Virus genome (UHGV): UHGV-0248979
DNA length: 64,000 nt
Origin: a virus
Reading direction: 5' to 3' (one strand)
In this document: piece by piece, positions 1 to 64,000 of the stretch
Layout: each line of letters begins with the position of its first letter
Position numbering within the stretch: position 1 is the first letter of the stretch
Program-made: the position numbers and the translations under genes
The notes under the pieces: model-generated
Databases searched by the model: none
Told to the model about the DNA's origin: nothing
What the model saw: the letters and a program-made list of their open reading frames with translations, nothing else

Positions 1-1597
1 CCTGCCATTCTTTTTCCGCTTTCACTAACCGTTGTCGGGTTTCATGGTACTCAATAGCAGAGTACAACTCACCGTCAAACGCTGCGCATAGACTCCCGAA
101 CTGCTCGCGAGACTCTGTGAAAACGTTACGTTCTTGCAAACGCTTAAAGAACATACTCAATACAGGGTCCTTTGAATACGTCAGTACAATCTCACGAACC
201 TGCCGCATATAAGTTACATCAGATTCTAATTCAACACGATCGCGTAATAAGGTCTCTAGCTGTGTTTGAAGTTCCGTCCGTTGCTGCTGTTGACCACGAA
301 TCGATGACTCGAGTTCAGGTAAAGAACGCGTAACACCTGGCCGAAACTTAAACCGACACTGCGGACAATCCACTTCTGCTGTTTCTAAGTAGTGGTTACG
401 TTCGTGATTTAAATTCTGTAAAACGTTCTCCACTCGCTGGAGTCTATCCCGTAATCCTGCGGTTTTTTGATCCATCACCAGAAGGCGTTCTTCCAAAACA
501 TTGAGTTTCTCGGTTGAATGAATAGCGTCCAGTGTTGTTCCCAACCGTTGTCCCCAAACACGCGCATCGGTAGCCGCACGAAGTTGGTCTAAACTGACGT
601 TATCGTTAAATAAACCCGGAAAGAGATGCTCGGTGTCCCATTTGGTAAGTAACTCACGTAAACGTGCCAGTGTATTCTTGAGACCTTCGTGGTTCCGCAT
701 CAGGTAGTCTTGTCGTGTTGACTCATCCATCAATAACGACAAGTCTTTATTCAACATCGATACCTCTGTTTCGGTAGAAACGACGGCTTCGCGGGCTGTC
801 GCTTCATTTTGTCGGGCGGCCAGTATCTGTTCATCAGTAGGCAACCCACCACGATGTTGTAATATTGCGTCGATGGTTGGACCCAAGCCGTTTAATAAGG
901 CTTGGATTGTTTCGATCGTGACGGCACGATTTAATCCTGGCAACTGTTCGATTTCTCGGTTCAGTTCACGTAAATCCGATTCCAAACCTTTTAATCTCGT
1001 TGCTAATTGTTGTCGTTCTTCCTCGTTCTCAATAACGCGCGTCCGTAATTCGGCAATCTTACGACTGGTGATTTCAATACCCCCATTTAAGGCGGTAAGG
1101 TTTTTACGCAAACGTTGATAAAACCCTAACGCGTATGTAAGATCAGAGGTACTTAAACGGTAAAACCATTTACGGCGTAATTCGGTTCCCGCATCGGTTA
1201 ACAAAACCTCACCATTTAATAGTTCTTTAATTTCTTTCGTAATACCCGTGATTTCTTCAACACGGGAGTTGTAGACCTTCGCATTACCTTGCTCGACGAT
1301 CTTTGCTCCCGTGGTCAGATTTTCAATATCGCAAACCAAAGAGTTACCTTTACGGGCAACTTTGAATCGATACCGTTGATCACCAACTAAACAGTAGTTC
1401 GTGTAAGAACCGCCGTCTCTGAATTCAGTTTTAGCCGGTGCTAAGGGTAAGAATACAGACAGTAGACTGGTTTTCCCGCAACCGTTCCCACCCAGGATAA
1501 TTGTTGTTGGAGACTGGATAGTGAAATCGAAAGTTTCAATTTCATGTAATCCCATCCCCGTAAAACCTTTGAGTATAATGCGTTCAACTTTTAGCAT
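1..1597 (-). CDS. SbcC/Rad50-like recombination ATPase, N-terminal portion (3' end lies beyond window start)
   Basis: Minus-strand ORF open from ATG at 1597 to window edge; GGAGGTG RBS upstream; hand translation gives Walker A GGNGCGKT near N-terminus, long coiled-coil-like region and a CPQC zinc-hook-like motif. Confidence 0.65.
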   Translation of the reverse strand, partial: MLKVERIILKGFTGMGLHEIETFDFTIQSPTTIILGGNGCGKTSLLSVFLPLAPAKTEFRDGGSYTNYCLVGDQRYRFKVARKGNSLVCDIENLTTGAKIVEQGNAKVYNSRVEEITGITKEIKELLNGEVLLTDAGTELRRKWFYRLSTSDLTYALGFYQRLRKNLTALNGGIEITSRKIAELRTRVIENEEERQQLATRLKGLESDLRELNREIEQLPGLNRAVTIETIQALLNGLGPTIDAILQHRGGLPTDEQILAARQNEATAREAVVSTETEVSMLNKDLSLLMDESTRQDYLMRNHEGLKNTLARLRELLTKWDTEHLFPGLFNDNVSLDQLRAATDARVWGQRLGTTLDAIHSTEKLNVLEERLLVMDQKTAGLRDRLQRVENVLQNLNHERNHYLETAEVDCPQCRFKFRPGVTRSLPELESSIRGQQQQRTELQTQLETLLRDRVELESDVTYMRQVREIVLTYSKDPVLSMFFKRLQERNVFTESREQFGSLCAAFDGELYSAIEYHETRQRLVKAEKEWQ

Positions 1598-1628
1598 ACC
1601 CACCTCCATAAAGACGGAGTGTGGTGTA

Positions 1629-1673
1629 AAAAGAAAAAAAAAACAGAGAAAGGGAGAACCCGAAGGTTCTCCC
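1629..1673 (-). terminator. rho-independent terminator
   Basis: GGGAGAACC-CGAA-GGTTCTCCC hairpin followed on minus strand by T10 tract, downstream of gene 1679..2287. Confidence 0.6.
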
Positions 1674-1678
1674 AAACG

Positions 1679-2287
1679 TTATTTGGTATACGGCTGATAA
1701 CCCATTGAAGTCCAATAATCGATATTCTTCGCGTTTTCTACCCAAACCTGTCCCGCCTTTGTGGCTAAGACTTCCATTGTCAGTGCACAGATCAGGTTTG
1801 TTACCGGAATGCAATTTCCTGGCGTAACGTCGTCCAGATAAACCGGGTATAAAAACGGTGATTTAATGGATTGGTACGGATAAGAATAGTGATTGCCGAC
1901 CTTCCACCCTTCCTCTACAGGACAGAGATTAAACGTACGTGTTTCTGGAACTGCGTTTTCAGAGATCCAGTTAACAACATCGGCTTTAATTCGGTCGTGG
2001 TCGATATAGTAGAACACGACACGTTGTGGGATACTTGTGGTACCAGCCGGGTCTAAAGCCTCCAACGCCTTGAAAGGCGTCGTTAACAATGTTGAACTGT
2101 TCTCAAGTGCGTAAACCAATTTTTCGTAAGCAGTCGGCGTTTTACGTTTAAAATACTCCCGTAAGCGTGGATACGCCAGGAAGCCCTCTACTTCCTCTTC
2201 CATTAAGTCGATGAATAAAGGCGTATGCGAATAACGCTCTGCATTTTGCATCGCTTCAAGAAAACGAACTAATGTAATTTCGTTCAT
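1679..2287 (-). CDS. hypothetical protein (202 aa)
   Basis: ORF track; compact spacing, terminator downstream. Confidence 0.55.
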   Translation of the reverse strand: MNEITLVRFLEAMQNAERYSHTPLFIDLMEEEVEGFLAYPRLREYFKRKTPTAYEKLVYALENSSTLLTTPFKALEALDPAGTTSIPQRVVFYYIDHDRIKADVVNWISENAVPETRTFNLCPVEEGWKVGNHYSYPYQSIKSPFLYPVYLDDVTPGNCIPVTNLICALTMEVLATKAGQVWVENAKNIDYWTSMGYQPYTK

Positions 2288-2304
2288 CTGGTCTTTCCTT
2301 TTAG

Positions 2305-2336
2305 ATCAAAAAAAGAAGCCCCGAATAAACGGGGCC
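2305..2336 (-). terminator. rho-independent terminator
   Basis: GCCCCG-AATAAA-CGGGGC hairpin plus T-tract on minus strand after gene 2344..2820. Confidence 0.55.
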
Positions 2337-2343
2337 GGGCTAA

Positions 2344-2820
2344 TTATAGCCCTAAGTGCGTGAGTGATAAAATAGGCTGTGTTTCACCTTTAATCGTCGC
2401 GAAGGAACGATACATTTCTGCGTTACTTGAAAAAACTTCGTTAGCAACGATACATTCACCCGTCTCTAAAGAAAGGAGATAAATGTAGTCGCTCCATACG
2501 CTTTGTACCAATACCCATTCGAGCGCGGTGTCATTTTCGCGTGTTGTCCGCAGGTGGTGAAAGTAAGGCCGGATTGCGTCGACCGCTGCATTAAAACGGC
2601 GATGATAAATTCGGGTTAAATCAAATGTCCAGATTGTTTCCAGGTCAACTGGGTGTAATGTGCGCACAGTGTCGATAATCGTCGACTGATCGTTAAGGCG
2701 TGCGGCTTCAGCGATGCGCAGCAGTTTCCAGGCCACCGTTAAGTTGTGACGAATTTGTTCAGGTTTAGCCGACAGGTCATGATGAAATTGCGCAGCTTGA
2801 TAGACGTTAGATAATTGCAT
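2344..2820 (-). CDS. hypothetical protein (158 aa)
   Basis: ORF track; flanked by terminators. Confidence 0.55.
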   Translation of the reverse strand: MQLSNVYQAAQFHHDLSAKPEQIRHNLTVAWKLLRIAEAARLNDQSTIIDTVRTLHPVDLETIWTFDLTRIYHRRFNAAVDAIRPYFHHLRTTRENDTALEWVLVQSVWSDYIYLLSLETGECIVANEVFSSNAEMYRSFATIKGETQPILSLTHLGL

Positions 2821-2849
2821 TTTAATACTCCTTTAGGTAAAACATGTCG

Positions 2850-2878
2850 TAAAAAAGGACCCCGGACATTCCGGGGTC
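2850..2878 (-). terminator. rho-independent terminator
   Basis: GACCCCGG-ACATT-CCGGGGTC hairpin plus T6 on minus strand after gene 2889..3278. Confidence 0.6.
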
Positions 2879-2888
2879 AAGACTACAC

Positions 2889-3278
2889 TCAATGATCTAA
2901 TTCGATAGCGCCAGCCATCTTGCCCCGTTCTTCGATAACGATCAGATAACGGTCGCGAGATTTGCTTTTAGCGAGAGTTAAGACAACAGTAGGGTCGCAC
3001 GTTTTCGTGGTGATAGGAAGAACCTCTCTTGCAACGGAATCGAGTAGAAAGTAATAACCTGCGGGACACATTGTGCCACCATCAGCTTTTACCAGAATAT
3101 AGCGCCCGTCTGCGCCGACTTCTTGGCAGATTGTTTCACCGACTTCACAAACTTCAAACCCCGGGGGATTATACTGATAATCGGTATTGTTGTTTGAGGT
3201 TAGCAGTAAATCATTAACCTGGGTAGATGCCGCTACACTCAGGGAGAAGAAGAATGCTAAAGCGCAGATGAGACGCAT
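2889..3278 (-). CDS. small secreted protein (N-terminal signal peptide, Cys-containing)
   Basis: N-terminus MRLICALAFFFSLSVAAS hydrophobic signal-like; 129 aa. Confidence 0.5.
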   Translation of the reverse strand: MRLICALAFFFSLSVAASTQVNDLLLTSNNNTDYQYNPPGFEVCEVGETICQEVGADGRYILVKADGGTMCPAGYYFLLDSVAREVLPITTKTCDPTVVLTLAKSKSRDRYLIVIEERGKMAGAIELDH

Positions 3279-3288
3279 GAGTTACTCC

Positions 3289-3699
3289 TTAAATTTTAAG
3301 TTTATCCATAGCTACAACGATAGGTTTTTCCGAAGTGTCTAATATCCCTACCATCGGTACACCATTTTTGATTTCGAAGAACGGTTTGTTATTGCCAGAG
3401 CACAAACGTTTGTCGTTGTATTCGAGACGTTGTGCCTTCCACGTTTCGAGGTTGAGTACGGACATAGGGCTGTCGTAGCACCAGGCCCCACCCTGCTCAA
3501 CGATGAACACGTATCTGCTACCTTTGTATTTAAACAGGCTCTTCGCCTGACAGTACAGGCCGTCAATTTCTGTACAGTAGAAATCGTCGGCACTATTGAC
3601 GTACTTAATTCCAGCTGGCAACTGTGTTATTTTTGCTGATACGTTAACAGAGAACAGAATAGCAATTGCAATGAGAAGAGTGTTGATGATAGTTTTCAT
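3289..3699 (-). CDS. small secreted protein (signal peptide)
   Basis: N-terminus MKTIINTLLIAIAILFSVNVSA; 136 aa. Confidence 0.5.
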   Translation of the reverse strand: MKTIINTLLIAIAILFSVNVSAKITQLPAGIKYVNSADDFYCTEIDGLYCQAKSLFKYKGSRYVFIVEQGGAWCYDSPMSVLNLETWKAQRLEYNDKRLCSGNNKPFFEIKNGVPMVGILDTSEKPIVVAMDKLKI

Positions 3700-3709
3700 G
3701 ATAAACTCC

Positions 3710-4195
3710 TTAGTATTTAGATTGTTCTACGTACTTCTTAACCAGATAACCGAATTCAGCAACGCCGATTTCGCCGAACCAAACCAGATAACCGGGGTCG
3801 ATGTTGTAGTAATAACCGACGAGTTTCTTGGTGTGTGGGTTGTATAGCGTTACGATATATTCCCAGCCACAAGCGTTAGCTTTACAACCACCACTTTCAA
3901 TCCAGATTTTGTTGTTGATATTTACCGGATACATGTTACCGCCAGGGCCATCCATGTAACCTTTAGAGCCGAACATTCCATCCAGTCCCACCGGATCTAG
4001 TGTTTTATCAACAACACCTTTAAATGACTTATCGGTATCGTACAAGTCGTTGATGTTTGGACACGCATTTGGCTGACCTTCCCGAGCGTTCCCATCGCAG
4101 GTAAGCAATTCGTCTACGGAGGCCGCATCTACAGTAGGTGTGGCACCGATAAACAAGAAAACCAGAAAGAACATCAGTGTATGTAAACGTTTCAT
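3710..4195 (-). CDS. small secreted protein (signal peptide)
   Basis: N-terminus MKRLHTLMFFLVFLFIGATPTVDAAS; 161 aa. Confidence 0.5.
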   Translation of the reverse strand: MKRLHTLMFFLVFLFIGATPTVDAASVDELLTCDGNAREGQPNACPNINDLYDTDKSFKGVVDKTLDPVGLDGMFGSKGYMDGPGGNMYPVNINNKIWIESGGCKANACGWEYIVTLYNPHTKKLVGYYYNIDPGYLVWFGEIGVAEFGYLVKKYVEQSKY

Positions 4196-4213
4196 TGTGA
4201 CTACTCCTTTAGA

Positions 4214-4606
4214 TTATTCAGCAGGACGATTTAAAGTAACACGGCCAATTAATTCGGCGTTATGAAAGAAGTCCACAGCGGTATAGTTACCAACTGATAA
4301 CGGATGTATGCTAACCGACATGACTTTTGGTTGTTCACAGGCGATATCGGTCAAACGTTGGTAGACTTGTGCACGGGTGTCAGCAATGAGTAATCCTGTA
4401 CATGTTTCACCACGTACTAAACGATAAACTTGCAGTTTACCGAAACTGCGCATTAACGTAGGTGTCTCATCCGGGTTGATAATCGGTGAGTCAGGAGCGG
4501 GTTCGTAATGGTTGACATCCGAACCGCCGAAAGCGTAAGTGCCAGTAATGCCGATTGCACAGAAAACAATGATAGTATAAAGTATAGTTCTAATATTCAT
4601 TTTCAC
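4214..4606 (-). CDS. small secreted or membrane-anchored protein
   Basis: N-terminus MKMNIRTILYTIIVFCAIGITGTYAFGG hydrophobic; 130 aa. Confidence 0.5.
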   Translation of the reverse strand: MKMNIRTILYTIIVFCAIGITGTYAFGGSDVNHYEPAPDSPIINPDETPTLMRSFGKLQVYRLVRGETCTGLLIADTRAQVYQRLTDIACEQPKVMSVSIHPLSVGNYTAVDFFHNAELIGRVTLNRPAE

Positions 4607-4628
4607 GCACTCTAAAAAAGATTAATAC

Positions 4629-5090
4629 TTATTTGTTAGGACGGGTGTGTCCACAGTTCTGGAAGAAAGTTTCAGATAGACGTTCGCCTTCTACGGTAAA
4701 GTTAGCGGCGTCATTACCATTGATACTCACGCTGAAATTTTTGGCATTACCGATAGCATTAACGAAAGCAACCCAAGCGAGTTCTGCTTTGTCACTACCA
4801 TCCACGGTAGGGATGTTATAGGTTTTGCCGTTTACGACAATATCCATCGTGTTATCTTCAGCGTTAGTTGCACCTACAGGTTCCCCGTAATACCAAACCA
4901 TGCGACCGTAAAATTTGCGATTCGCGGTTTCAGTGTCACAGTTGATAGACAGTCCGTTTCCGGTGGTGTCTTCGATTTCGTAAACTGCCTGACCAGGGTT
5001 CTGTATTTGTTCCCAGCTGTTGATAGCGGCGTGTGCAGTATTGAATCCGAAAGTTAAAATGGTTACTAAGAACGCGATAAAAGTTTTCAT
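4629..5090 (-). CDS. small secreted protein (signal peptide)
   Basis: Start moved to internal ATG at 5090 (AAGGAG RBS 6 nt upstream); N-terminus MKTFIAFLVTILTFGFNTAHA. Confidence 0.5.
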   Translation of the reverse strand: MKTFIAFLVTILTFGFNTAHAAINSWEQIQNPGQAVYEIEDTTGNGLSINCDTETANRKFYGRMVWYYGEPVGATNAEDNTMDIVVNGKTYNIPTVDGSDKAELAWVAFVNAIGNAKNFSVSINGNDAANFTVEGERLSETFFQNCGHTRPNK

Positions 5091-5136
5091 TGAAATGCTC
5101 CTTCGGGTTATGGGAAAGTTCCCACAAATCATGAAA

Positions 5137-5508
5137 TTAAATGAGAAAGTGGGCAACTCTTTTAATCTGTCTATAACTATCATCGATACCTCTTATTATT
5201 TCCAGACGTTCTTCTGAAGAAAGGCATTGGTTAATGTCTTTGTCAAGATTGAACAATGTCATGAGTTTTGCAATCGAAACTGCCAGGTTGTCCGATAGCT
5301 CGTTGTTTTTACGCCATTCTTCGTTACGGAAAATACAGATAAGGTCTTTCACCTGGTTTTCAGCGAGCGGTTTGGCTAACTGTGCGTCGCGCTGTTCGAG
5401 AAGGTATGCTTCGTTGGTAAGTAATTGTTTCAGGTCTTCTGGGTAAAGGGCAGCGCGAGTAACGATCAGTAATACAACAAACGGGTCTTTGAACAATTCG
5501 TTTTTCAT
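5137..5508 (-). CDS. hypothetical protein (124 aa)
   Basis: Start moved to ATG at 5508 preceded by AGGAGA RBS; the longer ORF-track N-terminus is read-through of the conserved leader hairpin. Confidence 0.5.
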   Translation of the reverse strand: MKNELFKDPFVVLLIVTRAALYPEDLKQLLTNEAYLLEQRDAQLAKPLAENQVKDLICIFRNEEWRKNNELSDNLAVSIAKLMTLFNLDKDINQCLSSEERLEIIRGIDDSYRQIKRVAHFLI

Positions 5509-5513
5509 CTTTA

Positions 5514-5580
5514 GTTCTCCTAAAATGGTTTCGTTAAGTGAGAGTAACTGAACTCTCACCTAAGTAATATATATCTGAAA
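5514..5580 (-). promoter_or_regulatory. conserved AT-rich box plus 5' leader hairpin cassette (putative phage promoter/leader)
   Basis: TCAGATATATATTAC box followed by GTGAGAGT-loop-ACTCTCAC hairpin then RBS; about 65 bp near-identical to 43040..43107. Confidence 0.4.
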
Positions 5581-5600
5581 TTATTTTTAATGTTGACGAA

Positions 5601-5632
5601 CAAAAAATAAAAGGTGGGGGTAAACCCCCACC
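5601..5632 (-). terminator. rho-independent terminator
   Basis: GGTGGGGG-TAAA-CCCCCACC hairpin plus T-tract on minus strand after gene 5637..6215. Confidence 0.6.
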
Positions 5633-5636
5633 GACG

Positions 5637-6215
5637 TTATACATCGAACCGATACTGCCGGGAGTTAATGAGGAACTCAGTATTCAGCTCAATCCATTCG
5701 AGTAAATCCCCCAACGGTAATCGGTTTGGGTTTTCTAACTCGATAGATGCAACCGGATAAGAGTTTACTAATTCCGTAATCGCCTCAATGCCCTCTTGCG
5801 TTCCATCGTCTTCTAAGGTGATTGTAAACGGCATATCGGTACGTTCCGCATTAGGATTGTACAAACTGACTTTCGTTGCTTGCACAAACGCAGTCAGGTC
5901 GTCTCGCATAATGCGAATATCTGGCGCTAGAACTACCCAGAGATGTTGCCCTGGCTGGAGTTTACGTTTTGCGTAGTTTACGAAAGGACTTGCCGTCAAG
6001 TTATCTAAACCACAACAGATGTTACGTAAACGAATTCCGCGCGGATCTTTGTAATCCACGTCGAAAATCCCCACAGGTTCATTCGCTGCCCGCTTTATCA
6101 GAAAGGCTAATACCGTGTCCGCTCTTTCTGGTAAGGAAAGCTCTATTCCCTCAAGCTCCCCATCGACGAGATTTTCTAACCAAACGTCTTTTCGCATTTC
6201 TATTAATCGGTACAC
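5637..6215 (-). CDS. hypothetical protein (192 aa)
   Basis: ORF track. Confidence 0.5.
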   Translation of the reverse strand: MYRLIEMRKDVWLENLVDGELEGIELSLPERADTVLAFLIKRAANEPVGIFDVDYKDPRGIRLRNICCGLDNLTASPFVNYAKRKLQPGQHLWVVLAPDIRIMRDDLTAFVQATKVSLYNPNAERTDMPFTITLEDDGTQEGIEAITELVNSYPVASIELENPNRLPLGDLLEWIELNTEFLINSRQYRFDV

Positions 6216-6227
6216 GGTTCCACCTCA

Positions 6228-7001
6228 CTAATAATTAAGTTTTACATCGGCAATAAACAGCAACTGTTTACCGTGTTGCTGCACTTCTTTCCAACCTAGT
6301 TTCATAGCAGCGTCAACAACATCTATCATGCTGTAACGAGACATCAACGCGGTTGATTTTGTTCCTGACATTAAGTAAAGCGGCTCGTTGGGGCAACGGT
6401 CGCGTGCATCAGGAAGTTCCCGAGAGACTGCTGAGCCTTCGGGTACGGTAACAACATGAATCACGGTAAATGGTCTTTTGTGGGTTAAATAAATACGAAA
6501 CCCAACGTGTTCAGACTCATGAAAGACTTTCTTTACAACCACATCTTTTAGTGTCGTCTGAACATCAATCCCAGGTAATATCGTGGATTCGCGAGAAACA
6601 AAACAACGACTATTTTCAACCATGGAGAAATAATTACGTATCGGTAAACTGGCGTTATGATCGCGCAGTTTTTTGCTCAGTAGATCGAAGTTCAGTTCTT
6701 TAACTTTCTCTAGCCATTCTTTGGCTTGTTGTATGTAATAACTACCAACGGTGCGATAAGTCAATACCTTGCCTGTGCTTACTTTCCAAAGTTTAACGCT
6801 TAGTGAATTCGGCTTATAGCGACGATACTCACCCCGCGTATAGTTGATGCGCTCGTAACGCTCTACATCGTCAACGGGCGCAGATTCGATCGATTGTAAT
6901 TGCAACGTACGATCTAATCTATCGGCGAATAGTAGTGATGTTAGCGGACCTTCGATCAAATACGGTTCGGTTTTAAAGATATCATCTAGATGGATTTTCA
7001 T
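6228..7001 (-). CDS. hypothetical protein, tandem paralog family (C-terminal GW...G.QLLF.AD motif)
   Basis: C-terminus LGWKEVQQHGKQLLFIADV shared with 7069, 8253 and 8839 genes; N-terminus MKIHLDDIF resembles 8839 gene. Confidence 0.55.
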   Translation of the reverse strand: MKIHLDDIFKTEPYLIEGPLTSLLFADRLDRTLQLQSIESAPVDDVERYERINYTRGEYRRYKPNSLSVKLWKVSTGKVLTYRTVGSYYIQQAKEWLEKVKELNFDLLSKKLRDHNASLPIRNYFSMVENSRCFVSRESTILPGIDVQTTLKDVVVKKVFHESEHVGFRIYLTHKRPFTVIHVVTVPEGSAVSRELPDARDRCPNEPLYLMSGTKSTALMSRYSMIDVVDAAMKLGWKEVQQHGKQLLFIADVKLNY

Positions 7002-7013
7002 TTCTATTTCCTT

Positions 7014-7042
7014 CTTAACAAAAGCCGCGACTAAAGCGCGGC
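7014..7042 (-). terminator. putative terminator
   Basis: GCCGCG-ACTAAA-GCGCGGC hairpin with weak T-tract after gene 7069..8220. Confidence 0.4.
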
Positions 7043-7068
7043 AGTTAGAGAAAGTCTATTTTTACTTA

Positions 7069-8220
7069 TTAGAGGTCAGCAACAAACAACAGCTGGCAGC
7101 CGTACTTTTGTACGTCCGCCCAACCGTAGTCTTTTCCGATTATAGGTAGATGTAAAAAATCCAGCTTCTCGTCTTTCGCTTTTAGTTTCGCCATTAACGT
7201 ATTGGACTCCTCAGCACTGAGCAGTAATGCGGGCTCTTTTTCAGTACGTCCTTCTGCGGTTGGGAAGAAATTGTAATAGCTGCGAGTAGGTAAATCGACA
7301 GAAAAACTACGATTGCCTATTCTGGCGATGAACGCAACTCCTTCACAGTTAGCATCTACACTACACGACCATCCCGCCTCCGTTAAAAGGTCTTTTAACA
7401 GACACCACACTTTAAGTTGGTTCTTAGAAACTGTACGGTAAATAGCAAGATGTTCAGGAAGTAAATGTACGCCCATAACCACGTTTTCAGATTTCTCGTC
7501 AAGCAACTCTGGATGCTGTATCGGGAACAATAATTCAGTGATACCCACGTTATCAATTTTGTTAACAAAATCAGTTAATTCATCTTTTAAGGTACACACG
7601 GATTTTTCTCCTTTGTCTTCAATAATCAGGTGGGGTTCGCCGCTAATTAAAATGTGGTAAACGAGATCGTCAGTAGAACGGTAAGTGAGCTTGATTGCTT
7701 TATCACTTAATATTTCGTAGCGGAAGAAACTTTCGTACCAACTTGAGCCGAAATCGTTTTGTGTGAGTTCCTGCTCAACTTTGATGGTTTTTGCTTCAAA
7801 GCCGATTAACTCGCTTAATAACGCGAGTTCTTGTTTAGTTAAAATAGTTACACCGTGAAAGGGCACTTGTTCAAGCTGAAAACATAACTTAGTGACTTCA
7901 CCATTTGGGAAGACCTTAAACATAATCTTCCGGTTGCTACTCTTTTCCCTAACAACAAGTTTACGGTAATTTAGTCCACAATTTGTGTAAGACGTGAACT
8001 GGTAACCTTCAATTTCTTCATCGAAAGTACAGACATCGACAGGCGCGATAATCTCATTGTATTCACTAAGTACACAGCAGCCCAATTTATAACCAAACAA
8101 CGTATGTTGTAAAAAATAGTCGAGGGTTAAGCTTGGTAGTGGCCAAGCCCGATTATAGCATCTGTCCATCAGTTCTTTTAGGTACTTGGCATGTCTTGGT
8201 TTAGAAATAATATTTCGCAT
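7069..8220 (-). CDS. hypothetical protein, tandem paralog family
   Basis: C-terminus YGWADVQKYGCQLLFVADL. Confidence 0.55.
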   Translation of the reverse strand: MRNIISKPRHAKYLKELMDRCYNRAWPLPSLTLDYFLQHTLFGYKLGCCVLSEYNEIIAPVDVCTFDEEIEGYQFTSYTNCGLNYRKLVVREKSSNRKIMFKVFPNGEVTKLCFQLEQVPFHGVTILTKQELALLSELIGFEAKTIKVEQELTQNDFGSSWYESFFRYEILSDKAIKLTYRSTDDLVYHILISGEPHLIIEDKGEKSVCTLKDELTDFVNKIDNVGITELLFPIQHPELLDEKSENVVMGVHLLPEHLAIYRTVSKNQLKVWCLLKDLLTEAGWSCSVDANCEGVAFIARIGNRSFSVDLPTRSYYNFFPTAEGRTEKEPALLLSAEESNTLMAKLKAKDEKLDFLHLPIIGKDYGWADVQKYGCQLLFVADL

Positions 8221-8252
8221 TTTTACTCTCCTTTAGGGGGTTTTTTCGTTAC

Positions 8253-8807
8253 TTAAGCAGGGCAAGCTAAGAACAACAACTGCTGACCGATTTTACGTAC
8301 GGTATACCAACCGTGGGCTTTAGCGACCGCGATCAACGTTTCCCAGTCATCAACATCACATTGCTCGTTCCGAAGTTTTGTAAAGAGTGCTTCGGCTTCG
8401 TCTTGGTTTAATAACTTACCTGGATTATCAGGGGTGGTGCCAGAAGGGGTTGGAAAGAAATCGTATTGACGCGCTAAGAGAAAATCAACCAGATACTTGG
8501 TGTTCTCTTTATAAACCAGCGTGGAAGTCTTCCCTTCGTGGAAGAAGCTGCCTGTTTTCCAAACGCTATCTTTCAGTAAGCTCTGAAGGTAATCTGTAAA
8601 GCCCGTTCTAAATGGGATATGCGTTTTACGCGTGATGTTGCGACGCAGCGGGGTTTCCTCTACAGCTTGTACACTTACCCCTACTATCATCGCACCTGGC
8701 TGGATAATGGTATTGGTCAGTACGGTATAAGGACGGACAAAGAAATGTTCGCCTACGCCTTTTTCAAGGGTTTGGATAATTTCATTTTTCAGTTCAGTTT
8801 GAAACAT
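8253..8807 (-). CDS. hypothetical protein, tandem paralog family
   Basis: C-terminus HGWYTVRKIGQQLLFLA. Confidence 0.55.
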   Translation of the reverse strand: MFQTELKNEIIQTLEKGVGEHFFVRPYTVLTNTIIQPGAMIVGVSVQAVEETPLRRNITRKTHIPFRTGFTDYLQSLLKDSVWKTGSFFHEGKTSTLVYKENTKYLVDFLLARQYDFFPTPSGTTPDNPGKLLNQDEAEALFTKLRNEQCDVDDWETLIAVAKAHGWYTVRKIGQQLLFLACPA

Positions 8808-8838
8808 GGTATATTCTCCTTTTTTTCGGTTTTCTTAA

Positions 8839-9576
8839 TTACGCGGTTTTAATTAACAGCAGATAGTCCTTCGTAATCTCAGCACAACTCCACCCTCTCA
8901 TCGTGGCGATTTTACGAAGATCAATTTTCTCGTGATATTTCAATAAGGGATCGTCTGAGTTAATCTCAACCAGGTGGGTGGCTTTAGAAATCGTTTCCAC
9001 ATCTGGGATCTGTTTTGCTAAGTCGGATGCAATCAGTTCAATAACGCGGTAACCCTTTAACACAGAAACATAGATGCGCAAACCATATAGCGTGCCCTCG
9101 TCTTCTAATGGACAAAGATCGATGCCGGGTCCAAGCAGTGATAACTCGACGTTATCGGGAAGGTTTTCTGCATTTCGGAGTAACCCTATCCCATTTCTAA
9201 ACAGAGGGAAGTAAGAGAATAGTGGTGGTAAAGCCCAACCGTTCCCAATAAGCACATCATCGATACTAGTAGGCGTGTTCGCAAGAAGACGAATGTGGTC
9301 AGCCACAACTTCAAGTTCGGCATCACTGATCAACTTATAGATTAACATGACACTGGTTTCGGTATTAATAACGAAGAAGACGCGGTTGGCGTAACTGCCT
9401 ATCACGTATTCGTCAATCATACAGTCGATAACGTCAGTGTCTGGATAATCTTCAGGTTTAATTGTTCCAGCATCGATTAACTTAGCAGGTTGCGATTGTT
9501 TTAATAGTTCGTTAACAACAGTAGAAGAAAGTTCTAAACTGGTGTTAGTAAAGATATCGTCTAATAATTCTCTCAT
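8839..9576 (-). CDS. hypothetical protein, tandem paralog family
   Basis: N-terminus MRELLDDIF and C-terminus RGWSCAEITKDYLLLI resemble neighbours. Confidence 0.5.
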   Translation of the reverse strand: MRELLDDIFTNTSLELSSTVVNELLKQSQPAKLIDAGTIKPEDYPDTDVIDCMIDEYVIGSYANRVFFVINTETSVMLIYKLISDAELEVVADHIRLLANTPTSIDDVLIGNGWALPPLFSYFPLFRNGIGLLRNAENLPDNVELSLLGPGIDLCPLEDEGTLYGLRIYVSVLKGYRVIELIASDLAKQIPDVETISKATHLVEINSDDPLLKYHEKIDLRKIATMRGWSCAEITKDYLLLIKTA

Positions 9577-9671
9577 GATTTACTCGCTAATCTCAATAAA
9601 GGGAAGTCTATTATTATGGATTGTAAAAGAGGTATAAGGAAGTCACTACGTTCCTCTGGGAAGAGTATGTC

Positions 9672-9710
9672 GGTATACTACGTATACCTCCGCTATTTAT
9701 ATCCGTATAC
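9672..9710. promoter_or_regulatory. inverted-repeat operator-like site (GGTATAC-TAC-GTATACC plus third GTATAC)
   Basis: Perfect 7-bp inverted repeat and a further CGTATAC copy 17 bp away in the 420-bp divergent intergenic region. Confidence 0.3.
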
Positions 9711-9947
9711 ATAATGCCCCCTACCCCCTACCGGTATCCCGAGTAGCAGAATAAAGGGACAGACTGTAAAATTTTAGTACCTGTTATCGGAAGGTACTAA
9801 ATGGAGTGTAGTCTTTAAGCCGTTTGTGCAGCTCATTGAGACTTTCTTTTTTTAGTAGACATGATCTGTCTCCCCAAATGGTTTAATCAATCCGTTTCGA
9901 ATGAAACGTGTCCGTAGGGGCTGAACTGGCACTTCAGTCCCTATTCA

Positions 9948-9969
9948 CTTAAGTAATATATATCTGAAA
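9948..9969. promoter_or_regulatory. AT-rich conserved box (TAAGTAATATATATCTGAAA)
   Basis: Same box as at 5561, 43089 and 47330; lies 27 bp upstream of plus-strand gene 9996 and about 370 bp upstream of minus-strand gene 8839. Confidence 0.35.
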
Positions 9970-9995
9970 TCAATTCCGATCTAAGGAACGTCCCG

Positions 9996-10961
9996 ATGGA
10001 GAAATCCAGTGTTGATTTTTTCTCAATTGGTATCGTCGCGGAAGACAAACCCCGTGGTACAGATCGGGTAAAAGTGATACCAATTGAAACTAATTTTGCT
10101 AACCCTACCGTGGTGCAATCTGTTTCTTCAGCAACTGAAAAGACACATGAAACATCTGGTGCAACAGATAACCTAACCATTAAGACGGGTAACACGATAA
10201 CAGCAAAGTGGTGGAAGTTTAACTCCAACCGAATTAATTCCCCTGACGTTAAACGAGAAGATTACGTTATCTTGTTACGTTTGGGGAAAACCGATATTTA
10301 TTTTTGGATTGATCTGAACTTCGCTAACGTTAAGCGATTAGAGGATGCGGTTTACGCGTGGTCTGCTGACCCTGAAAACCAGATGGCGGATGACCTGTCC
10401 AATGCGTATGTGTTGAATATCTCGACGATTGACAAACATATCACGCTAAGAACAAGTATGGTGAACGGTGAGAAAGCGGCGTGGTTATTTCAGTTTGATA
10501 ATGCAAATGGCACGTGGCAGTGTGTTGACCACAAAGGGAATAAGTATTACATTAACTCGGTGGAAGACGATTTAGGTTTTGAGAATGCGATGCTCTCAAA
10601 AGTGAACATCAACAAAGAAGATGCGTTCATTTATTCAAAGCGTTCTATTAACCTGGAAACGAAAACGATTAATGAAAAATGCGAAGTTCGCAATACGGAA
10701 GCAGCGAAATCCGTTACGTTTAAAACACAAACCTGGTTAACGGAAGCAGGGAGTTCGACAACATTTAAAACGCCGAACTTTAAACAAGAAGGGAATGAAG
10801 CGATGTTCACCGGTAATCTGGAAATCGCTAAGAACTTCAAATACGGTGGTACGGGCAAAGGCGTCGGTGTCTTTACGGTTAAAGATGCGGTTATTTCTGG
10901 CATTACCTTTAGCGTTCACATTCACCAAGGTAAACATGGCCCGACATCACCTCCACAGTAA
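9996..10961 (+). CDS. hypothetical protein (321 aa)
   Basis: ATG at 9996 with AAGGAA RBS 7 nt upstream. Confidence 0.5.
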   Translation: MEKSSVDFFSIGIVAEDKPRGTDRVKVIPIETNFANPTVVQSVSSATEKTHETSGATDNLTIKTGNTITAKWWKFNSNRINSPDVKREDYVILLRLGKTDIYFWIDLNFANVKRLEDAVYAWSADPENQMADDLSNAYVLNISTIDKHITLRTSMVNGEKAAWLFQFDNANGTWQCVDHKGNKYYINSVEDDLGFENAMLSKVNINKEDAFIYSKRSINLETKTINEKCEVRNTEAAKSVTFKTQTWLTEAGSSTTFKTPNFKQEGNEAMFTGNLEIAKNFKYGGTGKGVGVFTVKDAVISGITFSVHIHQGKHGPTSPPQ

Positions 10962-11079
10962 TTCCCCTTTTTCTTACGTTGTTTTTATATATTGTGACCT
11001 GACGTTGGTAAAACTTTTTATCAACACTTTTCTTAAACCCATCGTTTAGTTAAGCAGGCCACTTTTTTCGCGCACTCTA

Positions 11080-11112
11080 CTCCTCCCTACGGGGAGGAGC
11101 TATCTTATGCTT
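11080..11112 (+). terminator. putative terminator
   Basis: CTCCTCCCTACGGGGAGGAG hairpin; T-tract imperfect. Confidence 0.3.
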
Positions 11113-11167
11113 CGGTTGTAACACACGTCGGTCTTAGACCACTAACCTTTTGAAATGGAGAGCTGTT

Positions 11168-11377
11168 ATGTCTATTAAAGAGTTCTCTTCTGCTGAGCAT
11201 ATTCCAGAAGAGTTTAAGAAAATCGGTAACGTTAGCGCTTTCGGCGATACCGTTGATCATGTAACTGGTAAACTGGCTGCTGAAGCCGAAAAAATTGGCG
11301 GCGACGCATTCAAAGTTATCGGTATTTCCGGCAACAACAAACTGCACGGTAACGCGATTGTCTACAAAAAAGACTAA
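11168..11377 (+). CDS. DUF1471 (BhsA/YcfR/YdgH-like) domain protein without signal peptide
   Basis: C-terminus FKVIGISGNNKLHGNAIVYKK resembles the enterobacterial BhsA family ending (ITSVTGPNTLHGTAVIYK from memory); ATG at 11168 with GGAG RBS; flanked by terminators. Confidence 0.5.
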   Translation: MSIKEFSSAEHIPEEFKKIGNVSAFGDTVDHVTGKLAAEAEKIGGDAFKVIGISGNNKLHGNAIVYKKD

Positions 11378-11380
11378 GCG

Positions 11381-11437
11381 AAAAAAAAACGTGCTACTCC
11401 TACCCTCTAAGAGGGTAGGAGGTTACTTTATTTTTTT
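11381..11437. terminator. bidirectional rho-independent terminator
   Basis: CTCCTACCCTC-TAA-GAGGGTAGGAG hairpin with A9 upstream and T7 downstream; sits between convergent genes. Confidence 0.65.
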
Positions 11438-12690
11438 CGTGCTCTAAAGCGATGCATTTCTAAATACACTTTTTCCCAGGGACCGAATGGACCAACGATT
11501 GCTTGAGCATCGTTAATCTTCTTCTGATTATACCACCGGGCTTCACGAAAGACGTAGTTTTGACTGTCGAATTCGGTGGTGTTAAATACCCACTCACCTT
11601 CCTCCCACGTAGGCCAATAACCTACCGTCTTTCCAAATCGATTATTTAAGTACCCTAATGGTTTTTCAGAATCAGGATCGGTGGGGTCCTTGAGATAACA
11701 ACGTCCCCAAACTGCGTTATGCGAAACACCCACAACTTCTTCTTCTAAATACGGATTATCTACCGTAAAGATAAAAGAGGATTCGTGCAGTAAAAGCGCT
11801 TTCAGTGTTTCAGGGTTACGAATACGTTGAACGTTGGTAGGCGATGATAAATCCCCCACACCGATGCTATCCCAGTCGTAATAACGTCGGGTCTCCAGAA
11901 CGGTCCGTGCAAGATCAAAATTCGGTAAAGAAATCATGATCGCACGGTCAGAGAAATAACCGTCCGGTGGCAACCAACGTAGCAATCCGCCTATGACGAA
12001 ACCCACGGTTTTCCCCGTAATAGACTCAGGCAGCGATATCATTAACGTGGAGTAATAGTCGCGTGTAGTGTCGAGCTTGTTTAGCGTAAGGTTGGCGATT
12101 GGATAGGTTTTAACATTCCCTAGCTGACCAAAAACCATACAGCCAATATCTGGCGTACATGCTCTCCGTACGATTTTACCGGCCCCAGGCAATCGCACAC
12201 CTACGGTATCCGTCTGGTGTGGTACCCATTGACCGTTAATGTTGTACAGCACACTATTACGGTATTTGTCTTTCCACTTGTCCTCACAAACGACGACAAC
12301 GTCATCAGCATCGTCTAAGCTGAAATCTTGACTGTGATGGTACCCTGGTGGACACAGATATGTTTCGACAGGTACATCGGCATTAATTGATTGGTAATGT
12401 GCCCAACTGAATTCCAGTTTCGGCAATCCGGTCTTTAGAGTGGGAATGACGTTTCCGGCTTTTTCGTTTAACCAATCTTGTAAAGTGTCTGTTCGGTTTT
12501 GTAGTTCGGCAAGATGGTATTGACTGACTAACGTATAGTCTTTACCAAGTGCACTTAAACCGATCTCAAAGGTGTGGTAGTCTGAACACAACGTAGTTAA
12601 AGGTTGCGTGACATCGATGGCTCCCCAGGTACGGGACTCTCGAGAGAAGCCAAAAGCGCTGTCGGGTCGCACTTGATAAGCAGTAGTCAC
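11428..12690 (-). CDS. hypothetical protein (420 aa)
   Basis: ORF track; divergent from plus-strand structural block. Confidence 0.55.
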   Translation of the reverse strand: MTTAYQVRPDSAFGFSRESRTWGAIDVTQPLTTLCSDYHTFEIGLSALGKDYTLVSQYHLAELQNRTDTLQDWLNEKAGNVIPTLKTGLPKLEFSWAHYQSINADVPVETYLCPPGYHHSQDFSLDDADDVVVVCEDKWKDKYRNSVLYNINGQWVPHQTDTVGVRLPGAGKIVRRACTPDIGCMVFGQLGNVKTYPIANLTLNKLDTTRDYYSTLMISLPESITGKTVGFVIGGLLRWLPPDGYFSDRAIMISLPNFDLARTVLETRRYYDWDSIGVGDLSSPTNVQRIRNPETLKALLLHESSFIFTVDNPYLEEEVVGVSHNAVWGRCYLKDPTDPDSEKPLGYLNNRFGKTVGYWPTWEEGEWVFNTTEFDSQNYVFREARWYNQKKINDAQAIVGPFGPWEKVYLEMHRFRARKK

Positions 12691-12759
12691 AGCTCTTTTT
12701 CCTCTATAGATTCAAGTCATAGTATGAACTTCGACGCCCACGGACTATAGGAGTAGATA

Positions 12760-15700
12760 ATGGCTGTCGTCTTAGACCCACACTTCAAAAAACCGGGGAA
12801 TAAAATAACCGGTGAAGCGGTCGCCGTCATTGGTACGAAATACCGAATGTTGGTACCTGCCCACGCCCCTTTTTTCACCACATCCCTGGTGGTCAAGAGC
12901 GGCGGCAAAATACTGACCTTAGGCGACGATTACGTTATTACACACCCGTACGAGACTGGTATGTTGCGCACAGCCTATCTCATTCACGGGATGATTTGGA
13001 TTGTTAATGACAAATACAAATCGAACTTTACTGTAGATTACCATGCCGTTGGTTGTGGTGAAGCAACCCAAGAGCAGATTACCGCAGAGCGCGAGCTTAA
13101 TAAAGGTAAATACCCCTCCGCGTGTCAGTGGGACACCGTCATCGGAGACGTTTACTTTCCACCGGTCGATATCCAGTTCGATTGGGAGAATTGGAAAGGT
13201 GAACTGGAGCTAATGCAGGCCATTGCTGGGGTAGGCGATTCGTTAGGGGAAGTCGTGAGTCGTCTTAACCCAATCGCACGCAATACACTGGATTTGGAAT
13301 ATCGTGCTAATAGCAAGGTTATCACTTCCGAGCAGTATGCTGCGTACGATAATAAAGGCGGTTTCACCTACAACACAGCTCGCCACCGTTATAGCCTGAG
13401 TTATAAAGCGACAACCTTTAACAACTATTCCCTGTCGGTGAAACACAGAATTCCTGCTATTCTGCCGGACATGACAAAGTTGAATCCGAACGAGCAGATC
13501 GATTGGATGCTCTGTTATGCCAACGGTGGTGCAAGCATTCTACGGTTGCAGCTAAAACAGCGCAAAATCTCACTGGTCTTAACTGTCGCTATTGGAAGCG
13601 GTTCATCAAACTACGATTATACTTTAATCAACGGTTTAACTGACGATGAGTTAAAAAACGATATCGATTTTAGTGTAACCCGACAACCCGGAAACGGCGT
13701 TTACGTAATCGTAGTAAAAACAAATAAACAGACCATGGATTATACGTTCAACGTCGATACGCCACCTGATGAGTTCTCGGCAGGGTATTCGAAAACGGAT
13801 GTAGCCAAATGGTTGAAGTCTAAAACGAACATTAACCTGAACTGGTATGCGGCTGAAAACGATAATGTTCAAATTCGTTCTTTACCCGGTGCGCCGGAGC
13901 CTGACGTTGATAACGATGTTTACCAGTTAATAGTTAAGTATCATCAGTTGGTTGAGCAGCTGTATCGTAATGCGCCTGCGCACGAACACGTTACACGTAA
14001 GGACAACCCACACACAGATACGTGGGGTCCGATCCGTGCGTTAGAGTTGAACGGTATTGCGTCGGATGCAGCATTAGCTTACGGAAAAACGAAGCCGCAG
14101 TTAACGGATTATGTTAATGCTAAGTATCCAACACAAGCGACGCTGACAGCACAAAAGAAACTATTGCGCACGTCAGCTACGAAAACGGCTAACGGAACTA
14201 TTGGAACGCTGCCCGGTTTTACTTCGTTCACGACGGAAGTTGACCCGGTGTCAATGTCGAAATACGTGAGTCCTCGTTTTAGCGAAAGCTACGTTAGTAA
14301 TGGTCACAGGTATCACGGTGCGCTTCGTTACACAGGAACGAAGAGTGGATTCGCCACTTCTTTTAATGCGGTACCTGCTAACCTGCAAGATATTGACTTT
14401 ATTGTTACCGGACGTAAAACAGCGTCTGGTAATGAAGCTGTCGGTACGGTTAGCCTACGTTTCTATCAGAAACCTGGTACTAACTCTGGAAAATTTATCC
14501 AGCTTACAGGTGAAATTTCTGCGGGTAAAGTCGGCGTTAAGTTGGAACTGAACGGTTTTTCGAATCCCACACCGGAAGTTCAGTATCTTTCCCAAGCTCC
14601 TAATCCAGCAATACCGGATGGGGATTTTACGCTGCGTTTTCAACTGAAACGCACAGGGAACGTGTTTGATGTCGTTATTACCATAAACGGCAAGACATAC
14701 AGTGCACGTGTTAACTTCACTAACATGGACGCTGCACTAGAAGCATTGGAGAATAGCCACCACTTTAAATCATTGATCAGTAATGTTGCTGACAATGTCA
14801 CTATTAGCTCGGGGAATAAAGGTAACACGGTTACCATTAAGAAAGCGCCCGACGTCGTTGACGGGACCCGTTTAGGTGCCCAGTTTGTCGTTGACCCGAA
14901 ATCCATTAAGTTTATTGGACAAGGTTCAACCGAGGTTAATGCGGGGAATAACCCTGTAACGTTTCAAGCAGGTACTAACCAACTTATATTGTATCCTGAT
15001 GATCGTGGGTTACAGTGGCGTGGTAAGAAACTCTTAGACCCCACTACCGTGGCTCCGTATCTGCCAGGCAATACCGCGGGCGGTACGGGATTATTCTACG
15101 GTACATCTACAACCACGGTAGAACTTACCGGTAGCGGGATAAAAGCATCGCCGTTCGTAGCGACTTTTATTCTCCCTACCGCGACTGATACAACAGCCCT
15201 GGCAGCTTGGCAGTTGACCGATGAGTTTGGTACCGCTGAAAACCTTGCAGCAACGCCAGCACTGATTGAAAAACTCGATGCGGAGTTCACCGGTAAATTA
15301 GTTGCGGTTAAATCGTACATTAACGACATGCAACTTACCAGCTCGGTCACTATCGACAAAATTACCTTTGGTTTAGGTAACGTTGCGAATACACCCGATG
15401 TCAATTTACCGATTTCTACAGCACAACGTGCGGAGTTAGATAAATACTCGCCTAAAGTTCACCAACACCCGTTTACCGCTTTTGGTACTGGGAACGCAAC
15501 CACAGCGAAACGTGGTCTGATTAAATTTGGTCTGGATGTGGATGATGCGACTTTAGCACTCGATGGGAGTGTGGTAATGGCGCAGACTTCCCAGATTGAA
15601 AAATTGGAAAATGCTGTCGGTGGCGTTGACTCGGGTGCTCGCGTTGACATTATTCGTTTCGGCAAGTCTGGTGACGACTTAATTAACGTTACGGTTAAAG

Positions 15701-17082
15701 ACAAAATTCTGGCTATGCTCCCCGCTTCAACGTACTTTGTTGGTGGTGAGACGTATGACGTACCGTTAATGTCGGTTAACGTCACTGAACGTTTCCCGAA
15801 TCCGAAAACGTTGATCTACGCAGGAATTTTTGTTGATATTGTTGACAACAAAGCGAAGTATGTTATCCACGACAGCTACAATCAGGCTGAAACGGATACC
15901 ATGACGCGCGTGGGAAGACTCGTTGTCAATGAGCTTTCCGAAGTGGACGTAGTGGAATTGCGTAACGTGACACGATTAGGCGAATTCCACGAGCTGAAAG
16001 ACCACATCGCTAATGACAACGCACACATTCAACGTTCTGCTTCGCGTGCAGTATTGGGGTTAAGTGATTTAACAGTAGGTGCACCTTGCTGGGCTTCTGG
16101 ACTCCAGGCAGTAGTGCGTGGTGAAGCAGATTGGCGTTATGTTGTTCGTGGACAGTATAAAGCCTTAGACGGGGTGAAATACGACCAGATCGCATCAAAG
16201 TGGATTTTCGATGCGAAAGGGGTAAGTGACAACGTTCACGGGTTTATTCACAACTTATTCCCGACTTTCAAAAACGCAGGAATGCGGGTAAGTTGGGAAA
16301 CAGAAAGCAACGCAAAAACCGGAACAGTGTTAGAAACTGTTTTAGGTTGTTGGAAGAACACCGACGGCGAGTTTATGCGGTTGTCATTACTTATCACTCG
16401 CGGTTATCGTTTAACTGACAGTAACGGTGAATATTGTTACGCAGGGTTCGGTTTGAACTTCGGTAGCGGGAAATCGGTAGTGGTAGGTTTCACACCAACG
16501 AAGCGTGTTACGCCTGCACCGTGGAGTTCATTACGACCTGACGTAACGTTTACCCACACCCGTGGTGCAAACAACGCAATAACGTTTAATGCATCGCTGA
16601 CTTTAGCTGGCACTGTGTATACTATCGTGGTGTTTTTATCCGCGACAGATAAATACGTAAGCTGTACGGCGGCAGGGGGAACTACGCAGAAAATCCCATT
16701 AGCCGACCGTTTAACCGGGTTCAATATCGAACCTATCGTTAATGATCCGTATACCCCTATTTACTACGGTTTAGGGGGACTTTATGAGGATGAGGTTCGT
16801 GCCAACATCCGCTCTACAGCAGACAGCGCAACTGCGAACAAAGTCTACGGTACGTTGTTGGACTATGTTAGCAACTATTCCTCATTAAATCGAGTACGCG
16901 TCATGGAATTGTCCGGTGTCAGCTCAGACCCCGAAACGCTTAATGCGTTAGTGGCAACTGAATTTAATAACAACCTGGCAGATTACGCTGCGTTACCGAT
17001 ACCTCCTTATCTTAACAAGGAGCGCGTAATGTCGTTTATCGACACCGACAATAAAGTGCAGGCGGTAATCATTCGCGATTAA
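12760..17082 (+). CDS. large virion structural-type protein (1440 aa), possible tail fiber/baseplate component
   Basis: AGGAG RBS; shares N-terminal P..PF(F/Y)...L.V....G.DY.L motif with the next three genes; size and operon context. Confidence 0.55.
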   Translation: MAVVLDPHFKKPGNKITGEAVAVIGTKYRMLVPAHAPFFTTSLVVKSGGKILTLGDDYVITHPYETGMLRTAYLIHGMIWIVNDKYKSNFTVDYHAVGCGEATQEQITAERELNKGKYPSACQWDTVIGDVYFPPVDIQFDWENWKGELELMQAIAGVGDSLGEVVSRLNPIARNTLDLEYRANSKVITSEQYAAYDNKGGFTYNTARHRYSLSYKATTFNNYSLSVKHRIPAILPDMTKLNPNEQIDWMLCYANGGASILRLQLKQRKISLVLTVAIGSGSSNYDYTLINGLTDDELKNDIDFSVTRQPGNGVYVIVVKTNKQTMDYTFNVDTPPDEFSAGYSKTDVAKWLKSKTNINLNWYAAENDNVQIRSLPGAPEPDVDNDVYQLIVKYHQLVEQLYRNAPAHEHVTRKDNPHTDTWGPIRALELNGIASDAALAYGKTKPQLTDYVNAKYPTQATLTAQKKLLRTSATKTANGTIGTLPGFTSFTTEVDPVSMSKYVSPRFSESYVSNGHRYHGALRYTGTKSGFATSFNAVPANLQDIDFIVTGRKTASGNEAVGTVSLRFYQKPGTNSGKFIQLTGEISAGKVGVKLELNGFSNPTPEVQYLSQAPNPAIPDGDFTLRFQLKRTGNVFDVVITINGKTYSARVNFTNMDAALEALENSHHFKSLISNVADNVTISSGNKGNTVTIKKAPDVVDGTRLGAQFVVDPKSIKFIGQGSTEVNAGNNPVTFQAGTNQLILYPDDRGLQWRGKKLLDPTTVAPYLPGNTAGGTGLFYGTSTTTVELTGSGIKASPFVATFILPTATDTTALAAWQLTDEFGTAENLAATPALIEKLDAEFTGKLVAVKSYINDMQLTSSVTIDKITFGLGNVANTPDVNLPISTAQRAELDKYSPKVHQHPFTAFGTGNATTAKRGLIKFGLDVDDATLALDGSVVMAQTSQIEKLENAVGGVDSGARVDIIRFGKSGDDLINVTVKDKILAMLPASTYFVGGETYDVPLMSVNVTERFPNPKTLIYAGIFVDIVDNKAKYVIHDSYNQAETDTMTRVGRLVVNELSEVDVVELRNVTRLGEFHELKDHIANDNAHIQRSASRAVLGLSDLTVGAPCWASGLQAVVRGEADWRYVVRGQYKALDGVKYDQIASKWIFDAKGVSDNVHGFIHNLFPTFKNAGMRVSWETESNAKTGTVLETVLGCWKNTDGEFMRLSLLITRGYRLTDSNGEYCYAGFGLNFGSGKSVVVGFTPTKRVTPAPWSSLRPDVTFTHTRGANNAITFNASLTLAGTVYTIVVFLSATDKYVSCTAAGGTTQKIPLADRLTGFNIEPIVNDPYTPIYYGLGGLYEDEVRANIRSTADSATANKVYGTLLDYVSNYSSLNRVRVMELSGVSSDPETLNALVATEFNNNLADYAALPIPPYLNKERVMSFIDTDNKVQAVIIRD

Positions 17083-17095
17083 GGAGAATTTTTTG

Positions 17096-20000
17096 ATGAA
17101 AGCGTATCCTTACGATCCTCGGGGGACGAAAACCGAGAATCACTTCTTAGAGGAGCGTATCATCGGGTCAGAAAACAACAACGATCGGGTGGTGATTTTA
17201 GACCATCGCCCGTTCTTTGAAGATTTAGTCGTCAGACAACCAGGTTCAACCACCCCACTGAGTCGTGGGGTGGACTACGAACTGCAATATCAGCTGACGG
17301 AACTGGATGACTCGGTAGCAGCCAACGTGTATTGTGGGGTACACCTTATCAACCCTTCCATCAAAGGCATCGTAACCTTTGAAGGACAAATGCTCGGCGG
17401 TACGTTCTACGACCCGTTTGTTGATATTCTCGATGAGCTGGTGAAATATTTGAATAACCCAGTCAGCGCTGACTGGTTGTTATTAGAAGGCAGACCGTCG
17501 TTATACCCGGCTACGCCTGCGGCAACGTCTTGGGCGGATTTGCTAAACAAAAAATATTTAGCGTCGGCAGTCCACGATGTTGAATTGAAAACCGATGACG
17601 CTAACCAGTTAATTAAAGATAAATTAGCCGAAGTTAAAGCGTTAGTCGCCGCGCTGGGTAAAGAAATCGAGACATTTAACTACCCGGCACACATCGCGGA
17701 AACCAACCCGCACCAAACCACTTCTGCACAGATTAACGCACATCCTGTTAACTTGAAAACACCCGACACCTTTATGGCGTACGGGTTAAAGTTGAAAGCA
17801 TTGACGGATGAGCTGAAAGCGTTTCGTTTACCACAGTCAGTTATTGACACGTATATCTCCCACTGGATTTCTTCAGAAGTACGGGGTGTGTTTAACTGTA
17901 CGGTGTCAGGAAACCGTGCACAGTTCCGCTCAAAAAACGGTGAGTCAGAAATCATTTTTGCGAATGATGGCTTTACGTTAAAATCCAACGGTTCTGTAGT
18001 GTTAGCGGTAGGGCATCTGGAAGGAACGGGTGCAGGACGTTACATTAACTGGCGTGCTGGTAAAAACATCCTACGTATCGAGTCAACAGGCGATGCTTTA
18101 GGGATGAACAAACTCACCCTAAACGGTAACCCGTTACTGACCACCACAGCATTGATGGAATACCAACAAGATCCTGATGCTGGCGGGAGCGGTGGCGGTG
18201 ACCCCGACGACTCAAAGGTGTACATCGAAGGCCGTAATGGGATTAGCTTCACCGGTAAAGGCTCTCGGACCGATCCTATCGTGGGTACTATCGACCCGAC
18301 GAAAGCGACAACCACTGAAAAAGGTGTTGTTAAGCTTAAAACTGGTAAAGGTACAGAAATCGTTGGGGTTGCAGCAACTCCGGCTTCGTTAGCGCCATAT
18401 GCGACCGACCTATCGGGGTATGTGGCTAAAACGACCATGATTAACGGTAAGCCAATGAATGACGGCTCCAGGACAATCACGAAAGCTGACCTGGGGTTAG
18501 GGCAAGCGGATAATACCGCAGATCTTGACAAACCGTTGTCAACCAAGTTAACTGAGGCGGTTAGCGGTCTAGCAGATGTGGGCCATCATCACGATTGGTC
18601 GGAGTTAGGTATTTATAAAGCTTCTCAATCTGTTTACGGTATTGGTCGTTATGCAACTAACCAGAACGGTTTGGTTGAAAACCGTGCAGTGGTACCGAAC
18701 ATCCTAAAAGAGCTTTCGGCACGTTTAAGTGTGGTCGCTGCGGCAATTGCAAATGCGAAAGAAGGAACAGTCACGGATTTCGCTGCTGTAAAAGGCGCAG
18801 ACTGGCGATTTAATAGCCAGGGTACGGCAATCTCCGTTCAGGATTTGAAATATTTCTATTTGCTGGACGGCACGAAAGGTGACAGTACCGTTACCGGTGC
18901 GATTGACCTGCAAACCACTCCGATGTTTAACTGGTTCTCACCGAACAACCAACTTGAGCTGACTTGGCCTACGGGTAAGGTGAGTAAAGGTACCGGGATT
19001 AGTTGGGATGGAATTGTTGATCCCCCAACAATGGGGTTTCAGTCAGTTCCGGTAGGTAAAAGCGCCACCCAGATGGGCGTTCAGTCCGTTGTATCGGTAC
19101 TGGCTAAAACGCGCGTCAAAGCTCGTCAGAAAAGGCTGTTTGTTTATGCCGCTGGCGGTGGGACAATAACCGTTTATGTAAATGGTGTTGTAGGCGCTAC
19201 TGGTGCGTCGCCATTGTTAATGAACTATGGAACGTCTCCAGATGTTGAAAACTACACAATTGCTGTTAAAGCAGAGTGTAGTGACACGGCTAAATCTGCA
19301 GCGGTACAGTTCGAAGTTTACGATGGTGACTACCCCGTTTATTTCAGTGGTCCTGAAACGCGTGTAGAGCTTCTCCAGGAGTTTGTCACAACGCATGTAG
19401 GTATTCGTCATTATTTGTACGTTAACATGCTCACAGGCTCTCTGTATTCGCGTGCTGAACCAGTTCAAGGATTTGAGGTCGATCCAGAACGCGGATATAT
19501 CGGTTATGTTGATATCGTTCCTGGTCAGTCTTACGCGAATAAAACCGTGGGATTTGAAACCACGTTTGATTTCGGGAAAAGTGCGGAAGTTAGCGAGCAT
19601 AATAGTATTCGTAAGGCACACGGTCTCAACGCTGCGGACTGGTCACTGACGGATAACCCACGGTTGCCGTTATTAAACCGTGCTATTGCCGAACCAAGAG
19701 CGTGTATCTTTAGGAAACCGTTAGCAACCGCTACAGGGGATGTTTTCCATCTTGTCAGTCGTGGTCTTTATACTTACGCACACAACCAAAACGTGAAGTC
19801 GAGTCTTCAATACGTTGTGATACCTGAAGGTGCTACGCCGTATTGTTGGTTTACACCATTTAACCCGAAAGAAAACAACGCACCGACATTCGAAGGCTCG
19901 TTTGCGTTCGATGTTGACGATGTTGGTGGAACGCAAGCCCTTGCTGCTGCGCCGGATTTGGTTCTATGCACGTCAACGCAAGGTAGCAGCGTTAAACGTC

Positions 20001-21277
20001 GCTATCTGCGCATTGACCTAACTACCAAAACCTGTAAGTTGGGGATTGGTTCCCGTTCAGATTCTGCTGTTACGGATATTCCGTTAGTGATGGAGGAGTC
20101 TGGGGAAACGGCAGTGGCCGCAACGTTTAAGGATGTGTTGTTCAACGGTGAGGAAACCAACGCGGCGACGCTCGACTTGATAGGTTGGGGTGCCAGCCGA
20201 GATAAAATTTCTGCAAACCATGCACCTCGTGGCATGATTCGCTATCGTTACAACGTAAACAGTCGGGTATTACGTTTAGCACTGACGTTCTCACAGTTCG
20301 GAACGACAACAGTTAAACATCGACAGCTGGAGATTCAATTCCCGTTCGATTTAGTGGATTATTTCACTGGCGACGGTGTGGGATTGTCGTTTAAAGAACT
20401 GTCTGCGAAATGCCGTGTAACGATTAGTCACGCGCTGATTGATCCGGCTACGAGTAACGTCGACATTGATAAGTACCATTACTTACGTTCGTTGTTCGAA
20501 TCGTATCTGGATTCGTCCGTTGGGTATTTGGCTGATACCAAAGACGTTGATTTTAGTCAGACTGTGATTGACCCCGCGACTTATGAGATTAGTCAGAAAT
20601 ACCGCGTTACAGAAAGCATCGCGCTGCCAACCGGCCAGGGAAGTGTTGCTGTTTCACATGACGGTCAGTTGCCTGCGCAGTTCTTTGACCGTAAGCTGTC
20701 TCGTGGTGCCTTGATGGCCAAGAAAGGTGAACTCAACGCTTCCTGGAATAATGAGTGGAGCACGACTAAAGCTGCTGCGAGTCGTTATCGCCATAAACTC
20801 ATTCTACGCTTTGCACAAGGTGCTGATAAACAGCAGTATCGCGTTGCAAAAGTGGCCGGGACGGTGAAGTCTAACTGGCCGGGTAAAGTGATTATCGGTG
20901 ATGCCGGGAAGGACCCGTATGTATCGGCTATTGATAGCGTATCTTTTGCGCTTTCGACCGCCTCTGATACAGGTAAAGCGATTACTCTTACGCCAAAGGA
21001 CTTACGTGTAGGTCAGGACATTTATATTGTCTTAGAACCGCCCGGCAATAATCCGGAAGGTTATGAACTTAACTTTACCTGTTCGTTAGATGTCACTGAC
21101 GAGAAAAGTGTCCGTCAAGATCAACTCAATGCACAGAGTTTCGAACTCCGTAGCGGCGAAAGTCAGTTCTTAATGGAGAAACGCAACCCGTACCACATCA
21201 CGAGTAAAGCGTGGAAGTGGATTCTGGCTGTACTGAAACGAGAACTTAACGGGAAGCAGTTAGGGGATCGTACTTAG
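17096..21277 (+). CDS. large virion structural-type protein (1393 aa)
   Basis: ATG at 17096 after AAGGAGA RBS; shared N-terminal motif; GHHHDW and Gly-rich linker segments. Confidence 0.55.
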   Translation: MKAYPYDPRGTKTENHFLEERIIGSENNNDRVVILDHRPFFEDLVVRQPGSTTPLSRGVDYELQYQLTELDDSVAANVYCGVHLINPSIKGIVTFEGQMLGGTFYDPFVDILDELVKYLNNPVSADWLLLEGRPSLYPATPAATSWADLLNKKYLASAVHDVELKTDDANQLIKDKLAEVKALVAALGKEIETFNYPAHIAETNPHQTTSAQINAHPVNLKTPDTFMAYGLKLKALTDELKAFRLPQSVIDTYISHWISSEVRGVFNCTVSGNRAQFRSKNGESEIIFANDGFTLKSNGSVVLAVGHLEGTGAGRYINWRAGKNILRIESTGDALGMNKLTLNGNPLLTTTALMEYQQDPDAGGSGGGDPDDSKVYIEGRNGISFTGKGSRTDPIVGTIDPTKATTTEKGVVKLKTGKGTEIVGVAATPASLAPYATDLSGYVAKTTMINGKPMNDGSRTITKADLGLGQADNTADLDKPLSTKLTEAVSGLADVGHHHDWSELGIYKASQSVYGIGRYATNQNGLVENRAVVPNILKELSARLSVVAAAIANAKEGTVTDFAAVKGADWRFNSQGTAISVQDLKYFYLLDGTKGDSTVTGAIDLQTTPMFNWFSPNNQLELTWPTGKVSKGTGISWDGIVDPPTMGFQSVPVGKSATQMGVQSVVSVLAKTRVKARQKRLFVYAAGGGTITVYVNGVVGATGASPLLMNYGTSPDVENYTIAVKAECSDTAKSAAVQFEVYDGDYPVYFSGPETRVELLQEFVTTHVGIRHYLYVNMLTGSLYSRAEPVQGFEVDPERGYIGYVDIVPGQSYANKTVGFETTFDFGKSAEVSEHNSIRKAHGLNAADWSLTDNPRLPLLNRAIAEPRACIFRKPLATATGDVFHLVSRGLYTYAHNQNVKSSLQYVVIPEGATPYCWFTPFNPKENNAPTFEGSFAFDVDDVGGTQALAAAPDLVLCTSTQGSSVKRRYLRIDLTTKTCKLGIGSRSDSAVTDIPLVMEESGETAVAATFKDVLFNGEETNAATLDLIGWGASRDKISANHAPRGMIRYRYNVNSRVLRLALTFSQFGTTTVKHRQLEIQFPFDLVDYFTGDGVGLSFKELSAKCRVTISHALIDPATSNVDIDKYHYLRSLFESYLDSSVGYLADTKDVDFSQTVIDPATYEISQKYRVTESIALPTGQGSVAVSHDGQLPAQFFDRKLSRGALMAKKGELNASWNNEWSTTKAAASRYRHKLILRFAQGADKQQYRVAKVAGTVKSNWPGKVIIGDAGKDPYVSAIDSVSFALSTASDTGKAITLTPKDLRVGQDIYIVLEPPGNNPEGYELNFTCSLDVTDEKSVRQDQLNAQSFELRSGESQFLMEKRNPYHITSKAWKWILAVLKRELNGKQLGDRT

Positions 21278-21315
21278 GACAGACTGCCTGCGGGCAGTTG
21301 TGTGTCCGTAGGTAA

Positions 21316-21352
21316 CCCCTCCCTGTAATGGGGAGGGGTATCCATTTTATTT
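21316..21352 (+). terminator. rho-independent terminator
   Basis: CCCCTCCC-TGTAAT-GGGGAGGGG hairpin followed by ATCCATTTTATTT. Confidence 0.6.
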
Positions 21353-21371
21353 AAAAGTAGGAGTCTTTACG

Positions 21372-24300
21372 ATGCCGAGAGAAGACGCGGCGCAGTTTAA
21401 CGGTACGCTAAGCACAACGACGTACCCTAACCGATTTAACGTGGTCATTCCGCCTGAAGGACCTTTTTATCGTATCGGATTAAAACTCACAGTAGCCGAC
21501 GATACCGCGCCTAACGGACGTCGTACTCTGATTGAGGGGTTGGACTACTATTTAGGCTATTACTTTAAAGAACTCGCAGAAGCTGAACAAGATCAGATTT
21601 ATGGCGGGTTTATGTTGCTTACTGCAACAGAAATCGAATATGAGATTTTAGGGGTAGCACGGCAGTATCGTGTACCGCAATCTGAAATCGGGAAGTTCTT
21701 AGTTCGTACTGACCTGAAAGACCCGCGTAACGTGGACTGGTCGGAGTTAATGGCGTACGCGCCGGTTATTCAACCAATCGACCCCCCTGCTAACTTAGAA
21801 GAAGCTATTCTGAGGGACGAGGTCGTTAAAGCGTTGAACGATATCCGTAAGAAAATCGTTCAGCGTTCAACAGAGTTAGATGCGGCCTTCACCGAAGTCA
21901 CTAACCTGATTTACGAGAACGGTAAAAAGATTTTCGATGAAGAACTATACCAACACCACCTTAATCCTAACGCTCACCAGTATACGACCAATGACGTTGG
22001 GGCCCTTCCGGTTTTAGGACGTGCTGTTGACGCTACAAAAGCGTTTGGGTTGACAATTGACCAACTGGCTACGCTGATGGGTTCGGCGGGCATTGAGCAA
22101 TCAGACGTTGAACAGCTAATGGGTGAAGCCCTCGGTACCGTTTACGGTCGTTGGGGCACCACGAACGGTAACGAACTAACGTTTAAAACACCGGGTGGAC
22201 ACATCATCAGCATCCGTGGTGATAAGTGGTTAATTACCTCCCCGCAACCGTTAGTGATTAAAGCAGACCAAGACAACAACGAATCCGGTTTGGCGGTTGA
22301 GTTTAGTGCGGGACTGAATACGCTTTGGGTACACTCTGGGTCAGAACAGGATGTATTAGCACCGGTCTATAACTCTGTGTATCTCGTTACACCAGAAATG
22401 GTGAACATGTACCTGACGTCTGTAACGTTACTTGAAGCGAATGCCTATTTCAAACCGTCAGACACCGTAAAACCGTACGGTACAGCGAAGCAGTCTAACC
22501 CACTAACGTTGAACGCGAATATTCCCACAGCAACCGAGTCGGTTTATGGGGTGTTTTCGATTACGAATATCGCAACCTCTGTAGCGCTAGGCACTGCTAT
22601 TTCCCAAAAGGCTGTGACCGAGTTAAAAAACCGGTTGGACTTGTACGTTGACGACGACTACACGGTTAACGGTAAAGGGTTTGTTAAGACAGGCGACAAC
22701 ATGGTGTTAACCTTAACGAAGGCCGATTTCGGTATCGATAAGATGAATAACACCGCACCCATCGCTAAACCGGTAACAAAAGCGTTAGCGAACGTGCTGA
22801 AAAATAAAAGTTTGAAGGTACACACGCACACTACCGCTGATTTGGATAATGTCCCGATTGGTAGCGCAACAGTGGACGGTATCTTACAGCTGTGGGATGC
22901 GATTGATACCACGAATGATAAAGCCGTCACATCACGCCAAGGGTGGCTGTTCGCAAAAGAGATTAAGAAGGTCTCTGATAAACTGAATACCCTCTTGCCC
23001 GCATGGACAACGGCCGGGAGCAAATATACCAACAATTCGATATTGCCGATCTTGTCGATGGGTAATTACGAAGGTTATGGTAAAAACATGGATGCGCTCC
23101 AGATGGTTATAGGGGTACAACAAGGTAAGCTTTATGCTTTAATTAGCTCTAAATCCGCCCTTCCGGGAACTGAGGGTATTTATTACGCTGTTGCTGGGTT
23201 AAAAAACGACAAAAGTCTCGGTGAAATTTACAAAACAACTTTCCGTTATAAGCCGAAAGGGTTAGAGACGAATTATCCGGGGGTGGAACTAAAAGAAATT
23301 ACCGTTACTGGTACCGAAGCATTTATAGCGAAGGGCAGCGACGATAATTATTATTTAGTTAAACTGAACGGTTCAATGGATTACACCAAACATACCGATG
23401 TCAGGTTGGTAACTTTCTCAGAATTTGTTTCAGAAACAACATGGGAATTTGTGCCGAATATGTTCATGGATCGTGTGGTCATAGCCGATAACGGCGTCTA
23501 TGTTTTGCGTACGATGCTAATGGCCGATCTGAAAAACAATAGTCTGGTGGACTACATTAAGGATACTCCGCAACCTATGTTCCGTGTTGGGTTATTGCGA
23601 CTTAATAAAACCGATCGGTTTGAACAGGTTGATTTAAGCTCTACACGAAAAATCGGTAAGTGTGCCGATTTGGTTGAACCTGGCGCGTTCGATGTAGATA
23701 ATCCGAATACGAAGCGTCTTGCCTACTTCACTGCGGAAGGCAAAGCGTTGTGGACAGTGAATTTACAATTAACTAGAGGGGTGTCAAGATGGATAACGCC
23801 CGTTGTTAAGGACGGTCACTTGTTAACCGTCGGCGTGTCTGGCGTTTGTCTTGGTTTTTCTTCAACGAAAGGTACCACATTCGGGCCATGGAATGGTGCT
23901 TATCGTCTCGACCTATTAACCGGGGAGGTTGGGTTAGAGACAACTAACATCTTCCCAATCAAAATCGATACTACAGGTTGCTACTTAAAAGACGGAACAA
24001 AAATAGAGCTGAAATGGAAATGGGCTACTCGAAGTTCTGGCTATATGGCCGACAATAGAATCTGTGTCGGTGATATGGTTTATTCTTGCTGCTGTTCGAC
24101 AGAAAAACAACTTGCACCATCTCTCCATTACCAGAAACTCCCAGAAGGAGTTAGTTATCTGGACTATGTTAAGTTGAGTGTGGGGTATGAGGGGCAATCT
24201 ACGTTTGAAAATCGGATAAATCCTGTGGTGGGTTCGGTGTGGAAACCGTCTATGACCTTCCCATTGTTCTTCCCAGGAACAAACAAAGTATGGCTTAAAC

Positions 24301-26558
24301 ATCAAAAATCGGCTTATTTCATCGAAGCCGAATATGATAAAAATACGACCTATGGTTATCCTGGATACGCTGGTTTTGGACCAACATCCCGCCGTGTTGA
24401 AAAAACAGCGAACGAATACGGCATATTGACAAATATACCGCTGGTTGTTACGCCAGAAATACCGAAAGGTCTACTAGATGGGGCTTACTTTATCGGTGCT
24501 GAAAGTAAACCATGTAAAGTTGTTTACGGTACCACTACGGTGGCTAGTGATCGGTTGTCTATCGATGCGGCAGAATGGGCGAAGTTGACTAATATTGTTC
24601 AGTCCAGCCAGTTCTCTGGGGCATCTAACGGCAACGCCTATGAGCGGATTAGCGTAGCTAAGACCAAAAAGAACAACTACAGTTTGTCCTTTTGGGTGCT
24701 TGGTCAAACGATGTCTGGTGGTCCGCTTTGTATCGCGATAGTGAGTCTTATCTATAAAGACACTGACGGGGTAAATAAGTTTGCTTTTTACTTCTTTCAG
24801 GTAAAACCGACTATAACCAACGGGGTCATAAGGTTCGTTAGTTCGGAAGCGAGAATGATGACGTTCAGGGAAAAAGTGGCCAGTAACGCCATTAATCTCT
24901 CACCCACAGCTTTTAATGGTGAACTTAAACAACGCTCCGGTCAAGTTTTCCTTTATTCGCAAGACGGACAAAAGTTCAGATTCTCAATACATAACCTGGT
25001 TGGCGGGAATCTTGTAGGATCAGAGATTTCTTTTGCTTTTGGGATAAACTTGACTAAAAAAGGCGAATGGTTTACCGGCGAAATTCATCGGGCGTGGGGC
25101 TATACGTATACGCTGAATAATACATCTGAAGTCTATATACCCGATCTCTCGGGCATCGCGCTATTGACTTGTAACTCGGAAGATTTAAACGAGTTGTATC
25201 TCGGTGGCGAACAGTATAGAATCTCTGATTTGTTTAACAAAAAATATACTGTTATCGATAAGATTATTATTGGTGGCGTACAAACACAGAGCGGTTGGAA
25301 TTTCTATCTGACGGAGGAAACCGAGTTAAGTTTTGGAAATAAAAGATATACCGTTCCAAGATGGTCCGTTGATTTAAGCGATGAATTCCCGACCAATCAC
25401 GCTAACCAGACGTTCTACGTTTATGCTGAAGTGGTCGGTTCTACTGCCCAATACCGCATCGGTTTAGAGCAGTTAGCTGATACCTCGTCGAGACTGTTTG
25501 TTGGGACAGTAACCACTGATTCGAACCGTATTACGGATATCAGTATCGATAAAGTAAAACGGTTAGGTCGCGTAAAAGAGCTGGAAAATCATGCCTCGAT
25601 TGTTGATCAGCATGATGTGGCGCAGGCGTTCGACAGGAAAACTGGCCCACTATTAACGCTGGTTAATAAACCCGTTAAAGTCGTTACAGCATCTGCGAGC
25701 AAGGGTGCTGGGTATGTCGATGGTCAGAAATGGAATACGTTGTCCGGGATTACAACACGTTCCAGGTTGCCGGTACAGGAAACCTATTCAGGTTATAAAA
25801 GTATCAGCAGGGTGGCGTATGAGAACTGCGCTGACCAGTTCTGGCAGAAAGCGGTTGCTGCGAACGTTGCAGCGGCTACTGCTTCTGAGAACAAACAAGC
25901 AGCAACCGCGAACATGAAGTGGTTGGGCGCGTATACGAAACCGACTACTGGCGAGTATGCATATCTGGCATTGAGTCTGCGTGTTAAAGTACCTGGCGAT
26001 CCTGGTACTACTAATCGTCGACTGAAAATCAGGCTTGCGGCCCCGACAGGTATAACTCAAGTTCGTTACGGGCTAAATCAGTCTGGCGGTACGATGACTG
26101 AACAGACAGTAACGCTAACTGCTAACAGTTACCTGGAAAAAGAACACGCGGGATTTAAGCCAGCCGCCGAAGTCCGCCTTCATGCTACGTTTGTCATTCC
26201 AAAAAATGAATACGATAGTTACCGGACCAAATTTGGTGCTGTTCAGCTGATTGACGTTGAGACGAACACTGTCATTAAACAGACAGATATCGACACACCG
26301 TTTATCGTGTACACCGCCACAGAGCAAGCGGCACAATCTGGTTTGGTGTATAAAGCGGTTAAGAGTCAGTTTCGTCAACTCCCGGCTCAACCTGTCGTCA
26401 TTGTAACTGATGGACAGACAGGGACTACACCACCGGTGAAAACCGCGTTTTCTGACGGGACATTAACGGTCTACGTGGCAACCACGTACGATGCGGTTAA
26501 CCCAGCACAAACTCGCGATATCGATAAGCTCCAGTTCAATCTTATGTTTACATCTTAA
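21372..26558 (+). CDS. large virion structural-type protein (1728 aa)
   Basis: AGGAG RBS; shared N-terminal motif (EGPFYRIGLKLTV...GLDYYLGYYF). Confidence 0.55.
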   Translation: MPREDAAQFNGTLSTTTYPNRFNVVIPPEGPFYRIGLKLTVADDTAPNGRRTLIEGLDYYLGYYFKELAEAEQDQIYGGFMLLTATEIEYEILGVARQYRVPQSEIGKFLVRTDLKDPRNVDWSELMAYAPVIQPIDPPANLEEAILRDEVVKALNDIRKKIVQRSTELDAAFTEVTNLIYENGKKIFDEELYQHHLNPNAHQYTTNDVGALPVLGRAVDATKAFGLTIDQLATLMGSAGIEQSDVEQLMGEALGTVYGRWGTTNGNELTFKTPGGHIISIRGDKWLITSPQPLVIKADQDNNESGLAVEFSAGLNTLWVHSGSEQDVLAPVYNSVYLVTPEMVNMYLTSVTLLEANAYFKPSDTVKPYGTAKQSNPLTLNANIPTATESVYGVFSITNIATSVALGTAISQKAVTELKNRLDLYVDDDYTVNGKGFVKTGDNMVLTLTKADFGIDKMNNTAPIAKPVTKALANVLKNKSLKVHTHTTADLDNVPIGSATVDGILQLWDAIDTTNDKAVTSRQGWLFAKEIKKVSDKLNTLLPAWTTAGSKYTNNSILPILSMGNYEGYGKNMDALQMVIGVQQGKLYALISSKSALPGTEGIYYAVAGLKNDKSLGEIYKTTFRYKPKGLETNYPGVELKEITVTGTEAFIAKGSDDNYYLVKLNGSMDYTKHTDVRLVTFSEFVSETTWEFVPNMFMDRVVIADNGVYVLRTMLMADLKNNSLVDYIKDTPQPMFRVGLLRLNKTDRFEQVDLSSTRKIGKCADLVEPGAFDVDNPNTKRLAYFTAEGKALWTVNLQLTRGVSRWITPVVKDGHLLTVGVSGVCLGFSSTKGTTFGPWNGAYRLDLLTGEVGLETTNIFPIKIDTTGCYLKDGTKIELKWKWATRSSGYMADNRICVGDMVYSCCCSTEKQLAPSLHYQKLPEGVSYLDYVKLSVGYEGQSTFENRINPVVGSVWKPSMTFPLFFPGTNKVWLKHQKSAYFIEAEYDKNTTYGYPGYAGFGPTSRRVEKTANEYGILTNIPLVVTPEIPKGLLDGAYFIGAESKPCKVVYGTTTVASDRLSIDAAEWAKLTNIVQSSQFSGASNGNAYERISVAKTKKNNYSLSFWVLGQTMSGGPLCIAIVSLIYKDTDGVNKFAFYFFQVKPTITNGVIRFVSSEARMMTFREKVASNAINLSPTAFNGELKQRSGQVFLYSQDGQKFRFSIHNLVGGNLVGSEISFAFGINLTKKGEWFTGEIHRAWGYTYTLNNTSEVYIPDLSGIALLTCNSEDLNELYLGGEQYRISDLFNKKYTVIDKIIIGGVQTQSGWNFYLTEETELSFGNKRYTVPRWSVDLSDEFPTNHANQTFYVYAEVVGSTAQYRIGLEQLADTSSRLFVGTVTTDSNRITDISIDKVKRLGRVKELENHASIVDQHDVAQAFDRKTGPLLTLVNKPVKVVTASASKGAGYVDGQKWNTLSGITTRSRLPVQETYSGYKSISRVAYENCADQFWQKAVAANVAAATASENKQAATANMKWLGAYTKPTTGEYAYLALSLRVKVPGDPGTTNRRLKIRLAAPTGITQVRYGLNQSGGTMTEQTVTLTANSYLEKEHAGFKPAAEVRLHATFVIPKNEYDSYRTKFGAVQLIDVETNTVIKQTDIDTPFIVYTATEQAAQSGLVYKAVKSQFRQLPAQPVVIVTDGQTGTTPPVKTAFSDGTLTVYVATTYDAVNPAQTRDIDKLQFNLMFTS

Positions 26559-26598
26559 CGCCACGAGACAAGGACGTCTCGGATTAAGGAGAGTGGCC

Positions 26599-27798
26599 AT
26601 GGCCTCCATTGTATACCAATACCCTTTAGATTTAACGGGAACCCTAACCTCTAACGCCGTGGAGCGTCAGATTACGTTAGGTACAGGCAAAGTTAACCGT
26701 GCGTTTGCTTTCCCTGATGGTCCGTTTTATGCCGATACGTTCCGCTTGCGGGTTGCCAATCGACCTGGAGCGACATATGAGCGTGGAACGGACTATGAAC
26801 TGATTTTTGCACACCCGGCTTATGAGAAATTGACGAAGAACCGGGAAGTGGTAATGGCGGTTGTTGTAACGAACACCGCGATTCCGACCGATATCACGGT
26901 ATCGGCGCAAGTAGTTGGTGGTCCGCAGTCTGCAAATGTGACCGCGATTGAGCAAGCGATTGCCGAGTTGAAACTCGATAATCGAACTGTTGGCTTTAAA
27001 GACTTGCGAAATGTGCCGGACACGTTTCCTTCAGCACCAACGTATAAAGACGTCGGTGATATTTACGGCTTCGAATATATCATTACAGTGCTCGCTGGCA
27101 TTAAAGATGCGATAACTGCGGGTGATGCTGTACAGCTTGAGAACATCAAAGCGATTCTCGAAAGCCTGAAAAACGATTTCCTGGACGCGCTGAACGCGCA
27201 CATTAACTCCACTGGTAACGTCCACCATCTGGATATTCATCAGGTTAACGGGTTAACAGAAACGGAAATCCGCGCTTTAATTCGCAGTGTTCAGACAGCC
27301 ATTGATGCAACGATTGCCGATATCAATGCATTGAAGAAAGCGGACGTAGCGTTAGGAAAACGTATTGATGCCGTTGTCAAATCTCTGGAAGCGTGGAACG
27401 ACCAACTTAACGTCGTTGCACAAAACTACCAGAAAATGGCACTGGCAATGGCGAACCTAAACTCGTTAGTGTTACAGTTACAGAAAAATATCAACGATCT
27501 GAGCACCAAACTCAACCAAGCGATTCAACGTATTGCTGCGTTAGAGCAACGGGGTAATGAGACTGATCAGAAAATTGATAAACTGCAACAAAACCTGGAT
27601 GCGCTTAAACAACAGGTTGCGAATAACACGAACGCTATTAGTCAGGCGAATCAGAACCTACAAAACCACATTGCGGCGGATAATCCACACACAGGTTACC
27701 TGCACAAGAAATACGGTGGCGTGGTTCAGGCTTCAGTACACGTTAACGCTAACTTGACGTCCCGTGATGACGTTCAGGCAGAAGCAGGTACGAAATAA
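26599..27798 (+). CDS. fibrous coiled-coil protein (399 aa), fibritin/short-fiber-like
   Basis: Start moved to ATG 26599 (AAGGAGAG RBS); N-terminal shared motif DGPFYADTFRLRV...GTDYELIF; long heptad-like C-terminal half. Confidence 0.5.
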   Translation: MASIVYQYPLDLTGTLTSNAVERQITLGTGKVNRAFAFPDGPFYADTFRLRVANRPGATYERGTDYELIFAHPAYEKLTKNREVVMAVVVTNTAIPTDITVSAQVVGGPQSANVTAIEQAIAELKLDNRTVGFKDLRNVPDTFPSAPTYKDVGDIYGFEYIITVLAGIKDAITAGDAVQLENIKAILESLKNDFLDALNAHINSTGNVHHLDIHQVNGLTETEIRALIRSVQTAIDATIADINALKKADVALGKRIDAVVKSLEAWNDQLNVVAQNYQKMALAMANLNSLVLQLQKNINDLSTKLNQAIQRIAALEQRGNETDQKIDKLQQNLDALKQQVANNTNAISQANQNLQNHIAADNPHTGYLHKKYGGVVQASVHVNANLTSRDDVQAEAGTK

Positions 27799-27808
27799 TT
27801 TAATTACA

Positions 27809-27854
27809 GGAGGAACTATGTTTATGGACGTAGTCCTCCATTCTTTTTTATTTT
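27809..27854 (+). terminator. putative rho-independent terminator
   Basis: GGAGGA...TCCTCC stem followed by ATTCTTTTTTATTTT. Confidence 0.45.
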
Positions 27855-27865
27855 AAGGATACGTG

Positions 27866-28258
27866 ATGGCGATCAGTGTTAAAAATGTGCGTGACCGAAT
27901 CACCAACGTAGAGAACCAAATGGCAACTGGCCCACGTGTTGATCCGCAAGTTGCGTCGAAAGCACATAACGCTGCTGATTCATTTTCAGGTTGGACACCC
28001 GGTCGATTAGATTGTGGAGGTAGCTGTAGCTGGACATGCTCAAACGGTTGTACGCATGGTTGTACGAGTTGTTCAGGTACATGTACATCGGTGTGCGTAG
28101 GAAGCTGTTCCTCTGCGTGTGGTAATCAATGCAGTGGTTGTAGCGGAACGTGTTCGGGTGGTTGTTCAGGATGTAGTGGGACTTGTAGTGGGGGATGTGC
28201 TGGACGTTGTTCCTCGGGGTGTAGTGGTTCTTGTGCAGGTGGTTGTTCTAACCCATAA
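27866..28258 (+). CDS. Cys/Ser/Gly-rich repeat protein 1 (putative radical SAM substrate, RiPP-precursor-like)
   Basis: About 50-aa N-terminal region with KNVRDRI motif, then core starting CGGSCSWTCS with roughly 25 Cys in Cx2C/Cx3C spacing; AAGGA RBS. Confidence 0.55.
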   Translation: MAISVKNVRDRITNVENQMATGPRVDPQVASKAHNAADSFSGWTPGRLDCGGSCSWTCSNGCTHGCTSCSGTCTSVCVGSCSSACGNQCSGCSGTCSGGCSGCSGTCSGGCAGRCSSGCSGSCAGGCSNP

Positions 28259-28277
28259 AAAATAAGGATCAATTCGA

Positions 28278-29192
28278 ATGGAAGAACTTACTAGACCGAC
28301 GGTATCCGATAAGCTTTACAGTAATCCGAGAACGTTAAACGTGATTACAACATCCAAATGTAATCTGGACTGTAGCTTCTGCGGCGGAGCCTATTACATG
28401 CATAGAGAGGATACAACCGCAGAAGTACAAAAGGAAAGTATTATCGAGGCGCTGGAAAATAACCCGACTATCACAAATATCCAATGGTCAGGGGGCGAAC
28501 CATTACTTGCCACGCGTAAAATTGATACCCTTATAGAAGAGATAAGGGAGAAGTATCCTCGTTGCGAACATTACCTGTATACCAATGGTTTAAAAATGCG
28601 TAAATCGCATCTACCGTTGTTAAAGGGTTTTGATAGTATCTTTTTTAGCATGGATGGATTCAAAGAATCAGAGCGTCCGTTCATGCGGATTATCGAAGAA
28701 AAACAATACGAGGTTTTGGAGACAATTTACGAATTGAAAAATATTCGTACTTGGGCGGTTTTGACACGCGAGCGTATTGGGGATAAACGTTGGTACGAAG
28801 ATATAATTGCGTTACATAACCACATTTACCATTATGGTTTTTGTGAGATGTCGCTGGTTTTGGACAAAAACATGCCAAAACCGTTATCTCCCGATCACGT
28901 TATGAACTTTATTTACGGGTATTTTAGAATTCAGGAGAATATAGAAAGACTGAATTCGTCCAATCGAAGTGAATGTGCGTTTACGCTAAATGCGTTATTT
29001 GATGAACCCTGTAACACATGTAGTCGTTGTTTTCGCATTGAGTCTGACGGTGCCCAGAACCAAGTAAAGAACGTTGAAATCGTAACGCAACACGGCTGTA
29101 GTGACTTGGCCAGAAAGGTTGGATTAGATGCTTACGACTATATACGTCGTGTGGTAGGGGCTAAGAATAGAGTCTCAGAAAAACTACGATAA
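28278..29192 (+). CDS. radical SAM enzyme 1
   Basis: CNLDCSFC (Cx3Cx2C) radical SAM cluster motif, GGEPLL SAM-binding motif, C-terminal CNTCSRC cysteines. Confidence 0.7.
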   Translation: MEELTRPTVSDKLYSNPRTLNVITTSKCNLDCSFCGGAYYMHREDTTAEVQKESIIEALENNPTITNIQWSGGEPLLATRKIDTLIEEIREKYPRCEHYLYTNGLKMRKSHLPLLKGFDSIFFSMDGFKESERPFMRIIEEKQYEVLETIYELKNIRTWAVLTRERIGDKRWYEDIIALHNHIYHYGFCEMSLVLDKNMPKPLSPDHVMNFIYGYFRIQENIERLNSSNRSECAFTLNALFDEPCNTCSRCFRIESDGAQNQVKNVEIVTQHGCSDLARKVGLDAYDYIRRVVGAKNRVSEKLR

Positions 29193-29250
29193 TTTTACAG
29201 AAAGTGAATTATAATGTGTCCTAGGGGGCACTAAACCAGTAGGTATTAAA

Positions 29251-29649
29251 ATGGCGATTGGTTTATCTTCTTTAAAGGCCCGGCTAGATAACATAGACTC
29301 TACTGCATTAAAAAATACAGGTGCGGTGCAGAACTATATTCGTGGTAAAGCCACTAATAATAGCGATCTGTTTGGAGGACAGCCGAGAAATCACTATGAC
29401 TGTGGGGGTAGCTGTAGCTGGACGTGCTCAAGTTGTTCGGGCGGCTGTACCGGCAACGCCTCCGGCGGCTGCGGTTCTTCCTGTTCAGCGAACTGTGTTT
29501 CAGGATGTAGTACAGGTTGCACAGGTTGTAGCAGTACCTGCTCAGGAGGGTGCACAGGTAATTGCTCGGGCGGTTGTTCAAGTAGTTGCACCGGAACATG
29601 TTCAGGTTCATGTCGAGGCGGATGTCAGCAATCGTGTACTGGAAGATAA
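29251..29649 (+). CDS. Cys/Ser/Gly-rich repeat protein 2 (putative radical SAM substrate)
   Basis: Core starts DCGGSCSWTCS like protein 1; leader with LKARLDNI motif. Confidence 0.55.
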   Translation: MAIGLSSLKARLDNIDSTALKNTGAVQNYIRGKATNNSDLFGGQPRNHYDCGGSCSWTCSSCSGGCTGNASGGCGSSCSANCVSGCSTGCTGCSSTCSGGCTGNCSGGCSSSCTGTCSGSCRGGCQQSCTGR

Positions 29650-29652
29650 GAA

Positions 29653-30319
29653 ATGATAAGTCTTAAAAACATACGCGACAGATTAGTAACGGCGGAGGGA
29701 TATATCACCACCGCTAATGCAAACAACTATATTGCAAACCAAGGAACGGTTTCCTCAACCAACAATCTCGCAGGATTACCTTTAAGTCATTATAATTGTA
29801 ATGGCGGATGTAGTTGGTCGTGCAGCGGTAGCTGTAGTAAGGGGGCGGGGGGGGGTAAGTAAGCCCTCTAGCGGTGGTTCTACGCCAACCCCTTCAAGAC
29901 CAACCTACGACAACAAAGCCGTTGTTTATGTTGAGTCTAAGCTACACGCTAAAGATACTGTTCGTATCAATTTCTCTACTGGGGCTGTCTTTATTCAATG
30001 CGTAACGTTAACCGGTAGAGAGAAACCGATAAGGGTCTTTAAATCGTTACTGTCTGGAAAGTCCTACGCCTACCCTCAAGTTGCAATGGGTAATGGTATC
30101 ACTGTTAATTTTACAGACGCGGCTAGTTTTAAGATAGACTCTATCGGTAATGCATCTTCTGCTTCTATCTCATTAGAAGTATTAAGTAATTCCGGCGGAA
30201 GCATGGCGATTAAGCAGCAACCGAGTAAATCAAACGGCTTTACTGCAGAATTTGAAGTTACCGGCAGGCAATGGCGTGGCGGGTTCTATACCTTGAACGT
30301 CAGATTGACCGTAAAATAA
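29653..30319 (+). CDS. Cys-motif protein 3 with C-terminal domain, reading frame interrupted at a G9 tract
   Basis: ORF 29653..29862 (leader KNIRDRL, core NCNGGCSWSCSGSCS) stops 2 codons after G9 tract 29847..29855; the +1 frame continues to 30319 without its own plausible start; one fewer G fuses them. Confidence 0.4.
29847..29855 (+). repeat. G9 homopolymer tract (preceded by GGGGGC)
   Basis: Direct read of sequence; coincides with frame break. Confidence 0.9.
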
Positions 30320-30331
30320 TTGGAGTAATCA

Positions 30332-31219
30332 ATGAAAAACGATTTGCATTTAGCCTATAAAACAATTTTCAACCACCCACTTCATATTTCTTCCCCCGAT
30401 TCAATACGCGCTCATTTGGAAGATAAAGTTCGTTTGTTAACCCAGTTACCTGGCGAATGGCCCAAAGTGCGTGGTCGTTTTTTTACCGATCGCAATAACT
30501 ATTCAGTAGAAAACACTTTTAAAATACGCGATCTGACAGCAGAAAGCGTAGTGGTGTTTACCGGTGATTCAGATTTACGCGGTAAATTGGTTGACGGTAA
30601 ATATTTCTTTAGTGACGGTATTCTGAATAATTCTGTAGATTTGGAATTGTTCTTTACGCCATTTAAAGAGTTGAATGCGAAGCCTGTAGCACGACGTTGG
30701 TGGTCTCCAGACTATCTTGGTTCATTCCCGTACTTTTATGCCCTGGTTCCTGTAGAAACAAAAAACTATGTTGATACTGAACCGTATATTGAAATAGAAG
30801 GTTACGAGGAACTTGGCATCAACTGTTTAGCAGATCTGATGGCGTACAGTTACAAATTTATGTGGGATCGTGAACGTTCAGTATGGGTTGCCCTTACAGA
30901 TGAACATGAAATCACAAAACGTATTCGTAAACCATGGATGCAGCATTTAATTCAAACACGTATTGGTGAACATCCGTCATCGGAAGCAGATTTAGCGAAA
31001 CTTGTTAGTTTCTTAATGACGAAAGTCACGTTAACTGATGAAGAAAAAGCGGCAGTGTCGGCGGTATTGGAACGTAACGTAACGTTAGCGGATCTAGAAC
31101 GTTTAAACGTGCGTTATAAAGACCTTAATCGTATTATTGAGGCTTACAATTCACCGTTTGTATTAAAACCTGGAGTTAACGCTTACGACGATCCTTTGTT
31201 ATCCATTGGCTATATTTAA
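30332..31219 (+). CDS. hypothetical protein (295 aa) within radical SAM cluster
   Basis: GGAG RBS 7 nt upstream; no recognisable motif. Confidence 0.55.
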   Translation: MKNDLHLAYKTIFNHPLHISSPDSIRAHLEDKVRLLTQLPGEWPKVRGRFFTDRNNYSVENTFKIRDLTAESVVVFTGDSDLRGKLVDGKYFFSDGILNNSVDLELFFTPFKELNAKPVARRWWSPDYLGSFPYFYALVPVETKNYVDTEPYIEIEGYEELGINCLADLMAYSYKFMWDRERSVWVALTDEHEITKRIRKPWMQHLIQTRIGEHPSSEADLAKLVSFLMTKVTLTDEEKAAVSAVLERNVTLADLERLNVRYKDLNRIIEAYNSPFVLKPGVNAYDDPLLSIGYI

Positions 31220-31226
31220 AAAATAG

Positions 31227-32165
31227 ATGGACTCACCTGCAATGACAACCGACGTAGAGCCAAGGTTATCGAATCGTTTATACAATAAACCCACCGTATT
31301 GTCCGTAGTTGCTACATCCAAATGTAATCTGGACTGTAGCTTCTGCGGCGGAGCCTATTACATGCATCGTGAAGATTCTCCGCGAGAGTTTCAACGTGAA
31401 CGAATTTTGAAAGCGTTGGCGTCTAACCCAACCATTACTGAAATTCAGTGGACTGGCGGTGAACCGCTACTGGCAACTCGAAAGATTGAGGCGTTTGTCG
31501 ACGAATTAAAAACGATCCGTCCTGAACTCAAACACCAGATGTTCACGAACGGTTTAAAAATGCGTAAATCGCATCTACCGTTGTTAAAACAATTCGATGG
31601 TATATATGTTAGCATCGATGGGTTTAATCTTTCTGAACGGCCTTTTAAGCGCTTTATTGATGATAATTGTCATGAAGCGTTAGAAGTAATTTACAGCTTG
31701 AATAATGTTAACACCTGGGCTGTTGTTACGAGGGAGAATTTATCCAATAAAAGATGGCATGAAGATATCATTCAATTACATACTGCTATCTATCATTACG
31801 GTTTTCGTTCCATGTCCTTATTACTAGATAAAAACATGCCAAAACCGTTATCTCCCGATCACGTTATGAACTTTATTTACGGGTATTTTAGAATTCAGGA
31901 GAATATAGAAAGATTAAACGTTCTAAATTCTAGAGACTGCGGTTTTATTGTAAACAGATTCTTCGATCATGCTTGTAATGTCTGTAGCGAAAGTCTCAGG
32001 ATAGACGCGGACGGGGAAGAAAACCAACTTAAAAATGTACCAATAACTACAAAAGCAGGGTGTAACCAACTAGCCTCCTCAATAGGTGTAGAAGCTTACG
32101 AGTACATTCGTCGTGTAGTGATGGCAGAGCGTAATAGAGGGGCGGAAAATGAGTCAAGAAAATAG
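31227..32165 (+). CDS. radical SAM enzyme 2 (paralog of enzyme 1)
   Basis: CNLDCSFCGG motif; three blocks of identical nucleotide sequence shared with 28278..29192. Confidence 0.7.
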   Translation: MDSPAMTTDVEPRLSNRLYNKPTVLSVVATSKCNLDCSFCGGAYYMHREDSPREFQRERILKALASNPTITEIQWTGGEPLLATRKIEAFVDELKTIRPELKHQMFTNGLKMRKSHLPLLKQFDGIYVSIDGFNLSERPFKRFIDDNCHEALEVIYSLNNVNTWAVVTRENLSNKRWHEDIIQLHTAIYHYGFRSMSLLLDKNMPKPLSPDHVMNFIYGYFRIQENIERLNVLNSRDCGFIVNRFFDHACNVCSESLRIDADGEENQLKNVPITTKAGCNQLASSIGVEAYEYIRRVVMAERNRGAENESRK

Positions 32166-33471
32166 TTATCCTAAACAACTGACTTATCAAATTGTTACAA
32201 ATTTATCGTGTAACTTGGACTGTGAGTATTGTTACGAACGTAAGTATCCCCGTAATAACAAAGCGGCGGATATTGTTGATTTTCTACACGCTTGTTTTGA
32301 ACGAGATAAAGATCTGACAAACATCGAGGTCGTTATCGATATCATCGGTGGTGAGCCGTTTATTCAGCCTAAACTATTAAAGGCGGCATTTGAAACCGCA
32401 GAAGAGTTATGCGAAAAACATAATCGGCCGTTTATGTTTAGCATCTCTACTAACGGAACGTTGTTAGATAGACCTTTGAATAGAGAAATTATTGAACGTT
32501 GGAAAGACAGGCTGTCTATCGGCGTGTCTATTGATGGATTGCCCGAATCGCACGATAAGTACCGGATTTTTACAACAACTCGTGAAGGATCTTACGAGGC
32601 CGCTGTGCGGGGCTATAACTACTTAAAAGAAGTCGGTATTGCAGAACTTGGTGTAAAAGCGACCTTTACGTTGGAAACGTTACCGTTCTATGCTGCTGGA
32701 ATGAAATCATTAATTGATATTACTGGCGGCGGAACTATTTCTGGCAACGTAACCTTCGAAGACATTATGCCACGGAGCATGGCTACTTCAATCGCATTGC
32801 AGATGATGGACGTGGTAGATTATTGGGTTGAGAAGGGCTTACACACCAACCCACGTAACACTTTGTCGCACATCATTCCAGACGGGTTAGATTTTGATAC
32901 TATCTGGGAACCAAACTGGCGTGATCAGTTATTGTATAACGATACTGTACGTTTGAATCCAGAACGTTTACGCCCGTTCTGCGGTACGTTAACACACATG
33001 ACCTGCTTAGGATTTGATCGTAAGATCTTCGGTTGTAACCGTTTCATGTCAACCGTAACATCACGTTCTGCCGTATTTGAATTAGTTGGGCGGGAATTCG
33101 TTAGCTTAGATGACGGGAAATTGCTGGAAGAGATTCAGACGCAATACACCAACTATCCTGAAACCTGTTTAGGTTGTCCAATGAAGCACGCTTGTGGTAG
33201 TTGTGCGGCTGCATCTTACGAGAATGGAGAAGGGACGCTAGAAGATCGCAAAGCTTATCACGCTGAACGCCGTCAATGCGGCTGGACAACTGCAAAGTTG
33301 ATGGTTGCGGAATATTGGAAACAGAAAATGGGCACGACGTCAGTGAAAGATTTTCATGACAATAGCATGTGTTATTGCCCTCGTTGCGTACGTGAACGTA
33401 CCCAGAAAGAAAAACAATTGAGAGAAACCAAAGATGAAGCCAATTCTGATCCACAATATTACGAAGCGTAA
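32149..33471 (+). CDS. radical SAM enzyme 3 with C-terminal SPASM-like Cys-rich domain
   Basis: CNLDCEYC motif, GGEP motif, C-terminal CLGCPMKHACGSC and further Cys pairs resembling SPASM/twitch auxiliary cluster domain. Confidence 0.7.
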   Translation: MSQENSYPKQLTYQIVTNLSCNLDCEYCYERKYPRNNKAADIVDFLHACFERDKDLTNIEVVIDIIGGEPFIQPKLLKAAFETAEELCEKHNRPFMFSISTNGTLLDRPLNREIIERWKDRLSIGVSIDGLPESHDKYRIFTTTREGSYEAAVRGYNYLKEVGIAELGVKATFTLETLPFYAAGMKSLIDITGGGTISGNVTFEDIMPRSMATSIALQMMDVVDYWVEKGLHTNPRNTLSHIIPDGLDFDTIWEPNWRDQLLYNDTVRLNPERLRPFCGTLTHMTCLGFDRKIFGCNRFMSTVTSRSAVFELVGREFVSLDDGKLLEEIQTQYTNYPETCLGCPMKHACGSCAAASYENGEGTLEDRKAYHAERRQCGWTTAKLMVAEYWKQKMGTTSVKDFHDNSMCYCPRCVRERTQKEKQLRETKDEANSDPQYYEA

Positions 33472-34006
33472 ATTCCGTTTTCTGGAAAAATTTTTAGAAA
33501 CTACAAAATTGTTTGGTTGTTATGTGCAAATTAATGGTGAAGACTTCACTGACGATGTTAAACGATTATTAATTCGCCACGGAGTAACTGTAGTTATCCC
33601 AATGTATTGCACAGAACTCACCGATCTTTCAGTTACAGAAATTGAGAAACGGAATCCTGGGTTTGAACAACGTGTACTAGATTTTCCACGACATAAAATC
33701 GTGCTATTACGCAGGGCCTTGCAAGAACCAAGCGTCGAATCTATAACAGCATTAGGATTATCCTTTCCGGGCATCACGATTTACGCAATGCGGAATCCAG
33801 ATTCTACTATCGATGGATTTTACGAGGAACGTGAAGCGTTCCATGATTTAATTTATCCTGAACTTACCGATGAAGAACGACAAGGATTACACATCGATTG
33901 GGATTCTGGTTTTGATAACAAATTTCGCCAAATCGATTTTGAATTGTTAATTGAGCTAGGTTTAGTTAAAGGAGAAGATGAATGTCTGTTATTGACGAAG
34001 GCTTAA
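33434..34006 (+). CDS. hypothetical protein (190 aa)
   Basis: ORF track; overlaps upstream gene end. Confidence 0.5.
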   Translation: MKPILIHNITKRKFRFLEKFLETTKLFGCYVQINGEDFTDDVKRLLIRHGVTVVIPMYCTELTDLSVTEIEKRNPGFEQRVLDFPRHKIVLLRRALQEPSVESITALGLSFPGITIYAMRNPDSTIDGFYEEREAFHDLIYPELTDEERQGLHIDWDSGFDNKFRQIDFELLIELGLVKGEDECLLLTKA

Positions 34007-34656
34007 CGAAAGAGGAAATACGTCAACGTTATTTCTCACGAGGGCTTCCAATCGATCGCCACGGTAATTACATGGAACGAATTGGCAACGAGGATCGTGG
34101 TCGTGCGGGTTTTTGTGCGCTTCTACACTACAAATTAATCGATGGGTTGGAAGATAAGGCCGCAATCGAACAGATGCGTAGTTACGATATGTCGGAGATT
34201 GAGGCTAATTTCACTCTACAGAAAGCGAAAGAATTTATCGCTGATGTTCTTGAGATTGATTTAGAAGAAATACGAAACAACGTTCGATCAACTGCACGTT
34301 ATATCTATCAAGATGTTCAGAAAATCATGATAGAGATGGAACGTCTTTATGAGGAACAGCGTTATGCGCCCATTAAGTTAAATGGGTGTTATTTCCAAGC
34401 AGACGACGCATCGCGACAGATGTTAAGTCAGTATATTCAGTCTGAAACCGCCCCGGAATATTGGTTGGATACGTCGAATGCACGAATAGAACCGTTCACG
34501 TTGGAACAATGCAAAGAACTGATGGCAGCGATTGTGAAACGTGATCAGAAATTGCATGGGCAGAAAACCGAGCAGAAAAAAGAGCTTCGGCTTTTAGCCG
34601 AGCGGCGTGATTATGATACCATCCGAGCGTACGCTTTGGAAATGGGGATAAAATAA
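33982..34656 (+). CDS. hypothetical protein (224 aa)
   Basis: AAAGGAGAAG RBS; last gene before bidirectional terminator. Confidence 0.5.
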   Translation: MSVIDEGLTKEEIRQRYFSRGLPIDRHGNYMERIGNEDRGRAGFCALLHYKLIDGLEDKAAIEQMRSYDMSEIEANFTLQKAKEFIADVLEIDLEEIRNNVRSTARYIYQDVQKIMIEMERLYEEQRYAPIKLNGCYFQADDASRQMLSQYIQSETAPEYWLDTSNARIEPFTLEQCKELMAAIVKRDQKLHGQKTEQKKELRLLAERRDYDTIRAYALEMGIK

Positions 34657-34704
34657 AAAAGTACCTACCTCCGTAAAGGAGGTAGGTAAACTTATTATTT
34701 TTTG
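34650..34704. terminator. bidirectional rho-independent terminator
   Basis: TACCTACCTCC-GTAAA-GGAGGTAGGTA hairpin flanked by A-tract and T-tract; between convergent genes. Confidence 0.6.
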
Positions 34705-34725
34705 TTGTAGTAGTTGACTTAGCGA

Positions 34726-35256
34726 TTAAGCAGTAAAGCCGTCAAGTTCACCGTCGGTGGTGGCCAGGTCAATACGATTATCAACAACTTTCGGCGTAAT
34801 TACGAAAGTTGCCATTACACCCGGTTTATAACGGAGGTTCTTTTCAGTAACGGTACAAGTTACCGTACGCAGAGTGACGCTATCGTGTTCGTCTTTCTGG
34901 TCTTCGGTGGTGTACTCAACGTCACCAGGTGCGATAGAGTCGTCAGGTTTTACTTTATTGATGTAAAACTGTAATCGGTCGCGTAGTTCGTTTTCTCCAG
35001 TCCAGAGAGCCAAATCGTCCGTTACCTCAATGCGTCCGACAACGCCAGGTTCCAGACGATCGTAATGCAGTTCGATTGCGCCTTTAAAATTTTCAGACTC
35101 TGTACGTGCGGTCATGGTAACTTTGGTATTTTTATCGCCCTTTTCAAGAGCGACAGGTTGACCAAAAGTTACCTCTTTATCAGTGACCTGATGCGGTAGC
35201 TCTGTGTTAGCAGCATTATAAAGCGCAACTAACATCATCTGGTTAGTAGCTGCCAT
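34726..35256 (-). CDS. hypothetical protein, small paralog family A (C-terminal GELDGFTA)
   Basis: Shares N-terminal and C-terminal segments with 35324..35854. Confidence 0.55.
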   Translation of the reverse strand: MAATNQMMLVALYNAANTELPHQVTDKEVTFGQPVALEKGDKNTKVTMTARTESENFKGAIELHYDRLEPGVVGRIEVTDDLALWTGENELRDRLQFYINKVKPDDSIAPGDVEYTTEDQKDEHDSVTLRTVTCTVTEKNLRYKPGVMATFVITPKVVDNRIDLATTDGELDGFTA

Positions 35257-35290
35257 TATCTTAAATCCTTAAAATGAAAGTTAAAGAAAT

Positions 35291-35320
35291 ATCGGGGGAG
35301 GTTACCACCCCCCCCCGAAT
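35291..35320 (-). terminator. putative hairpin/terminator containing C9 tract
   Basis: TCGGGGG...CCCCCGA pairing around a 9-nt homopolymer, followed on minus strand by TATTTCTTT. Confidence 0.3.
35308..35316. repeat. C9 homopolymer tract (intergenic)
   Basis: Direct read. Confidence 0.9.
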
Positions 35321-35323
35321 CAA

Positions 35324-35854
35324 TTACTCTTTAGGCGCTGGTGCGGTGAAGCCATCCAGTTCACCTTCCAAACCGCTCAGTGCTACTTTCTCAATAGCCG
35401 GAGGAGTAACTTTATACGTTGCAACAGTACCTGGCAGGAACTTCAGGTGTCCAGTCACAACAGTTACTACGTAAATGGTTTTGCCTTCTTCTTCACGGGA
35501 AATAGTTTGCAGGTCGTTTTCACCGAACTCGTCATCGGTGTACCCCTTCTCAACCATGGCTGCGTTAACTTTTGCCAGGATTTTCGTTGGTGAATCGAAA
35601 TCGGTAGTAGGTGCAGTTACTTCAACTTCACCAACGATGTCGCAGGAAAGACGAGTATAGTGGAATTCTTTCTCGCCTTTGAAGTTCTGGCTTTCTGCCT
35701 TGGCGGTCAGAGTAATTTTAGTGTTGCGGCCAGCTTCTCCGGTGAAGTCAGCGACAGCACTAAAGTCAACATCAGCTACGGTGAGAGCGGAGCTCAGAGA
35801 GCTGTTTTTAGTGTTAATAAGTTCGATAAGCTGCTGTTGAAAAGTTTTAGCCAT
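35324..35854 (-). CDS. hypothetical protein, small paralog family A
   Basis: Start moved to ATG 35854 (GAGGT RBS); MAKTFQQQLIELINTKN aligns with the 34726 gene's N-terminus. Confidence 0.55.
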   Translation of the reverse strand: MAKTFQQQLIELINTKNSSLSSALTVADVDFSAVADFTGEAGRNTKITLTAKAESQNFKGEKEFHYTRLSCDIVGEVEVTAPTTDFDSPTKILAKVNAAMVEKGYTDDEFGENDLQTISREEEGKTIYVVTVVTGHLKFLPGTVATYKVTPPAIEKVALSGLEGELDGFTAPAPKE

Positions 35855-35994
35855 TGTTTTTACCTCGTAAGTAGTATGGGTGGTTTGCATAGTATTGTTC
35901 GGATTATAGAAGTGGTGTTAATAGTTATGACAGGCGGCAGAAGGGTTGCTTGTAAAATTAATTAACTTTAACTTTTTTATAAAAGGTGAAAAGT

Positions 35995-36477
35995 ATGATA
36001 AAACGTTTTCTTATTGTTATGGTTGGTGTTTTTTCATTGGCAGGATGTGCCTTACAACCGAATGGTGACGGCCAATTCTCGACTGTGCCGGTGGAGCCAC
36101 ATGATATGGTTATTTACACCTGTATGGGTGCAGAGCAAGATTTTGCAAATTACAAACCTGTCGTCAGCTCGACTAATATAATGTTAGGGTCAGTAACTGT
36201 ACTCGATACTGGTGCTAACTGGGTAGCCACTTGGCCAAACGGCAAGATTGAGTCGCCGCAACTTTATAAAGATTTATTAGGTAAAGTTAATGGGAATATT
36301 GATCCTATCACAGGACAACGTTACTATCGTGTAAATGGCTTACTTTCAAAAACGCCAACGTTTGCGTATTCTACTTTAGAATATAAAACGGGTGATGGTA
36401 AAGGCATTACTTTCTTCCACTGTAAAGAAGGTGTAGCGTCTGACACTGGAACAATGCTCCATCCTGCGGAACAATAA
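35995..36477 (+). CDS. lipoprotein (lipobox LAGC)
   Basis: MIKRFLIVMVGVFSLAGC signal with lipobox; AGGTGA RBS; lone plus-strand gene among minus-strand genes, terminator downstream. Confidence 0.6.
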   Translation: MIKRFLIVMVGVFSLAGCALQPNGDGQFSTVPVEPHDMVIYTCMGAEQDFANYKPVVSSTNIMLGSVTVLDTGANWVATWPNGKIESPQLYKDLLGKVNGNIDPITGQRYYRVNGLLSKTPTFAYSTLEYKTGDGKGITFFHCKEGVASDTGTMLHPAEQ

Positions 36478-36520
36478 AAACTACCCTACTCCTTATCGGG
36501 AGTAGGGTATATTCATTTTA
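36470..36520. terminator. bidirectional rho-independent terminator
   Basis: TACCCTACTCC-TTATC-GGGAGTAGGGTA hairpin with flanking A and T tracts. Confidence 0.6.
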
Positions 36521-36592
36521 ACCGCCAAATCGTGCGTAAAACGCATTCTGAGCGTCTTTATACAAAATAAGGTATAAACACCTTAGAAATAG

Positions 36593-37108
36593 TTAAATCT
36601 CGACTAAGGCGCTCCAATCGATTGGTTTTTGCTTAACAACTTTCACAGTACCACGATTTGGTGACCAGAAAGTAATGTTAGGCTGGTTACGAACGTCAAT
36701 GTGCAACCAACTGATGTCACATTCAATAAAGTGAATGAACGGAAACTCGTCAGGGTTAGCAGCGATATAGTCGTGAACCTGTTTTACGGTGCTATCCAAC
36801 AACGTTGCATCAATGGCGTTACCGAATTTGTGTTGACTTCCTGAATCGGCGTAAAGCTGCAACGCACGTTGTTTATAACTACCACCCTTAGGCTTTTCTT
36901 GATTAATAAAGAAATCTAAGGTTCTTAGTCCGCGCTGTTGTGCGGCAGTTGAGTTAATCACCATTCTGCCGAAACGATTACGAATCTGTTGTAGGGAGAT
37001 CATTAACAACGGATTCATAAACCGAATTGCGGAATCGCCGTATTTGGCAATATAGGACTGTGGTACTAACTCTCTGAGTTTAAAGTTACTCGGATTTGGA
37101 TGAAACAT
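36593..37108 (-). CDS. putative zinc peptidase M15-like cell-wall hydrolase
   Basis: SQHKFGNAIDA fits the S.H..G.A.D motif of M15 peptidases, plus downstream WLHIDVR; assignment from memory of motif only. Confidence 0.35.
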   Translation of the reverse strand: MFHPNPSNFKLRELVPQSYIAKYGDSAIRFMNPLLMISLQQIRNRFGRMVINSTAAQQRGLRTLDFFINQEKPKGGSYKQRALQLYADSGSQHKFGNAIDATLLDSTVKQVHDYIAANPDEFPFIHFIECDISWLHIDVRNQPNITFWSPNRGTVKVVKQKPIDWSALVEI

Positions 37109-37751
37109 CTTCCCTCCCAGACAGAAAAGCCCGTTTGATGTTCAGGTATTTGACATTAACGGGACAATCTGTGGTGATATCAATACGTTCGTGGTCAGGG
37201 ATTGCAGGTTCCTTAAACTCGCGAACGAATAAATAGTTTCGATTGTAATCTAACGTACGAAACGCGTTAGTGCTGTAGGATGGCTTTGCATTAGGATCTA
37301 CGTAGGCATCCCAGCCGAATTCAACAACGGCCTTATAAAATGTTTGGCAGATATAAGGCGAGATTTCCAACGACTGCATAATACGCAGGAAAGTTAAGTC
37401 AGAGAACTCTTTATCGATGAAACGCGAAACGTTACCACCCGGTGTCATGGGATAGCTACGCTCCGTGTTGCATTTTTGATAGAGTAAGTCGTGAATACAG
37501 GCCGCAGGTGCCCACGGTCCGTCAGGATGGAAAATTCCCTGGAGGTGATCAGGAATTGACGCTAAATCGGTAACGAACCCTTTCGGTGCTGTTAACCACA
37601 GTTGCGTGTCAGGCAATACACCCGTTAAATAAACCGCACGGTCTAAGTGTACGTGGTCGTGATAAATCTCGCGTAACGTAAACGGATAATGGTAATCCTC
37701 CGTTAATACAAACCACTTATTGTCTAAACGTTTATATTGAAGCTTCTCCAT
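37086..37751 (-). CDS. hypothetical protein, possibly DUF1353-like
   Basis: GFVTDLASIP...AAC.HDLLY resembles the DUF1353 motif; start moved to ATG 37751 after GGAAGGTG. Confidence 0.35.
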   Translation of the reverse strand: MEKLQYKRLDNKWFVLTEDYHYPFTLREIYHDHVHLDRAVYLTGVLPDTQLWLTAPKGFVTDLASIPDHLQGIFHPDGPWAPAACIHDLLYQKCNTERSYPMTPGGNVSRFIDKEFSDLTFLRIMQSLEISPYICQTFYKAVVEFGWDAYVDPNAKPSYSTNAFRTLDYNRNYLFVREFKEPAIPDHERIDITTDCPVNVKYLNIKRAFLSGREDVSSKSE

Positions 37752-37867
37752 TACCCACACCTTCCCTTATAGAAACCAGAAAAATTCGTACCCACGCTTT
37801 TCGTCTTTACGTTTCCGTCCAGACGTTAACGCTTTCCACAATAGTGCTAAGAGTTTAGCAAACCAAT

Positions 37868-38458
37868 TCATTTTACTAACCCCGCCTTCACTACATAATC
37901 CGGCATTTCCCTGTACACGCGTCCGTACCAGCCGTAAGCGAATTTTTCATTCTTCTTACGCTTTTCGGAGATTTCCGTGTAGTAGGTTACCTGATGTGAG
38001 ATTAACGCAAAGATTAAGATGCCTAATCCCTCGCCTTTACGGTAATTCAGATAAGCATTCAGAGCACCTAGTGTTTTAGGTCCCATACCACCATCGGTGT
38101 CAATATCTGCGTAAAGTTTCCCTTCGTTATTTAAAACGTTGAGAATACGTTGTAACGATTTCACACAGTTAACACGGCCAGAGTTAATACCAAAATCAAA
38201 CATCCTGTCGGCGAGTATCGGCGAGATAGCGAAAATCTCATCGAGTTTAAGTTTCTTCCACCAACCACGATCGTAAATATCAAACGCTTGCGCACGGGTC
38301 AGATCTTTCATTCTTCCTTTGTACCCGTATTCGCGTGCAGTTGTCAGTGTTACCCCGTGACAGGTTTCCCCACCTTTATCGTCAGGGTCATTGACGTACC
38401 CACCCTCTAAATCTGTTTTTGATTCAATAATACCTTCTTTAGTCCAACGTTCGGCCAT
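37868..38458 (-). CDS. GH108-family lysozyme-like endolysin with C-terminal peptidoglycan-binding region
   Basis: N-terminal LEGGYVNDPDDKGGETCHGVT and downstream GKLYADIDTDGGMGPKTLGAL...GWYGRV match the GH108 plus PG-binding architecture. Confidence 0.7.
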   Translation of the reverse strand: MAERWTKEGIIESKTDLEGGYVNDPDDKGGETCHGVTLTTAREYGYKGRMKDLTRAQAFDIYDRGWWKKLKLDEIFAISPILADRMFDFGINSGRVNCVKSLQRILNVLNNEGKLYADIDTDGGMGPKTLGALNAYLNYRKGEGLGILIFALISHQVTYYTEISEKRKKNEKFAYGWYGRVYREMPDYVVKAGLVK

Positions 38459-38482
38459 TTTCTTTAACTCCTCTTTTTACAC

Positions 38483-38516
38483 AAAAAAAGAAAAGAGGGT
38501 GGGATTACCCCACCCT
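38483..38516 (-). terminator. rho-independent terminator
   Basis: GGGTGGG-ATTAC-CCCACCC hairpin plus T-rich tract on minus strand. Confidence 0.6.
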
Positions 38517-38520
38517 GTAG

Positions 38521-38997
38521 TTATTTCTTCTTAGCGCGCGATGGCTTAGCTGGCGGTGTCTCGACAGACGGTTTACGCGCAACACGCACTGTAAAACCAC
38601 CGACCCAGGTTAGACACTCGGGGCGGAAGAAAATACCGTGCTCGATTGCACTGCCGTCTAGCGGCAACGCACCAACCTGCTCTACCCACACATCGTCTTC
38701 GGTAAGGGTTAAGCCATACTGCTCGTTAATTACAGGCAGCAAGTCCGCAGTCGTGGTTGCTGTCTCAACTAACAGTTTCGGCAATACGTTGTGGAAATAC
38801 AAACCTGCATCAATGCGGTTATACTGGAACGTTTGCTTATTAACATAACCGAGATTTTTAACCGGCACAACCGTAATTTCGGTGTTGTACGTACCGGTAC
38901 TTACGACGGGCTCACCCAATGTGACTTTGGCGGTGTCGAGCTCGGCGTCTGGGTTAGCCTTTTTAATAAGGTCGAAGATAGTTTCTTGACTGGTCAT
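38521..38997 (-). CDS. hypothetical protein, family A-like (158 aa)
   Basis: N-terminal pattern similar to 39011 and 35324 genes. Confidence 0.5.
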   Translation of the reverse strand: MTSQETIFDLIKKANPDAELDTAKVTLGEPVVSTGTYNTEITVVPVKNLGYVNKQTFQYNRIDAGLYFHNVLPKLLVETATTTADLLPVINEQYGLTLTEDDVWVEQVGALPLDGSAIEHGIFFRPECLTWVGGFTVRVARKPSVETPPAKPSRAKKK

Positions 38998-39010
38998 TAC
39001 TGTAATCCTC

Positions 39011-39859
39011 TTAATCTAAGAATCCCGGTAAGACCGAATTAGTCTTGGCTAATTCAATCTTCGACTTCGGACGATCGGTTCCGTTAAAGTGAATTAACAG
39101 TTTACCGGTCAGGTTAGAACACATACCGCTTAGGGCGAGTACCAGCACACGCGTGTACTTCGCATTTGCGCCTTCGAAACCTGCGGTAGGGCCATCGTAG
39201 ATAACCTTAGCACCGAACAAGTTATTAGCAGCGTTCTTAGGTACGCTTACCCATTTCTCATCAACAACGTTAGTCAGTTTAGTAGCTAACTCTACTAAGT
39301 CTACGGTGCCGTTGATGGTAATTGGATCAAGGTAATCTTTTTCTGCGGTGAAGTCAATTGGGTAAGAATAAACCGCAGCGTTACCTTTCTTAGTGGACGG
39401 ATACTCTACCAGGTTTTCTAATTGAGTAACAGGTAGCAATTTAGCCAGATCAATAGGATCGCGTAGCGTAAGCGTCACTTCGCCACACCACTCGTAAGAT
39501 TTCTCGTTAGCGGTAAGTTGGTGGGTTTTACCTTCAACTTTCGCATCAACGATATCCGATGGCAGAATATTTAAATCGTATTTTGCGTTGATTGCGTTAA
39601 GCAAATCTGAGGCGGTTACAACACCGTCGTTACCGAATACCAACTCACCTGTTAGGTATTCGGGCAAATTACGACGATGGTAAGTCACCGTTAAAGTAGT
39701 AGACTCATCGCCTTTGAGTTTAGAAGTCAGAACCACCTGGGTATCAACCCCAGTACCAGTAGGTTCGCCGATATCAACATCACTGAAGGTCAATGGCGGA
39801 ACAATATTGTTTTCAGTGTTGATGAGTTTTAGCAGTTTCTGTTTTGACGTAAGAGACAT
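39011..39859 (-). CDS. hypothetical protein, family A-like (282 aa)
   Basis: N-terminus KQKLLKLINTENN...FSDVDIGEP resembles family A. Confidence 0.5.
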   Translation of the reverse strand: MSLTSKQKLLKLINTENNIVPPLTFSDVDIGEPTGTGVDTQVVLTSKLKGDESTTLTVTYHRRNLPEYLTGELVFGNDGVVTASDLLNAINAKYDLNILPSDIVDAKVEGKTHQLTANEKSYEWCGEVTLTLRDPIDLAKLLPVTQLENLVEYPSTKKGNAAVYSYPIDFTAEKDYLDPITINGTVDLVELATKLTNVVDEKWVSVPKNAANNLFGAKVIYDGPTAGFEGANAKYTRVLVLALSGMCSNLTGKLLIHFNGTDRPKSKIELAKTNSVLPGFLD

Positions 39860-39963
39860 CGCGTTAACTCACAATAAGTAAAAAAGGTTTAAGAGGTCGT
39901 TTTACATCCCTCAGCCAGCATAGGAATAGTCGAGTAGAAGGTAAGTAAAGCAGCGTCAAAATA

Positions 39964-40020
39964 ACAAAAAAAGAAAAGGGAAAGAAAATTAATTCCGCTA
40001 TAGACCGAAGCCTATAGCGG
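39964..40020 (-). terminator. rho-independent terminator
   Basis: CCGCTATAG-ACCGAAG-CCTATAGCGG hairpin plus long T-rich tract on minus strand after gene 40028..40459. Confidence 0.55.
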
Positions 40021-40027
40021 AGTAAGG

Positions 40028-40459
40028 TTAGCGAACGTTGTGTGCTAAGTACATCAGCGTACGAGTGTCGATGTCACGAGAAGTTTGTGACATCTGACTC
40101 AGTAACTTGTTGGCAGTAGGGTCATTGTAAACACGACTTAACCATTCGTCAACCATTTCTGGTACAGTGTCGACAAGAAGCGGATAGTTAAGATTTTCCA
40201 GTGTGTATTCAACGAATTCGTGCATCAGATTCTGGTCACGATGCATAGTGTCACCTAACTCACCTACAGGGTACTCTTCGCGAGGACGTTTACCCCAGCT
40301 ACAGATGTGCATGTAGTTAGTATTCACAATTTCCTGATATTCTTCTAACTTAACTAAATCGAAGTCAGTATTTGGACGACAGAAACCTGCTAGAACGCCC
40401 AAAGCAATCGGATTGTTACGAATGTAGTTACGGATTTCATCATTTAATACGAAAAACAT
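40028..40459 (-). CDS. hypothetical protein (143 aa), paralog of 41320..41748
   Basis: Similar length and N-terminal ..IRNYIR.. motif to 41320 gene. Confidence 0.5.
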   Translation of the reverse strand: MFFVLNDEIRNYIRNNPIALGVLAGFCRPNTDFDLVKLEEYQEIVNTNYMHICSWGKRPREEYPVGELGDTMHRDQNLMHEFVEYTLENLNYPLLVDTVPEMVDEWLSRVYNDPTANKLLSQMSQTSRDIDTRTLMYLAHNVR

Positions 40460-40535
40460 TTTAATACTCCTTTAGGTAAATACAATAATAGAGGGGTGGT
40501 AATCCACCCCTTGGTTGAATTTAGAATGTCGTTAA

Positions 40536-41297
40536 TTAACGACGTTTTTGACAATTAGGACAATCGCAATCTTTGTTGTAAATATTAAAAAGCTTTTCGA
40601 GAACCAAGGCACGTGCTTTTTCGATATAAGAATCCGTTGAAACAATTCGCAAAAAGTTCGTTAATGATTTGAAAACCTCAACATCGTTGTCGATCAAAAC
40701 GGTGAGTGTTTCACCTTTGTAAACGGATTGACGAATTTTCTCCTTGTGTTCGTGCACAGCCACACGCATGAGTTCATCAGCGGTATCTTTTCCGATACCG
40801 TGAATCGAAATAAGTCGAACGGCATCGTTATCGATCAGCTCAGCGATAGAACTAATTTCTTCCATGAGATTACGATCGTCTTTCTTCAATCGAACGACGA
40901 TCTTATCGTTATCCGAATAAATGCCTAAATCGTCGGGATAGAGGGTCTCTAACGCTTCTTTAATTTCCTTAATCTTCTTACCTTCGTACCAGAGGACGTG
41001 TGGTTCGTCTTTCTGCTGTTCTTCTACTTTCGGTTGTTCAGTCTCGGTCGTTTCCACCCGAGTGTTCGTGGTACCTTCTGCTGAGTTGAGTAACTCACCG
41101 ATTTCTTTCGCAATAGTGTCGCAAAGATAATCGTTGCAGTGAGTCCAGTAGAATACGATGCTTTCATCGTTGACCTGCTCTACACGGAAATGTACACCTT
41201 TATCCAGGAATATGCGATAAAGTTGATCGAGTAACTGTGCTTCAGGAACCGGACGGATTTCAGTTTTAACGAGCGGGGTAATTTCGATATTAAACAT
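40536..41297 (-). CDS. hypothetical protein with helix-hairpin-helix-like motif and C-terminal CDCPNC
   Basis: LISIHGIGKDTADELM resembles an HhH DNA-binding motif; C-terminal Cys cluster. Confidence 0.45.
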   Translation of the reverse strand: MFNIEITPLVKTEIRPVPEAQLLDQLYRIFLDKGVHFRVEQVNDESIVFYWTHCNDYLCDTIAKEIGELLNSAEGTTNTRVETTETEQPKVEEQQKDEPHVLWYEGKKIKEIKEALETLYPDDLGIYSDNDKIVVRLKKDDRNLMEEISSIAELIDNDAVRLISIHGIGKDTADELMRVAVHEHKEKIRQSVYKGETLTVLIDNDVEVFKSLTNFLRIVSTDSYIEKARALVLEKLFNIYNKDCDCPNCQKRR

Positions 41298-41319
41298 GTC
41301 ATTTTTTCCTTTTGGTAAA

Positions 41320-41748
41320 TTAGCTGTAATTGTGCTTAAAGAACTCTAAAGCACGCTGGTCGTTTGTAATCGCCGTTGTGGACATTCGTTTTAACGCCTG
41401 TCGGCAGTAAGCGTCGCTCAGAATACGTTGCTGCCAAGCGTTGACTATTTCCGTCACTGTTTCCCCTTCTACAGCAGTGTTAAGTTTATCGAGGCAGTGT
41501 CGCCCTAACAGAAACGCAACCGCATAATCTGTAAACATCTCGGTGCCGAAATCCCCGTCGGGATAATCGCAACGTTTACGTACTGACGTTGCGGTAATGG
41601 AGTTATAAGCGGTTTTTATTATCTCGTGGAACTGTTCCACCGTTAAGATGTTAACGTCAGTACCTGAAAGCGTAAGCGACGCCAGTACAGGAATACTGGC
41701 TGGGTACTGACGGATGTAATCACGCAAATCTGAATTGAGCGTTTTCAT
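41320..41748 (-). CDS. hypothetical protein (142 aa)
   Basis: ORF track; paralog of 40028 gene. Confidence 0.5.
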   Translation of the reverse strand: MKTLNSDLRDYIRQYPASIPVLASLTLSGTDVNILTVEQFHEIIKTAYNSITATSVRKRCDYPDGDFGTEMFTDYAVAFLLGRHCLDKLNTAVEGETVTEIVNAWQQRILSDAYCRQALKRMSTTAITNDQRALEFFKHNYS

Positions 41749-42496
41749 TCATGAACCCTTTTGTTTTTATCCAATATAAGCAATTTGCACCAACCTGAAC
41801 TGGCTCGATCCTATCAAGTTCTTCCATCAGAGCCAGATAAGTATGCCAAACAGTTTGACGTTCGAAGAAAAATGATGTTGTGCCATTAGACCTAAGACAT
41901 GCACGTACTAAGTGCTCGGTTTGTGAAAACTGAATATTAACGTTGTTCAGGACACGTTGAATAGTATCAGAATCGTAATGCGCGAATCGATCTTTGTGTA
42001 CCAGAACCATCTCTATAGGCGAGGAATCGTCATTGACTGAAAAAGGTTCGTCAATGCGAATAAGGTTATTCCGGTGAGGTACCCCATCGTAACCGAGCGT
42101 ATAGACATCCATACCTTCCCCCGGGTTACAGTCGAAATACTCCAGAATTTTATCAGCGTTTTTCTCCGCCGAACGTTTAAAGTAAACAATATAAACGGTA
42201 TGACTAATCTTCTCAACTTCGTATACTTTTTCGGAGAACGATCTGAAAATTGCCATGACGTTTAATCTTCCTTTGTCTTTAGCAACGTAACATGCAACTA
42301 AACACGTTGCTTCACCACGAAGAACATCGTCAATGAACTCTTTTGCTCGTTTTAATTCATCCTCGTTAAAACCACCGATAGTGAGCTCATTCCCATAAAT
42401 CTGATAAGCAAGATGTGGAGTAACGTTTTTCAGGAAACTCGTAATGATGTGCGTGTATGCCCAAAGACTACTATTCTTAAACTCGATAGTTTTCAT
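41720..42496 (-). CDS. hypothetical protein (258 aa)
   Basis: ORF track. Confidence 0.5.
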   Translation of the reverse strand: MKTIEFKNSSLWAYTHIITSFLKNVTPHLAYQIYGNELTIGGFNEDELKRAKEFIDDVLRGEATCLVACYVAKDKGRLNVMAIFRSFSEKVYEVEKISHTVYIVYFKRSAEKNADKILEYFDCNPGEGMDVYTLGYDGVPHRNNLIRIDEPFSVNDDSSPIEMVLVHKDRFAHYDSDTIQRVLNNVNIQFSQTEHLVRACLRSNGTTSFFFERQTVWHTYLALMEELDRIEPVQVGANCLYWIKTKGFMNENAQFRFA

Positions 42497-42540
42497 TTTA
42501 TTTTCCTTTTGGTTTTACAAGCTGAAGCGTTAATTTACGC

Positions 42541-43035
42541 TTAGAGGTGTTTTCCGATAACTTCCGAAACTAATTCGTAAAGGTCATCGTCACTGCACAC
42601 GTCTACGCTAATTCCGATATCGATACTACGACTGCGGAACCCTACTTTGAGCGTTTTACCGAATTCGGTTTGTAGGGCTTTATAGAGTCTATTCTTATCT
42701 TCTTTAAAGAGAGGAACAGGTAGTCTAACAGTGAACTTGTAATGTTCTTTCGAAACAAGTTCGTTAGAATAATTAAAACGTTTAGCCACACGAGTTCCGA
42801 TAATCTGTGTTATCAGCTTAAACATTTCTTCGTCGCTATACGGTGTTGCACCATAACCGATATCAATAGAATTTCTACGGAATCCTGCGCAGAATAATGC
42901 ACCGAATTGCTCACGGAATTCTTTGTGTAGAATATCTTTTTCTACGTCCCACAGCCCGTAACCCAAGTCAATCGTGAATTTGTATTTTTCTTTGTCGACT
43001 AATTCGTTAGTGTAATCAAGTCTAGTGAAGTTCAT
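42541..43035 (-). CDS. hypothetical protein with internal tandem duplication
   Basis: Start moved to ATG 43035 (AGGAGA RBS); two roughly 75-aa repeats NELV.KE.YKFT...GFR.RSIDIG. Confidence 0.5.
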   Translation of the reverse strand: MNFTRLDYTNELVDKEKYKFTIDLGYGLWDVEKDILHKEFREQFGALFCAGFRRNSIDIGYGATPYSDEEMFKLITQIIGTRVAKRFNYSNELVSKEHYKFTVRLPVPLFKEDKNRLYKALQTEFGKTLKVGFRSRSIDIGISVDVCSDDDLYELVSEVIGKHL

Positions 43036-43039
43036 GGTA

Positions 43040-43107
43040 TATTCTCCTAAAATGGTTTCGTTAAGTGAGAGTAACTGAACTCTCACCTAGGTAATATATA
43101 TCTGAAA
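43040..43107 (-). promoter_or_regulatory. conserved AT-rich box plus 5' leader hairpin cassette
   Basis: Near-identical (1 mismatch) to 5514..5580. Confidence 0.4.
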
Positions 43108-43116
43108 ATATTTTTA

Positions 43117-43398
43117 TTAAAAACCCGCAATAAAACTGCCTAGCGAGACACGCTGTAGGTATTTGGGCTTACGGGCCAGGTAACAGTTCTTAGGATTACC
43201 TATTGCCATCTGCGCAACTGCACGTTCTAAACGCGGTGCTTCTAAGATGGCGCGATAGTTCCCTTCGTAATGCATTAACCACGCACACTCTTCAACGAAA
43301 CGTTTTGCTTCTCGGTATTCTAACGTACGAATACGTTTCTTACCACGATACAAAACCACATCACCATTACTACGAAATACAACCGTTTCACGCTTCAT
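43117..43398 (-). CDS. hypothetical protein
   Basis: ORF track 43117..43419; ATG at 43398 has GGGAGA RBS. Confidence 0.4.
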   Translation of the reverse strand: MKRETVVFRSNGDVVLYRGKKRIRTLEYREAKRFVEECAWLMHYEGNYRAILEAPRLERAVAQMAIGNPKNCYLARKPKYLQRVSLGSFIAGF

Positions 43399-43544
43399 TA
43401 ATGATCTCCCACATTTCACGTTTCACTTCAAGTTTATATTTTTCTACTTCAGGGCGACAGTGAATCGTTGCCTTCTTGACCAACTCTAACCCACCGTCTT
43501 TCGTTAACACACCTTCACTAATCAGTTCGGTAATAGCACAAAGT

Positions 43545-43856
43545 TTAAAAACCATTATCGCCACCGTTTGCAATCCAGGTTGCAACACGAACGTGTGCAC
43601 TGTGGAAGTTAGAGACTAAAAGTATTACGCCGCCTAACGTACGTGGAACGCGTAAAGCTTCGAAACGTCGGCAGTAAGAGCGTACACAATACTCGGAACC
43701 TAAGATAACGATTTCGCAGTATTCTGAACGAATAGGCAGTAGTTGAGAAACGAGTTTATCGCACGTTTCTTTGTTGTCTTCTAATAACCCGCCACTGAGA
43801 ATATAATTGACAATGTTCTCAGGTGCCGATGTGTTCGCGATTTTATTTTCCATCAT
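43545..43856 (-). CDS. hypothetical protein (103 aa)
   Basis: ORF track. Confidence 0.4.
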   Translation of the reverse strand: MMENKIANTSAPENIVNYILSGGLLEDNKETCDKLVSQLLPIRSEYCEIVILGSEYCVRSYCRRFEALRVPRTLGGVILLVSNFHSAHVRVATWIANGGDNGF

Positions 43857-44254
43857 TAAACTCCTATTGTGATCTCCGTAATGTGCATTCTTCGCATCTC
43901 ACGGGTCATTCTGTCCATTGCTCGTTGACACTCGAATAAATTGTCGTAGTATTTCTGGGCGGTAACATTGAATAAAACTCGACCATCTTTCAATTGTTTA
44001 GCAGCGACTCTTATAGTTTCCGATTCAAACAACCGACCGCCACCCCTACCAACCTTAACCATAACGTCACGAATAGTAACGTTTATAAGTTCACCGTTAG
44101 GGGAAGTCACAACCTCCGTATACCAGTCGCCTTCTTTAACGACATATTGTACCCTTTTACCGCACAGCCAGTTTTTAACTTTCTCGTTAACAAACAGTTG
44201 GGCTTTTAATGACAAACGCCTTTTTAAGTAAAATAAACGTATCATGTAAATCAC
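43856..44254 (-). CDS. hypothetical protein (132 aa)
   Basis: ORF track. Confidence 0.45.
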   Translation of the reverse strand: MIYMIRLFYLKRRLSLKAQLFVNEKVKNWLCGKRVQYVVKEGDWYTEVVTSPNGELINVTIRDVMVKVGRGGGRLFESETIRVAAKQLKDGRVLFNVTAQKYYDNLFECQRAMDRMTREMRRMHITEITIGV

Positions 44255-44288
44255 CTTATCTCCCTCGGTGTTCCCGAGGGAGAGCTAA

Positions 44289-44570
44289 TCACAGTTTCTC
44301 TTCTATTGTATCTAATCGAACTAACGCATCGTGACTGACTTTCCGTGCGTGTCCGATTGTTCCACCGAGGGCTTTTGTTGTTGGGTCTAAGGTATTCAGA
44401 CGGTGATACTGATAATCGATATCACGTATACAACGCGCCTGTTGTTTTACCACCCGAATTAATTGTCGTTTGGTTTGACGATTGTTACTAAGCTCCTGCC
44501 GTAATCGCGTGTTTTCTTTATAAAGCTCCTGTTGACGTGAGTTAATTAAACCCAACAACCAATCTAACAT
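44289..44570 (-). CDS. hypothetical protein (93 aa)
   Basis: ORF track. Confidence 0.45.
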   Translation of the reverse strand: MLDWLLGLINSRQQELYKENTRLRQELSNNRQTKRQLIRVVKQQARCIRDIDYQYHRLNTLDPTTKALGGTIGHARKVSHDALVRLDTIEEKL

Positions 44571-44572
44571 TT

Positions 44573-45088
44573 TTACCCCCGGTGCAAGAAAATACGGTTA
44601 GTGTTTTCGAATTTCGGTTCTGTCCACTCCAGTTCCCAGTAAGCCTGGTTAATATCGCGAGACGTGAGTTTCAAATTCGAAACGCCAGGGATTTCGATCT
44701 GCTGCAGTAAATTAATAATCGTCACCAGCTCTTTACGAGGACGGTTCCAGATAACTTCAAGATATTCTTTCAGACGCTCTGGATAAGCGACAGGTCGAAT
44801 ATAAACTAGTCCAGCGGGATACTCAATTGCTGAGGGTGTTCTAGGCACTAACCAAACCCAGTCTTTTAATAGCGGTCCTGAGTGGTAGTTAGAGAGTTGA
44901 GTAAGCGCGTTTGCGACCGAACAACAACGGAAGTAAGTGATGTCCCAATCGTGTTCATGACAATTTCGCGCAACGATAACTTTTAAACGGTCAATAGGTT
45001 TACCGTCGATAGTCGTAACACCAGGTTGATTCGCCAGAATCTGACGTTCACGTTTAGTATAAAGATTCATGTTAATATTTACTGACAT
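44573..45088 (-). CDS. hypothetical protein (171 aa)
   Basis: ORF track. Confidence 0.5.
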   Translation of the reverse strand: MSVNINMNLYTKRERQILANQPGVTTIDGKPIDRLKVIVARNCHEHDWDITYFRCCSVANALTQLSNYHSGPLLKDWVWLVPRTPSAIEYPAGLVYIRPVAYPERLKEYLEVIWNRPRKELVTIINLLQQIEIPGVSNLKLTSRDINQAYWELEWTEPKFENTNRIFLHRG

Positions 45089-45130
45089 TTAATGCTCCTT
45101 TAGGTAAATGGTGGTGTGATTAAGCCTTCG

Positions 45131-45973
45131 TTATTTGAGATTTCGAATTTCTCTCATCTCGTTACAAAACTTATCAAACAACTGGGCGTATTTGTCAATG
45201 TGATTTTCGAACTCCCCAAAAAGGTGGCGTGAAAGGCGTTCGCTGACTTCTTTCTCGTATTTCTCGAGAACGTGTTTAAAAGATTCACTGTCTCTCTTAA
45301 TTTTCTTCGCATGGGTTTCCAAAGTTTTAAGAAGTCGTGGTTCGTTTTTGATCAGGAGATGCAAGTCACCTTTAAGATATCTGCTTTGATAAATCATTAT
45401 TTCGGCGAGCTTGTATTCACCTTTCACAACACTGATAAGCTCATCAGCACCGGCTTCTGTAATGTTTTCAACGGTAAATAGCAGAATATTTTCGCCCTCT
45501 ATATCTTTCAATAGTTGATTTATAGGAGATCGATAAGCAGTATATTCATAGCTCACTTTAAGCATGTTGTCTTCAATCACATACGTGAATTTATCGCTGA
45601 AAAAATGGTATAGTATTGGTCCAATTTTATCTGCTTGTTTGGGGGTAAGTGGGAACTCCTTTGTGTAGTAAGCGTTGCCTTTCGTAGTTGGCTTGTCCTT
45701 TAGCCCACAAGTCATTTGATCGTGTAATTCTGGATCTTTAGACACCTCAACAGATCGTACTAAAATATCCGTAATCGCACTAATGAGTTTGTTAGGAAAA
45801 TCGACATCACCTTCTACCCAGAAAATGTTAAACGATTCCGATTTAACTTTATAGTAAAAGGTGTACGTTTTTTGTAACTCAGCGATTTCCTTAATTTGTT
45901 CTTCAGTGGGGATAGGGGAGATCTTAAACCTGCTGATGACTTTTTCTTCTTCGGTGAGTTCGAACCGTAACAT
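45131..45973 (-). CDS. hypothetical protein (280 aa)
   Basis: ORF track. Confidence 0.5.
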   Translation of the reverse strand: MLRFELTEEEKVISRFKISPIPTEEQIKEIAELQKTYTFYYKVKSESFNIFWVEGDVDFPNKLISAITDILVRSVEVSKDPELHDQMTCGLKDKPTTKGNAYYTKEFPLTPKQADKIGPILYHFFSDKFTYVIEDNMLKVSYEYTAYRSPINQLLKDIEGENILLFTVENITEAGADELISVVKGEYKLAEIMIYQSRYLKGDLHLLIKNEPRLLKTLETHAKKIKRDSESFKHVLEKYEKEVSERLSRHLFGEFENHIDKYAQLFDKFCNEMREIRNLK

Positions 45974-45984
45974 GTTATAGTTCC

Positions 45985-46428
45985 TTAAATCATGCCTGGG
46001 AATTCGAAATCGATTTTATCTAAAAGTTTGTAGTCGTCTTTTAGTTGAAGCATTAGTGTATTCTTAAACAGTTCAAGTGAACCGATAAAGTAAGCCGTAT
46101 AGCAGCTACCACGAACAGAAGAGGAAAGACCCAAGTCTCTTAAACACTGTTTCAAGATTTCATGTTCTTCAGCGGTACCGAAAAGTTGGAAATTGATAAC
46201 GGTAATCTGTTTATTAATGATTGCCGATAACCATTCTTTAATTCTTCTCGTGGTTATACGTTCTTTGAAATCACTAGCTTCTGGCAACCAGGTAATGTGA
46301 ACAAACGGTGCATCGTAATCCACGAGAACTTTCTGCTGCCAACGTACTTGCATCAAACCACGAATACGGTTTGCTAACGTTTCAGAATCACAAAGCAACA
46401 TAATGCCATTAGTAGTATTTGGTTTCAT
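45985..46428 (-). CDS. hypothetical protein (147 aa)
   Basis: ORF track. Confidence 0.5.
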   Translation of the reverse strand: MKPNTTNGIMLLCDSETLANRIRGLMQVRWQQKVLVDYDAPFVHITWLPEASDFKERITTRRIKEWLSAIINKQITVINFQLFGTAEEHEILKQCLRDLGLSSSVRGSCYTAYFIGSLELFKNTLMLQLKDDYKLLDKIDFEFPGMI

Positions 46429-47276
46429 AATTGCCCTTCCTTCTTAATGTAATCTTCAACCAACTTATCAAACACGATTTTTATCTTCTCGCGTTCTTCT
46501 TCACCCAATTCACCAGAACAGGTCAGCCCATTTATCTTCCCGTACCGTAATTCCAACACATATTTCAACCGATGACGTAAGGCTTGATCAAAATGCGTTG
46601 GAATATAAATTGGTTCGAAGTTGTGCAATAAAATAAAATCGTCTTCGGTGTGTTTAGGGGGTTCGAATTTTACTCTATCTAAGATAGTAAGCCAGCGTTG
46701 TCTGTCGACTAGCCGATCGTCCCAATAAACAGGTTTTGTTTTAGAGGGGGTAAGTGTATTGTAGTTACTGGAATCGGAGATACGGAAATTTGCTGTGACG
46801 TAAGTCTTCGTGAGTAACGAGAGAAGACAGATCGTTCCTTCTTCAGAGTAGCTTAAACCCTCCTCGAGTACGTCTTTAGCTTTCTTGAAGTAGTCTTCAA
46901 TATAGTCTTCAGCAATTGGTTGAATCTCTACTTCTATAGCGCTAATTTGGGGCCCGTCTATCCGCAATGGAAATTTTAGCTCAGCGATATATTGCCTATC
47001 CGATGTATAGGCGCGTGTAACAATAGGGTAAGTAACAGGCTTAGCCAAATGACGATATTCATCATCTCTAATGACTGAGTAACGTCCAAACCTACCTTTA
47101 TTCGATTTTGAAAAAGCGTAAAGGTCTTTTAGATACTCTAGATACTGGCCATCTGTCATTTCATCGGTATTAAATTCACGAATATAAAGTCGTTCAACAA
47201 ATCCCTTTGTTTGTTCGTAGTAATAACTGGGGTCCCTATTTGCTAGAATGCGCGGGAGATAATACGGGTGTGACAT
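46425..47276 (-). CDS. hypothetical protein (283 aa)
   Basis: AAGGAGGA RBS; first gene after leader cassette. Confidence 0.5.
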   Translation of the reverse strand: MSHPYYLPRILANRDPSYYYEQTKGFVERLYIREFNTDEMTDGQYLEYLKDLYAFSKSNKGRFGRYSVIRDDEYRHLAKPVTYPIVTRAYTSDRQYIAELKFPLRIDGPQISAIEVEIQPIAEDYIEDYFKKAKDVLEEGLSYSEEGTICLLSLLTKTYVTANFRISDSSNYNTLTPSKTKPVYWDDRLVDRQRWLTILDRVKFEPPKHTEDDFILLHNFEPIYIPTHFDQALRHRLKYVLELRYGKINGLTCSGELGEEEREKIKIVFDKLVEDYIKKEGQL

Positions 47277-47305
47277 CTAATCCTCCTTTTCGGCTATAAC
47301 TAATG

Positions 47306-47350
47306 GAGTGAACGTAAATTTCACTCTCTCCTAGGTAATATATATCTGAG
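47306..47350 (-). promoter_or_regulatory. AT-rich box plus leader hairpin (variant)
   Basis: CTAGGTAATATATATCTGAG box plus GAGTGAA-loop-TCACTC hairpin upstream of gene 46425..47276. Confidence 0.4.
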
Positions 47351-47393
47351 AAAAAATATAAAAACCGTAGGATGGACTTAGTCCATCCTACGG
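47351..47393 (-). terminator. rho-independent terminator
   Basis: CCGTAGGATGGACT/AGTCCATCCTACGG hairpin plus T-tract on minus strand after tail spike gene. Confidence 0.6.
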
Positions 47394-47399
47394 TTTAAA

Positions 47400-49520
47400 T
47401 TAAATAACTACCCAGCTTTTACCATCGGAACCAATCTGCATTAGCGTAATACTTTCACTGGTATCAATGGGTTTGGCAAGACCTTCTGTCCCACTCTTTG
47501 GAGTGATGAGAACGTTTGAATTTTCCGGTTTAACGGTGATCTTACCAGCCTTATTTGCCACGATCTGAATATTTCTGCCCACGCTATATTCTAGATCAGG
47601 AATAGTAAGTTGGCCGCCACGGTTGGTGGGTGGGAAATACACATAAGACGACACATCTTCCTCAGATAACACTATGCTACCAGAATCACGATTGACCGAG
47701 ATCTCAAACTTAGAAATATCGATATCATAGGCAGTAACTTTCGTAATATCCGTCAGAACCAATTCGTTCAAATCGGTCTTAGCTGGACTGTTCGCCAGAT
47801 CAAATGGAGTACCATTCGTACCGTCCAGCACAGGTGTGACTGTGGTTTTATTGGCACCAGGATAAATGATTTCAAGCGTATGCCAGTTATTATCGTACGC
47901 ACCAAAAGTTCCTAATTTCGCATTTTGCTTTTTATGATGCATCAGATTAAGATTCGTAGCGTCGGTCTGTAAGAAAAAAGACATTAGGTACGGGTTCGTC
48001 TCAGCCACACCAGCGTCAGCAAATGTAGTACCAGAAGGTAGGTCGGACGCGGAAATACGCCAATAAAGTCCTAATCCGAAACGATCTGCTGCTAAATCAC
48101 CTTTTAGTCTAAAAGTAACGGTCAGACGTCCACCGTAACGTATCATGTCCGCAGCAGATGTCATTGACTTAGTTACATTCCAAGGTTTCATCTTTACAGC
48201 CTTTCTTAATTCGACGAAATGCCCGTTTCCATCCTCAGAATCTTGCACGGTTACGTTACAATCAACGATATTGTTCCAACCTTGCCCTTTCAGGGAACCA
48301 TCCCCACGACGTCCGTTATAACCCACAGACTCTACTAATGGGGTATAGCTTCTTACCACATTCTTATTGTCTTTGGAGCTCTTAGTGTCGTTCTTCGTCA
48401 GGAACATTGCACCAATCGCTGTTCTTGATAATATCTCGGCAGCTATTCTCTCTGAGATAATACCGCGTCGTGCCCAAGAACTGAAATGGCTATTCCTTGT
48501 TTCAGACGTCCAGTTTTTAACAGTACGGGAGGCAGCACCGTAATAGGCCGCACCAGTGATATCAGGATCGTCAGTGGGATCATTAGTCGGTACACGTTGG
48601 CCATTATCGTCGTACATGAATGGAACAAAAAAGATATTTTTTTGTTCATTGTTACGATAATTACCGTATACGGTTTCATATTGGGCAGGATATTTTTCCT
48701 TCCAATAATAGGTAGTGTCCCCGCAGATCCATGGTACTTCGGCGGTGTCGTACTCGGGCATCTGAGAGAGATGGTCAGAGAGATCAGTTCGGAAACGCTC
48801 TACCATTGCGTTAAATAACGCTGGTTGTTGTGCGTATTGTACTTTAGTCAGATCATACTCTCCCTGCATCCACACTACAGCCAAGAGTTTATTTTTAGGA
48901 TTAACTTCTAGAGCTTTTTTGGTCCGGCTAACTAAATCTTTATAAAGCGGTTTCTCCACCCCCCATAGCATTGACGACTCAGTGGCTCCTGTGGCTTCAT
49001 CGAAGGTACCTTCTGCACCACCCGTGAAAGCAGAACCGCCGCGTGCGCAGGGTACTAGTAAGATACCGGCGTTCTTAGGAATATACGGGAGAAGACGCTT
49101 CGCGATATGTAGACCTTGACCCACACATCCGTATTCACCTTTGCTCAAATTGGCATTGGGATGCGAGTATTTGGACATATCTTGCACGTCGTGCAGACAG
49201 TGATCCGCTGGAATGACGTCGTTATATTTACAATCAGCCCCATTAGGCGTTACCTTCGCACGGCGCGCCATCTGTTTAATTCGCGGATCGGGAGCGTCCA
49301 ACGTCGCCGGTAGAGGCAACCCTTCACCATAACTCATCGCATTAGATTGCCCGGCTATAGGAATCACGAAGTAATACTCCGGCTCCGTCGTGCCCTGAAG
49401 TTTTGCAATATCAATTTTATATTCTTTTTCTTCCTTAGAAAGAAGAACTAACGCACCTTTGAGATCGCCAGAGAAATTGTCGAGTTCATGGATACGTTTC
49501 TTTCCAATTGGCTGACTCAT
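47400..49520 (-). CDS. tail spike/fiber protein with SASA/SGNH-type carbohydrate esterase-like domain
   Basis: N-terminal 40 aa paralogous to the 1479-aa fiber N-terminus; IAGQSNAMSYGEG motif typical of sialate O-acetylesterase-like esterases; GGAGAG RBS. Confidence 0.6.
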   Translation of the reverse strand: MSQPIGKKRIHELDNFSGDLKGALVLLSKEEKEYKIDIAKLQGTTEPEYYFVIPIAGQSNAMSYGEGLPLPATLDAPDPRIKQMARRAKVTPNGADCKYNDVIPADHCLHDVQDMSKYSHPNANLSKGEYGCVGQGLHIAKRLLPYIPKNAGILLVPCARGGSAFTGGAEGTFDEATGATESSMLWGVEKPLYKDLVSRTKKALEVNPKNKLLAVVWMQGEYDLTKVQYAQQPALFNAMVERFRTDLSDHLSQMPEYDTAEVPWICGDTTYYWKEKYPAQYETVYGNYRNNEQKNIFFVPFMYDDNGQRVPTNDPTDDPDITGAAYYGAASRTVKNWTSETRNSHFSSWARRGIISERIAAEILSRTAIGAMFLTKNDTKSSKDNKNVVRSYTPLVESVGYNGRRGDGSLKGQGWNNIVDCNVTVQDSEDGNGHFVELRKAVKMKPWNVTKSMTSAADMIRYGGRLTVTFRLKGDLAADRFGLGLYWRISASDLPSGTTFADAGVAETNPYLMSFFLQTDATNLNLMHHKKQNAKLGTFGAYDNNWHTLEIIYPGANKTTVTPVLDGTNGTPFDLANSPAKTDLNELVLTDITKVTAYDIDISKFEISVNRDSGSIVLSEEDVSSYVYFPPTNRGGQLTIPDLEYSVGRNIQIVANKAGKITVKPENSNVLITPKSGTEGLAKPIDTSESITLMQIGSDGKSWVVI

Positions 49521-49523
49521 CTA

Positions 49524-50036
49524 CTACTCTCCAAAAGTTAAGATTTTATTGTCAAACGTCAACACGACAGAATCATCACCGATGCCACACGGTGTTTCAT
49601 CTGGGCCGAAAACCACCACGGAGAACTGTCCTTTATAAGCGATGGAATTCGGAGCGATGCTAAGCGTTACCGCGTCTTTACCTACCGTGAACGACTGGTC
49701 GGTTAAATCGTCGGTTTGTAAGTTAGCACCACAAACGGCATTGACGGATTCGATAAGATCGTGTGCATTAAACCCTTCACCTCTTACTTTTACCAGAATA
49801 GGTTGTTGGTTTAACCACCGCTCTGCGGTTAAACGGTTGTAGTAGATTTGCAACGTTCTGTTTCCAGGACGTTTAATCTTTACAATGGCAGTGGAGTCAC
49901 GATCCATTTCATCACTGGTTTTTACGTCACTGACTTCAACCTCGTTCTCTTGCAAGTCAAGTTGGAGGTCATGGTTAACCAGTGAAATAACCATGTTAAG
50001 TGAAGTTAGTGATAAATCTGGTGTGAATTTTTCCAC
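49524..50036 (-). CDS. fiber-associated small protein, family B (GTG start)
   Basis: AGGAGG RBS then GTG; paralog of 56128..56688; immediately upstream of tail spike gene. Confidence 0.5.
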   Translation of the reverse strand: MEKFTPDLSLTSLNMVISLVNHDLQLDLQENEVEVSDVKTSDEMDRDSTAIVKIKRPGNRTLQIYYNRLTAERWLNQQPILVKVRGEGFNAHDLIESVNAVCGANLQTDDLTDQSFTVGKDAVTLSIAPNSIAYKGQFSVVVFGPDETPCGIGDDSVVLTFDNKILTFGE

Positions 50037-50090
50037 GTATGTTTACCTCCTACGGTTGGGGGTCATAAAATATTGACTAAAAAACATTCA

Positions 50091-50100
50091 CCCCCCCCCC
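50091..50100. repeat. C10 homopolymer tract (intergenic)
   Basis: Direct read. Confidence 0.9.
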
Positions 50101-50134
50101 ACGATTATTTTCAACCGCTTTCAGTTGAAAATAA

Positions 50135-50642
50135 TTAGCTAATTCTCAAATCACGCAGTGCGCCTGTCGATTTCATCACGTTTTGGAACGCAGCGCTGAT
50201 GTTATTAGTCCAGTAATAATGCTGTCCGTTAATAACCTGCTGATAGGCCAGCGCGCAGGTGTTACCACCTAAATTTACGGTAATGTTAGAGGCTCTGCCT
50301 CCTTGTAAGTAAACCGCTAAAGTAGGCTTTGCGTTGGCAACTATCGTCGTTAACTGTAACTCAATACCTACTAAAGTTCCCACCCCGCAGTTACCCGCGT
50401 TTTGAATGGTTCCCTGATTTTTCTGGTTTAACGGCCAGCTTGGTCCTACTGCGCCCCATTTCTTACCTAAAGAATCGCTATATGCAGCGGTTGCAATTTT
50501 ACAGCCCATAGATCGTCCCACCATTTGACTCATCATAAAAGGTCTACCCAATCCTAATTTACTACCAGCAGCGCTCATCCATTGTTCGCCCGTTTCGTTC
50601 TTGGCCGAAGAACCGACCCACGAACCGGTTACCCCCCCCCAT
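50135..50642 (-). CDS. family C small protein, N-terminus interrupted by G9 tract
   Basis: ORF track gives 50135..50578; upstream frame encodes GVTGSWVGSSAKNETGEQW matching paralog 50896..51441 N-terminus, but ATG at 50642 is out of frame across C9 tract 50632..50640. Confidence 0.45.
50632..50640. repeat. C9 homopolymer tract (G9 in gene sense) immediately after a start codon
   Basis: Direct read; paralog has G5 at the equivalent position. Confidence 0.9.
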
Positions 50643-50654
50643 CGCGATCTCCTG

Positions 50655-50885
50655 TTAAGATTTTCTACATGTTATTGAATCGAAAGCACCACGCCCAACC
50701 CAACGCCAATTATAATGATGATCAGCTTTATAAAGTGTGTATCTGCCCTGCTTTTTTACGTCGAAAATATTGATCGTAGTCTCTTCATTACCCAGCTTAG
50801 CTGTGCCGTAACATACAGGTTCGGGTAGTTGTTGACATCCACTTACTGTAAGCAATGCGAAACCCAGTAAAACTTTTCTTAACAT
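50655..50885 (-). CDS. small lipoprotein (76 aa)
   Basis: MLRKVLLGFALLTVSGC signal with lipobox-like VSGC; AAGGA RBS; embedded in receptor-binding module. Confidence 0.55.
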   Translation of the reverse strand: MLRKVLLGFALLTVSGCQQLPEPVCYGTAKLGNEETTINIFDVKKQGRYTLYKADHHYNWRWVGRGAFDSITCRKS

Positions 50886-50895
50886 CTTTCTGTCC

Positions 50896-51441
50896 TTAGA
50901 CTACACTTATTGAAATTGTTGCACCGTTCTGATTAAATAACCAGTTGGTTGCCGTCTTAGCCTCATAGCGCCGGACGCCGTTACTGTAGGAGTACGGTAG
51001 AAAAGTAATCTTCGTTCCGTTAAACGAAAGCGTAATATTCTGATTTGGTCCATTGGTTAGGGCCATGTAGATAATACCAGTATTTTGTACTTGGCTAAGA
51101 TGTGTGACGCTACAACCCAAGATCGAACCTGACACCGAACCGGCCGCATTTTGTGTTTGCACACGATTCGATACTGTAGAACCAGCACCCGTTGTTGTAG
51201 AGTTGTTCGAATACCCCCCATACGTATTTGTAATAGGAACCCACTGCGTGTTCGTAGCCTGCACCAAAACAACATAGGTTGATCGGCCTACAACGAGTTT
51301 AAGATCCTCTACGCTACGCCCGACCATCTGCGACATGTTAAATGGCGTGCTCAGTTTAAGCTTATTACCTGCCACACTCATCCACTCCTGACCGGTTACT
51401 GCCTTTGCTGAGCTTCCAACCCAGCCGGATGCTACCCCCAT
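50896..51441 (-). CDS. family C small protein (181 aa)
   Basis: GGAGGA RBS; paralog of 50135 gene. Confidence 0.55.
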   Translation of the reverse strand: MGVASGWVGSSAKAVTGQEWMSVAGNKLKLSTPFNMSQMVGRSVEDLKLVVGRSTYVVLVQATNTQWVPITNTYGGYSNNSTTTGAGSTVSNRVQTQNAAGSVSGSILGCSVTHLSQVQNTGIIYMALTNGPNQNITLSFNGTKITFLPYSYSNGVRRYEAKTATNWLFNQNGATISISVV

Positions 51442-51450
51442 AAATCCTCC

Positions 51451-51478
51451 AAACTAAAATAGGGGGATTACTCCCCCT
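51451..51478 (-). terminator. rho-independent terminator
   Basis: AGGGGGA-TTAC-TCCCCCT hairpin plus ATTTTAGTTT on minus strand right after fiber gene stop. Confidence 0.5.
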
Positions 51479-51482
51479 ATCT

Positions 51483-54400
51483 TTAATTCCCCTTGAGTTC
51501 TTTAAGCTCTTGGCGAAGAGTTTTCATGCCTTCTACTAACAACGCAATAACACCATTGTAATTTAGACGTAAACGTTTTTCGCCTGAAATGGCATCGTCG
51601 TCCTCGGACACAAGTTCAGGTAACGCTTCTAATGCGTCCTGAGCAATTAGACCTACAGAAGTCTGCCAACCGTCATCAGGATGCTGAATTTCGTACAAAT
51701 AACCGGTTAGTAACTCTAACCGATCCAAAGCTTTATCCAGCTTCACCAGATTACGTTTGTTACGACGGTCAGAACGAATCTGTACGTCGTTAAACGAACC
51801 GTTACCGTTGCCAGTAACGTTATGTCCAAAGTTTACTTGGCCGTTAGAATTATTAAAAGACAACGGGCGTAATCCGTTCCAGGAACCCGCTGCGGCTTGT
51901 CCGGCGTCGGTTACTAAGAAATAGGTATTGGCACCGTCGTTACGTAAAATAAAACCGTAGGTACCGTAAGCGATTCGAAAATCAGGGTATTTAGTGGCCA
52001 ATTTACCATTAACGGTTAAATCACCGCCTACAGTACCGCCCCCTGACGGTAACGCGCCCACTTCCGCAGCAGTTGGCTTGTTTCTCGTATTGTAAGCACG
52101 ACGCCAGCCTGGTGAGTATCCATCGCCGTTAAATACGTAGATAAACTCCGCATTAGTGAGTGCTCCGCCGACGCTCGTCGTTGTGGCGGTCGTTATACGG
52201 ATCGTGTAGTTGTTTGTGCTGTTGCCGTTACTAATGACTTCTATAACGGCCCCAGCTAACGGAATGACACCACAACCCGTCTCGCTGTGAGGTATGGACG
52301 CACTGGCGGCATAAGCCCACGCACAGCGAGCAACCCACGATCTTGTGGTAAATGCGCCGTTATTTTTCAATAACGTCACTAGCTGTGCTGTAGTTATTGC
52401 ACCGCCATTAGCGCCAGTTTCTAACCAACCACTAGGTGATGCCGGACAACCTATTTCGGCTGGCCCTAACGCTATATTTCTAGTGCCATCAAACGCAATA
52501 CCATTGATGGTTCTTGCGGTTTGCAACTTTGTTGCCGTGGCTGCGTTTCCGGTGGTCGACTGATTCCCTGTTTGGTTTACTCCAGGTAAACTGATGTCTT
52601 TAGTACCATCAAAAGCTACGCCACCTATATTTCGAGCAGTCTGTAGCTTAGTCGCTGTCGCCGCATTCCCCGTAGTCGATTGGTTACCGGTTTGGTTTAC
52701 ACCAGGAAGATTAACGTCTTTTGTCCCATCGAACACCACACCGCCGATCTTACGTGCGGTTTGTAACTTAGTAGCGGTCGCTGCATTACCTGTCGTATTC
52801 TGGTTGCCTTGCTGGTTAACGCCCGGTAAATTGATATCACCTGTACCGTCAAAGCTAACGCCTCCGATCCTGCGAGCGGTTTTCAGTTTCGTCGCGGTAG
52901 CGGCGTTGCCGGTAGTATCCTGATTACCTGTGGCATTTACACCAGGAATGCTATCACGGGCAGTATAAACTTGTGCCCAATCTGACCACGGCGCATCAGC
53001 AGTATCACGTCGACTACGAATATAAACGGGTGCGTGCGCACCGCTCGTCCCCGACCATCCGATTAACAGTTCCCCTTCGCCTAGCGCAGCAGAACCGCCC
53101 AAATGCAGTAAGTTACCATAAGCGGTTGGATAACCGTTATTGTAAACTTCGTACATCTGAATACCGGGTGTACCTTTGTTTGATCCAGTCAGTGCAGTAA
53201 CACGTCCACGTCCTACCAACGTGTTGATATTGATGTCTCTAGACCCATCAAATTTCACACCGTTGATGTTTCGAGCCGTTTGTAATTTGGTTGCGGTTCC
53301 CGCGTTCCCAGAGGTGTTTTGATTACCCTGTTGGTTTACACCAGGGAGGCTAATGTCTCCGCTACCGTCGAAACTTACACCGCCGATTAAACGGGCTGTT
53401 TTCAGTTTCGTTGCCGTAGCAGCATTGCCTGTTAACTCACCTGATAACCCTTTTGCAAAGGTCTGTTTTTCTGCCCACGTATGCGCTGCATTCAATACGG
53501 GCATCTGGCGGCTAGTAATAGTACGTTTACCCTTTTCACCAGCGACGCGAACAGCAAAGAAGCGATAGTTAGCAGTAGACACTGTACCACGCCAGACCAA
53601 CATACTCCGGCCAGTACCGGTGTCCTCCGACGCCCCTACAAGAATAGTAACCAAGTTACCGTCGATAACACCCCAATCCATTCCCGCAGGAATGTTTTTC
53701 ATGGTATTCAATGGTGTACTTATCATCTGGCCAGGAACGAAGTCGAAGGTTTGCCAGTCTAACGGATCTACCTTAGCAGCAACCCCACCGATCCCTAAAG
53801 CCAACGGGAGTGAATAGGATGTGAAAATCTCTCGCCATTCGCTCCAGGCATTTCCTGTACGAATTCGTTGGAACTTGCGACCTTTCGAAGTTGCGCCTGT
53901 ACCGTATGTGGTATAATTTTGTTCAACACCTGAACCGTCTAAGCGTAAGGTAACTTCGCAAACGCCTAGCAAGGTTGCGCCAGCAGAGTCTGTTAACGGA
54001 CCGTCTGTAGCCTCGCCGGTAACACTAAAGCGACCCGGTTTAGTTAAGTCGTTAAAGCTACCCTTATAGTAGGCACCGTCTACCTGATACCCAACCTGAA
54101 TCCAATCTTCCCACTGCGGATTAGACGAATCCCAAGTCGCAGTCAAACCACGGACATACATCGTACCACGACGAGTGGTGTAACGTTGTAAACGTCCATA
54201 AAGACCGCCTTCCATGACTTCTAATACGCCTTGCGCATTACCGCCCTCTTCAGGATAATGTCTGTCGAACACCGCTAACGAACTGGACGAGTTACGCCAG
54301 TTACCCATGTGCTCAGCGCCGCCTAAGGAGTTCAGATCGATCGATGTAGATAACGGGCGTACACCTGTAGTTACCATTCTCCACGGTGACCACGGGCCAT

Positions 54401-55922
54401 TAGTTCCGTTCCACGCGGCTGACAACATGCGGTTGTACACGTTACCATTACGGCAGGTAAAACGTTGCGCTCCACTGTAGTTGCCCGCTTTATACACTTC
54501 TAGATAACCTACCGCACCGTCTTCCGGGAAGTGTTTTGCTATTGATGCGTTTGTTGATGTCGACTTGGACCATGTTCCTGTGTAATTGGCATCTGGAGCA
54601 AATGTGTTAATATCAGCATCTGCGGGCATTTCACCACGGAAACGCAGATAGGTATCAGGAGATAGACCAATATTGCGAGCAAAGGTTTCTTTATTGGGGA
54701 TATCAGCACCGTTAGAGTTTTTCTGTAACGCAGAGTTCGCTTTATCTACAGTGGCTTTTAATCCCAAGAAATTGATGATATCCGCAGTTGTCCCTTTTGC
54801 TAACAAGGTTCTGGCGGTTTCTGTAAAGTCAGTTAACCCGACTTTATTAGTGCCAGTGAAATAAGGGAGCTTGTTTGCTGCGGTTGTGACTGCGGCAATA
54901 GCAGTAAGTAGTGGACTGATAGGTTGCTTCTGTGCAAGTTTCTCAGTAATCGTTGTTGCGAAGTTAGGGTCATTACCTAACGCCGTAGCTAATTCCGCTA
55001 AGGTATCTAACGTCTCAGGTGAAGAACCAACCAATTCCGCGATAGCAGCACGCACCCAGGCCGTTGTGGAGATGCTCGTGTCGTTCGAGTCCTTTGGGGG
55101 CGTTGGTGATGTCGGGTTACCCGTAAAATTCGGCGAATGTTTATCGGCTTTTAACTGTAATTCGTCGTTCAGCTGTTTAACCGTGGACGGTGTGGCAGCC
55201 TCCGTCACGGATTCGCTAGTCAGGGTATTGTTAAGTTTAACGATACCTTTACCGGTCGTACTAGCGTCAACTAAACCCTGTGCAGCGATTTTCTCCGCAC
55301 GCAGAGCGGCTGACTCCGAGCGTGTAGCTGCGCCTTCTGAGCTTTCTTTATCTTTCGTAACCTGCGCAGCAACCTTCTCCACCGCGCCCTTACTGGCCTC
55401 AATTGAAGCCGCAGTATTTGCGATACTGGTAGCGGTCTGTTGAACCTGTCCGGCCCGTTGCGTAACCGTTTCTGCTTTCTTAGTTACATCAGCCGCTACA
55501 GCTGTCACAGATTGTTCGCTTGCGGCGACAGCTTGAGCCTTCTCATTTACTGATTGTGAAACAGTATCTACGGCAGTTTTTGCTGCTAAAACTTCAGCGT
55601 GTTTTTTGTTAACCTCCGCAGTTTTAGTGGCGACGGTTCCCGCTTGCTCATTAACTGTGGAAGCTAAAGTGGTGGTCTGTTGCTTCGCTGTTTCTGCTAA
55701 ATCTTTAGCTTTCGTAGCTTCTGTTGCGGACTGTTGTGATTTGGCCGCAGCCGTTTGTGCATCAGCAACCGCACTTCTGACGGTGTCAATGTCCGCAACG
55801 ATCTCGCGGACTGGTAACTTATAATCTTTTTCGTCTTTCGAAAAAAGTAAAACGCCTTCACCGATATCCCCGGTGTACGGATGTAAGTCGTGTAAACGTA
55901 TTTTCTTTACCGCTTTAGCCAT
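51483..55922 (-). CDS. side tail fiber protein with C-terminal intramolecular chaperone (peptidase S74-like) domain
   Basis: Ala/Thr-rich coiled-coil N-terminal region, six 40-aa repeats GNAATATKLQTAR.IGGV.FDG, C-terminus SDRRNKRN...VGLIAQDALEALPELVSED matching the endosialidase/T5-type chaperone domain. Confidence 0.75.
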   Translation of the reverse strand: MAKAVKKIRLHDLHPYTGDIGEGVLLFSKDEKDYKLPVREIVADIDTVRSAVADAQTAAAKSQQSATEATKAKDLAETAKQQTTTLASTVNEQAGTVATKTAEVNKKHAEVLAAKTAVDTVSQSVNEKAQAVAASEQSVTAVAADVTKKAETVTQRAGQVQQTATSIANTAASIEASKGAVEKVAAQVTKDKESSEGAATRSESAALRAEKIAAQGLVDASTTGKGIVKLNNTLTSESVTEAATPSTVKQLNDELQLKADKHSPNFTGNPTSPTPPKDSNDTSISTTAWVRAAIAELVGSSPETLDTLAELATALGNDPNFATTITEKLAQKQPISPLLTAIAAVTTAANKLPYFTGTNKVGLTDFTETARTLLAKGTTADIINFLGLKATVDKANSALQKNSNGADIPNKETFARNIGLSPDTYLRFRGEMPADADINTFAPDANYTGTWSKSTSTNASIAKHFPEDGAVGYLEVYKAGNYSGAQRFTCRNGNVYNRMLSAAWNGTNGPWSPWRMVTTGVRPLSTSIDLNSLGGAEHMGNWRNSSSSLAVFDRHYPEEGGNAQGVLEVMEGGLYGRLQRYTTRRGTMYVRGLTATWDSSNPQWEDWIQVGYQVDGAYYKGSFNDLTKPGRFSVTGEATDGPLTDSAGATLLGVCEVTLRLDGSGVEQNYTTYGTGATSKGRKFQRIRTGNAWSEWREIFTSYSLPLALGIGGVAAKVDPLDWQTFDFVPGQMISTPLNTMKNIPAGMDWGVIDGNLVTILVGASEDTGTGRSMLVWRGTVSTANYRFFAVRVAGEKGKRTITSRQMPVLNAAHTWAEKQTFAKGLSGELTGNAATATKLKTARLIGGVSFDGSGDISLPGVNQQGNQNTSGNAGTATKLQTARNINGVKFDGSRDININTLVGRGRVTALTGSNKGTPGIQMYEVYNNGYPTAYGNLLHLGGSAALGEGELLIGWSGTSGAHAPVYIRSRRDTADAPWSDWAQVYTARDSIPGVNATGNQDTTGNAATATKLKTARRIGGVSFDGTGDINLPGVNQQGNQNTTGNAATATKLQTARKIGGVVFDGTKDVNLPGVNQTGNQSTTGNAATATKLQTARNIGGVAFDGTKDISLPGVNQTGNQSTTGNAATATKLQTARTINGIAFDGTRNIALGPAEIGCPASPSGWLETGANGGAITTAQLVTLLKNNGAFTTRSWVARCAWAYAASASIPHSETGCGVIPLAGAVIEVISNGNSTNNYTIRITTATTTSVGGALTNAEFIYVFNGDGYSPGWRRAYNTRNKPTAAEVGALPSGGGTVGGDLTVNGKLATKYPDFRIAYGTYGFILRNDGANTYFLVTDAGQAAAGSWNGLRPLSFNNSNGQVNFGHNVTGNGNGSFNDVQIRSDRRNKRNLVKLDKALDRLELLTGYLYEIQHPDDGWQTSVGLIAQDALEALPELVSEDDDAISGEKRLRLNYNGVIALLVEGMKTLRQELKELKGN
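52480..53450 (-). repeat. in-frame tandem repeats (about 120 nt unit, six copies in two blocks) inside the tail fiber gene
   Basis: Repeated peptide NQ.GNQ.T.GNAATATKLQTAR.I.GV.FDG..DI.LPGV; explains the spurious plus-strand ORFs here. Confidence 0.7.
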
Positions 55923-56127
55923 GATATTTAATTCTCTATCTGGAGCTAAAAGATCTGGGAAGGTAAAACACCTCCCCCAACATTTTTATAAGCGGATTAT
56001 TATACTGGTTTTAATCCATCATCTTCTAACGTGAAAGTGATGCCCAACTCCGCGTTCTCATGATCTGGGTTTACTAAGTCTTGATAAACGTTTGCTTTGG
56101 CCTCCATTACCAGAAAAACCGTCAAGT

Positions 56128-56688
56128 TCATGTAGCCGGGTTTTCTTCAGCGGAGTCTCCATCTGGAACCTCAAATGTAAGAACAGCATCGTCACCAATA
56201 CAGAAGATTGCATCTTCTTCGTTTGCTAATGCCCGTTCAGTTTTATCAAATAACGTCACCATAAACGCATTCACCCACGCTGGAGAATCGTCAGCAACGT
56301 TGACAGCAATAGGATCGTTACCTAAAGTGATATCTGAAGCATGTAAATCCTCGGGTTGTAAGTTCGTTCCGCAGAATTCATTTACAACACCTAAAATGTC
56401 ACGAAGGTTGTCTTCGGTACCATCTAACGAAATCAAAATAGGTTCGGACGCTAACACTTTGTCCGCATCCAAGCGGTCGTAATAAACAACTACAGAAGCA
56501 CCATCAGGTTTCCTGATTTTTGTAATCTCTGTCAGTGTGTTACGACGCGACGTAGTCGGGGACAGGTTTGCCATAGTGTTGCTAATACGAATTTCGCTTA
56601 GAGACAACCGTGAACCGTTATCGTGGTTGATTAAAGCGACCACCAATTCGGCTGAGGACAGACTTAAATCAGGTACGTATGTGGCCAC
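56128..56688 (-). CDS. fiber-associated small protein, family B (GTG start)
   Basis: GGGAGG RBS then GTG at 56688; ORF-track N-terminal extension is translation of the terminator T-tract; paralog of 49524 gene. Confidence 0.5.
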   Translation of the reverse strand: MATYVPDLSLSSAELVVALINHDNGSRLSLSEIRISNTMANLSPTTSRRNTLTEITKIRKPDGASVVVYYDRLDADKVLASEPILISLDGTEDNLRDILGVVNEFCGTNLQPEDLHASDITLGNDPIAVNVADDSPAWVNAFMVTLFDKTERALANEEDAIFCIGDDAVLTFEVPDGDSAEENPAT

Positions 56689-56703
56689 TATAGCCTCCCA
56701 GAT

Positions 56704-56750
56704 CAAAAAAAAAATAAAAAACATCTACCGCCCATAGAATCGGGCGGTAG
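56704..56750 (-). terminator. rho-independent terminator
   Basis: CTACCGCCC-ATAGAAT-CGGGCGGTAG hairpin plus T-tract on minus strand. Confidence 0.6.
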
Positions 56751-56777
56751 ACAGTCATTTTACAGCTAAATATCAAA

Positions 56778-57152
56778 TCAGACCGTTAGTTCTCCACATA
56801 ACTCAACATCGATACCGAACGTCATTCCCACTTCTTGAAGTTTGTTCGCCAGTAGGTGACGATGACAAAACTTACCTGCAGGACAATAACACATCAAAAC
56901 CAGGTCTTCGTGTCTGAGTAACGACACTAAAACTTCGGCATCGGCATCTAACAGTCGTTCGAGTTTGTACAAATACTTTATCGTGTATTCACGCTCAGCG
57001 GCAGCGTCTTGGGCAGAATTTTTATACGCCATTAGGAAATCCCAGTCGGGGGCGAGTTCCTTTCGCCCTGACTTCACGGTGATATCCACCGCGTGAAATC
57101 CTTTCTGCTTAGCTAACCGCCACTTAGCGAGTTGTAGCGTCCAGATACGCAT
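56778..57152 (-). CDS. DUF488-like protein
   Basis: LVLMCYCPAGKFCHRHLLANKL matches the C.C.....CHR..LA signature I recall for DUF488. Confidence 0.4.
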   Translation of the reverse strand: MRIWTLQLAKWRLAKQKGFHAVDITVKSGRKELAPDWDFLMAYKNSAQDAAAEREYTIKYLYKLERLLDADAEVLVSLLRHEDLVLMCYCPAGKFCHRHLLANKLQEVGMTFGIDVELCGELTV

Positions 57153-57349
57153 TAGGAACGAGTCTGCGTTTCAGCCATCAACGCACAGCTTCTTACAGCC
57201 TGTGCATGAAGCTCTGTACCTGGAGTATAATCCTTTATACAGTCCTGATACAACTCACGTTTCGTTTCTAAAGTACGGTTGTCTAACTCAGCACTTGCGA
57301 GTGCCCCTGCGATAAGGATAAATACTAGAATCGGTAACCAAATTTTCAT
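57152..57349 (-). CDS. small secreted protein (65 aa)
   Basis: Signal-like N-terminus; two conserved Cys; paralog of next gene. Confidence 0.45.
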   Translation of the reverse strand: MKIWLPILVFILIAGALASAELDNRTLETKRELYQDCIKDYTPGTELHAQAVRSCALMAETQTRS

Positions 57350-57558
57350 TTCCCTCCTCCCATTCGATTAGCGTATTCCGTACACGCCATTACTAATTCA
57401 GCGTAACGTGGATTATCTACAGTAGTGCCTGACATACATTCACGATAAAGGGAGTCTCTACGTGATTCGTCAGACGTCTTAACGTAGAACATCAACATCG
57501 CTACAATCAGTGTAGTCGAAACAATTGCTGATATGATATATCCGTCATTTATTTTCAT
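57346..57558 (-). CDS. small membrane-anchored protein (70 aa)
   Basis: N-terminal TM segment; LYRECM...ACTEY pattern shared with 57152 gene. Confidence 0.45.
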   Translation of the reverse strand: MKINDGYIISAIVSTTLIVAMLMFYVKTSDESRRDSLYRECMSGTTVDNPRYAELVMACTEYANRMGGGK

Positions 57559-58075
57559 CTATAAAACACCAAGGTTCTGGATAAAACTCTGTAAGTAAGT
57601 CAACGTAAAAACTATGTAAATTTGTTAGCCTTATAACACACCCTAACAAATCCTGATCAGCGCGATGATAAATCACCACAGAAGTTTTTGATAATCGTTT
57701 AACATGTATAAACCCATCATCTTTTATTCTGCGATACAGCATCTTAAAATCGATTTCACCTACCGTATCAGGTTCACCTACGACGGAAAACCGAATATGT
57801 GGCCGTTCGCTACCTTGGGTTGATAAAAATTCCTCTGTCGTCTTTGCATAAACCTGCCCTAAAAAGGATAGGTGGGGAATTACTTCTTTACGCAACTCGG
57901 TGCTCGAAATCTTAGCAAAAACCTGGCGTTCCGTTAAGTGCATTAACTCGCCTAATCTCCCCAAGTCTTTGTTATATCCCAAAAAAAGAGCCACTTTCTC
58001 GTCATGCGTAATAGGCGGCCATTCGACCGCCTTTGCACGACGTTGCTTAAACCAACTCACAAGTCGCGCTATCAC
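57545..58075 (-). CDS. hypothetical protein (176 aa)
   Basis: ORF track. Confidence 0.5.
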   Translation of the reverse strand: MIARLVSWFKQRRAKAVEWPPITHDEKVALFLGYNKDLGRLGELMHLTERQVFAKISSTELRKEVIPHLSFLGQVYAKTTEEFLSTQGSERPHIRFSVVGEPDTVGEIDFKMLYRRIKDDGFIHVKRLSKTSVVIYHRADQDLLGCVIRLTNLHSFYVDLLTEFYPEPWCFIDENK

Positions 58076-58077
58076 GT

Positions 58078-58770
58078 TTAGTAATCCTCTTCCTGATTGA
58101 CCACCGATTGAATACGGGTTGCGACTTCGTTAGTGTCCAGATCAGTTTCGTCTACCTTATCCACAAGTTTCTGCACTTTACGTACATGGGATTCGGTAAC
58201 ATCAAAACGACCACGATCGGCTAACAGCAACGTTACCATATCCTTACGCGTAACCATCAGTTCTTCTTCAGGTAGGTGTAGGGATTTGTCTAACAGCCCA
58301 GAATGCATGAAGTTTTCCAGTAAGCGTTCTTCTCCCTGGTCGAAATCATAACGTTCGTTAGGTGCAGCAACAAAAGCATAACCGAAGTAGTTTTCTTCTG
58401 TCTCACGTAGCGATTTAATGATTTTGTCACCATGTTGGCAGAAATCACTTAACGTGTAGTCGTCAAGCGTTGCAACGATGGTTTCTGCTTGTACACCGTT
58501 ATCTGTTTCGTACAGATGCGCAACCCAAAGTTTCCAGTTACGCGGTTCGTCAAACAAACCACCGATTAACATATCAGTCGCTGCCATGCGCATACGCGGT
58601 GACGTTGTAAACTGGAAACCACGGCCCGCGTACGGGCCGATAGGACGAATAGAGCTACCGACGAAAGTAATGCGGTTTAACGCATTTTCAGCAATGGTGT
58701 GCGCGGTACGGTTAGCAGCCGCTTTCGGGTTATACTTTTTGTTACGAGGTTTCTTTTGTTTGGTAGCCAT
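58078..58770 (-). CDS. hypothetical protein (230 aa)
   Basis: ORF track. Confidence 0.5.
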   Translation of the reverse strand: MATKQKKPRNKKYNPKAAANRTAHTIAENALNRITFVGSSIRPIGPYAGRGFQFTTSPRMRMAATDMLIGGLFDEPRNWKLWVAHLYETDNGVQAETIVATLDDYTLSDFCQHGDKIIKSLRETEENYFGYAFVAAPNERYDFDQGEERLLENFMHSGLLDKSLHLPEEELMVTRKDMVTLLLADRGRFDVTESHVRKVQKLVDKVDETDLDTNEVATRIQSVVNQEEDY

Positions 58771-59252
58771 TATTTATTCTCAACTAATACTGTGTGAAAT
58801 GCTTTATAAAGAGCCTGTCGTGCCTCAATTAATACTGGACGATTAATCAAGCACATGTATCCGATTTTCCAAGACCAGTAAGACGTGTCGTCGGTGTTTA
58901 GCCCGTAATCAGGTTCAAGATATACCAAATCCGTGTATGCGTCCGGTATATAAAGACGACACAAACTAAGATTCCAAAAATTAGGTAAATCCGACTTTGC
59001 AAGTTCGGACATAACCTGCATTGGAAGCTGGCTTCCGATACCATCTGTTGCAAAAACAATATGCAAGTTTCCTGGCGATTTAGAATACATACCGTGGCCT
59101 TCACAGCTCCACATTGTCGCCAGATGCGGATGGTCGTTGATTAGTTTACAGGTATCACGAACACCTTTTTCAATATAGCCGTTTTTAACTGCAAACTGAG
59201 CACGGTCTTTAAATGACGCCAATCTTTCTGCGTCAACAGAAAATTGAATCAT
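58770..59252 (-). CDS. hypothetical protein (160 aa)
   Basis: ORF track. Confidence 0.5.
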   Translation of the reverse strand: MIQFSVDAERLASFKDRAQFAVKNGYIEKGVRDTCKLINDHPHLATMWSCEGHGMYSKSPGNLHIVFATDGIGSQLPMQVMSELAKSDLPNFWNLSLCRLYIPDAYTDLVYLEPDYGLNTDDTSYWSWKIGYMCLINRPVLIEARQALYKAFHTVLVENK

Positions 59253-59713
59253 ATCGGATTCTTCCCTAAAATTATCTCACGCATCTCCAGGTAGGTGTCA
59301 AACGGCACCACGGTGTCTTTGTAACGCAACGTTACATAGGTTACGAAGTGTTGCGGTGCCAGGAAAGCACGTTTCGGCGACCCGTCGTGGTTGTAATACT
59401 GTTTCGGACGATATTTGTTGAAAATGTCTTCCCGTGGGAATAATGATTTCTGAATAACCACTTCCCAACGGTGTGGCGTTTCCAAGAGCCCAATACGGAT
59501 CAGCATAGCATCTACCCACCGGCTCATGTTTTCGGTTAATACGAAACTGACGTGGTGGTGTTGGACTTCTGCTAACGCGACTTCGGGTTCTTTATCCAGT
59601 CGCATTAATACCGCAAACAGAGGACGATAGTCAGAATCGTACAGGTCACGGAAAGCGGTTTTCTCACGCTGCTTAAACAACTCAACAATTTCTTTAGATT
59701 CAAAACATTTCAT
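59249..59713 (-). CDS. hypothetical protein (154 aa)
   Basis: ORF track. Confidence 0.5.
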   Translation of the reverse strand: MKCFESKEIVELFKQREKTAFRDLYDSDYRPLFAVLMRLDKEPEVALAEVQHHHVSFVLTENMSRWVDAMLIRIGLLETPHRWEVVIQKSLFPREDIFNKYRPKQYYNHDGSPKRAFLAPQHFVTYVTLRYKDTVVPFDTYLEMREIILGKNPI

Positions 59714-59758
59714 TTTCTTTTCTCCTAATCATTAAAATAGCCACAGTTGTAAAAAAGA

Positions 59759-60280
59759 CTACGGGTTAAAAGGTAACGGCTTGCAGTCCCGCTTTTTCAA
59801 CTCCTCTACTAGCTCAGGTAATGTACACCAACGTTTAAATTTGTTGTTGGCTTTAAAGTGACTAAGAATTTCCTCTACACGTTCAATCGACCACTTCCCT
59901 TTACCCACGTTATCTAAATCTTTACGTAGCGAGAGCGTCTCAATGGTAAACGCTAATTCAGAACTGTCCGAGTGGTCGTACAGCAGTCTTACCGGTGCGG
60001 GATGATGTAGCGTAACGCGCCAACCTGACTCCTTAGTCCAGTAGACATCTTTAATTCGGCCACTGGCGTCAATTACGGAACTGATATAAGTCCAATCGGT
60101 ATCCAATTTGTTCTTTTCGGCGGTTAATGCATCTTCTAATCGTAAAGAGTTAGGGGACGGAATCCACCAACCGTACTTACCGTAATAATCGTCTATTACG
60201 GTAATACCTTCGTAATACAAATATTGTGTTTTTGTATTAACAAATAATTCATCGCCGATTAAAACCGCATTTATCTTCAT
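59759..60280 (-). CDS. hypothetical protein (173 aa)
   Basis: ORF track. Confidence 0.5.
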   Translation of the reverse strand: MKINAVLIGDELFVNTKTQYLYYEGITVIDDYYGKYGWWIPSPNSLRLEDALTAEKNKLDTDWTYISSVIDASGRIKDVYWTKESGWRVTLHHPAPVRLLYDHSDSSELAFTIETLSLRKDLDNVGKGKWSIERVEEILSHFKANNKFKRWCTLPELVEELKKRDCKPLPFNP

Positions 60281-60768
60281 CGTAAACCCTTCCTGTAAAA
60301 CAAGTCGTAAGTGGTCGAGCTAAACGGATCAATAGAACCTACCAATGGCATAATTTTCTTTTCTGATATTCCAGTTGCCCAAGCAGCCCGCGCAAATCCT
60401 CCACCAGAACCCGTTGCCCAAACCGCATTTTTATTTATTACAAACGTTTTAAACTTATCTGCCACTAATGTCAGCCAATGTGTTTCTCTAACCGTAAAAA
60501 TGACTATTTGATCGAATATTCGCTCTTTTTCGAAAAGATCTGCAAGCAAGGGCTCAACTTTCTGACGTTTATCCTCGTCTAAATATTCTTCTATAGCAGC
60601 GGTAATCGATATTTTCCAAAATTCGGTGTCCAGTACAAGTTCTCCCGTGTAGAAAACAAACTTGTTTTTGTGTTTGTGCAGTTTGGGCAATTCTTTAACC
60701 GTGCCACCATAATCCACAAGTCGGTCAGCTAAAATGTAATCGTTTGTTACTAAAACTGTTGTCATCAT
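60277..60768 (-). CDS. HslV/proteasome-beta-like Ntn hydrolase homolog
   Basis: Start moved to ATG 60768 (GAGGTG RBS, downstream of terminator); N-terminus MMTTVLV with Thr after Met and ATGSGGGFARAA resemble HslV (TTIVSV...GSGGPYAQAA). Confidence 0.45.
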   Translation of the reverse strand: MMTTVLVTNDYILADRLVDYGGTVKELPKLHKHKNKFVFYTGELVLDTEFWKISITAAIEEYLDEDKRQKVEPLLADLFEKERIFDQIVIFTVRETHWLTLVADKFKTFVINKNAVWATGSGGGFARAAWATGISEKKIMPLVGSIDPFSSTTYDLFYRKGLR

Positions 60769-60777
60769 ACACCTCGA

Positions 60778-60817
60778 AGAAAAATAAAAGTACCCTCTCT
60801 CCGTTAGGAGAGAGGGG
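60778..60817 (-). terminator. rho-independent terminator
   Basis: CCCTCTCTCC-GTTA-GGAGAGAGGGG hairpin plus T-tract on minus strand. Confidence 0.6.
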
Positions 60818-60823
60818 CACTGC

Positions 60824-61093
60824 TTAAATCTTACGACTGCTACCGTAGCAGCCACGACCTGCTGTCGTTTTCGCAGCACTGACAGGTGCTAATGCAACCA
60901 TCGTACCATCGTCCTTAACAATCTGTAAGTTACCTGCGCGAACCAGACCTTTAAAGGTAATCTTCACGCCCTTACGTAAACTCTTCACATTGAAACCGTC
61001 GAGTTTGAGTGTTTTGATTTTCTCAGGTTTACCTTCTTCGTAATAAGAAAGTACATTACCTGCACGTTTTTCAACAATATAGATCTTAGCCAT
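60824..61093 (-). CDS. hypothetical protein (89 aa)
   Basis: GGAGTAAT RBS; first gene after leader cassette at 61117..61152. Confidence 0.45.
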   Translation of the reverse strand: MAKIYIVEKRAGNVLSYYEEGKPEKIKTLKLDGFNVKSLRKGVKITFKGLVRAGNLQIVKDDGTMVALAPVSAAKTTAGRGCYGSSRKI

Positions 61094-61116
61094 TTTAGAT
61101 TACTCCATTTAGTTAA

Positions 61117-61152
61117 GTGAGAATTCTCACATAGATGAAATATATCTTAAAT
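61117..61152 (-). promoter_or_regulatory. AT-rich box plus GTGAGA-TCTCAC leader hairpin (variant)
   Basis: AAGATATATTTCATC box and GTGAGAATTCTCAC palindrome upstream of gene 60824..61093. Confidence 0.35.
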
Positions 61153-61166
61153 TTTTTAGACAGCCA

Positions 61167-61475
61167 TTAACATAGCGCAATATTAACCGACTTACCAGGC
61201 AGCGGGAAATGCTGAAGTTCTATCGATAGAAGTTTCCTGTCAATAGTCAGTATTTCATCAACGTTGGGTGTAAGGCGGAACACAGTGCGCGGTAACGTGA
61301 AAGGCACGTTCGTTGAGCAGTTTTTTAACAGTAACTGATCCTGAGGATAGTCAATTTCTACCACCCTCCCAATTACCCAACGTTCGTGAACCTCACCACC
61401 TAGCGGTGCAGTTAGTGTCCGTTGCAAGCGCTGTAAATTCGTTTCGTCGGTATTAGTGTGGTTTTGGTTCGACAT
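61167..61475 (-). CDS. hypothetical protein
   Basis: ORF 61167..61586; start tentatively at internal ATG 61475 with GGGGAA RBS; overlaps upstream gene in another frame. Confidence 0.35.
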   Translation of the reverse strand: MSNQNHTNTDETNLQRLQRTLTAPLGGEVHERWVIGRVVEIDYPQDQLLLKNCSTNVPFTLPRTVFRLTPNVDEILTIDRKLLSIELQHFPLPGKSVNIALC

Positions 61476-61770
61476 AGATTTCCCCAAACACGTATGCGGT
61501 TCCGGCTTCATTTGTCGGTTTAGCAACACACCATTTCCATTCTTTAGTTTCAGGGATTTGCCAGGATAACAAAAGAGAACCCTCACAGATTTCAGAGGTA
61601 TCGACCTCAGGGTGGAACAACATGAATTCGTTTTCGTTGTCGTCTACTACGACGAATTGACCTTCTTCTACCCTTTCGAACTTAGCAACACCTACTACAG
61701 TTGCTGGTTCCCCAACGGTAAATACCATTTCTTGTTTTGGTAAATCACGGTGAATCGCACTTAACCACAT
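61453..61770 (-). CDS. hypothetical protein (105 aa)
   Basis: GAGGAA RBS 9 nt upstream of ATG 61770. Confidence 0.45.
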   Translation of the reverse strand: MWLSAIHRDLPKQEMVFTVGEPATVVGVAKFERVEEGQFVVVDDNENEFMLFHPEVDTSEICEGSLLLSWQIPETKEWKWCVAKPTNEAGTAYVFGEIYVEPKPH

Positions 61771-61823
61771 TTAAGCTGTTCCTCAATTAATTTGTTTACG
61801 TGTGCATAATTAGACGCGGAAGC

Positions 61824-61863
61824 GTAAAAATAAATTCTCCCTCTCTCCAAACGGAGAGAGGGG
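61824..61863 (-). terminator. rho-independent terminator
   Basis: CCCTCTCTCC-AAAC-GGAGAGAGGG hairpin (same stem as 60793..60817) plus T-tract. Confidence 0.6.
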
Positions 61864-61867
61864 AAGT

Positions 61868-62374
61868 TTACAGTACGTTTTCTTCGCGATCGTCTACTAA
61901 CACAGAAGTAATCACATAACGCGCTAAGCGATTACGTGCTTCTTCCGTTTCTTCTTCAGAAGGTAACTGTTCGCCCGCAGGCGCACACAACGTTAGCCCA
62001 GACTCACGAAGCTGTTCGGCATAGTCTTCCACGGCTGCGTCGAACGTACCACGAATACCTGCTACCGCATCCATAATTTCGTCGTTCGGAATAATGGATT
62101 CTTTTAGCACAGCGTGAGCATCTGTAGGCTCCACCATTTGCAGGTTCTGTTCTACCAGCAATGCCTGTTTCGCTAAGCTGTCTGTGATAAAGCAAGACAG
62201 AATCTTTTCGAAATCGTCTAACGAGAATTCTGTGTCTTCAGATGCCCCGGTAATCAATTGCCCGTAGCGATTAAAGAATTCTTTACAACGTGTTTCGTAG
62301 TCAGCTTCTAAGTCGCGAACACCGAGATCAAAATCGTGCTGCTCCAGCTGATTAAAATCCAGAGTCTCTTTCAT
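61868..62374 (-). CDS. acidic hypothetical protein (168 aa)
   Basis: ORF track; very Asp/Glu-rich. Confidence 0.5.
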   Translation of the reverse strand: MKETLDFNQLEQHDFDLGVRDLEADYETRCKEFFNRYGQLITGASEDTEFSLDDFEKILSCFITDSLAKQALLVEQNLQMVEPTDAHAVLKESIIPNDEIMDAVAGIRGTFDAAVEDYAEQLRESGLTLCAPAGEQLPSEEETEEARNRLARYVITSVLVDDREENVL

Positions 62375-62412
62375 CTCTAAGTCTCCAGTTAAGAGGTCAT
62401 ATTACCTGCTGG

Positions 62413-62640
62413 CTAGAGTACCAACGTTAACCCGGTATGGGTTTGTGCTGAACCAACACCATCACGCGCTTTTGCTTTGGCGATAAGTTTGTCAATCACA
62501 CGTTGATGACTGCGAGTAATATCTTTACCTGGATAACCGATAATCAGCACGTTCTCAGCATTAATAACCGCCGAGAACTCGTTATCACCTGCAACATAAG
62601 CAATCTTTTTGTCTTTGGTTACAATACGTTTGATTTCCAT
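62413..62640 (-). CDS. hypothetical protein (75 aa)
   Basis: ORF track. Confidence 0.45.
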   Translation of the reverse strand: MEIKRIVTKDKKIAYVAGDNEFSAVINAENVLIIGYPGKDITRSHQRVIDKLIAKAKARDGVGSAQTHTGLTLVL

Positions 62641-62649
62641 TCAATGTCC

Positions 62650-63423
62650 TTAAAAGATAAAATGACCAGTTAATGCTTCTGCCTCAACACCAGGCATCGA
62701 TGGAGGTGCTGAATATGGAAAAGTAAGACGCACGGTTGCGCCCTTTAAATACGCAATACGGTAGTACGTGGTCAAGAGCGCATTCCCGTAAGTACAATCG
62801 TTATAGAAGAAACCTTCGGTGGCAAACGTCTTTTCGTTGATTTTCGAATAGACTAAGATACCTTCAACTTTACCATCTTTACGGCAGCACAAACCTTCTG
62901 CTGCACCAATCGCTAACAATTCCAGGCAGCGCGTATCCAAGCTGACATTAACCACCTTAGTGATCGTAAACGTTTCTTCTAACGTTAGAGATTCAATATC
63001 ATCTACATCAGGCAAATCGGTGCGAACTTCAGGTTTTTCAGTAAACGTCAGCTCATAATCGATGAACGACGGCTGCATACGCAAGAACGCCATTAACTGA
63101 TCGCGACGTTTTAGGTCATTGGCAGGGTATGTGACATCAAACACCTCCACATCTAACAAACGTTTGAGTTGTGCGAAATTAATTTTCTTCTTCGCAAACA
63201 CAACGATTGCCGACATGTAGAAAATCTTACCATCGGCGCGACCGGAGAAGACACATTGCAGCTGATTCGTGTTCGAAAGAATGATAAAGGTCGGATCTTC
63301 AGATTCGCGAATGATGTCTTTTTCCATCAACCCTTTTCGTAGACGGGTTAGCGAAACTATTCTACCACCCACACCAATTGCTAAATGGTCATTACGATAA
63401 TCGTCAATATCCACTATACGCAT
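62650..63423 (-). CDS. hypothetical protein (257 aa)
   Basis: ORF track. Confidence 0.5.
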   Translation of the reverse strand: MRIVDIDDYRNDHLAIGVGGRIVSLTRLRKGLMEKDIIRESEDPTFIILSNTNQLQCVFSGRADGKIFYMSAIVVFAKKKINFAQLKRLLDVEVFDVTYPANDLKRRDQLMAFLRMQPSFIDYELTFTEKPEVRTDLPDVDDIESLTLEETFTITKVVNVSLDTRCLELLAIGAAEGLCCRKDGKVEGILVYSKINEKTFATEGFFYNDCTYGNALLTTYYRIAYLKGATVRLTFPYSAPPSMPGVEAEALTGHFIF

Positions 63424-64000
63424 TAGAGCACTCCCAGTAATTCAGTCACCGTTTTCCGAGTAGCGCCAGACGCACCCATATAGCGACCGACCTCAATACT
63501 ACGCCACTTAAAACCGTAATAAATTTCTCGGGTGAGCAGGGTGTCTGCATTTGACAACACGACACTGTTGCCACGTTCCACCTGCTGCTGTAGTAACTTG
63601 GCCAATTCACGATGATCCGTTTGTGAGAATTCTTTACGGTGGTATTGCGCATGTTTCGCAGTATCCGATAACGGAATATACGGAGGATCAGCATAAATCA
63701 CAGCATCCTCAGGTGTCCGTGCTAATACAGAACGAAAGTCCTCACAAACAATTTCCAGATAATCAACTTCCGCACAACGTTTAGCCCAATCCCGAATTTC
63801 TTCTAATGGATAATAAACCCCATTCGGGTAACGTCCAAACGGAACATTGAACCCACCGCTACTGTTATAGCGACACATACCGTTATAACCGTGACGCATT
63901 AAGTATAAAAACATCGCAGCACGCTCAACTTCTGACATCGATTTACCGCTATTAAACAGCTCACGACGCTCCATATACTTTACAGTGGCATTACCGTCTA
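63423..64000 (-). CDS. dam: Dam-type DNA N6-adenine methyltransferase, C-terminal portion (5' end beyond window)
   Basis: IYADPPYIPLSDTAKHAQYH (DPPY motif), LSNADTLLTREIY and GASGATRKTVTELL closely resemble E. coli Dam as recalled; ORF open to window edge. Confidence 0.7.
   Translation of the reverse strand, partial: DGNATVKYMERRELFNSGKSMSEVERAAMFLYLMRHGYNGMCRYNSSGGFNVPFGRYPNGVYYPLEEIRDWAKRCAEVDYLEIVCEDFRSVLARTPEDAVIYADPPYIPLSDTAKHAQYHRKEFSQTDHRELAKLLQQQVERGNSVVLSNADTLLTREIYYGFKWRSIEVGRYMGASGATRKTVTELLGVL

What the first reader, a model, noticed from the sequence alone, without database searches (positions are those of the whole stretch)
2889..5090. Array of five consecutive small secreted proteins
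Five adjacent minus-strand genes (129-161 aa) each begin with a classical hydrophobic signal-peptide-like segment and contain conserved Cys residues. A run of exported small proteins in a phage is a candidate host-envelope manipulation or superinfection-exclusion module.
Basis: partly seen in the sequence, partly recalled or inferred. Interest (0 to 1): 0.45.

Follow-up and report, generated by a model that had tools for sequence, protein, structure and literature searches.

The report
Phage operon of five periplasmic proteins
Five neighbouring genes of a giant SPN3US-like phage do encode small proteins exported to the host periplasm; one is a relative of the bacterial lysozyme / lytic-transglycosylase inhibitor Ivy, so the set probably shields the infected cell's wall, for example against a second phage.

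Summary
Five tightly packed minus-strand genes (2889-5090) each start with a Sec-type signal peptide, and each mature protein has an even number of conserved cysteines. They are the last five genes of a six-gene operon. A phiKZ-type AT-rich promoter motif (5551-5591) heads it and an intrinsic terminator (2858-2878) closes it.

The five are not one family:
- **w1 and w2** (perhaps w4) belong to a phage-only, four-Cys, all-beta family. It is conserved as an array in all SPN3US-like jumbo phages (SPN3US gp180-183).
- **w5** is a YkfB/YfjT homologue.

Copies of w3, alone or with w2, sit in CP4-type islands; up to 45% of complete E. coli genomes match this stretch. No w3-like gene was found in 50,697 phage records.

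Best reading: an early periplasmic module whose Ivy-like member blocks a peptidoglycan glycosidase. The target is most plausibly the tail lysin of incoming phages, as with T4 Spackle. Export and Ivy homology are well supported. The target and the biological role are inferred.

The parts
5613..5632 (-). Intrinsic terminator that closes the preceding transcription unit (after gene 5637-6215)
   Evidence: 8-bp, 7-GC stem followed by TTTTATTTTT.
5551..5591 (-). Conserved promoter-like motif ...AAAAATAATTTCAGATATATATTACTTAGGTGAGAG, of the phiKZ-type AT-rich class
   Evidence: This is the only stretch of the region with DNA similarity (93-100%) to SPN3US, phiEaH2 and related phages. The same motif occurs four times in the window, always on the minus strand ahead of gene blocks. 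A copy heads the unit that holds the cassette in 9 of 11 related loci, including SPN3US directly upstream of gp180. It matches the promoter consensus listed for phiKZ (TATATTAC) and 201phi2-1 in PMC7058600 Table 2. The AT-rich class is associated with early genes (PMC11512511).
5534..5563 (-). 12-bp hairpin in the predicted 5' leader
   Evidence: RNA fold -20 kcal/mol, z = -3.9 against shuffles. A near-identical copy follows the motif at about 43099.
5137..5508 (-). wC, first gene of the operon, 123 aa, no signal peptide (cytoplasmic); function unknown
   Evidence: AGGAG Shine-Dalgarno plus ATG at 5508. Matches phrog_27024. Absent from the cassette of some close relatives, where the promoter sits directly before w5.
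4629..5090 (-). w5, 153-aa precursor (signal peptide residues 1-21, AHA|A), 2 Cys in the mature part; YkfB/YfjT-family secreted protein
   Evidence: Signal-peptide heuristic. phrog_3429, E 1e-6. 27% identical to E. coli YkfB over 130 aa, pairwise E 2e-14. Found only in this phage clade, not in SPN3US or phiEaH2.
4214..4606 (-). w4, 130-aa precursor (probable true start is the ATG at 4600; signal peptide to TYA|F), 2 Cys in the mature part; orthologue of SPN3US gp180
   Evidence: 50% identical to SPN3US gp180 and 47% to the phiEaH2 orthologue. phrog_9424, E 5e-41. Present in all 11 related loci. Kinship to w1/w2 is only hinted at: a PHROG cross-hit of E 2.6e-3 but hhalign not significant. A pseudogene remnant sits in E. 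coli islands.
3710..4195 (-). w3, 161-aa precursor (signal peptide residues 1-24, VDA|A), 4 Cys; divergent Ivy-family protein
3869..3886 (-). Codons for the CKANAC disulfide loop of w3 (C104-C109), the counterpart of Ivy's inhibitory CKPHDC loop
   Evidence: Translation. HMM alignment to 1gpq/1xs0 places CKanaCG on CKPHDCG. The loop lies between strands 72-81 and 88-95 of the model. A C-x4-C loop is present in 27 of 28 relatives; His is at position 4 in 23 of them, Asn here.
3289..3699 (-). w2, 136-aa precursor (signal peptide residues 1-22, VSA|K), 4 invariant Cys; orthologue of SPN3US gp182 and paralogue of w1
   Evidence: phrog_8968, E 2e-30. 28% identical to gp182. hhalign on mature regions: F2-F3a 96%, F1-F2 81%. 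Four Cys are aligned across 21 sequences (3 invariant, 1 in at least 90%). A 64-76% identical copy lies next to the w3 homologue in E. coli islands.
2889..3278 (-). w1, 129-aa precursor (signal peptide residues 1-17, VAA|S), 4 invariant Cys in the mature part; orthologue of SPN3US gp183
2858..2878 (-). Intrinsic terminator that closes the operon, 11 nt after the w1 stop codon
   Evidence: 9-bp, 7-GC stem followed by CTTTTTT.

Best explanation
Region 2889-5090 is the distal part of a six-gene operon (about 5591 to 2858, minus strand) of an uncultivated SPN3US-like jumbo phage of Enterobacteria. A conserved phiKZ-type AT-rich promoter motif, of the early class by analogy, drives it. An intrinsic terminator ends it.

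The five genes encode Sec precursors. The signal peptide is cut off and the small domains fold with disulfide bonds in the host periplasm.

The set is a mixed toolkit:
- w1, w2 and possibly w4 are members of a phage-specific four-Cys all-beta family.
- w3 is an Ivy-family protein.
- w5 is a YkfB/YfjT-family protein.

Proposed mechanism: soon after infection these proteins fill the periplasm. w3 binds a peptidoglycan glycosidase and plugs its active-site cleft with the protruding disulfide-closed CKANAC loop, as Ivy does with CKPHDC.

The most likely target is the muralytic domain of the tail puncturing device of phages that attack the already infected cell. That would give superinfection exclusion and resistance to lysis from without, the job T4 Spackle does with an unrelated fold. 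The other four proteins probably bind further envelope targets.

My confidence by step:
- exported periplasmic proteins: 0.9
- w3 is an Ivy homologue: 0.9
- w3 inhibits a peptidoglycan glycosidase: 0.55
- the role is exclusion of other phages: 0.3-0.35

Shown here: gene structure, signal-peptide features, family relations, fold, and distribution. Inferred: export, timing, activity, target and phenotype.
For: **Signal peptides and cysteines**
- All five proteins pass the signal-peptide heuristic, and they are nearly the only ORFs in the window that do.
- 46 of 48 orthologues pass too, and mature Cys counts are always even.

**Operon structure**
- Terminators flank the unit. Gene gaps are 10-46 nt with AGGAG sites.
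- The repeated promoter motif is linked to the cassette in SPN3US and 8 other related loci.
- The motif matches published phiKZ and 201phi2-1 promoters (PMC7058600), a class tied to early genes (PMC11512511).

**w3 is an Ivy homologue**
- The AlphaFold2 model was built from an alignment with no Ivy sequences.
- The topology, helices plus a 5-stranded sheet plus a C-terminal helix, fits the published description of Ivy (PMC2267010).
- A profile search of 1.84 billion proteins gave 53 hits; 25 of the 28 proteins scanned match Pfam Ivy, best E 7.6e-12.
- The C-x4-C loop aligns with CKPHDC.

**What Ivy does**
- Ivy inhibits C-type lysozyme and also lytic transglycosylases (PMC10139938, PMC3660660).

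**Plausible targets exist**
- phiKZ-type phages carry a tail-tip glycosidase, gp181 (PMC5380687), and a lytic-transglycosylase endolysin, gp144 (PMC12894885).

**Precedent**
- T4 Spackle is an early, periplasmic, disulfide-bonded inhibitor of the tail lysozyme gp5 (PMC7677548).

**Stand-alone value in bacteria**
- w3-like genes, with w2-like or with a w4 remnant, are kept under purifying selection in E. coli CP4-type islands. Up to 2451 of 5426 complete genomes match this stretch.
- In these islands the genes sit just upstream of the DUF932, antirestriction and toxin-antitoxin genes.
Against: **Export not confirmed.** No trained signal-peptide predictor was available. Cleavage and export are inferred.

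**w3 does not meet curated family thresholds.**
- No Pfam hit at all.
- NCBIfam Ivy scores 18 bits against a cutoff of 180.

**The loop histidine is missing.** It is conserved in 23 of 27 relatives and central to Ivy's inhibition (from my own knowledge of Abergel 2007; that paper is not held). In w3 it is Asn. Activity or specificity may therefore differ or be lost.

**Models are only moderately confident.** pLDDT is 70-72, from shallow alignments of 7 and 21 sequences.

**SPN3US and phiEaH2 lack w3.** They have a w1/w2 paralogue at that position, so the Ivy function is not the conserved core of the array.

**The early class of the promoter is inferred by analogy.** No transcript data exist for this phage.

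**No muralytic gene was found in the window.** The target could not be examined.
Confidence: 0.5

Rival explanations
1. Lysis-timing or wall-homeostasis control for the phage's own benefit. The periplasmic proteins, w3 in particular, would restrain host lytic transglycosylases or leaked phage endolysin. The very large infected cell would then not lyse before the long jumbo-phage cycle is complete. The role would resemble an antiholin or anti-autolysin, not exclusion of other phages.
For: - Ivy and MliC dampen host lytic transglycosylases and help E. coli survive excess activity of these enzymes (PMC10139938).
- The phiKZ-type endolysin is a lytic transglycosylase (PMC12894885).
- T4 uses a periplasmic, signal-peptide-bearing antiholin, RI (PMC8385771).
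- The same Ivy homology applies.
Against: - The array is not next to any holin, endolysin or spanin gene, and has no lipobox or coiled-coil protein as in the phiKZ lysis cassette (PMC12894885).
- The promoter motif is of the AT-rich class linked to early genes, not late ones (PMC11512511).
- Retention of w3 and w2 in E. coli islands without any phage lysis genes is hard to explain by lysis timing, though it fits wall homeostasis.
Confidence: 0.2
2. Envelope manipulation unrelated to peptidoglycan hydrolases. The proteins would bind outer-membrane receptors, Tol-Pal/TonB, periplasmic proteases, or envelope-stress or defence sensors. The effect would be to mask receptors, counter a host defence or compete with other mobile elements. 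w3 would keep the Ivy fold but have a new partner.
For: - The catalytic-site-binding His of the Ivy loop is replaced by Asn.
- Four of the five proteins have no link to muralytic enzymes.
- w5 is a homologue of YkfB/YfjT, which sits beside YfjS/YafY lipoproteins in CP4-type islands and IncHI plasmids, among antirestriction, toxin-antitoxin and Lit-type exclusion genes.
- w1-w3 diverge much faster between phage sub-clades than w4-w5, as expected in an arms race.
Against: - No positive evidence for any specific alternative target.
- The C-x4-C loop, the Lys after the first Cys and the flanking strands are retained.
- His-to-Asn or His-to-Gly variants occur sporadically in otherwise typical family members.
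Confidence: 0.2
3. The hydrophobic N-termini are uncleaved membrane anchors. The proteins would be inner-membrane components of a phage structure, such as the early infection vesicle of nucleus-forming jumbo phages or an assembly or virion component, and not soluble periplasmic factors.
For: - w4 and its orthologues have long (about 20 residue) uncharged segments with a conserved Cys inside.
- Membrane-bound early vesicles are described for phiKZ-like phages (bioRxiv 10.1101/2023.12.31.573766 and 10.1101/2024.03.24.586471, titles and abstracts seen).
Against: - All five have small residues at -3 and -1 right after the hydrophobic core.
- N-terminal positive charge predicts the C-terminus faces out.
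- The domains carry paired cysteines, and w3 belongs to a family of soluble periplasmic proteins.
- SPN3US gp180-183 are absent from the text of the held SPN3US virion-proteome papers.
Confidence: 0.07

Closest known systems
Ivy (inhibitor of vertebrate lysozyme; E. coli YkfE, P. aeruginosa Ivyp1/Ivyp2; Pfam PF08816; PDB 1gpq, 1xs0, 1uuz)
   Different: - Only 12-15% identity to solved Ivy structures, and below the curated Pfam and NCBIfam cutoffs.
- The loop is CKANAC, so the His is replaced by Asn.
- It has an extra N-terminal Cys pair (C...CP) typical of a CPY...CExHNC subfamily.
- It is encoded by a lytic jumbo phage and by E. coli CP4-type islands, not as a chromosomal housekeeping or Rcs-regulon gene.
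- Its target is unknown.
T4 Spackle (gp61.3), periplasmic superinfection-exclusion inhibitor of the tail lysozyme gp5
   Same: Both are phage-encoded, small, exported through a cleaved signal and disulfide-bonded. Both are, or are predicted to be, expressed early. The proposed mechanism is the same: blocking a muralytic enzyme in the periplasm (PMC7677548).
   Different: Spackle is an alpha-helical bundle that acts allosterically and is unrelated to Ivy (PMC7677548). w3 is an alpha/beta Ivy fold, and w1/w2 are all-beta. No sequence or fold relation exists, so the similarity is functional analogy only and is untested.
SPN3US gp180-gp183 and phiEaH2 AFQ96649-96652 (PHROGs 9424, 8968, 5248), annotated 'hypothetical protein'
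   Same: w4, w2 and w1 are orthologues in the same order and position: upstream of the gp184, gp185 and SbcC-like genes, and behind the same promoter motif.
   Different: SPN3US and phiEaH2 have a fourth paralogue (gp181) where this phage has the unrelated Ivy-like w3. This clade adds w5, and sometimes wC, upstream. More distant relatives (L010-L013) have only the trio.
E. coli YkfB / YfjT (CP4-6 and CP4-57 cryptic-prophage proteins of unknown function)
   Same: w5 is 27% identical to YkfB over 130 aa (E 2e-14). It has the same length, a signal peptide and a conserved Cys.
   Different: In bacteria and IncHI plasmids the gene follows a YfjS/YafY lipoprotein gene. In the phage it heads an array of unrelated secreted proteins. 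No function is known for either; the genes are still listed among the E. coli 'y-ome' in PMC11551758.
PliC/MliC, PliI and PliG periplasmic lysozyme inhibitors
   Same: Small, beta-rich, signal-peptide or lipoprotein periplasmic proteins, often with a stabilising disulfide (PMC2267010, PMC7677548). This is the general description that w1, w2 and w4 also fit.

Membership tests
Ivy family (Pfam PF08816 / NCBIfam NF007443), for w3 | N-terminal Sec signal peptide, periplasmic location | tested here: met
   MKRLHTLMFFLVFLFIGATPTVDA|A: n-region charge +2, hydrophobic-core Kyte-Doolittle score 3.3, VDA at -3..-1. This is a heuristic only; no SignalP was available.
Ivy family (Pfam PF08816 / NCBIfam NF007443), for w3 | Direct match to the curated family model above its cutoff | tested here: not met
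   w3 has no Pfam hit at E up to 10. NCBIfam NF007443 scores E 1.8e-3, 18.2 bits against a cutoff of 180. The 60-65% identical E. coli homologues score 14-17 bits against Pfam Ivy, whose cutoff is 21.
Ivy family (Pfam PF08816 / NCBIfam NF007443), for w3 | Homology through intermediate sequences | tested here: met
   A profile of the w3 family searched against 1.84 billion proteins gave 53 hits. Of the 28 aligned full-length proteins, 25 match PF08816 at E 0.01 or better, best 7.6e-12. A profile search of the PDB returned Ivy (1gpq, 1xs0) among only 3 hits.
Ivy family (Pfam PF08816 / NCBIfam NF007443), for w3 | Ivy fold: five-stranded antiparallel sheet, two short helices on one side and an amphipathic helix on the other | tested here: met
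   [not shown]
Ivy family (Pfam PF08816 / NCBIfam NF007443), for w3 | Protruding disulfide-closed C-x4-C loop between two strands (CKPHDC in Ivy) | tested here: met
   C104-KANA-C109 aligns with CKPHDC. It lies between strands 72-81 and 88-95 of the mature model. C-x4-C is present in 27 of 28 relatives.
Ivy family (Pfam PF08816 / NCBIfam NF007443), for w3 | Histidine at loop position 4, which contacts the lysozyme catalytic residues | tested here: not met
   w3 has Asn107 (CKANAC). His is present in 23 of 27 relatives, including the E. coli island homologue P0073 (CKAHAC). w3 is therefore a homologue, but not a canonical CKPHDC-type lysozyme inhibitor.
Ivy family (Pfam PF08816 / NCBIfam NF007443), for w3 | Inhibition of C-type lysozyme and/or lytic transglycosylase | not testable with these tools
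   This needs purified protein and muralytic assays.
T4 Spackle-type superinfection exclusion protein | Alpha-helical bundle homologous to gp61.3 | tested here: not met
   The w3 model has an Ivy alpha/beta fold and the w1 model is all-beta. None of the five proteins matched a family annotated as Spackle or exclusion in PHROGs or Pfam. Only functional analogy is proposed.
T4 Spackle-type superinfection exclusion protein | Early expression, and exclusion or resistance to lysis from without | not testable with these tools
   Only a promoter motif of the AT-rich, early-associated class is seen (PMC11512511).
SPN3US gp180-183 secreted four-Cys beta family (PHROGs 9424, 8968, 5248) | Orthology, synteny, four aligned Cys in w1/w2/gp181-type members | tested here: met
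   PHROG E-values of 1.5e-30, 2e-30 and 5e-41. BLASTP and synteny. hhalign F1-F2 81%, F2-F3a 96%. Of the four aligned Cys in A2, three are invariant and one is at 90% or more. Whether w4 belongs to the same superfamily is inconclusive.
YkfB/YfjT family, for w5 | Sequence homology over the whole mature domain, signal peptide | tested here: met
   BLASTP 27% over 130 aa, E 2e-14. tblastn hits to annotated ykfB and to IncHI plasmid genes. No Pfam model exists for the family.
Phage lysis cassette (holin, endolysin, i-spanin, o-spanin, antiholin) | Lipobox o-spanin, coiled-coil type II i-spanin, adjacent endolysin or holin | tested here: not met
   None of the five has a lipobox. The w1 model is all-beta, not coiled coil. 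The neighbours are hypothetical proteins and SbcC. Compare the phiKZ cassette in PMC12894885.
Beta-propeller (blade fragments), for w1 | Four-stranded antiparallel blades able to close a propeller | tested here: inconclusive
   [not shown]

The most novel reading that the evidence does not exclude
The operon would be a portable 'periplasmic immunity' kit. The Ivy-like w3, helped by its neighbour w2, would neutralise the peptidoglycan-cutting tip of incoming phage tails. Under this reading, E. coli has repeatedly captured fragments of the jumbo-phage array (w4-w3 or w3-w2) into CP4-type islands, where they would act as a widespread, so far unrecognised anti-phage defence; up to 45% of complete genomes match this stretch. 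That would make Ivy-fold proteins a second, independent solution to the Spackle problem. It would also give a long-sought physiological role, phage tail lysins as targets, to at least part of the Ivy family.

A further possibility is that the w1/w2/w4 paralogues, each about two propeller blades, assemble into a hetero-oligomeric periplasmic propeller.
Probability: 0.2. Interest if true: 0.8.

Novelty: new variant of a known kind. Interest (0 to 1): 0.58.

Why it matters
**For phage biology.** Jumbo (phiKZ/SPN3US-like) phages are studied mostly for their cytoplasmic nucleus. What they do to the periplasm is essentially unknown. In the SPN3US and phiEaH2 GenBank records and the related records inspected here, the orthologues of these genes are annotated only as 'hypothetical protein'.

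**A testable handle.** One member is an Ivy-family protein. I found no such gene in 50,697 phage genomes and no such fold in BFVD. This makes the array testable: does a phage use a bacterial-type muralytic-enzyme inhibitor to protect the cell it has taken over?

**For E. coli.** The same genes are conserved under purifying selection in CP4-type islands; up to 45% of complete E. coli genomes match this stretch. The answer would therefore also assign a function to very common E. coli 'y-ome'-type genes, including the YkfB/YfjT relatives. It could reveal a new envelope-level defence or exclusion mechanism relevant to phage therapy with jumbo phages.

Tried and rejected
**Library scans with no result.**
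- Pfam, NCBIfam and PADLOC scans of all five proteins gave nothing above threshold. The only lead was the weak Ivy hit of w3.
- PDB sequence searches for the w1/w2 family, w5 and w3 alone gave no convincing hit. A ThreeFoil match (E 2.8e-4) reported 0 matched stretches passing the threshold on their own, and I discounted it.

**'Five copies of one family' rejected.** hhalign on mature regions links only w1, w2 and gp181-type proteins. w3 and w5 are unrelated, and w4 is not significant.

**Other classes rejected.**
- Lipoproteins or spanins: no lipobox.
- Tat export: no twin arginine, read directly from the sequences.

**SPN3US literature.** gp180-183 are not mentioned in the held virion and essential-gene papers or their supplement, apart from a CoreGenes table row and one synonymous SNP. 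The infection-proteome paper PMC6384053 and Abergel 2007 (PMC1847508) are not held.

**Other dead ends.**
- The afdb50 fold library was unavailable.
- BFVD search with the w3 model gave no match at E 0.001 or better.
- Rfam scan of the window gave nothing.
- Pfam and PHROG scans of the ORFs checked in the window (the largest ORFs and a few others) found tail-fibre and virion paralogues, a SASA esterase and a radical SAM enzyme, but no muralytic enzyme.
- Comparing signal-peptide and mature-region identity gave no useful contrast.


Full report
**1. The observation.**

The ORF listing shows five consecutive minus-strand ORFs at the stated coordinates:

| Gene | Coordinates | Length | Note |
|---|---|---|---|
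| w1 | 2889-3278 | 129 aa | |
| w2 | 3289-3699 | 136 aa | |
| w3 | 3710-4195 | 161 aa | |
| w4 | 4214-4606 | 130 aa | GTG start; the ATG at 4600 aligns better with orthologues |
| w5 | 4629-5090 | 153 aa | ORF extends to 5183, but only the ATG at 5090 has an AGGAG site |

No signal-peptide predictor was available, so I wrote a heuristic. It requires a positive n-region, a hydrophobic core, and small residues at -3 and -1. All five pass, with likely cleavage sites VAA|S, VSA|K, VDA|A, TYA|F and AHA|A.

Among 89 ORFs of at least 90 aa in the window, only these five, one lipoprotein and three doubtful ORFs pass. A run of five is therefore not chance. 46 of 48 orthologues from related phages pass as well, and the mature parts always carry an even number of cysteines: 4, 4, 4, 2 and 2.

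dN/dS between phage sub-clades is 0.07-0.22.

**2. Where the window comes from.**

At the DNA level, the only similarity of window 2500-5600 to any of 50,697 phage records is a 41-nt intergenic motif. At the protein level it is related to Salmonella phage SPN3US (Seoulvirus), Erwinia phage phiEaH2 (Erskinevirus) and their kin.

Near-identical uncultivated contigs of 221-225 kb exist in IMG/VR. Relatives also appear as 222-kb circular 'plasmids' in complete assemblies of a urinary E. coli and an Enterobacter ludwigii.

**3. Anatomy of the transcription unit.**

- A strong terminator (5632-5613) ends the preceding gene.
- Next comes the conserved motif ...TTTCAGATATATATTACTTAGGTGAGAG (5591-5551), followed by a 12-bp leader hairpin (z = -3.9).
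- Then come wC (5137-5508, no signal peptide), w5, w4, w3, w2 and w1, with gaps of 10-46 nt.
- A terminator at 2878-2858 closes the unit.

The motif occurs four times in the window, always on the minus strand ahead of gene blocks. In 9 of 11 related loci a copy heads the unit that contains the cassette; in SPN3US it lies directly upstream of gp180.

It matches the promoter sequences tabulated for phiKZ (TATATTAC) and 201phi2-1 (PMC7058600). AT-rich promoters of this kind are associated with early genes (PMC11512511). Early expression is thus inferred, not shown.

**4. The five proteins are a mixed set.**

PHROG scans place the proteins as follows:

| Protein | PHROG |
|---|---|
| w1 | phrog_5248 |
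| w2 | phrog_8968 |
| w4 | phrog_9424 |
| w5 | phrog_3429 (weakly) |
| w3 | none |

Synteny and BLASTP show w4, w2 and w1 to be orthologues of SPN3US gp180, gp182 and gp183.

Eleven related loci show three arrangements:
- A core trio, gp180-type, gp182-type and gp183-type, is present in all.
- SPN3US and phiEaH2 carry a fourth gene (gp181) between the first two.
- The window's clade has the unrelated w3 at that position and adds w5 upstream.

hhalign on mature regions links the gp182, gp181 and gp183 types (96%, 81% and 73% probability). It links none of them to w3 or w5. A 21-sequence alignment aligns four Cys, three invariant and one in at least 90%. w4 may be a distant member (PHROG cross-hit E 2.6e-3), but hhalign does not support this.

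**5. Fold of w1.**

**6. w3 is an Ivy-family protein.**

*First hints.*
- A weak NCBIfam hit to the Ivy family (E 1.8e-3).
- Sub-threshold Pfam Ivy hits of its E. coli homologues.
- RefSeq's name for an identical E. coli protein, 'Ivy family c-type lysozyme inhibitor'.

*Independent tests.*
- (b) A profile of the w3 family searched against 1.84 billion representatives found 53 proteins. Of the 28 proteins scanned (w3, an E. coli homologue and 26 full-length hits), 25 match Pfam Ivy, best E 7.6e-12.
- (c) The profile aligns w3's CKANACG with Ivy's CKPHDCG. The loop lies at a hairpin tip in the model.

*What is not met.*
- w3 itself stays below the curated cutoffs.
- The loop histidine, present in 23 of 27 relatives, is Asn in w3.

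w3 is therefore a homologue with the inhibitory architecture but possibly a different specificity.

*What Ivy does.* Ivy inhibits C-type lysozyme and also lytic transglycosylases (PMC3660660, PMC10139938).

**7. Distribution beyond phages.**

- tblastn finds no w3-like gene in the phage collection, and Foldseek finds no Ivy-like fold in BFVD.
- In contrast, 2451 of 5426 complete E. coli genomes match window 3258-4206 (w3 plus w2) at about 70% DNA identity.
- In O157:H7 the two genes lie side by side in a CP4-44-type island. They sit between RdcB/patatin genes and the DUF932, antirestriction, YeeS, YeeT and CbeA/CbtA genes.
- Another island variant has a w4 pseudogene remnant followed by the w3 homologue.
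- The E. coli w2 copy is 64-76% identical to the phage versions and nests within their diversity.
- The bacterial copies evolve under purifying selection, with dN/dS 0.15-0.22.

Because the w4 and w2 families are otherwise phage-specific, the simplest reading is that fragments of the phage array were captured by the islands and kept. w3 is the common denominator.

w5 has its own bacterial relatives. It is 27% identical (E 2e-14) to E. coli YkfB, which sits beside YfjS/YafY lipoprotein genes in CP4-6-type modules and on IncHI plasmids. No function is known for this family.

**8. How it most likely works.**

*Shown:* an operon of five signal-peptide proteins with paired cysteines; one Ivy homologue; a promoter motif of the early-associated class; retention of parts in bacterial islands.

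*Inferred:*
- The proteins are exported soon after infection.
- w3 blocks a peptidoglycan glycosidase with its disulfide loop.
- Candidate targets exist in this phage group. phiKZ carries a tail-tip glycosidase, gp181 (PMC5380687), and a lytic-transglycosylase endolysin, gp144 (PMC12894885).
- The precedent is T4 Spackle, an early periplasmic disulfide-bonded inhibitor of the tail lysozyme gp5 that gives superinfection exclusion (PMC7677548).

I therefore rank exclusion, or resistance to lysis from without, first. Next come control of the phage's own lysis or of host autolysins, and then an unrelated envelope target. The array does not look like a lysis cassette: it has no lipobox, coiled coil, holin or endolysin (PMC12894885).

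**9. Novelty and verdict.**

The kinds are known: periplasmic phage exclusion proteins, and Ivy-type inhibitors. The combination is not. I found no description of an Ivy-family gene in a phage, in the sequence collections or in the held literature. The SPN3US-type array is annotated only as hypothetical proteins.

I rate it a new variant of a known kind, with interest 0.58.

Noticed in passing
window 5551-5591, about 9925-9965, about 43060-43100 and about 47305-47345 (all minus strand): A repeated promoter-like motif, TTTCAGATATATATTAC(Y)TAGG. At two sites an identical 12-bp leader hairpin follows it. It is 93-100% conserved in SPN3US, phiEaH2, Asesino and related phages although the surrounding DNA is not alignable. 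It is probably the promoter of the virion RNA polymerase (early class).
   Followed up: partly
window 35986-36477 (+): A 163-aa ORF with a textbook lipoprotein signal, MKSMIKRFLIVMVGVFSLAG|C. It matches phrog_9559 (unknown function) and has no Pfam hit. It could be an o-spanin or an exclusion lipoprotein.
   Followed up: partly
NZ_CP173450.1 (locus L020) and NZ_CP134650.1 (hit H83): Circular 'plasmids' of 221,873 and 222,441 bp in complete assemblies of a urinary E. coli and an Enterobacter ludwigii are relatives of this jumbo phage. The E. coli record is 81% identical in DNA over the cassette; in the Enterobacter record the w5 protein is 90% identical. This could be a carrier state or pseudolysogeny, or co-sequenced phage.
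   Followed up: partly
L014:5687-5979; L019:8817-9926: E. coli CP4-type islands hold two different fragments of the phage array. One is a frameshifted w4 remnant plus a w3 homologue. The other is a w3 homologue plus a w2 homologue. In many genomes the w3 homologue is annotated fused in frame to an upstream 65-codon secreted-peptide ORF, giving 225-227 aa.
   Followed up: partly
proteins P0057-P0066 (Salmonella phages SPFM1, 6, 7, 8, 12, 14, 20): The gp181 and gp183 homologues of several SPFM phage records are block-scrambled versions of the SPN3US proteins, with segments in reversed order. This points to assembly or annotation artefacts in those records.
   Followed up: no
window 2889-4195 compared with 4214-5090, against L005: Divergence is mosaic between phage sub-clades. 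w1, w2 and w3 differ strongly (dS 0.8-2.0; 64-81% amino-acid identity) while w4 and w5 are close (dS 0.3-0.5). This suggests recombination or faster turnover in the w3-w1 part.
   Followed up: partly
window 12760-26558 (+): Three consecutive giant paralogous virion structural proteins of 1440, 1394 and 1728 aa (PHROGs 7557, 8078, 7449). They cross-match each other.
   Followed up: no
window 32149-33471 (+), 47400-49520 (-), 51483-55922 (-): A radical SAM enzyme; a SASA-type carbohydrate esterase with DUF6645; and a 1479-aa tail fibre with a T4 gp34-like trimerisation domain and an S74 chaperone domain.
   Followed up: no
[not shown]
   Followed up: no

What the first reader, a model, noticed from the sequence alone, without database searches (positions are those of the whole stretch)
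11168..11377. Host-like BhsA/YcfR (DUF1471) domain gene lacking a signal peptide, insulated by terminators
The C-terminal half closely resembles the enterobacterial BhsA/YdgH stress-protein family ending, but the phage copy has no signal peptide and sits alone on the plus strand between terminators, like a moron acquired from the host.
Basis: partly seen in the sequence, partly recalled or inferred. Interest (0 to 1): 0.5.

Follow-up and report, generated by a model that had tools for sequence, protein, structure and literature searches.

The report
Signal-less DUF1471 gene, jumbo-phage baseplate module
A giant (SPN3US-like) phage carries a small, conserved copy of an enterobacterial periplasmic stress-protein domain that has lost its export signal and sits among the baseplate genes; databases already annotate the gene, so it is a modest finding.

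Summary
Window 11168-11377 (+) encodes a 69-aa protein that is one complete DUF1471 (YdgH/BhsA/McbA) domain: Pfam 38.2 bits against a cut-off of 27, and a predicted fold that matches solved DUF1471 structures. It has no signal peptide, and none is possible, because only 6 in-frame codons lie upstream. Stable hairpins flank the gene on both sides.

The "recent host moron" reading is only partly right. The window is an SPN3US-like jumbo phage. The gene is the ortholog of SPN3US gp172 (PHROG 8068) and occupies the same slot, between the baseplate gene gp173 and the tail gene gp171, in about 60 phages of at least five genera. It is under purifying selection and has the phage's own GC content. The slot is empty in the related Vibrio phage pVa-21, so the capture was probably ancient.

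Three or four divergent alleles are distributed against the phylogeny of the flanking genes, which indicates cassette exchange. Published mass spectrometry detects gp172 in SPN3US virion preparations and labels it "Tail", but detection is erratic.

GenBank and RefSeq already annotate orthologs as BhsA/DUF1471. Function is unknown. The best guess is a late-expressed protein loosely associated with the tail.

The parts
11168..11377 (+). CDS of 69 aa. It is a single DUF1471 (YdgH/BhsA/McbA-like) domain without a signal peptide, the ortholog of SPN3US gp172 and a member of PHROG 8068.
   Evidence: - Pfam 38.2 bits against a cut-off of 27.
- PHROG 8068 matched over its full length, E 4.5e-32.
- AlphaFold2 pLDDT 89.
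- Foldseek top hits are the DUF1471 structures 4evu, 2m2j, 2ma8, 2jna and 2noc.
- Syntenic orthologs in relatives.
11157..11162 (+). Shine-Dalgarno sequence GGAGAG, 5 nt upstream of the ATG.
   Evidence: Read directly from the sequence. GGAG/GAGG is aligned at the same place in all 12 relatives.
11106..11110 (+). TATGC motif, the candidate phiKZ-type (non-virion RNA polymerase) promoter and initiator. The inferred transcription start is G11109, giving a 59-nt 5' UTR.
   Evidence: - TATG(C/T) follows the upstream hairpin in all 12 relatives, about 45-75 nt before the ATG.
- TATG is the phiKZ late-promoter consensus, with the G as +1 (PMC4666361).
- This is an inference: no transcript data exist, and the composite motif is not enriched in the window.
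11080..11099 (+). GC-rich hairpin (8-bp stem, tetraloop) that separates the upstream unit from the DUF1471 unit. It resembles a terminator but has a weak T tail in this phage.
   Evidence: - Found by the terminator scan.
- -17.6 kcal/mol, z -4.1.
- It is the only consensus stem RNAalifold finds across relatives, with 2 compensatory pairs.
- Relatives have a strong T-run after it.
11397..11421 (.). Bidirectional intrinsic terminator between the convergent genes gp172-like (+) and gp171-like (-). It has an 11-bp stem, with an A-run at 11381-11389 on one side and a T-run at 11431-11437 on the other.
   Evidence: Found (z -4.8 on the plus strand, -4.4 on the minus strand). The stem sequence CTCCTAC.. 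is conserved in most relatives examined.
11058..11069 (+). Invariant block GCCACTTTTTTC in the gp173-gp172 spacer. Its function is unknown.
   Evidence: Invariant, or with a single change, in 9 relatives. The exact sequence occurs only once in the 64-kb window.
10974..10998 (+). Second promoter-like element (TTAC, 8-16 nt, then TAT(A/T)TGTGAC-like) just after the gp173 stop codon.
   Evidence: TAC and part of the TGAC-like element are invariant or conserved in the alignment of 9 relatives. This rests on inference only.
9996..10961 (+). Upstream neighbour: baseplate assembly protein, the SPN3US gp173 homologue.
   Evidence: PHROG 3216 'baseplate assembly protein', E 9e-114. SPN3US_0173 is tabulated as Tail.
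11428..12690 (-). Downstream convergent neighbour: the homologue of SPN3US gp171, an essential tail protein and possible baseplate or fibre protein.
   Evidence: PHROG 3337, E 3e-144. It is 76-80% identical to SPN3US-type and Erskinevirus proteins. PMC5105663 reports gp171 as essential and tail-associated.

Best explanation
**Shown**
- The gene is the ortholog of SPN3US gp172.
- It is a real, expressed, purifying-selected 7-kDa protein made of one DUF1471 domain that starts where the mature (signal-cleaved) bacterial proteins start.
- It therefore stays in the cytoplasm, where jumbo-phage tails assemble.

**Inferred: origin.** An ancestor of the SPN3US-like clade, which infects Enterobacterales, captured a host periplasmic DUF1471 gene. 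The gene landed in the gap between two convergent baseplate or tail genes, and the export signal was lost.

**Inferred: expression.** The gene is transcribed as its own short unit from a phiKZ-type TATG promoter just after an upstream hairpin. Transcription ends at a bidirectional terminator, so the protein would be made together with the neighbouring tail genes.

**Inferred, weakest step: function.** The protein associates loosely and in low copy number with the tail or baseplate. The particle would then carry an envelope-acting domain to the outside of the next host cell. The protein would act during adsorption or penetration rather than as a cytoplasmic stress protein.

**Allele exchange.** Several divergent alleles have been exchanged between phage lineages as a cassette, as is typical of host-interaction modules.
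For: **Domain and fold**
-. All allele types score 43-68 bits on Pfam PF07338.

**No signal peptide**
-.
- In a search of 1.84 billion representative proteins, the four best hits are 68-78 aa with the domain starting at residue 1. Most of the other 87 are about 80-90 aa with the domain starting near residue 30.

**Synteny and distribution**
- The gene sits in the baseplate module of all examined relatives.
- Neighbours are baseplate or tail proteins.
- Both the window protein and canonical BhsA, used as tblastn queries against 50,697 phage records, hit only this locus of this clade.
- The slot is empty in Vibrio phage pVa-21.

**Selection and composition**
- dN/dS 0.05-0.28 within allele types, and GC equal to the genome's.

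**Allele exchange**
- ChrisDB vs Caitlin: flanking genes 84-85% identical, gp172 49%.
- SPAsTU vs EC001: flanking genes 75-84%, gp172 43%.
- Caitlin vs EC001: gp172 78%, flanking genes 61-64%.

**Regulatory anatomy**
- Conserved across relatives, with TATG matching the phiKZ late promoter.

**Protein detected in SPN3US**
- CsCl-purified wild-type virions: 4 unique peptides, 6 spectra, 81% coverage, 0.86 spectra per kDa. Neighbouring tail proteins are comparable (gp168 1.08, gp169 1.41).
- Labelled 'Tail' in PMC7411985 Table S2.
Against: **Virion membership is not secure.** In PMC7411985 Table S2, peptide-spectrum matches (PSM) for gp172 were:
- 13 in the crude pellet.
- 6 in wild-type virions.
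- 3 in am59-supD.
- 2 in tailless heads.
- 0 in tailed am59-supF particles.
- 0 in three purified prohead-plus-tail samples, where gp171 gave 23-39 PSM and gp173 gave 3-27 PSM.

The authors themselves say its status needs more work and that a 7-kDa protein may be lost from gels.

**Other weaknesses**
- No transcript mapping exists for this clade. The composite motif TTTAC-N10-16-TATGC is not enriched in the window: 3 found, 1.28 expected.
- Monophyly of the phage alleles has only 37/100 bootstrap support on 66 columns, so repeated capture cannot be excluded.
- No molecular function is known for any DUF1471 protein, so the envelope-acting step is pure inference.
Confidence: 0.4

Rival explanations
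1. It is a non-structural late (or middle) cytoplasmic protein, a domesticated moron. It acts inside the infected cell, and its appearance in virion preparations is adventitious co-purification of an abundant small soluble protein.
For: - Spectral counts are highest in the least purified sample (13 PSM) and zero in purified prohead-plus-tail samples. The protein is also seen in tailless heads (2 PSM).
- It forms its own transcription unit, insulated by hairpins.
- The slot also accepts other small genes: Wellington has two extra ORFs there.
- Alleles are exchanged independently of the flanking structural genes.
Against: - All characterised DUF1471 proteins work in the periplasm. YdgH without its signal peptide does not complement (PMC11705850), so a cytoplasmic role would be a new activity for the fold.
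- The gene holds a fixed position inside the baseplate and fibre module across at least five genera.
- Coverage was 81% in CsCl-purified wild-type virions, and the authors assign the protein to the tail.
Confidence: 0.33
2. It is a small assembly factor or chaperone for the neighbouring baseplate or fibre proteins (gp171, or gp168-170). It would be present transiently on assembly intermediates and mostly absent from finished particles.
For: - It lies directly beside an essential tail and possible fibre protein and the large fibre or baseplate paralogs.
- Erratic, low-level detection in particles is what is seen for assembly chaperones.
- Its small size and late-type context fit this role.
Against: - The allele type does not co-vary with gp171 or gp173.
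- It also does not co-vary with the length class of the gp170 homologue. The long form occurs with type A and type B alleles, and the short form occurs in Huxley (A) and Caitlin (B).
- The related pVa-21 assembles homologous proteins without it.
- No DUF1471 protein is known to act as a chaperone.
Confidence: 0.12
3. It acts in the periplasm or at the surface of the infected cell, for example in superinfection exclusion or outer-membrane tightening like BhsA, and reaches that compartment by a non-Sec route.
For: The family signature residues are retained. Family members are described as periplasmic proteins implicated in stress responses, biofilm formation and cell-envelope maintenance.
Against: - There is no signal peptide, lipobox or transmembrane segment in any of the 12 orthologs, and no room for an N-terminal extension.
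- No export partner is encoded next to it.
Confidence: 0.05

Closest known systems
Salmonella phage SPN3US gp172 (SPN3US_0172; PHROG 8068; RefSeq NC_027402 product 'DUF1471 domain-containing protein')
   Same: - Same length (69 aa).
- Same slot between gp173 and gp171.
- Same DUF1471 domain without a signal peptide.
- Same hairpin, TATG and bidirectional-terminator layout.
   Different: It is only 44.8% identical. The window carries the 'type A' allele, which is 72-80% identical to the alleles of SPAsTU, ChrisDB, Stratton and Asesino. SPN3US carries 'type B'.
Enterobacterial BhsA/YcfR and its paralogs YbiJ, McbA, YhcN and YahO (Pfam PF07338, NCBIfam NF047859 and others)
   Same: - Same domain and signature (KIGxVS...G.N.LHG.A..YK).
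- BhsA is the best-scoring NCBIfam model.
- The phage protein begins where the mature bacterial protein begins.
   Different: - It has no signal peptide.
- It is 31% identical to BhsA and at best 49% identical to any bacterial relative.
- It is below every equivalog cut-off (46.8 bits against 90).
- It is encoded by a lytic jumbo phage inside a tail gene module.
Solved DUF1471 structures: YdgH C- and N-terminal domains (4EVU, 2M2J), SrfN (2MA8, 2JNA) and YahO (2NOC, 2MA4)
   Same: The predicted beta-beta-alpha-beta-beta fold superposes with TM 0.71-0.78 normalised to the query. The sequence hit to YahO has E 0.0015.
   Different: These are periplasmic or secreted monomers, and sequence identity is only 17-26%. 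The RcsF periplasmic domain (2Y1B) superposes as well or better (TMq 0.87), so the fold on its own is not specific.
Phage morons (independent promoter-gene-terminator units inserted between conserved genes, classically in lambdoid phages)
   Same: It is a single gene with its own putative promoter and terminators, inserted between two conserved genes that are adjacent in a relative. Its origin is apparently the host.
   Different: - It is in a lytic, nucleus-forming-type jumbo phage, so there is no lysogen to benefit.
- The promoter resembles the phage polymerase's TATG type rather than sigma-70: no sigma-70-like site lies upstream.
- There is no compositional anomaly.
- It is fixed across at least five genera rather than sporadic.

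Membership tests
DUF1471 / YdgH_BhsA-like domain (Pfam PF07338) | Profile score at or above Pfam's gathering cut-off | tested here: met
   38.2 bits against a cut-off of 27, E 1.4e-9, profile positions 2-55 of 55. Orthologs of every allele type score 43-68 bits.
DUF1471 / YdgH_BhsA-like domain (Pfam PF07338) | Compact alpha/beta DUF1471 fold | tested here: met
   The AlphaFold2 model has pLDDT 89. Best Foldseek PDB matches are 4evu, 2m2j, 2ma8, 2jna and 2noc, with TM 0.71-0.78. The structure is predicted, not solved.
DUF1471 / YdgH_BhsA-like domain (Pfam PF07338) | N-terminal Sec signal peptide and periplasmic location, stated for the family in PMC11705850 | tested here: not met
   There is no hydrophobic N-terminus (maximum Kyte-Doolittle score 0.4 over 10 aa). 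Only 6 extra in-frame codons are possible. Nearly all full-length bacterial relatives exceed 2 and carry AxA sites.
DUF1471 / YdgH_BhsA-like domain (Pfam PF07338) | Taxonomic restriction to Enterobacterales | tested here: inconclusive
   The window's host is unknown. All phage relatives that carry the gene infect Salmonella, Escherichia, Erwinia, Cronobacter or Proteus. A Vibrio-infecting relative lacks it.
BhsA (NCBIfam NF047859 equivalog) | Score at or above the curated equivalog cut-off (90 bits) | tested here: not met
   46.8 bits, and 31% identity to a protein scoring 136.6 bits on that model. It should not be named BhsA.
PHROG 8068 / SPN3US gp172 orthologs | Full-length profile match and conserved position between the gp173 and gp171 homologues | tested here: met
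   E 4.5e-32 over residues 1-69 against profile positions 1-70 of 70. Synteny holds in SPAsTU, EC001, SPN3US, Stratton, ChrisDB, Asesino, Huxley, Phobos, CR5, Derbicus and Caitlin. In Wellington two extra small genes share the slot.
Moron | Own promoter and terminator | tested here: inconclusive
   The terminator hairpins are real and conserved. The promoter is inferred from a conserved TATG only, and the extended motif is not enriched.
Moron | Absent from the same site in related phages | tested here: met
   In Vibrio phage pVa-21 the gp173 homologue (42% identical, E 1e-69) and the gp171 homologue are adjacent, with no DUF1471 ORF in the 318-bp gap.
Moron | Atypical composition or recent transfer | tested here: not met
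   GC is 43.0%, against 44.1% for the window. The best bacterial identity is 49%.
Virion (tail) structural protein | Reproducible presence in purified particles | not testable with these tools
   The only evidence is published mass spectrometry on the SPN3US ortholog. It was detected in wild-type virions and labelled Tail, but it was absent from several purified tail-containing samples.

The most novel reading that the evidence does not exclude
The signal-less DUF1471 domain is a baseplate-borne mimic of a host periplasmic envelope protein. The virion would deliver it to the outer membrane or periplasm from outside. There it would bind the same envelope partner as BhsA-type proteins, or as the RcsF-like fold, to ease penetration or to blunt envelope-stress signalling. 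Its alleles would be swapped among phage lineages under host-interaction pressure. If true, this would give the first molecular handle on what DUF1471 domains bind.
Probability: 0.1. Interest if true: 0.6.

Novelty: new member of a known kind. Interest (0 to 1): 0.3.

Why it matters
**What adds interest**
- Among 50,697 phage records, DUF1471 is detectable only at this one locus of this one jumbo-phage clade.
- It always lacks its export signal.
- It lies inside the baseplate module.
- It shows allele exchange between lineages.

If the protein does ride on the tail, it would be a clear case of a host periplasmic domain co-opted into a virion. It could also help reveal the still unknown molecular function of the DUF1471 family.

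Tried and rejected
- **Near-identical DNA search.** Megablast of the locus against phage records found nothing. The phage is a new species or genus. The closest proteins are about 80% identical, and one 99%-identical metagenome contig exists.
- **Word-indexed protein search.** It returned only 7 close phage-type relatives. The exhaustive representative search was needed to reach bacterial members.
- **Literature.** Searches for BhsA with SPN3US or with jumbo phages returned nothing. The time-resolved SPN3US infection proteome (PMC6384053) is not held, so the expression class could not be read from data.
- **General promoter test.** The composite motif TTTAC-N10-16-TATGC is not enriched in the window: 3 found, 1.28 expected. 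The late-promoter call therefore rests on conservation at this locus only.
- **5' UTR and spacer RNA.**
  - The 5' UTR as a whole is not unusually structured (z +1.1).
  - Rfam gives only sub-threshold noise.
  - RNAalifold supports only the terminator stem.
- **Antisense ORF.** The ORF at 11105-11347 (-) is 80 aa, longer than the real gene. It was rejected because it has no family hit and because the plus-strand frame is the one conserved under purifying selection.
- **Phylogeny.** The phage alleles form one clade in the point-estimate tree, with only 37/100 bootstrap support. The first attempt timed out.
- **Chaperone co-variation.** Allele type was compared with gp171, gp173 and the gp170 length class. 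No co-variation was found (and the annotation calls).

Full report
**1. What is in the sequence**

Window 11168-11377 (+) is an ATG-to-TAA reading frame of 69 codons, MSIKEFSSAEHIPEEFKKIGNVSAFGDTVDHVTGKLAAEAEKIGGDAFKVIGISGNNKLHGNAIVYKKD. A GGAGAG ribosome-binding site lies 5 nt upstream, and the finding's coordinates are exact.

The first possible in-frame start is TTG 11150. It would add only six non-hydrophobic residues.

An antisense ORF at 11105-11347 (-) is longer, at 80 aa. It has no family match, so the plus-strand frame is the gene.

**2. Domain identity**

| Library | Result |
|---|---|
| Pfam PF07338 (YdgH/BhsA/McbA-like, DUF1471) | 38.2 bits, gathering cut-off 27, E 1.4e-9; residues 17-67, profile 2-55 of 55 |
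| NCBIfam BhsA | 46.8 bits, curated equivalog cut-off 90 |
| NCBIfam YbiJ, YahO, McbA, YhcN | Ranked below BhsA, none near its cut-off |
| PHROG 8068 (function unknown) | Full-length match, E 4.5e-32 |

The protein is a DUF1471 domain but should not be called BhsA.

An AlphaFold2 model built from 8 sequences has mean pLDDT 89 and a beta-beta-alpha-beta-beta topology.

Foldseek against the PDB returns the solved DUF1471 domains first: YdgH 4EVU and 2M2J, SrfN 2MA8 and 2JNA, and YahO 2NOC, with TM 0.71-0.78. The RcsF periplasmic domain also appears, with TM 0.87. Sequence search of the PDB finds YahO at E 0.0015.

**3. No signal peptide**

The N-terminal 35 residues contain no hydrophobic stretch. 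The maximum 10-residue Kyte-Doolittle mean is 0.4.

An exhaustive HMMER search of 1.84 billion representative proteins with a profile of the phage sequences found 91 proteins.
- The four best are 68-78 aa, with the domain starting at residue 1.
- Most of the others are about 80-90 aa, with the domain starting near residue 30.
- Those full-length bacterial proteins carry hydrophobic N-termini (mostly above 2) ending in AxA-type sites.

BLASTP alignment to a canonical BhsA (136.6 bits on the equivalog model) starts within the last residues of its signal peptide, so the phage protein corresponds to the mature protein. Identity is 31%. The best bacterial relative is 49% identical over 53 residues.

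**4. Genomic context**

The window belongs to an SPN3US-like jumbo phage.
- Megablast finds no near-identical phage.
- The flanking proteins are 76-80% identical to those of Erskinevirus and Seoulvirus phages.
- A metagenome contig (ENA ERZ28577814) carries a 99%-identical copy in the same arrangement.

The upstream neighbour, 9996-10961 (+), is a baseplate assembly protein (PHROG 3216, E 9e-114). The downstream convergent neighbour, 11428-12690 (-), is the homologue of SPN3US gp171. SPN3US gp171 is an essential, tail-associated, possible baseplate or fibre protein (PMC5105663). The large fibre or baseplate paralogs follow.

**5. Distribution**

tblastn with the window protein hits 60 phage records at E up to 1e-3. 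All are 224-251-kb jumbo phages of Salmonella, Escherichia, Erwinia, Cronobacter or Proteus, except the 197-kb STsAS record, and each has one copy.

Annotation tables confirm the same slot in SPAsTU, EC001, SPN3US (gp172), Stratton, ChrisDB, Asesino, Huxley, Phobos, CR5, Derbicus and Caitlin. In Wellington two extra small genes share the slot.

Several records already name the gene BhsA or DUF1471: SPAsTU, Stratton, Kwan, Wellington, pEa_SNUABM_43 and RefSeq SPN3US.

A canonical BhsA used as a query against all 50,697 phage records finds only this locus of this clade. The match never covers the signal-peptide part.

In Vibrio phage pVa-21, the homologues of gp173 (42% identity, E 1e-69) and gp171 are adjacent and convergent. 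The 318-bp gap between them contains no such ORF.

Together with the reported restriction of DUF1471 to Enterobacterales (PMC11705850), this supports capture from a host by an ancestor of the clade that infects Enterobacterales.

**6. Evolution**

*Selection and composition.* Within allele types dN/dS is 0.05-0.28. GC is 43.0%, against 44.1% for the window. The gene is functional and fully ameliorated, not a recent arrival.

*Allele types.* The orthologs fall into divergent types: A (window, SPAsTU, Stratton, Asesino, ChrisDB, Huxley), B (SPN3US/EC001, Caitlin), C (Phobos, CR5, Derbicus), and a Wellington type. Their distribution contradicts the flanking genes:

| Pair | Flanking genes (gp171, gp173) | gp172 |
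|---|---|---|
| ChrisDB vs Caitlin | 84-85% | 49% |
| SPAsTU vs EC001 | 75-84% | 43% |
| Caitlin vs EC001 | 61-64% | 78% |

The small cassette has therefore been exchanged between lineages.

*Single or repeated capture.* All phage alleles form one clade in a neighbour-joining tree with 45 bacterial relatives, but bootstrap support is only 37/100 on 66 columns. Single capture is favoured mainly by the shared position, length, N-terminus and regulatory layout. It is not proven.

**7. Regulatory anatomy**

*Upstream hairpin.* The hairpin at 11080-11099 is stable (-17.6 kcal/mol, z -4.1). It is the only consensus structure found across relatives. In relatives a strong T-run follows it. In the window the tail is weak.

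*Candidate promoter.* A TATG(C/T) motif follows the hairpin in all 12 sequences, at window 11106-11110. In phiKZ, TATG is the necessary late-promoter element of the non-virion RNA polymerase, with the G as +1 (PMC4666361).

I therefore infer a phage-polymerase promoter and a 59-nt leader. This is inference. No transcript data exist, no sigma-70-like site is present, and the extended motif is not enriched in the window.

*Downstream terminator.* The 11-bp stem at 11397-11421 has an A-run on one side and a T-run on the other. It folds equally well on both strands (z -4.8 and -4.4), so it is a bidirectional terminator for the two convergent genes. It is conserved in most relatives examined.

**8. 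Published protein evidence for the ortholog**

SPN3US gp172 was detected in CsCl-purified wild-type virions with 4 unique peptides, 6 spectra, 81% coverage and 0.86 spectra per kDa. It was described as the smallest virion protein, of unknown function and low abundance. It was missing from a gp47 mutant, possibly for technical reasons (PMC5694885).

A later data table labels it "Tail", but the peptide-spectrum match (PSM) counts are erratic (PMC7411985 Table S2):

| Sample | gp172 PSM |
|---|---|
| Wild-type virions | 6 |
| am59-supD | 3 |
| Tailed am59-supF particles | 0 |
| Tailless heads | 2 |
| Crude pellet | 13 |
| am59-sup0-SB (lower CsCl band) | 0 |
| Three purified prohead-plus-tail samples | 0 each |

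In those three purified samples gp171 gave 23-39 PSM and gp173 gave 3-27 PSM.

The protein is certainly made during infection. Stable membership of the tail is not established.

**9. Interpretation**

*Identity.* The identity is secure. This is an ortholog of SPN3US gp172: a host-derived DUF1471 domain that has lost its export signal and is fixed in the baseplate module of one jumbo-phage clade.

*Mechanism.* The mechanism is not known. My best reading (0.4) is a protein co-expressed with the tail genes and loosely associated with the tail or baseplate, which acts at the envelope of the next host.

The rivals are:
- a non-structural cytoplasmic protein that co-purifies (0.33);
- an assembly factor for neighbouring tail proteins (0.12), weakened by the lack of allele co-variation and by pVa-21 doing without it;
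- export by an unknown route (0.05).

It is wrong about recency, and probably wrong about the kind of function.

**10. Novelty**

Novelty is low. The family is in PHROGs, and the domain is annotated in GenBank and RefSeq. The product was reported in virion proteomes, although those papers call it a protein of unknown function.

What appears not to have been pointed out:
- the clade-exclusive, always signal-less state;
- the empty slot in pVa-21;
- the allele exchange.

Noticed in passing
window 11058-11069 (and the spacer 10962-11167): An invariant block, GCCACT(T/A)TTTTC, is the best conserved element of the gp173-gp172 spacer in 9 relatives. The exact sequence occurs only once in the window. 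In some relatives it forms the 5' arm of an AT-rich palindrome, with a compensatory change in Caitlin (ACTATTTTCGCAAATAGT, against ACTTTTTTCGCAAAAAAGT in ChrisDB). It could be a protein-binding site or part of a roughly 100-nt non-coding transcript ending at hairpin 11080-11099. There is no Rfam match.
   Followed up: partly
window 10974-10998: A second promoter-like element (TTAC, a spacer, then TATATTGTGAC) lies directly after the gp173 stop codon. Its TAC and TGAC parts are conserved in relatives, and in some of them it resembles the TTTTTAC-N-TATG arrangement seen in front of gp172. Two tandem small transcription units may exist in this spacer.
   Followed up: partly
window 5564-5576, 9953-9965, 43091-43103, 47335-47347 (all minus strand): The 13-mer AGATATATATTAC occurs four times exactly, against 0.06 expected. 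All four copies are on the minus strand, and at least three lie in intergenic DNA upstream of minus-strand genes. From memory, it resembles the AT-rich TATATTAC early-promoter consensus of phiKZ-like phages. It is probably this phage's early (virion RNA polymerase) promoter.
   Followed up: partly
window 9577-9995: This is a 419-bp stretch without a convincing ORF, at the place where SPN3US-like relatives carry a 105-aa gene (the gp174 homologue). tblastn with the SPAsTU and Stratton proteins finds nothing here. The adjacent 245-aa ORF at 8839-9576 (-) has no PHROG match. The region left of the baseplate gene is variable in this phage.
   Followed up: partly
window 12691-12759: The 69-bp gap between the divergent genes for the gp171-like (-) and gp170-like (+) proteins contains one TATG motif on each strand (ACTATGA and AGTATGA). 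They could be back-to-back late promoters of the phiKZ type.
   Followed up: no
L008 (Erwinia phage Wellington) 1115-1273 and 1787-2347: In Wellington the same slot holds two additional small genes (52 aa and 186 aa, both hypothetical) on either side of the DUF1471 gene. The convergent gap between gp173 and gp171 therefore looks like a recurrent insertion site.
   Followed up: no
window 11130-11140; relatives: A small stem-loop in the 5' leader of the DUF1471 gene keeps pairing through different sequences: GGTC/GACC in the window, AGAC/GTCT in SPAsTU, Stratton and CR5, and GGCA/TGCC in ChrisDB and Huxley. It is only 4-5 bp, and the leader as a whole is not unusually stable (z +1.1).
   Followed up: partly
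Phage records MH221128.1 (STsAS) 40107-40313 and MT799840.1 (JN03) 159477-159674: The ortholog is present in the DNA but has no annotated feature in these public records. In the window, a longer antisense ORF (11105-11347, 80 aa) could also mislead gene callers.
   Followed up: no
Fold search of the model: The periplasmic domain of the outer-membrane stress sensor RcsF (2Y1B, 2L8Y; also chain B of the IgaA periplasmic-domain entry 9BIY) superposes on the phage DUF1471 model as well as or better than the DUF1471 structures do (TMq 0.82-0.87). This hints at a shared fold between two envelope-stress protein families.
   Followed up: no

What the first reader, a model, noticed from the sequence alone, without database searches (positions are those of the whole stretch)
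28361..31915. Mosaic identity between the two radical SAM paralogs suggests gene conversion
Radical SAM enzymes 1 and 2 are clearly diverged over most of their length yet share three blocks of perfectly identical nucleotide sequence: about 53 nt (28361-28413 vs 31315-31367), 38 nt (28587-28624 vs 31551-31588) and 84 nt (28866-28949 vs 31832-31915). Perfect nucleotide identity in patches between diverged paralogs is a signature of recent gene conversion, or of an assembly collapse of repeats.
Basis: seen in the sequence. Interest (0 to 1): 0.55.

Follow-up and report, generated by a model that had tools for sequence, protein, structure and literature searches.

The report
Gene-conversion islands in duplicated phage enzymes
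Two anciently diverged copies of a radical SAM enzyme gene in an uncultured jumbo phage keep three short stretches of DNA letter-for-letter identical, because the copies repeatedly overwrite each other there by recombination; this is a clean natural example of a well-known process, not a new kind of system.

Summary
The paralogs c1 (28278-29192) and c2 (31227-32165) are about 57% identical in DNA outside three blocks. The blocks are 100% identical, 54, 38 and 84 nt long, at a constant offset of 2964 nt.

Amino-acid conservation does not explain the blocks. All 54 synonymous-capable codons inside them are identical, against 42 of 122 outside (Fisher p = 4e-19). Single-copy orthologs in related phages encode the same motifs with ordinary synonymous differences.

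Six further two-copy genomes from independent assemblies, two of them MEGAHIT k=141 contigs, show the same three islands. Their edges differ between lineages. Six lineage-specific substitutions are present in both paralogs of every genome. Conversion is therefore recurrent, recent and probably bidirectional, and assembly collapse is excluded for the window.

However, the repeats do confuse short-read assemblers. Five long contigs end inside block 3, and three short public contigs carry c1/c2 chimeras that switch exactly at the blocks. These chimeras could be real crossovers or misassemblies; I could not decide without reads.

Verdict: recurrent short-tract ectopic gene conversion, a new example of a known phenomenon, of moderate interest. 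The surrounding locus encodes CXXX-repeat peptides and radical SAM maturases inside a virion gene module. It is arguably more intriguing than the conversion itself.

The parts
28278..29192 (+). c1: small radical SAM paralog (304 aa). It is the extra copy, inserted between Cys-rich peptide genes pepA and pepB.
   Evidence: ORF. PF04055, 52.6 bits against a cutoff of 29.5. Absent at this position in JN03, pEa_SNUABM_6 and L005. All 65 matching cultured phage records have one small rSAM copy.
31227..32165 (+). c2: small radical SAM paralog (312 aa). It is the positional ortholog of SPN3US-type 'radical SAM superfamily protein 2' and lies just upstream of the large rSAM.
   Evidence: ORF. PF04055, 49 bits. 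Synteny with JN03 and pEa_SNUABM_6.
28350..28403 (+). Block 1, c1 copy (54 nt). Encodes T25-H42: the end of beta1 plus the CX3CX2C iron-sulfur cluster loop.
   Evidence: Structure model.
31314..31367 (+). Block 1, c2 copy (54 nt), 100% identical to 28350-28403.
28587..28624 (+). Block 2, c1 copy (38 nt). Encodes G104-K116 (NGLKMRKSHLPLLK), following the strand at residues 97-102.
31551..31588 (+). Block 2, c2 copy (38 nt), 100% identical to 28587-28624.
28866..28949 (+). Block 3, c1 copy (84 nt). Encodes K197-R224 (KNMPKPLSPDHVMNFIYGYFRIQENIER): a loop plus the first part of the long helix 205-229.
31830..31913 (+). Block 3, c2 copy (84 nt), 100% identical to 28866-28949. Five public long contigs of this phage end inside or at the end of this copy.
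27863..28258 (+). pepA: Cys-rich CXXX-repeat peptide (131 aa) immediately upstream of c1. Positions 28010-28043 form a small fourth near-identity patch with pepB (31/34 nt here; 34/34 in L006).
   Evidence: TIGR04114, 20.1 bits against a cutoff of 20; phrog_6085.
29251..29649 (+). pepB: Cys-rich CXXX-repeat peptide (132 aa). Its patch at 29398-29431 is paired with the pepA patch.
   Evidence: (TIGR04114, 22.3 bits).
29653..29862 (+). pepC: short Cys-rich peptide (69 aa) ending in a poly-G tract (29845-29853).
30332..31219 (+). p295: conserved 295-aa protein of unknown function (phrog_8030). It lies inside the 2964-nt unit between the repeats.
32149..33471 (+). bigRS: 440-aa radical SAM protein. 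Its best NCBIfam match is the CXXX-repeat-target peptide maturase family.
   Evidence: PF04055. (TIGR04115, 118.7 bits, below the cutoff of 350).

Best explanation
c1 and c2 are anciently diverged paralogs. Both are intact and under purifying selection. They undergo recurrent, short-tract, non-reciprocal homologous recombination (ectopic gene conversion) with each other. The exchange is confined to three islands of 38-95 nt, which code for active-site-proximal core motifs of the radical SAM fold.

Inferred mechanism: during recombination-rich phage DNA replication, a strand from one copy pairs with the other copy. Pairing succeeds only where a long enough run of perfect identity exists. The heteroduplex cannot extend into flanks that are about 57% identical, where the longest shared run is 8 nt. 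Mismatches inside the island are therefore either erased or copied to the partner, and island edges creep by a few nucleotides. The islands are self-perpetuating: identity permits conversion, and conversion restores identity. The rest of the two genes stays diverged, possibly also because selection preserves different substrate preferences.

What is shown: the identity, its statistical excess at synonymous sites, its dependence on having two copies, its recurrence in several lineages, and transfer in the c1->c2 direction, with one likely c2->c1 case. What is inferred: the molecular mechanism, the role of a minimum pairing length, and any selective component.
For: (1) There are three perfect blocks of 84, 54 and 38 nt against a background of 57% identity. 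The next longest run is 8 nt, and no shuffle reaches these lengths.

(2) Among codons that encode the same degenerate amino acid, 54/54 are identical inside the blocks against 42/122 outside (Fisher p = 4e-19). The same holds in the other two-copy genomes: 51-53 of 53-55 inside against 39-47% outside.

(3) Pairs of single-copy genomes show no significant excess of synonymous identity in the block columns. L005/JN03 give 0.58 against 0.46, L005/pEa6 0.45 against 0.37, and JN03/pEa6 0.30 against 0.42, with p = 0.14-0.44. The alignment shows JN03 encoding the same motifs with different codons. The identity therefore depends on having a paralog, not on a built-in nucleotide constraint.

(4) Seven distinct two-copy genomes (W, L026, L006, L018, L003, L031, L004) all have islands at the same three places, but with different edges: block 1 is 51-60 nt, block 2 is 38-47 nt and block 3 is 83-95 nt. 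Even W and L006, which are 98-99% identical, differ in the extent of block 3.

(5) Of 164 core block columns, 9 are polymorphic among the seven genomes. At 6 of them both paralogs carry the same base in all seven genomes, in three different lineage patterns. This requires several independent conversions after the lineages split.

(6) Direction. L003/L004 c2 carries the c1-type 'VITT' at the block 1 edge, where all other c2 genes have 'VVAT'. W/L006 c2 carries the c1-type 'DKNM' at the block 3 edge, where other c2 genes have 'DA.M'. Block 3 gives c2 the c1-shared sequence 'YFRIQEN', where single-copy c2 has 'YYQVQDN'. One of only three c1 differences between W and L026 is the first mismatch next to block 2, and it now matches c2.

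(7) In the block columns each c2 is nearer to c1 genes (distance 0.02-0.06) than to the single-copy ortholog L005. Outside the blocks its nearest relatives are c2 orthologs.

(8) The three longest exact matches between c1 and an unconverted single-copy c2 (L005; 20, 17 and 17 nt) fall inside the three islands. This fits seeding at the best pre-existing microhomologies.

(9) A fourth small patch between pepA and pepB behaves the same way. It is 34/34 identical in L006 and 32/34 in L003/L004, with genome-specific variants shared by both copies.

(10) Both copies exist in independent assemblies, including k=141 MEGAHIT contigs.
Against: No recombination event is observed directly. Between the two clades, synonymous change in the blocks is lower than in the c1 flanks: 4/54 against 62/224 codons differ, p = 1e-3, and dS is 0.20 against 0.62. 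Neutral conversion alone does not predict this. It needs an extra assumption, such as continued gene flow between clades through the islands, or some nucleotide-level selection.

Why tracts stop where they do is inferred, not tested; it could be a pairing limit or selection against converting specificity regions. The origin of c1 is unresolved. The four-point sums are 0.87-0.92 for grouping c1 with c2, against 0.89-0.95 for the next-best grouping. The data therefore do not show whether the islands are relics maintained since a duplication or were seeded after a horizontal acquisition. One block codon in L031 c2 (AAA->TTT) is not homogenised.
Confidence: 0.85

Rival explanations
1. Adaptive recombination joints. 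In this reading the identical blocks are kept by selection because they let the phage swap the segments between them. That would produce chimeric maturases or delete and duplicate the 2964-nt peptide cassette, much as conserved motifs do in T-even tail-fiber adhesin genes. Conversion would be the means, and module shuffling the selected function.
For: Three short public contigs carry chimeras that switch exactly at the blocks. L014 reads pepA-[c1 5'|block 3|c2 3']-bigRS, a deletion type. L016 reads p295-[c2 5'|block 3|c1 3']-pepB, a duplication or circle type. L015 reads pepA-[c1|block 1|c2 middle|block 3|c1]-pepB. Blocks show less synonymous divergence between clades than the c1 flanks. Block positions are stable across lineages. 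[quoted passage not shown]
Against: The chimeras have exactly the topologies a de Bruijn assembler produces at a two-copy repeat: a bypass path, a closed loop and a double switch. All are on short contigs of 1.4-2.7 kb. Five long contigs of the same phage break inside block 3, so assemblers demonstrably fail there. No long contig carries a chimeric gene or a deleted or duplicated cassette. The deletion product would lose p295, which is conserved in all relatives. A passive self-sustaining process explains the stable positions without invoking selection.
Confidence: 0.1
2. Nucleotide-level functional element. Here the blocks are identical because the DNA or RNA sequence itself is functional, for example as a binding site, an RNA structure or the target of a shared regulator. 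Purifying selection would then conserve it independently in each copy, without recombination.
For: Blocks evolve more slowly at synonymous sites than the c1 flanks between clades. The antisense strand of block 2 contains a small palindrome (ATGCG-N5-CGCAT) with z = -3.3.
Against: Single-copy orthologs show ordinary synonymous divergence in the same columns. Lineage-specific substitutions occur in both copies together, which independent purifying selection cannot produce. Island edges move between closely related genomes. There is no Rfam match. The sense strands of the blocks show no significant folding, with z = -0.8, -1.5 and +1.4. No third copy or complementary copy exists in the window.
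Confidence: 0.03
3. Assembly or polishing artefact. In this reading the window's two copies or their perfect identity were created by the assembler, through repeat collapse, bubble popping or consensus homogenisation.
For: The repeats demonstrably disturb assemblies. Contigs end at c2 positions 653-687, and chimeric short contigs exist.
Against: The same architecture, with perfect blocks, is found in more than 14 independent long contigs. They come from different projects and assemblers, including NCBI JACXXQ010000002.1 and ENA SPAdes-style NODE contigs, and L027 and L031 were built at k=141, longer than any block. Different lineages carry different block sequences that still match within each genome. 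An assembler cannot turn 57% identity into 100% identity with sharp edges, and 150-nt reads span the blocks into unique flanks.
Confidence: 0.02

Closest known systems
Interlocus (ectopic) gene conversion and concerted evolution of bacterial paralogs, e.g. tufA/tufB in Salmonella and rRNA operons in E. coli (PMC8022953, seen; tuf example from my own knowledge)
   Same: There is non-reciprocal homogenisation of dispersed direct repeats within one genome. Synonymous sites are homogenised. Lineage-specific changes are shared by the paralogs.
   Different: Homogenisation here does not cover the whole gene. It is limited to three islands of 38-95 nt inside genes whose remaining synonymous sites are saturated. 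It occurs in a lytic-type jumbo phage genome rather than a bacterial chromosome.
Recombination at conserved motifs in T-even phage tail-fiber adhesin genes, i.e. g37/g38 His-boxes and glycine-rich motifs (Tetart et al. 1996, 1998, as cited in Trojet et al. 2011, PMC3157838)
   Same: In both cases short conserved sequence motifs inside otherwise highly diverged phage genes act as the places where homologous exchange happens. The flanking segments stay hypervariable.
   Different: In T-even phages the documented exchanges are mostly between alleles of different phages and swap host-range segments. Here the exchange is between two paralogs 3 kb apart in the same genome, and it homogenises the motifs themselves. 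Swapping of the segments between motifs is not established: the chimeric contigs are ambiguous.
'Partial' concerted evolution of duplicated genes, in which conversion persists only in conserved segments after the rest has diverged (population-genetic models such as Teshima and Innan; examples in globin and opsin genes; from my own knowledge)
   Same: The pattern is a mosaic of identical tracts in conserved exonic segments with sharp boundaries against diverged sequence. Tract edges vary among lineages.
   Different: The system is viral, the tracts are very short, and the flanking divergence is much deeper, with dS saturated.
CXXX-repeat peptide / radical SAM maturase systems (NCBIfam TIGR04115 maturase, TIGR04114 repeat target); structurally, the sactipeptide/ranthipeptide-type maturases CteB and SuiB and the sulfatase maturase anSME
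   Same: The locus combines Cys-rich CXXX-repeat peptides with radical SAM enzymes. bigRS matches TIGR04115 best, and pepA/pepB reach the TIGR04114 cutoff. The c1 model is closest to CteB (5why/5wgg), SuiB and anSME.
   Different: bigRS scores 118.7 bits, far below the family cutoff of 350. c1 and c2 match no specific NCBIfam family at its cutoff. The locus sits in a phage virion-structure module. I found no paper describing it. This is context for the finding, not the finding itself.

Membership tests
Ectopic gene conversion / concerted evolution between paralogs | Identical tracts are significantly longer than the flanking divergence allows. | tested here: met
   The runs are 84, 54 and 38 nt against a next-best run of 8 nt. 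None of 20,000 shuffles reaches them, even when the amino-acid pattern is kept.
Ectopic gene conversion / concerted evolution between paralogs | Homogenisation affects synonymous sites and is not explained by protein constraint. | tested here: met
   54/54 codons are identical inside the blocks against 42/122 outside (p = 4e-19). Single-copy orthologs show no excess in the same columns.
Ectopic gene conversion / concerted evolution between paralogs | Phylogenetic incongruence: paralogs group by genome inside tracts and by orthology outside. | tested here: met
   Nearest-neighbour distances inside and outside the blocks; identity tables.
Ectopic gene conversion / concerted evolution between paralogs | Lineage-specific substitutions are shared by both paralogs (co-variation). 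| tested here: met
   Six of the 9 polymorphic core-block columns agree between paralogs in 7/7 genomes, in three lineage patterns.
Ectopic gene conversion / concerted evolution between paralogs | Both copies physically exist as assembled. | tested here: met
   More than 14 independent long contigs show both copies, including two built at k=141. There is no long-read confirmation.
Ectopic gene conversion / concerted evolution between paralogs | Direct observation of transfer of a marker from one copy to the other. | not testable with these tools
   This needs marked phage and passaging, or read-level population data.
Repeat-induced assembly artefact | The pattern is restricted to one assembly or assembler and disappears when k exceeds the repeat length. 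| tested here: not met
   The blocks are present in the k141 contigs L027 and L031 and in several projects. Short chimeric contigs (L014-L016) and contig ends inside block 3 do fit this family.
Motif-mediated module shuffling (T-even adhesin type) | Recombinants exist whose exchange points lie in the conserved motifs and which carry swapped variable segments. | tested here: inconclusive
   L014, L015 and L016 have exactly this structure, but they cannot be told apart from misassemblies without reads.
Radical SAM superfamily (PF04055) | A CX3CX2C cluster motif and a Pfam score above the gathering threshold. | tested here: met
   c1 scores 52.6 bits and c2 49 bits against a cutoff of 29.5. C28, C32 and C35 are invariant in 25 homologs. 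The model has a partial TIM-barrel fold.
CXXX-repeat-target radical SAM peptide maturase (TIGR04115) with TIGR04114 targets | A score at or above NCBIfam's curated cutoff. | tested here: not met
   bigRS scores 118.7 bits against a cutoff of 350. c1 and c2 have no specific family at cutoff. pepA (20.1 bits) and pepB (22.3 bits) just reach the repeat model's cutoff of 20. The locus resembles this system but is not a member by the curated criteria.

The most novel reading that the evidence does not exclude
The three identical islands might not be only a by-product of recombination. They could be maintained as recombination joints of a modular maturase pair. Crossovers at them would then really occur at appreciable frequency in natural populations, making the chimeric contigs L014-L016 genuine. 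The products would be hybrid radical SAM enzymes and deletion or duplication of the 2964-nt peptide cassette. This would give the phage a built-in way to vary which Cys-rich virion-module peptides are made and how they are modified.
Probability: 0.1. Interest if true: 0.6.

Novelty: new member of a known kind. Interest (0 to 1): 0.35.

Why it matters
This is an unusually well-resolved natural example of partial concerted evolution in a virus. There are three islands of 38-95 nt, seven genomes, datable edge movements, and co-varying substitutions. The genes around the islands are saturated at synonymous sites.

It gives a usable lower bound on the identity length that supports homologous exchange in a jumbo phage.

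It has a practical consequence as well. These 38-95-nt repeats break or scramble short-read assemblies, so public protein databases now hold chimeric 'radical SAM' proteins (P0002, P0003, P0004) that may not exist.

It also draws attention to an undescribed, widely conserved locus in the virion module of SPN3US-like jumbo phages, made of CXXX-repeat peptides and radical SAM enzymes. That locus may deserve study in its own right.

Tried and rejected
(1) Amino-acid conservation as the whole explanation. Rejected: JN03, pEa6 and L005 encode the same motifs with different codons.

(2) An RNA element or known RNA family. There is no Rfam hit at E<=1 and no significant fold on the sense strand.

(3) A third 'template' copy or an inverted copy elsewhere in the window, as in a diversity-generating or cassette system. 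None is found within 3 mismatches on either strand. The blocks are perfect rather than adenine-biased, so a DGR-like reading was dropped. I did not search for a reverse transcriptase.

(4) Close cultured relatives with two copies. There are none: 65 phage records each have a single match, and megablast finds only the bigRS region in JN03 and pEa_SNUABM_6.

(5) An exact 84-mer scan of IMG/VR gave 0 hits, because relatives differ by one base. The genome-contig scan found nothing.

(7) Literature searches for the phage Cys-rich peptide/rSAM locus returned nothing relevant.

(8) The origin of c1 could not be resolved by a four-point test on dN outside the blocks: 0.87-0.92 against 0.89-0.95.

(9) Whether chimeras L014-L016 are real could not be decided without reads.

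Full report
**1. The observation**

Both are radical SAM proteins: PF04055 scores 52.6 and 49 bits against a cutoff of 29.5.

A protein-guided codon alignment gives 66% nt and 62% aa identity overall. It contains three perfect runs:
- 28866-28949 = 31830-31913 (84 nt)
- 28350-28403 = 31314-31367 (54 nt)
- 28587-28624 = 31551-31588 (38 nt)

All three lie at the same offset of 2964 nt. The next longest identical run is 8 nt. Two coordinate ranges are slightly off: 28361-28413 should be 28350-28403, and 31832-31915 should be 31830-31913. Each block occurs exactly twice in the window on either strand, even with 3 mismatches allowed. They are the longest exact direct repeats in the 64 kb.

**2. More than chance, and more than protein conservation**

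Outside the blocks the genes are 57% identical. Synonymous sites there are saturated (dS not computable) and dN is 0.41.

Shuffling the variable sites 20,000 times gave a longest run of 37 nt. A stricter shuffle keeps the amino-acid pattern and permutes only the synonymous patterns among codons with the same amino acid. It gave a maximum of 57 nt and never reached 84, 54 or 38.

Among codons encoding the same degenerate amino acid, 54/54 are identical inside the blocks and 42/122 outside (Fisher p = 4e-19).

[quoted passage not shown] These are TSKCNLDCSFCGGAYYMH with the CX3CX2C cluster motif, NGLKMRKSHLPLLK, and KNMPKPLSPDHVMNFIYGYFRIQENIER. However, Salmonella phage JN03 and Erwinia phage pEa_SNUABM_6 encode the same motifs with different codons. 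The 3' half of block 3 (YFRIQEN) is not even conserved in protein among orthologs: it reads YYQVQDN in L005, YWKILDN in JN03 and YNKMEDQ in pEa6.

**3. Genomic context**

The window comes from an uncultured relative of SPN3US-like jumbo phages (Seoulvirus, Machinavirus). Only the large rSAM gene gives a megablast hit, at 72-75% identity.

In JN03 and pEa_SNUABM_6 the locus reads: giant structural protein, virion structural protein 20, three adjacent Cys-rich peptides, a 295-aa protein, ONE small rSAM, and a large rSAM. All 65 cultured phage records with a homolog have a single copy.

In the window an extra small rSAM (c1) sits between the first and second peptide. The order is pepA 27863-28258, c1, pepB 29251-29649, pepC 29653-29862, an extra ORF to 30319, p295 30332-31219, c2, and bigRS 32149-33471.

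bigRS matches the CXXX-repeat-target peptide maturase family best (TIGR04115, 118.7 bits, below the cutoff of 350). pepA and pepB just reach the cutoff of the Cys-rich repeat model TIGR04114. The AlphaFold model of c1 (pLDDT 86) is closest to the peptide-modifying enzymes CteB, SuiB and anSME, and to viperins. On that model:
- Block 1 covers the end of beta1 and the cluster loop (residues 25-42).
- Block 2 covers residues 104-116, after the strand at 97-102.
- Block 3 covers residues 197-224, a loop plus the start of the long helix 205-229.

**4. Comparative evidence**

Public metagenome and viral contigs supplied six further distinct genomes that carry both c1 and c2. They fall into groups:
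- L006 and L018 are 98-99% identical to the window.
- L026 is about 99.7% identical to the window.
- L003 (= L007), L004 and L031 form a second clade, with c1 about 90% and c2 only about 75% identical to the window.
- Many further contigs have c1 and c2 identical or nearly so to the window (L021-L025 and L028-L030 identical; L027 differs by one base in c2).

Relatives L005 and L008-L010 have only c2.

Every two-copy genome has perfect islands at the same three places, but the edges differ. Block 1 is 51-60 nt, block 2 is 38-47 nt and block 3 is 83-95 nt. Even the window and L006 differ in block 3, 84 against 95 nt.

Within the 164 columns common to all islands, 9 are polymorphic among the seven genomes. 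At 6 of these, both paralogs carry the same base in all seven genomes. The patterns are second clade versus first clade (4 sites), L003 alone (1 site), and L004+L031 (1 site). The only exception is an AAA->TTT codon in L031 c2.

This co-variation cannot come from independent purifying selection. It requires several conversions after these lineages separated.

In contrast, pairs of single-copy genomes show no significant excess of synonymous identity in the block columns: 0.58 against 0.46, 0.45 against 0.37 and 0.30 against 0.42, with p = 0.14-0.44.

**5. Direction and seeding**

At island edges c2 has taken c1-type residues. L003/L004 c2 has VITT where all other c2 genes have VVAT. W/L006 c2 has DKNM where other c2 genes have DA.M. 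So c1->c2 transfer is shown by parsimony.

One of only three c1 differences between the window and L026 is the first mismatch 5' of block 2, and it now equals c2. This suggests c2->c1 transfer also happens.

The three longest exact matches between c1 and an unconverted single-copy c2 (L005; 20, 17 and 17 nt) lie inside the three islands. This fits nucleation at the best pre-existing microhomologies. It fits equally well with retention of identity where protein constraint slowed divergence.

A fourth, smaller patch behaves the same way between pepA and pepB, at the DCGGSCSWTCS motif. It is 34/34 in L006 and 32/34 in L003/L004, with genome-specific shared variants. It is 31/34 in the window (28010-28043 against 29398-29431), but only 27-28/34 in L005/L009. 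Short-patch conversion therefore looks like a general property of this locus, which favours a passive explanation.

**6. Most likely mechanism**

The mechanism is recurrent short-tract ectopic gene conversion. Strand exchange between the copies can start and persist only where identity is long enough. It is stopped by flanks where no shared run exceeds 8 nt. New mutations in an island are then either removed or copied to the partner, and edges creep by a few bases.

The identity, its paralog dependence, its recurrence and its direction are shown. The pairing-length limit and any selection against converting specificity-determining segments are inferred.

One detail is not explained by neutral conversion. 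Between the two clades the islands have diverged less at synonymous sites than the c1 flanks: 4/54 against 62/224 codons differ, p = 1e-3, and dS is 0.20 against 0.62. For c2 the contrast is 0.41 against about 4.

A plausible but untested reason involves exchange between co-infecting phages of different clades. The islands are the only parts of these genes similar enough for such exchange, so they may remain a shared pool while the flanks are isolated. Some nucleotide-level selection cannot be excluded.

**7. Assembly**

Collapse is excluded for the window. The same architecture and blocks appear in more than 14 long contigs from several projects. These include the k=141 MEGAHIT contigs L027 and L031, whose k-mers are longer than any block.

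The repeats nevertheless do damage elsewhere. Five contigs of about 225 kb end at c2 positions 653-687, that is, inside or at the end of block 3.

The proteins P0002, P0003 and P0004 came up as 75-87% 'relatives' of c1. They are chimeras on short contigs:
- L014 (2733 bp) reads pepA-[c1 up to block 3 | c2 after it]-bigRS.
- L016 (1366 bp) reads p295-[c2 up to block 3 | c1 after it]-pepB.
- L015 (1482 bp) reads pepA-[c1 | c2 between blocks 1 and 3 | c1]-pepB.

Each segment is 95-100% identical to the window's c1 or c2.

These are exactly the products of unequal crossover and long-tract conversion at the blocks. They are also exactly the bypass, loop-closure and double-switch paths an assembler takes at a two-copy repeat in a low-coverage graph. 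I lean towards artefact, at roughly two to one, but cannot decide without reads.

**8. Comparison with what is known**

The phenomenon is interlocus gene conversion, or partial concerted evolution. It is well known from bacterial paralogs such as rRNA operons (PMC8022953) and from eukaryotic gene families.

The closest phage precedent is exchange at conserved motifs within hypervariable T-even adhesin genes (Tetart et al., cited in PMC3157838). There the exchanges are mainly between phages and swap the variable parts. Here they are between paralogs and homogenise the motifs.

I therefore classify this as a new member of a known kind. Interest is moderate. It is a very clean and finely resolved case with a practical warning for metagenome assembly and protein clustering, but it is not surprising in principle.

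**9. Remaining uncertainty**

- The origin of c1 is open: an old in-lineage duplicate with accelerated evolution, or an acquisition. The four-point sums are 0.87-0.92 against 0.89-0.95.
- c1 is absent from L005, which is the window's closest relative in the flanking genes. L005 has an ancestral-looking pepA-pepB junction. This suggests c1 has moved between lineages by flanking recombination.
- c2 and p295 are far more diverged between the two clades than c1 or bigRS, so the locus is a mosaic.
- None of this affects the main conclusion.

Noticed in passing
window 29845-29853 (poly-G at the end of pepC) and ORF 29801-30319: The G-run is G9 in the window, L006, L023, L024 and L030. It is G10 in L018, L022, L026, L027 and L029, and G11 in L028. 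With G11, pepC is fused in frame to the downstream ORF, giving a 222-aa protein. The downstream ORF is absent from L003, L004, L031 and JN03 and is a remnant in L005. The variation could be phase variation, a frameshift-made fusion, or Illumina homopolymer error.
   Followed up: partly
window 27863-33471; also L001 6067-10263 and L002 6127-10300: All SPN3US-like jumbo phages examined carry two to three Cys-rich CXXX-repeat peptides (phrog_6085), a conserved 295-aa protein and two radical SAM enzymes. These lie inside the virion-structure module, next to a 1,574-1,728-aa structural protein. This looks like a RiPP-type maturation system. I found no paper describing it.
   Followed up: partly
L014 488-1411, L015 449-1363, L016 156-1070 (public ENA contigs); proteins P0002, P0003, P0004: These are c1/c2 chimeric genes that switch exactly at the identity blocks. 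They are stored as separate protein clusters in public collections. They are either real recombinants or repeat-induced misassemblies.
   Followed up: partly
L019, L020, L028, L029, L030 (3' ends of contigs of about 225-230 kb): Five independent long contigs of this phage end at c2 positions 653-687, that is, inside or at the end of block 3. Assemblers tend to linearise the genome at this repeat.
   Followed up: yes
window 28010-28043 vs 29398-29431 (pepA / pepB): This is a fourth, smaller patch of near-identity at the DCGGSCSWTCS motif. It is 31/34 in the window, 34/34 in L006 and 32/34 in L003/L004, with genome-specific variants shared by both peptides. It is only 27-28/34 in the single-rSAM genomes L005/L009.
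   Followed up: yes
window about 29222-29239, between c1 and pepB: There is a small hairpin, GTGTCCTAGGGGGCAC. In L003 it reads GTGCCTTAGCTGGCAC, so the stem is kept through changes on both sides. It may be an RNA processing or terminator-like element that came in with the c1 insertion.
   Followed up: no
window 30332-32165 vs L003/L004: p295 and c2 are far more diverged between the two two-copy clades than the neighbouring genes. Their nt identity is 0.61-0.84, and c2 dS is about 4. By comparison, c1 has dS 0.62 and bigRS is 0.77-0.91 identical. This indicates a mosaic history for the segment.
   Followed up: partly
window 5556-5586, 9945-9975, 43083-43113, 47327-47357, 61127-61157; also 2818-2841 = 40457-40480: A repeated AT-rich motif (TCACCTAAGTAATATATATCTGAAAT...) and a second 24-nt exact repeat are scattered over the window. 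They look like phage promoter or regulatory sequences.
   Followed up: no
L031 c2, alignment columns 339-341 (block 2): One genome has AAA->TTT (Lys->Phe) in c2 only, inside block 2. This is either a fresh change not yet converted or a sequencing or assembly error.
   Followed up: no
protein P0025 (= window c1): The exact c1 protein is recorded in NCBI as EFY2245190.1, 'radical SAM protein [Shigella flexneri]'. It is seen on 46 contigs of up to 227 kb. This hints that the phage occurs in Shigella/Escherichia isolate assemblies and suggests a possible host.
   Followed up: no
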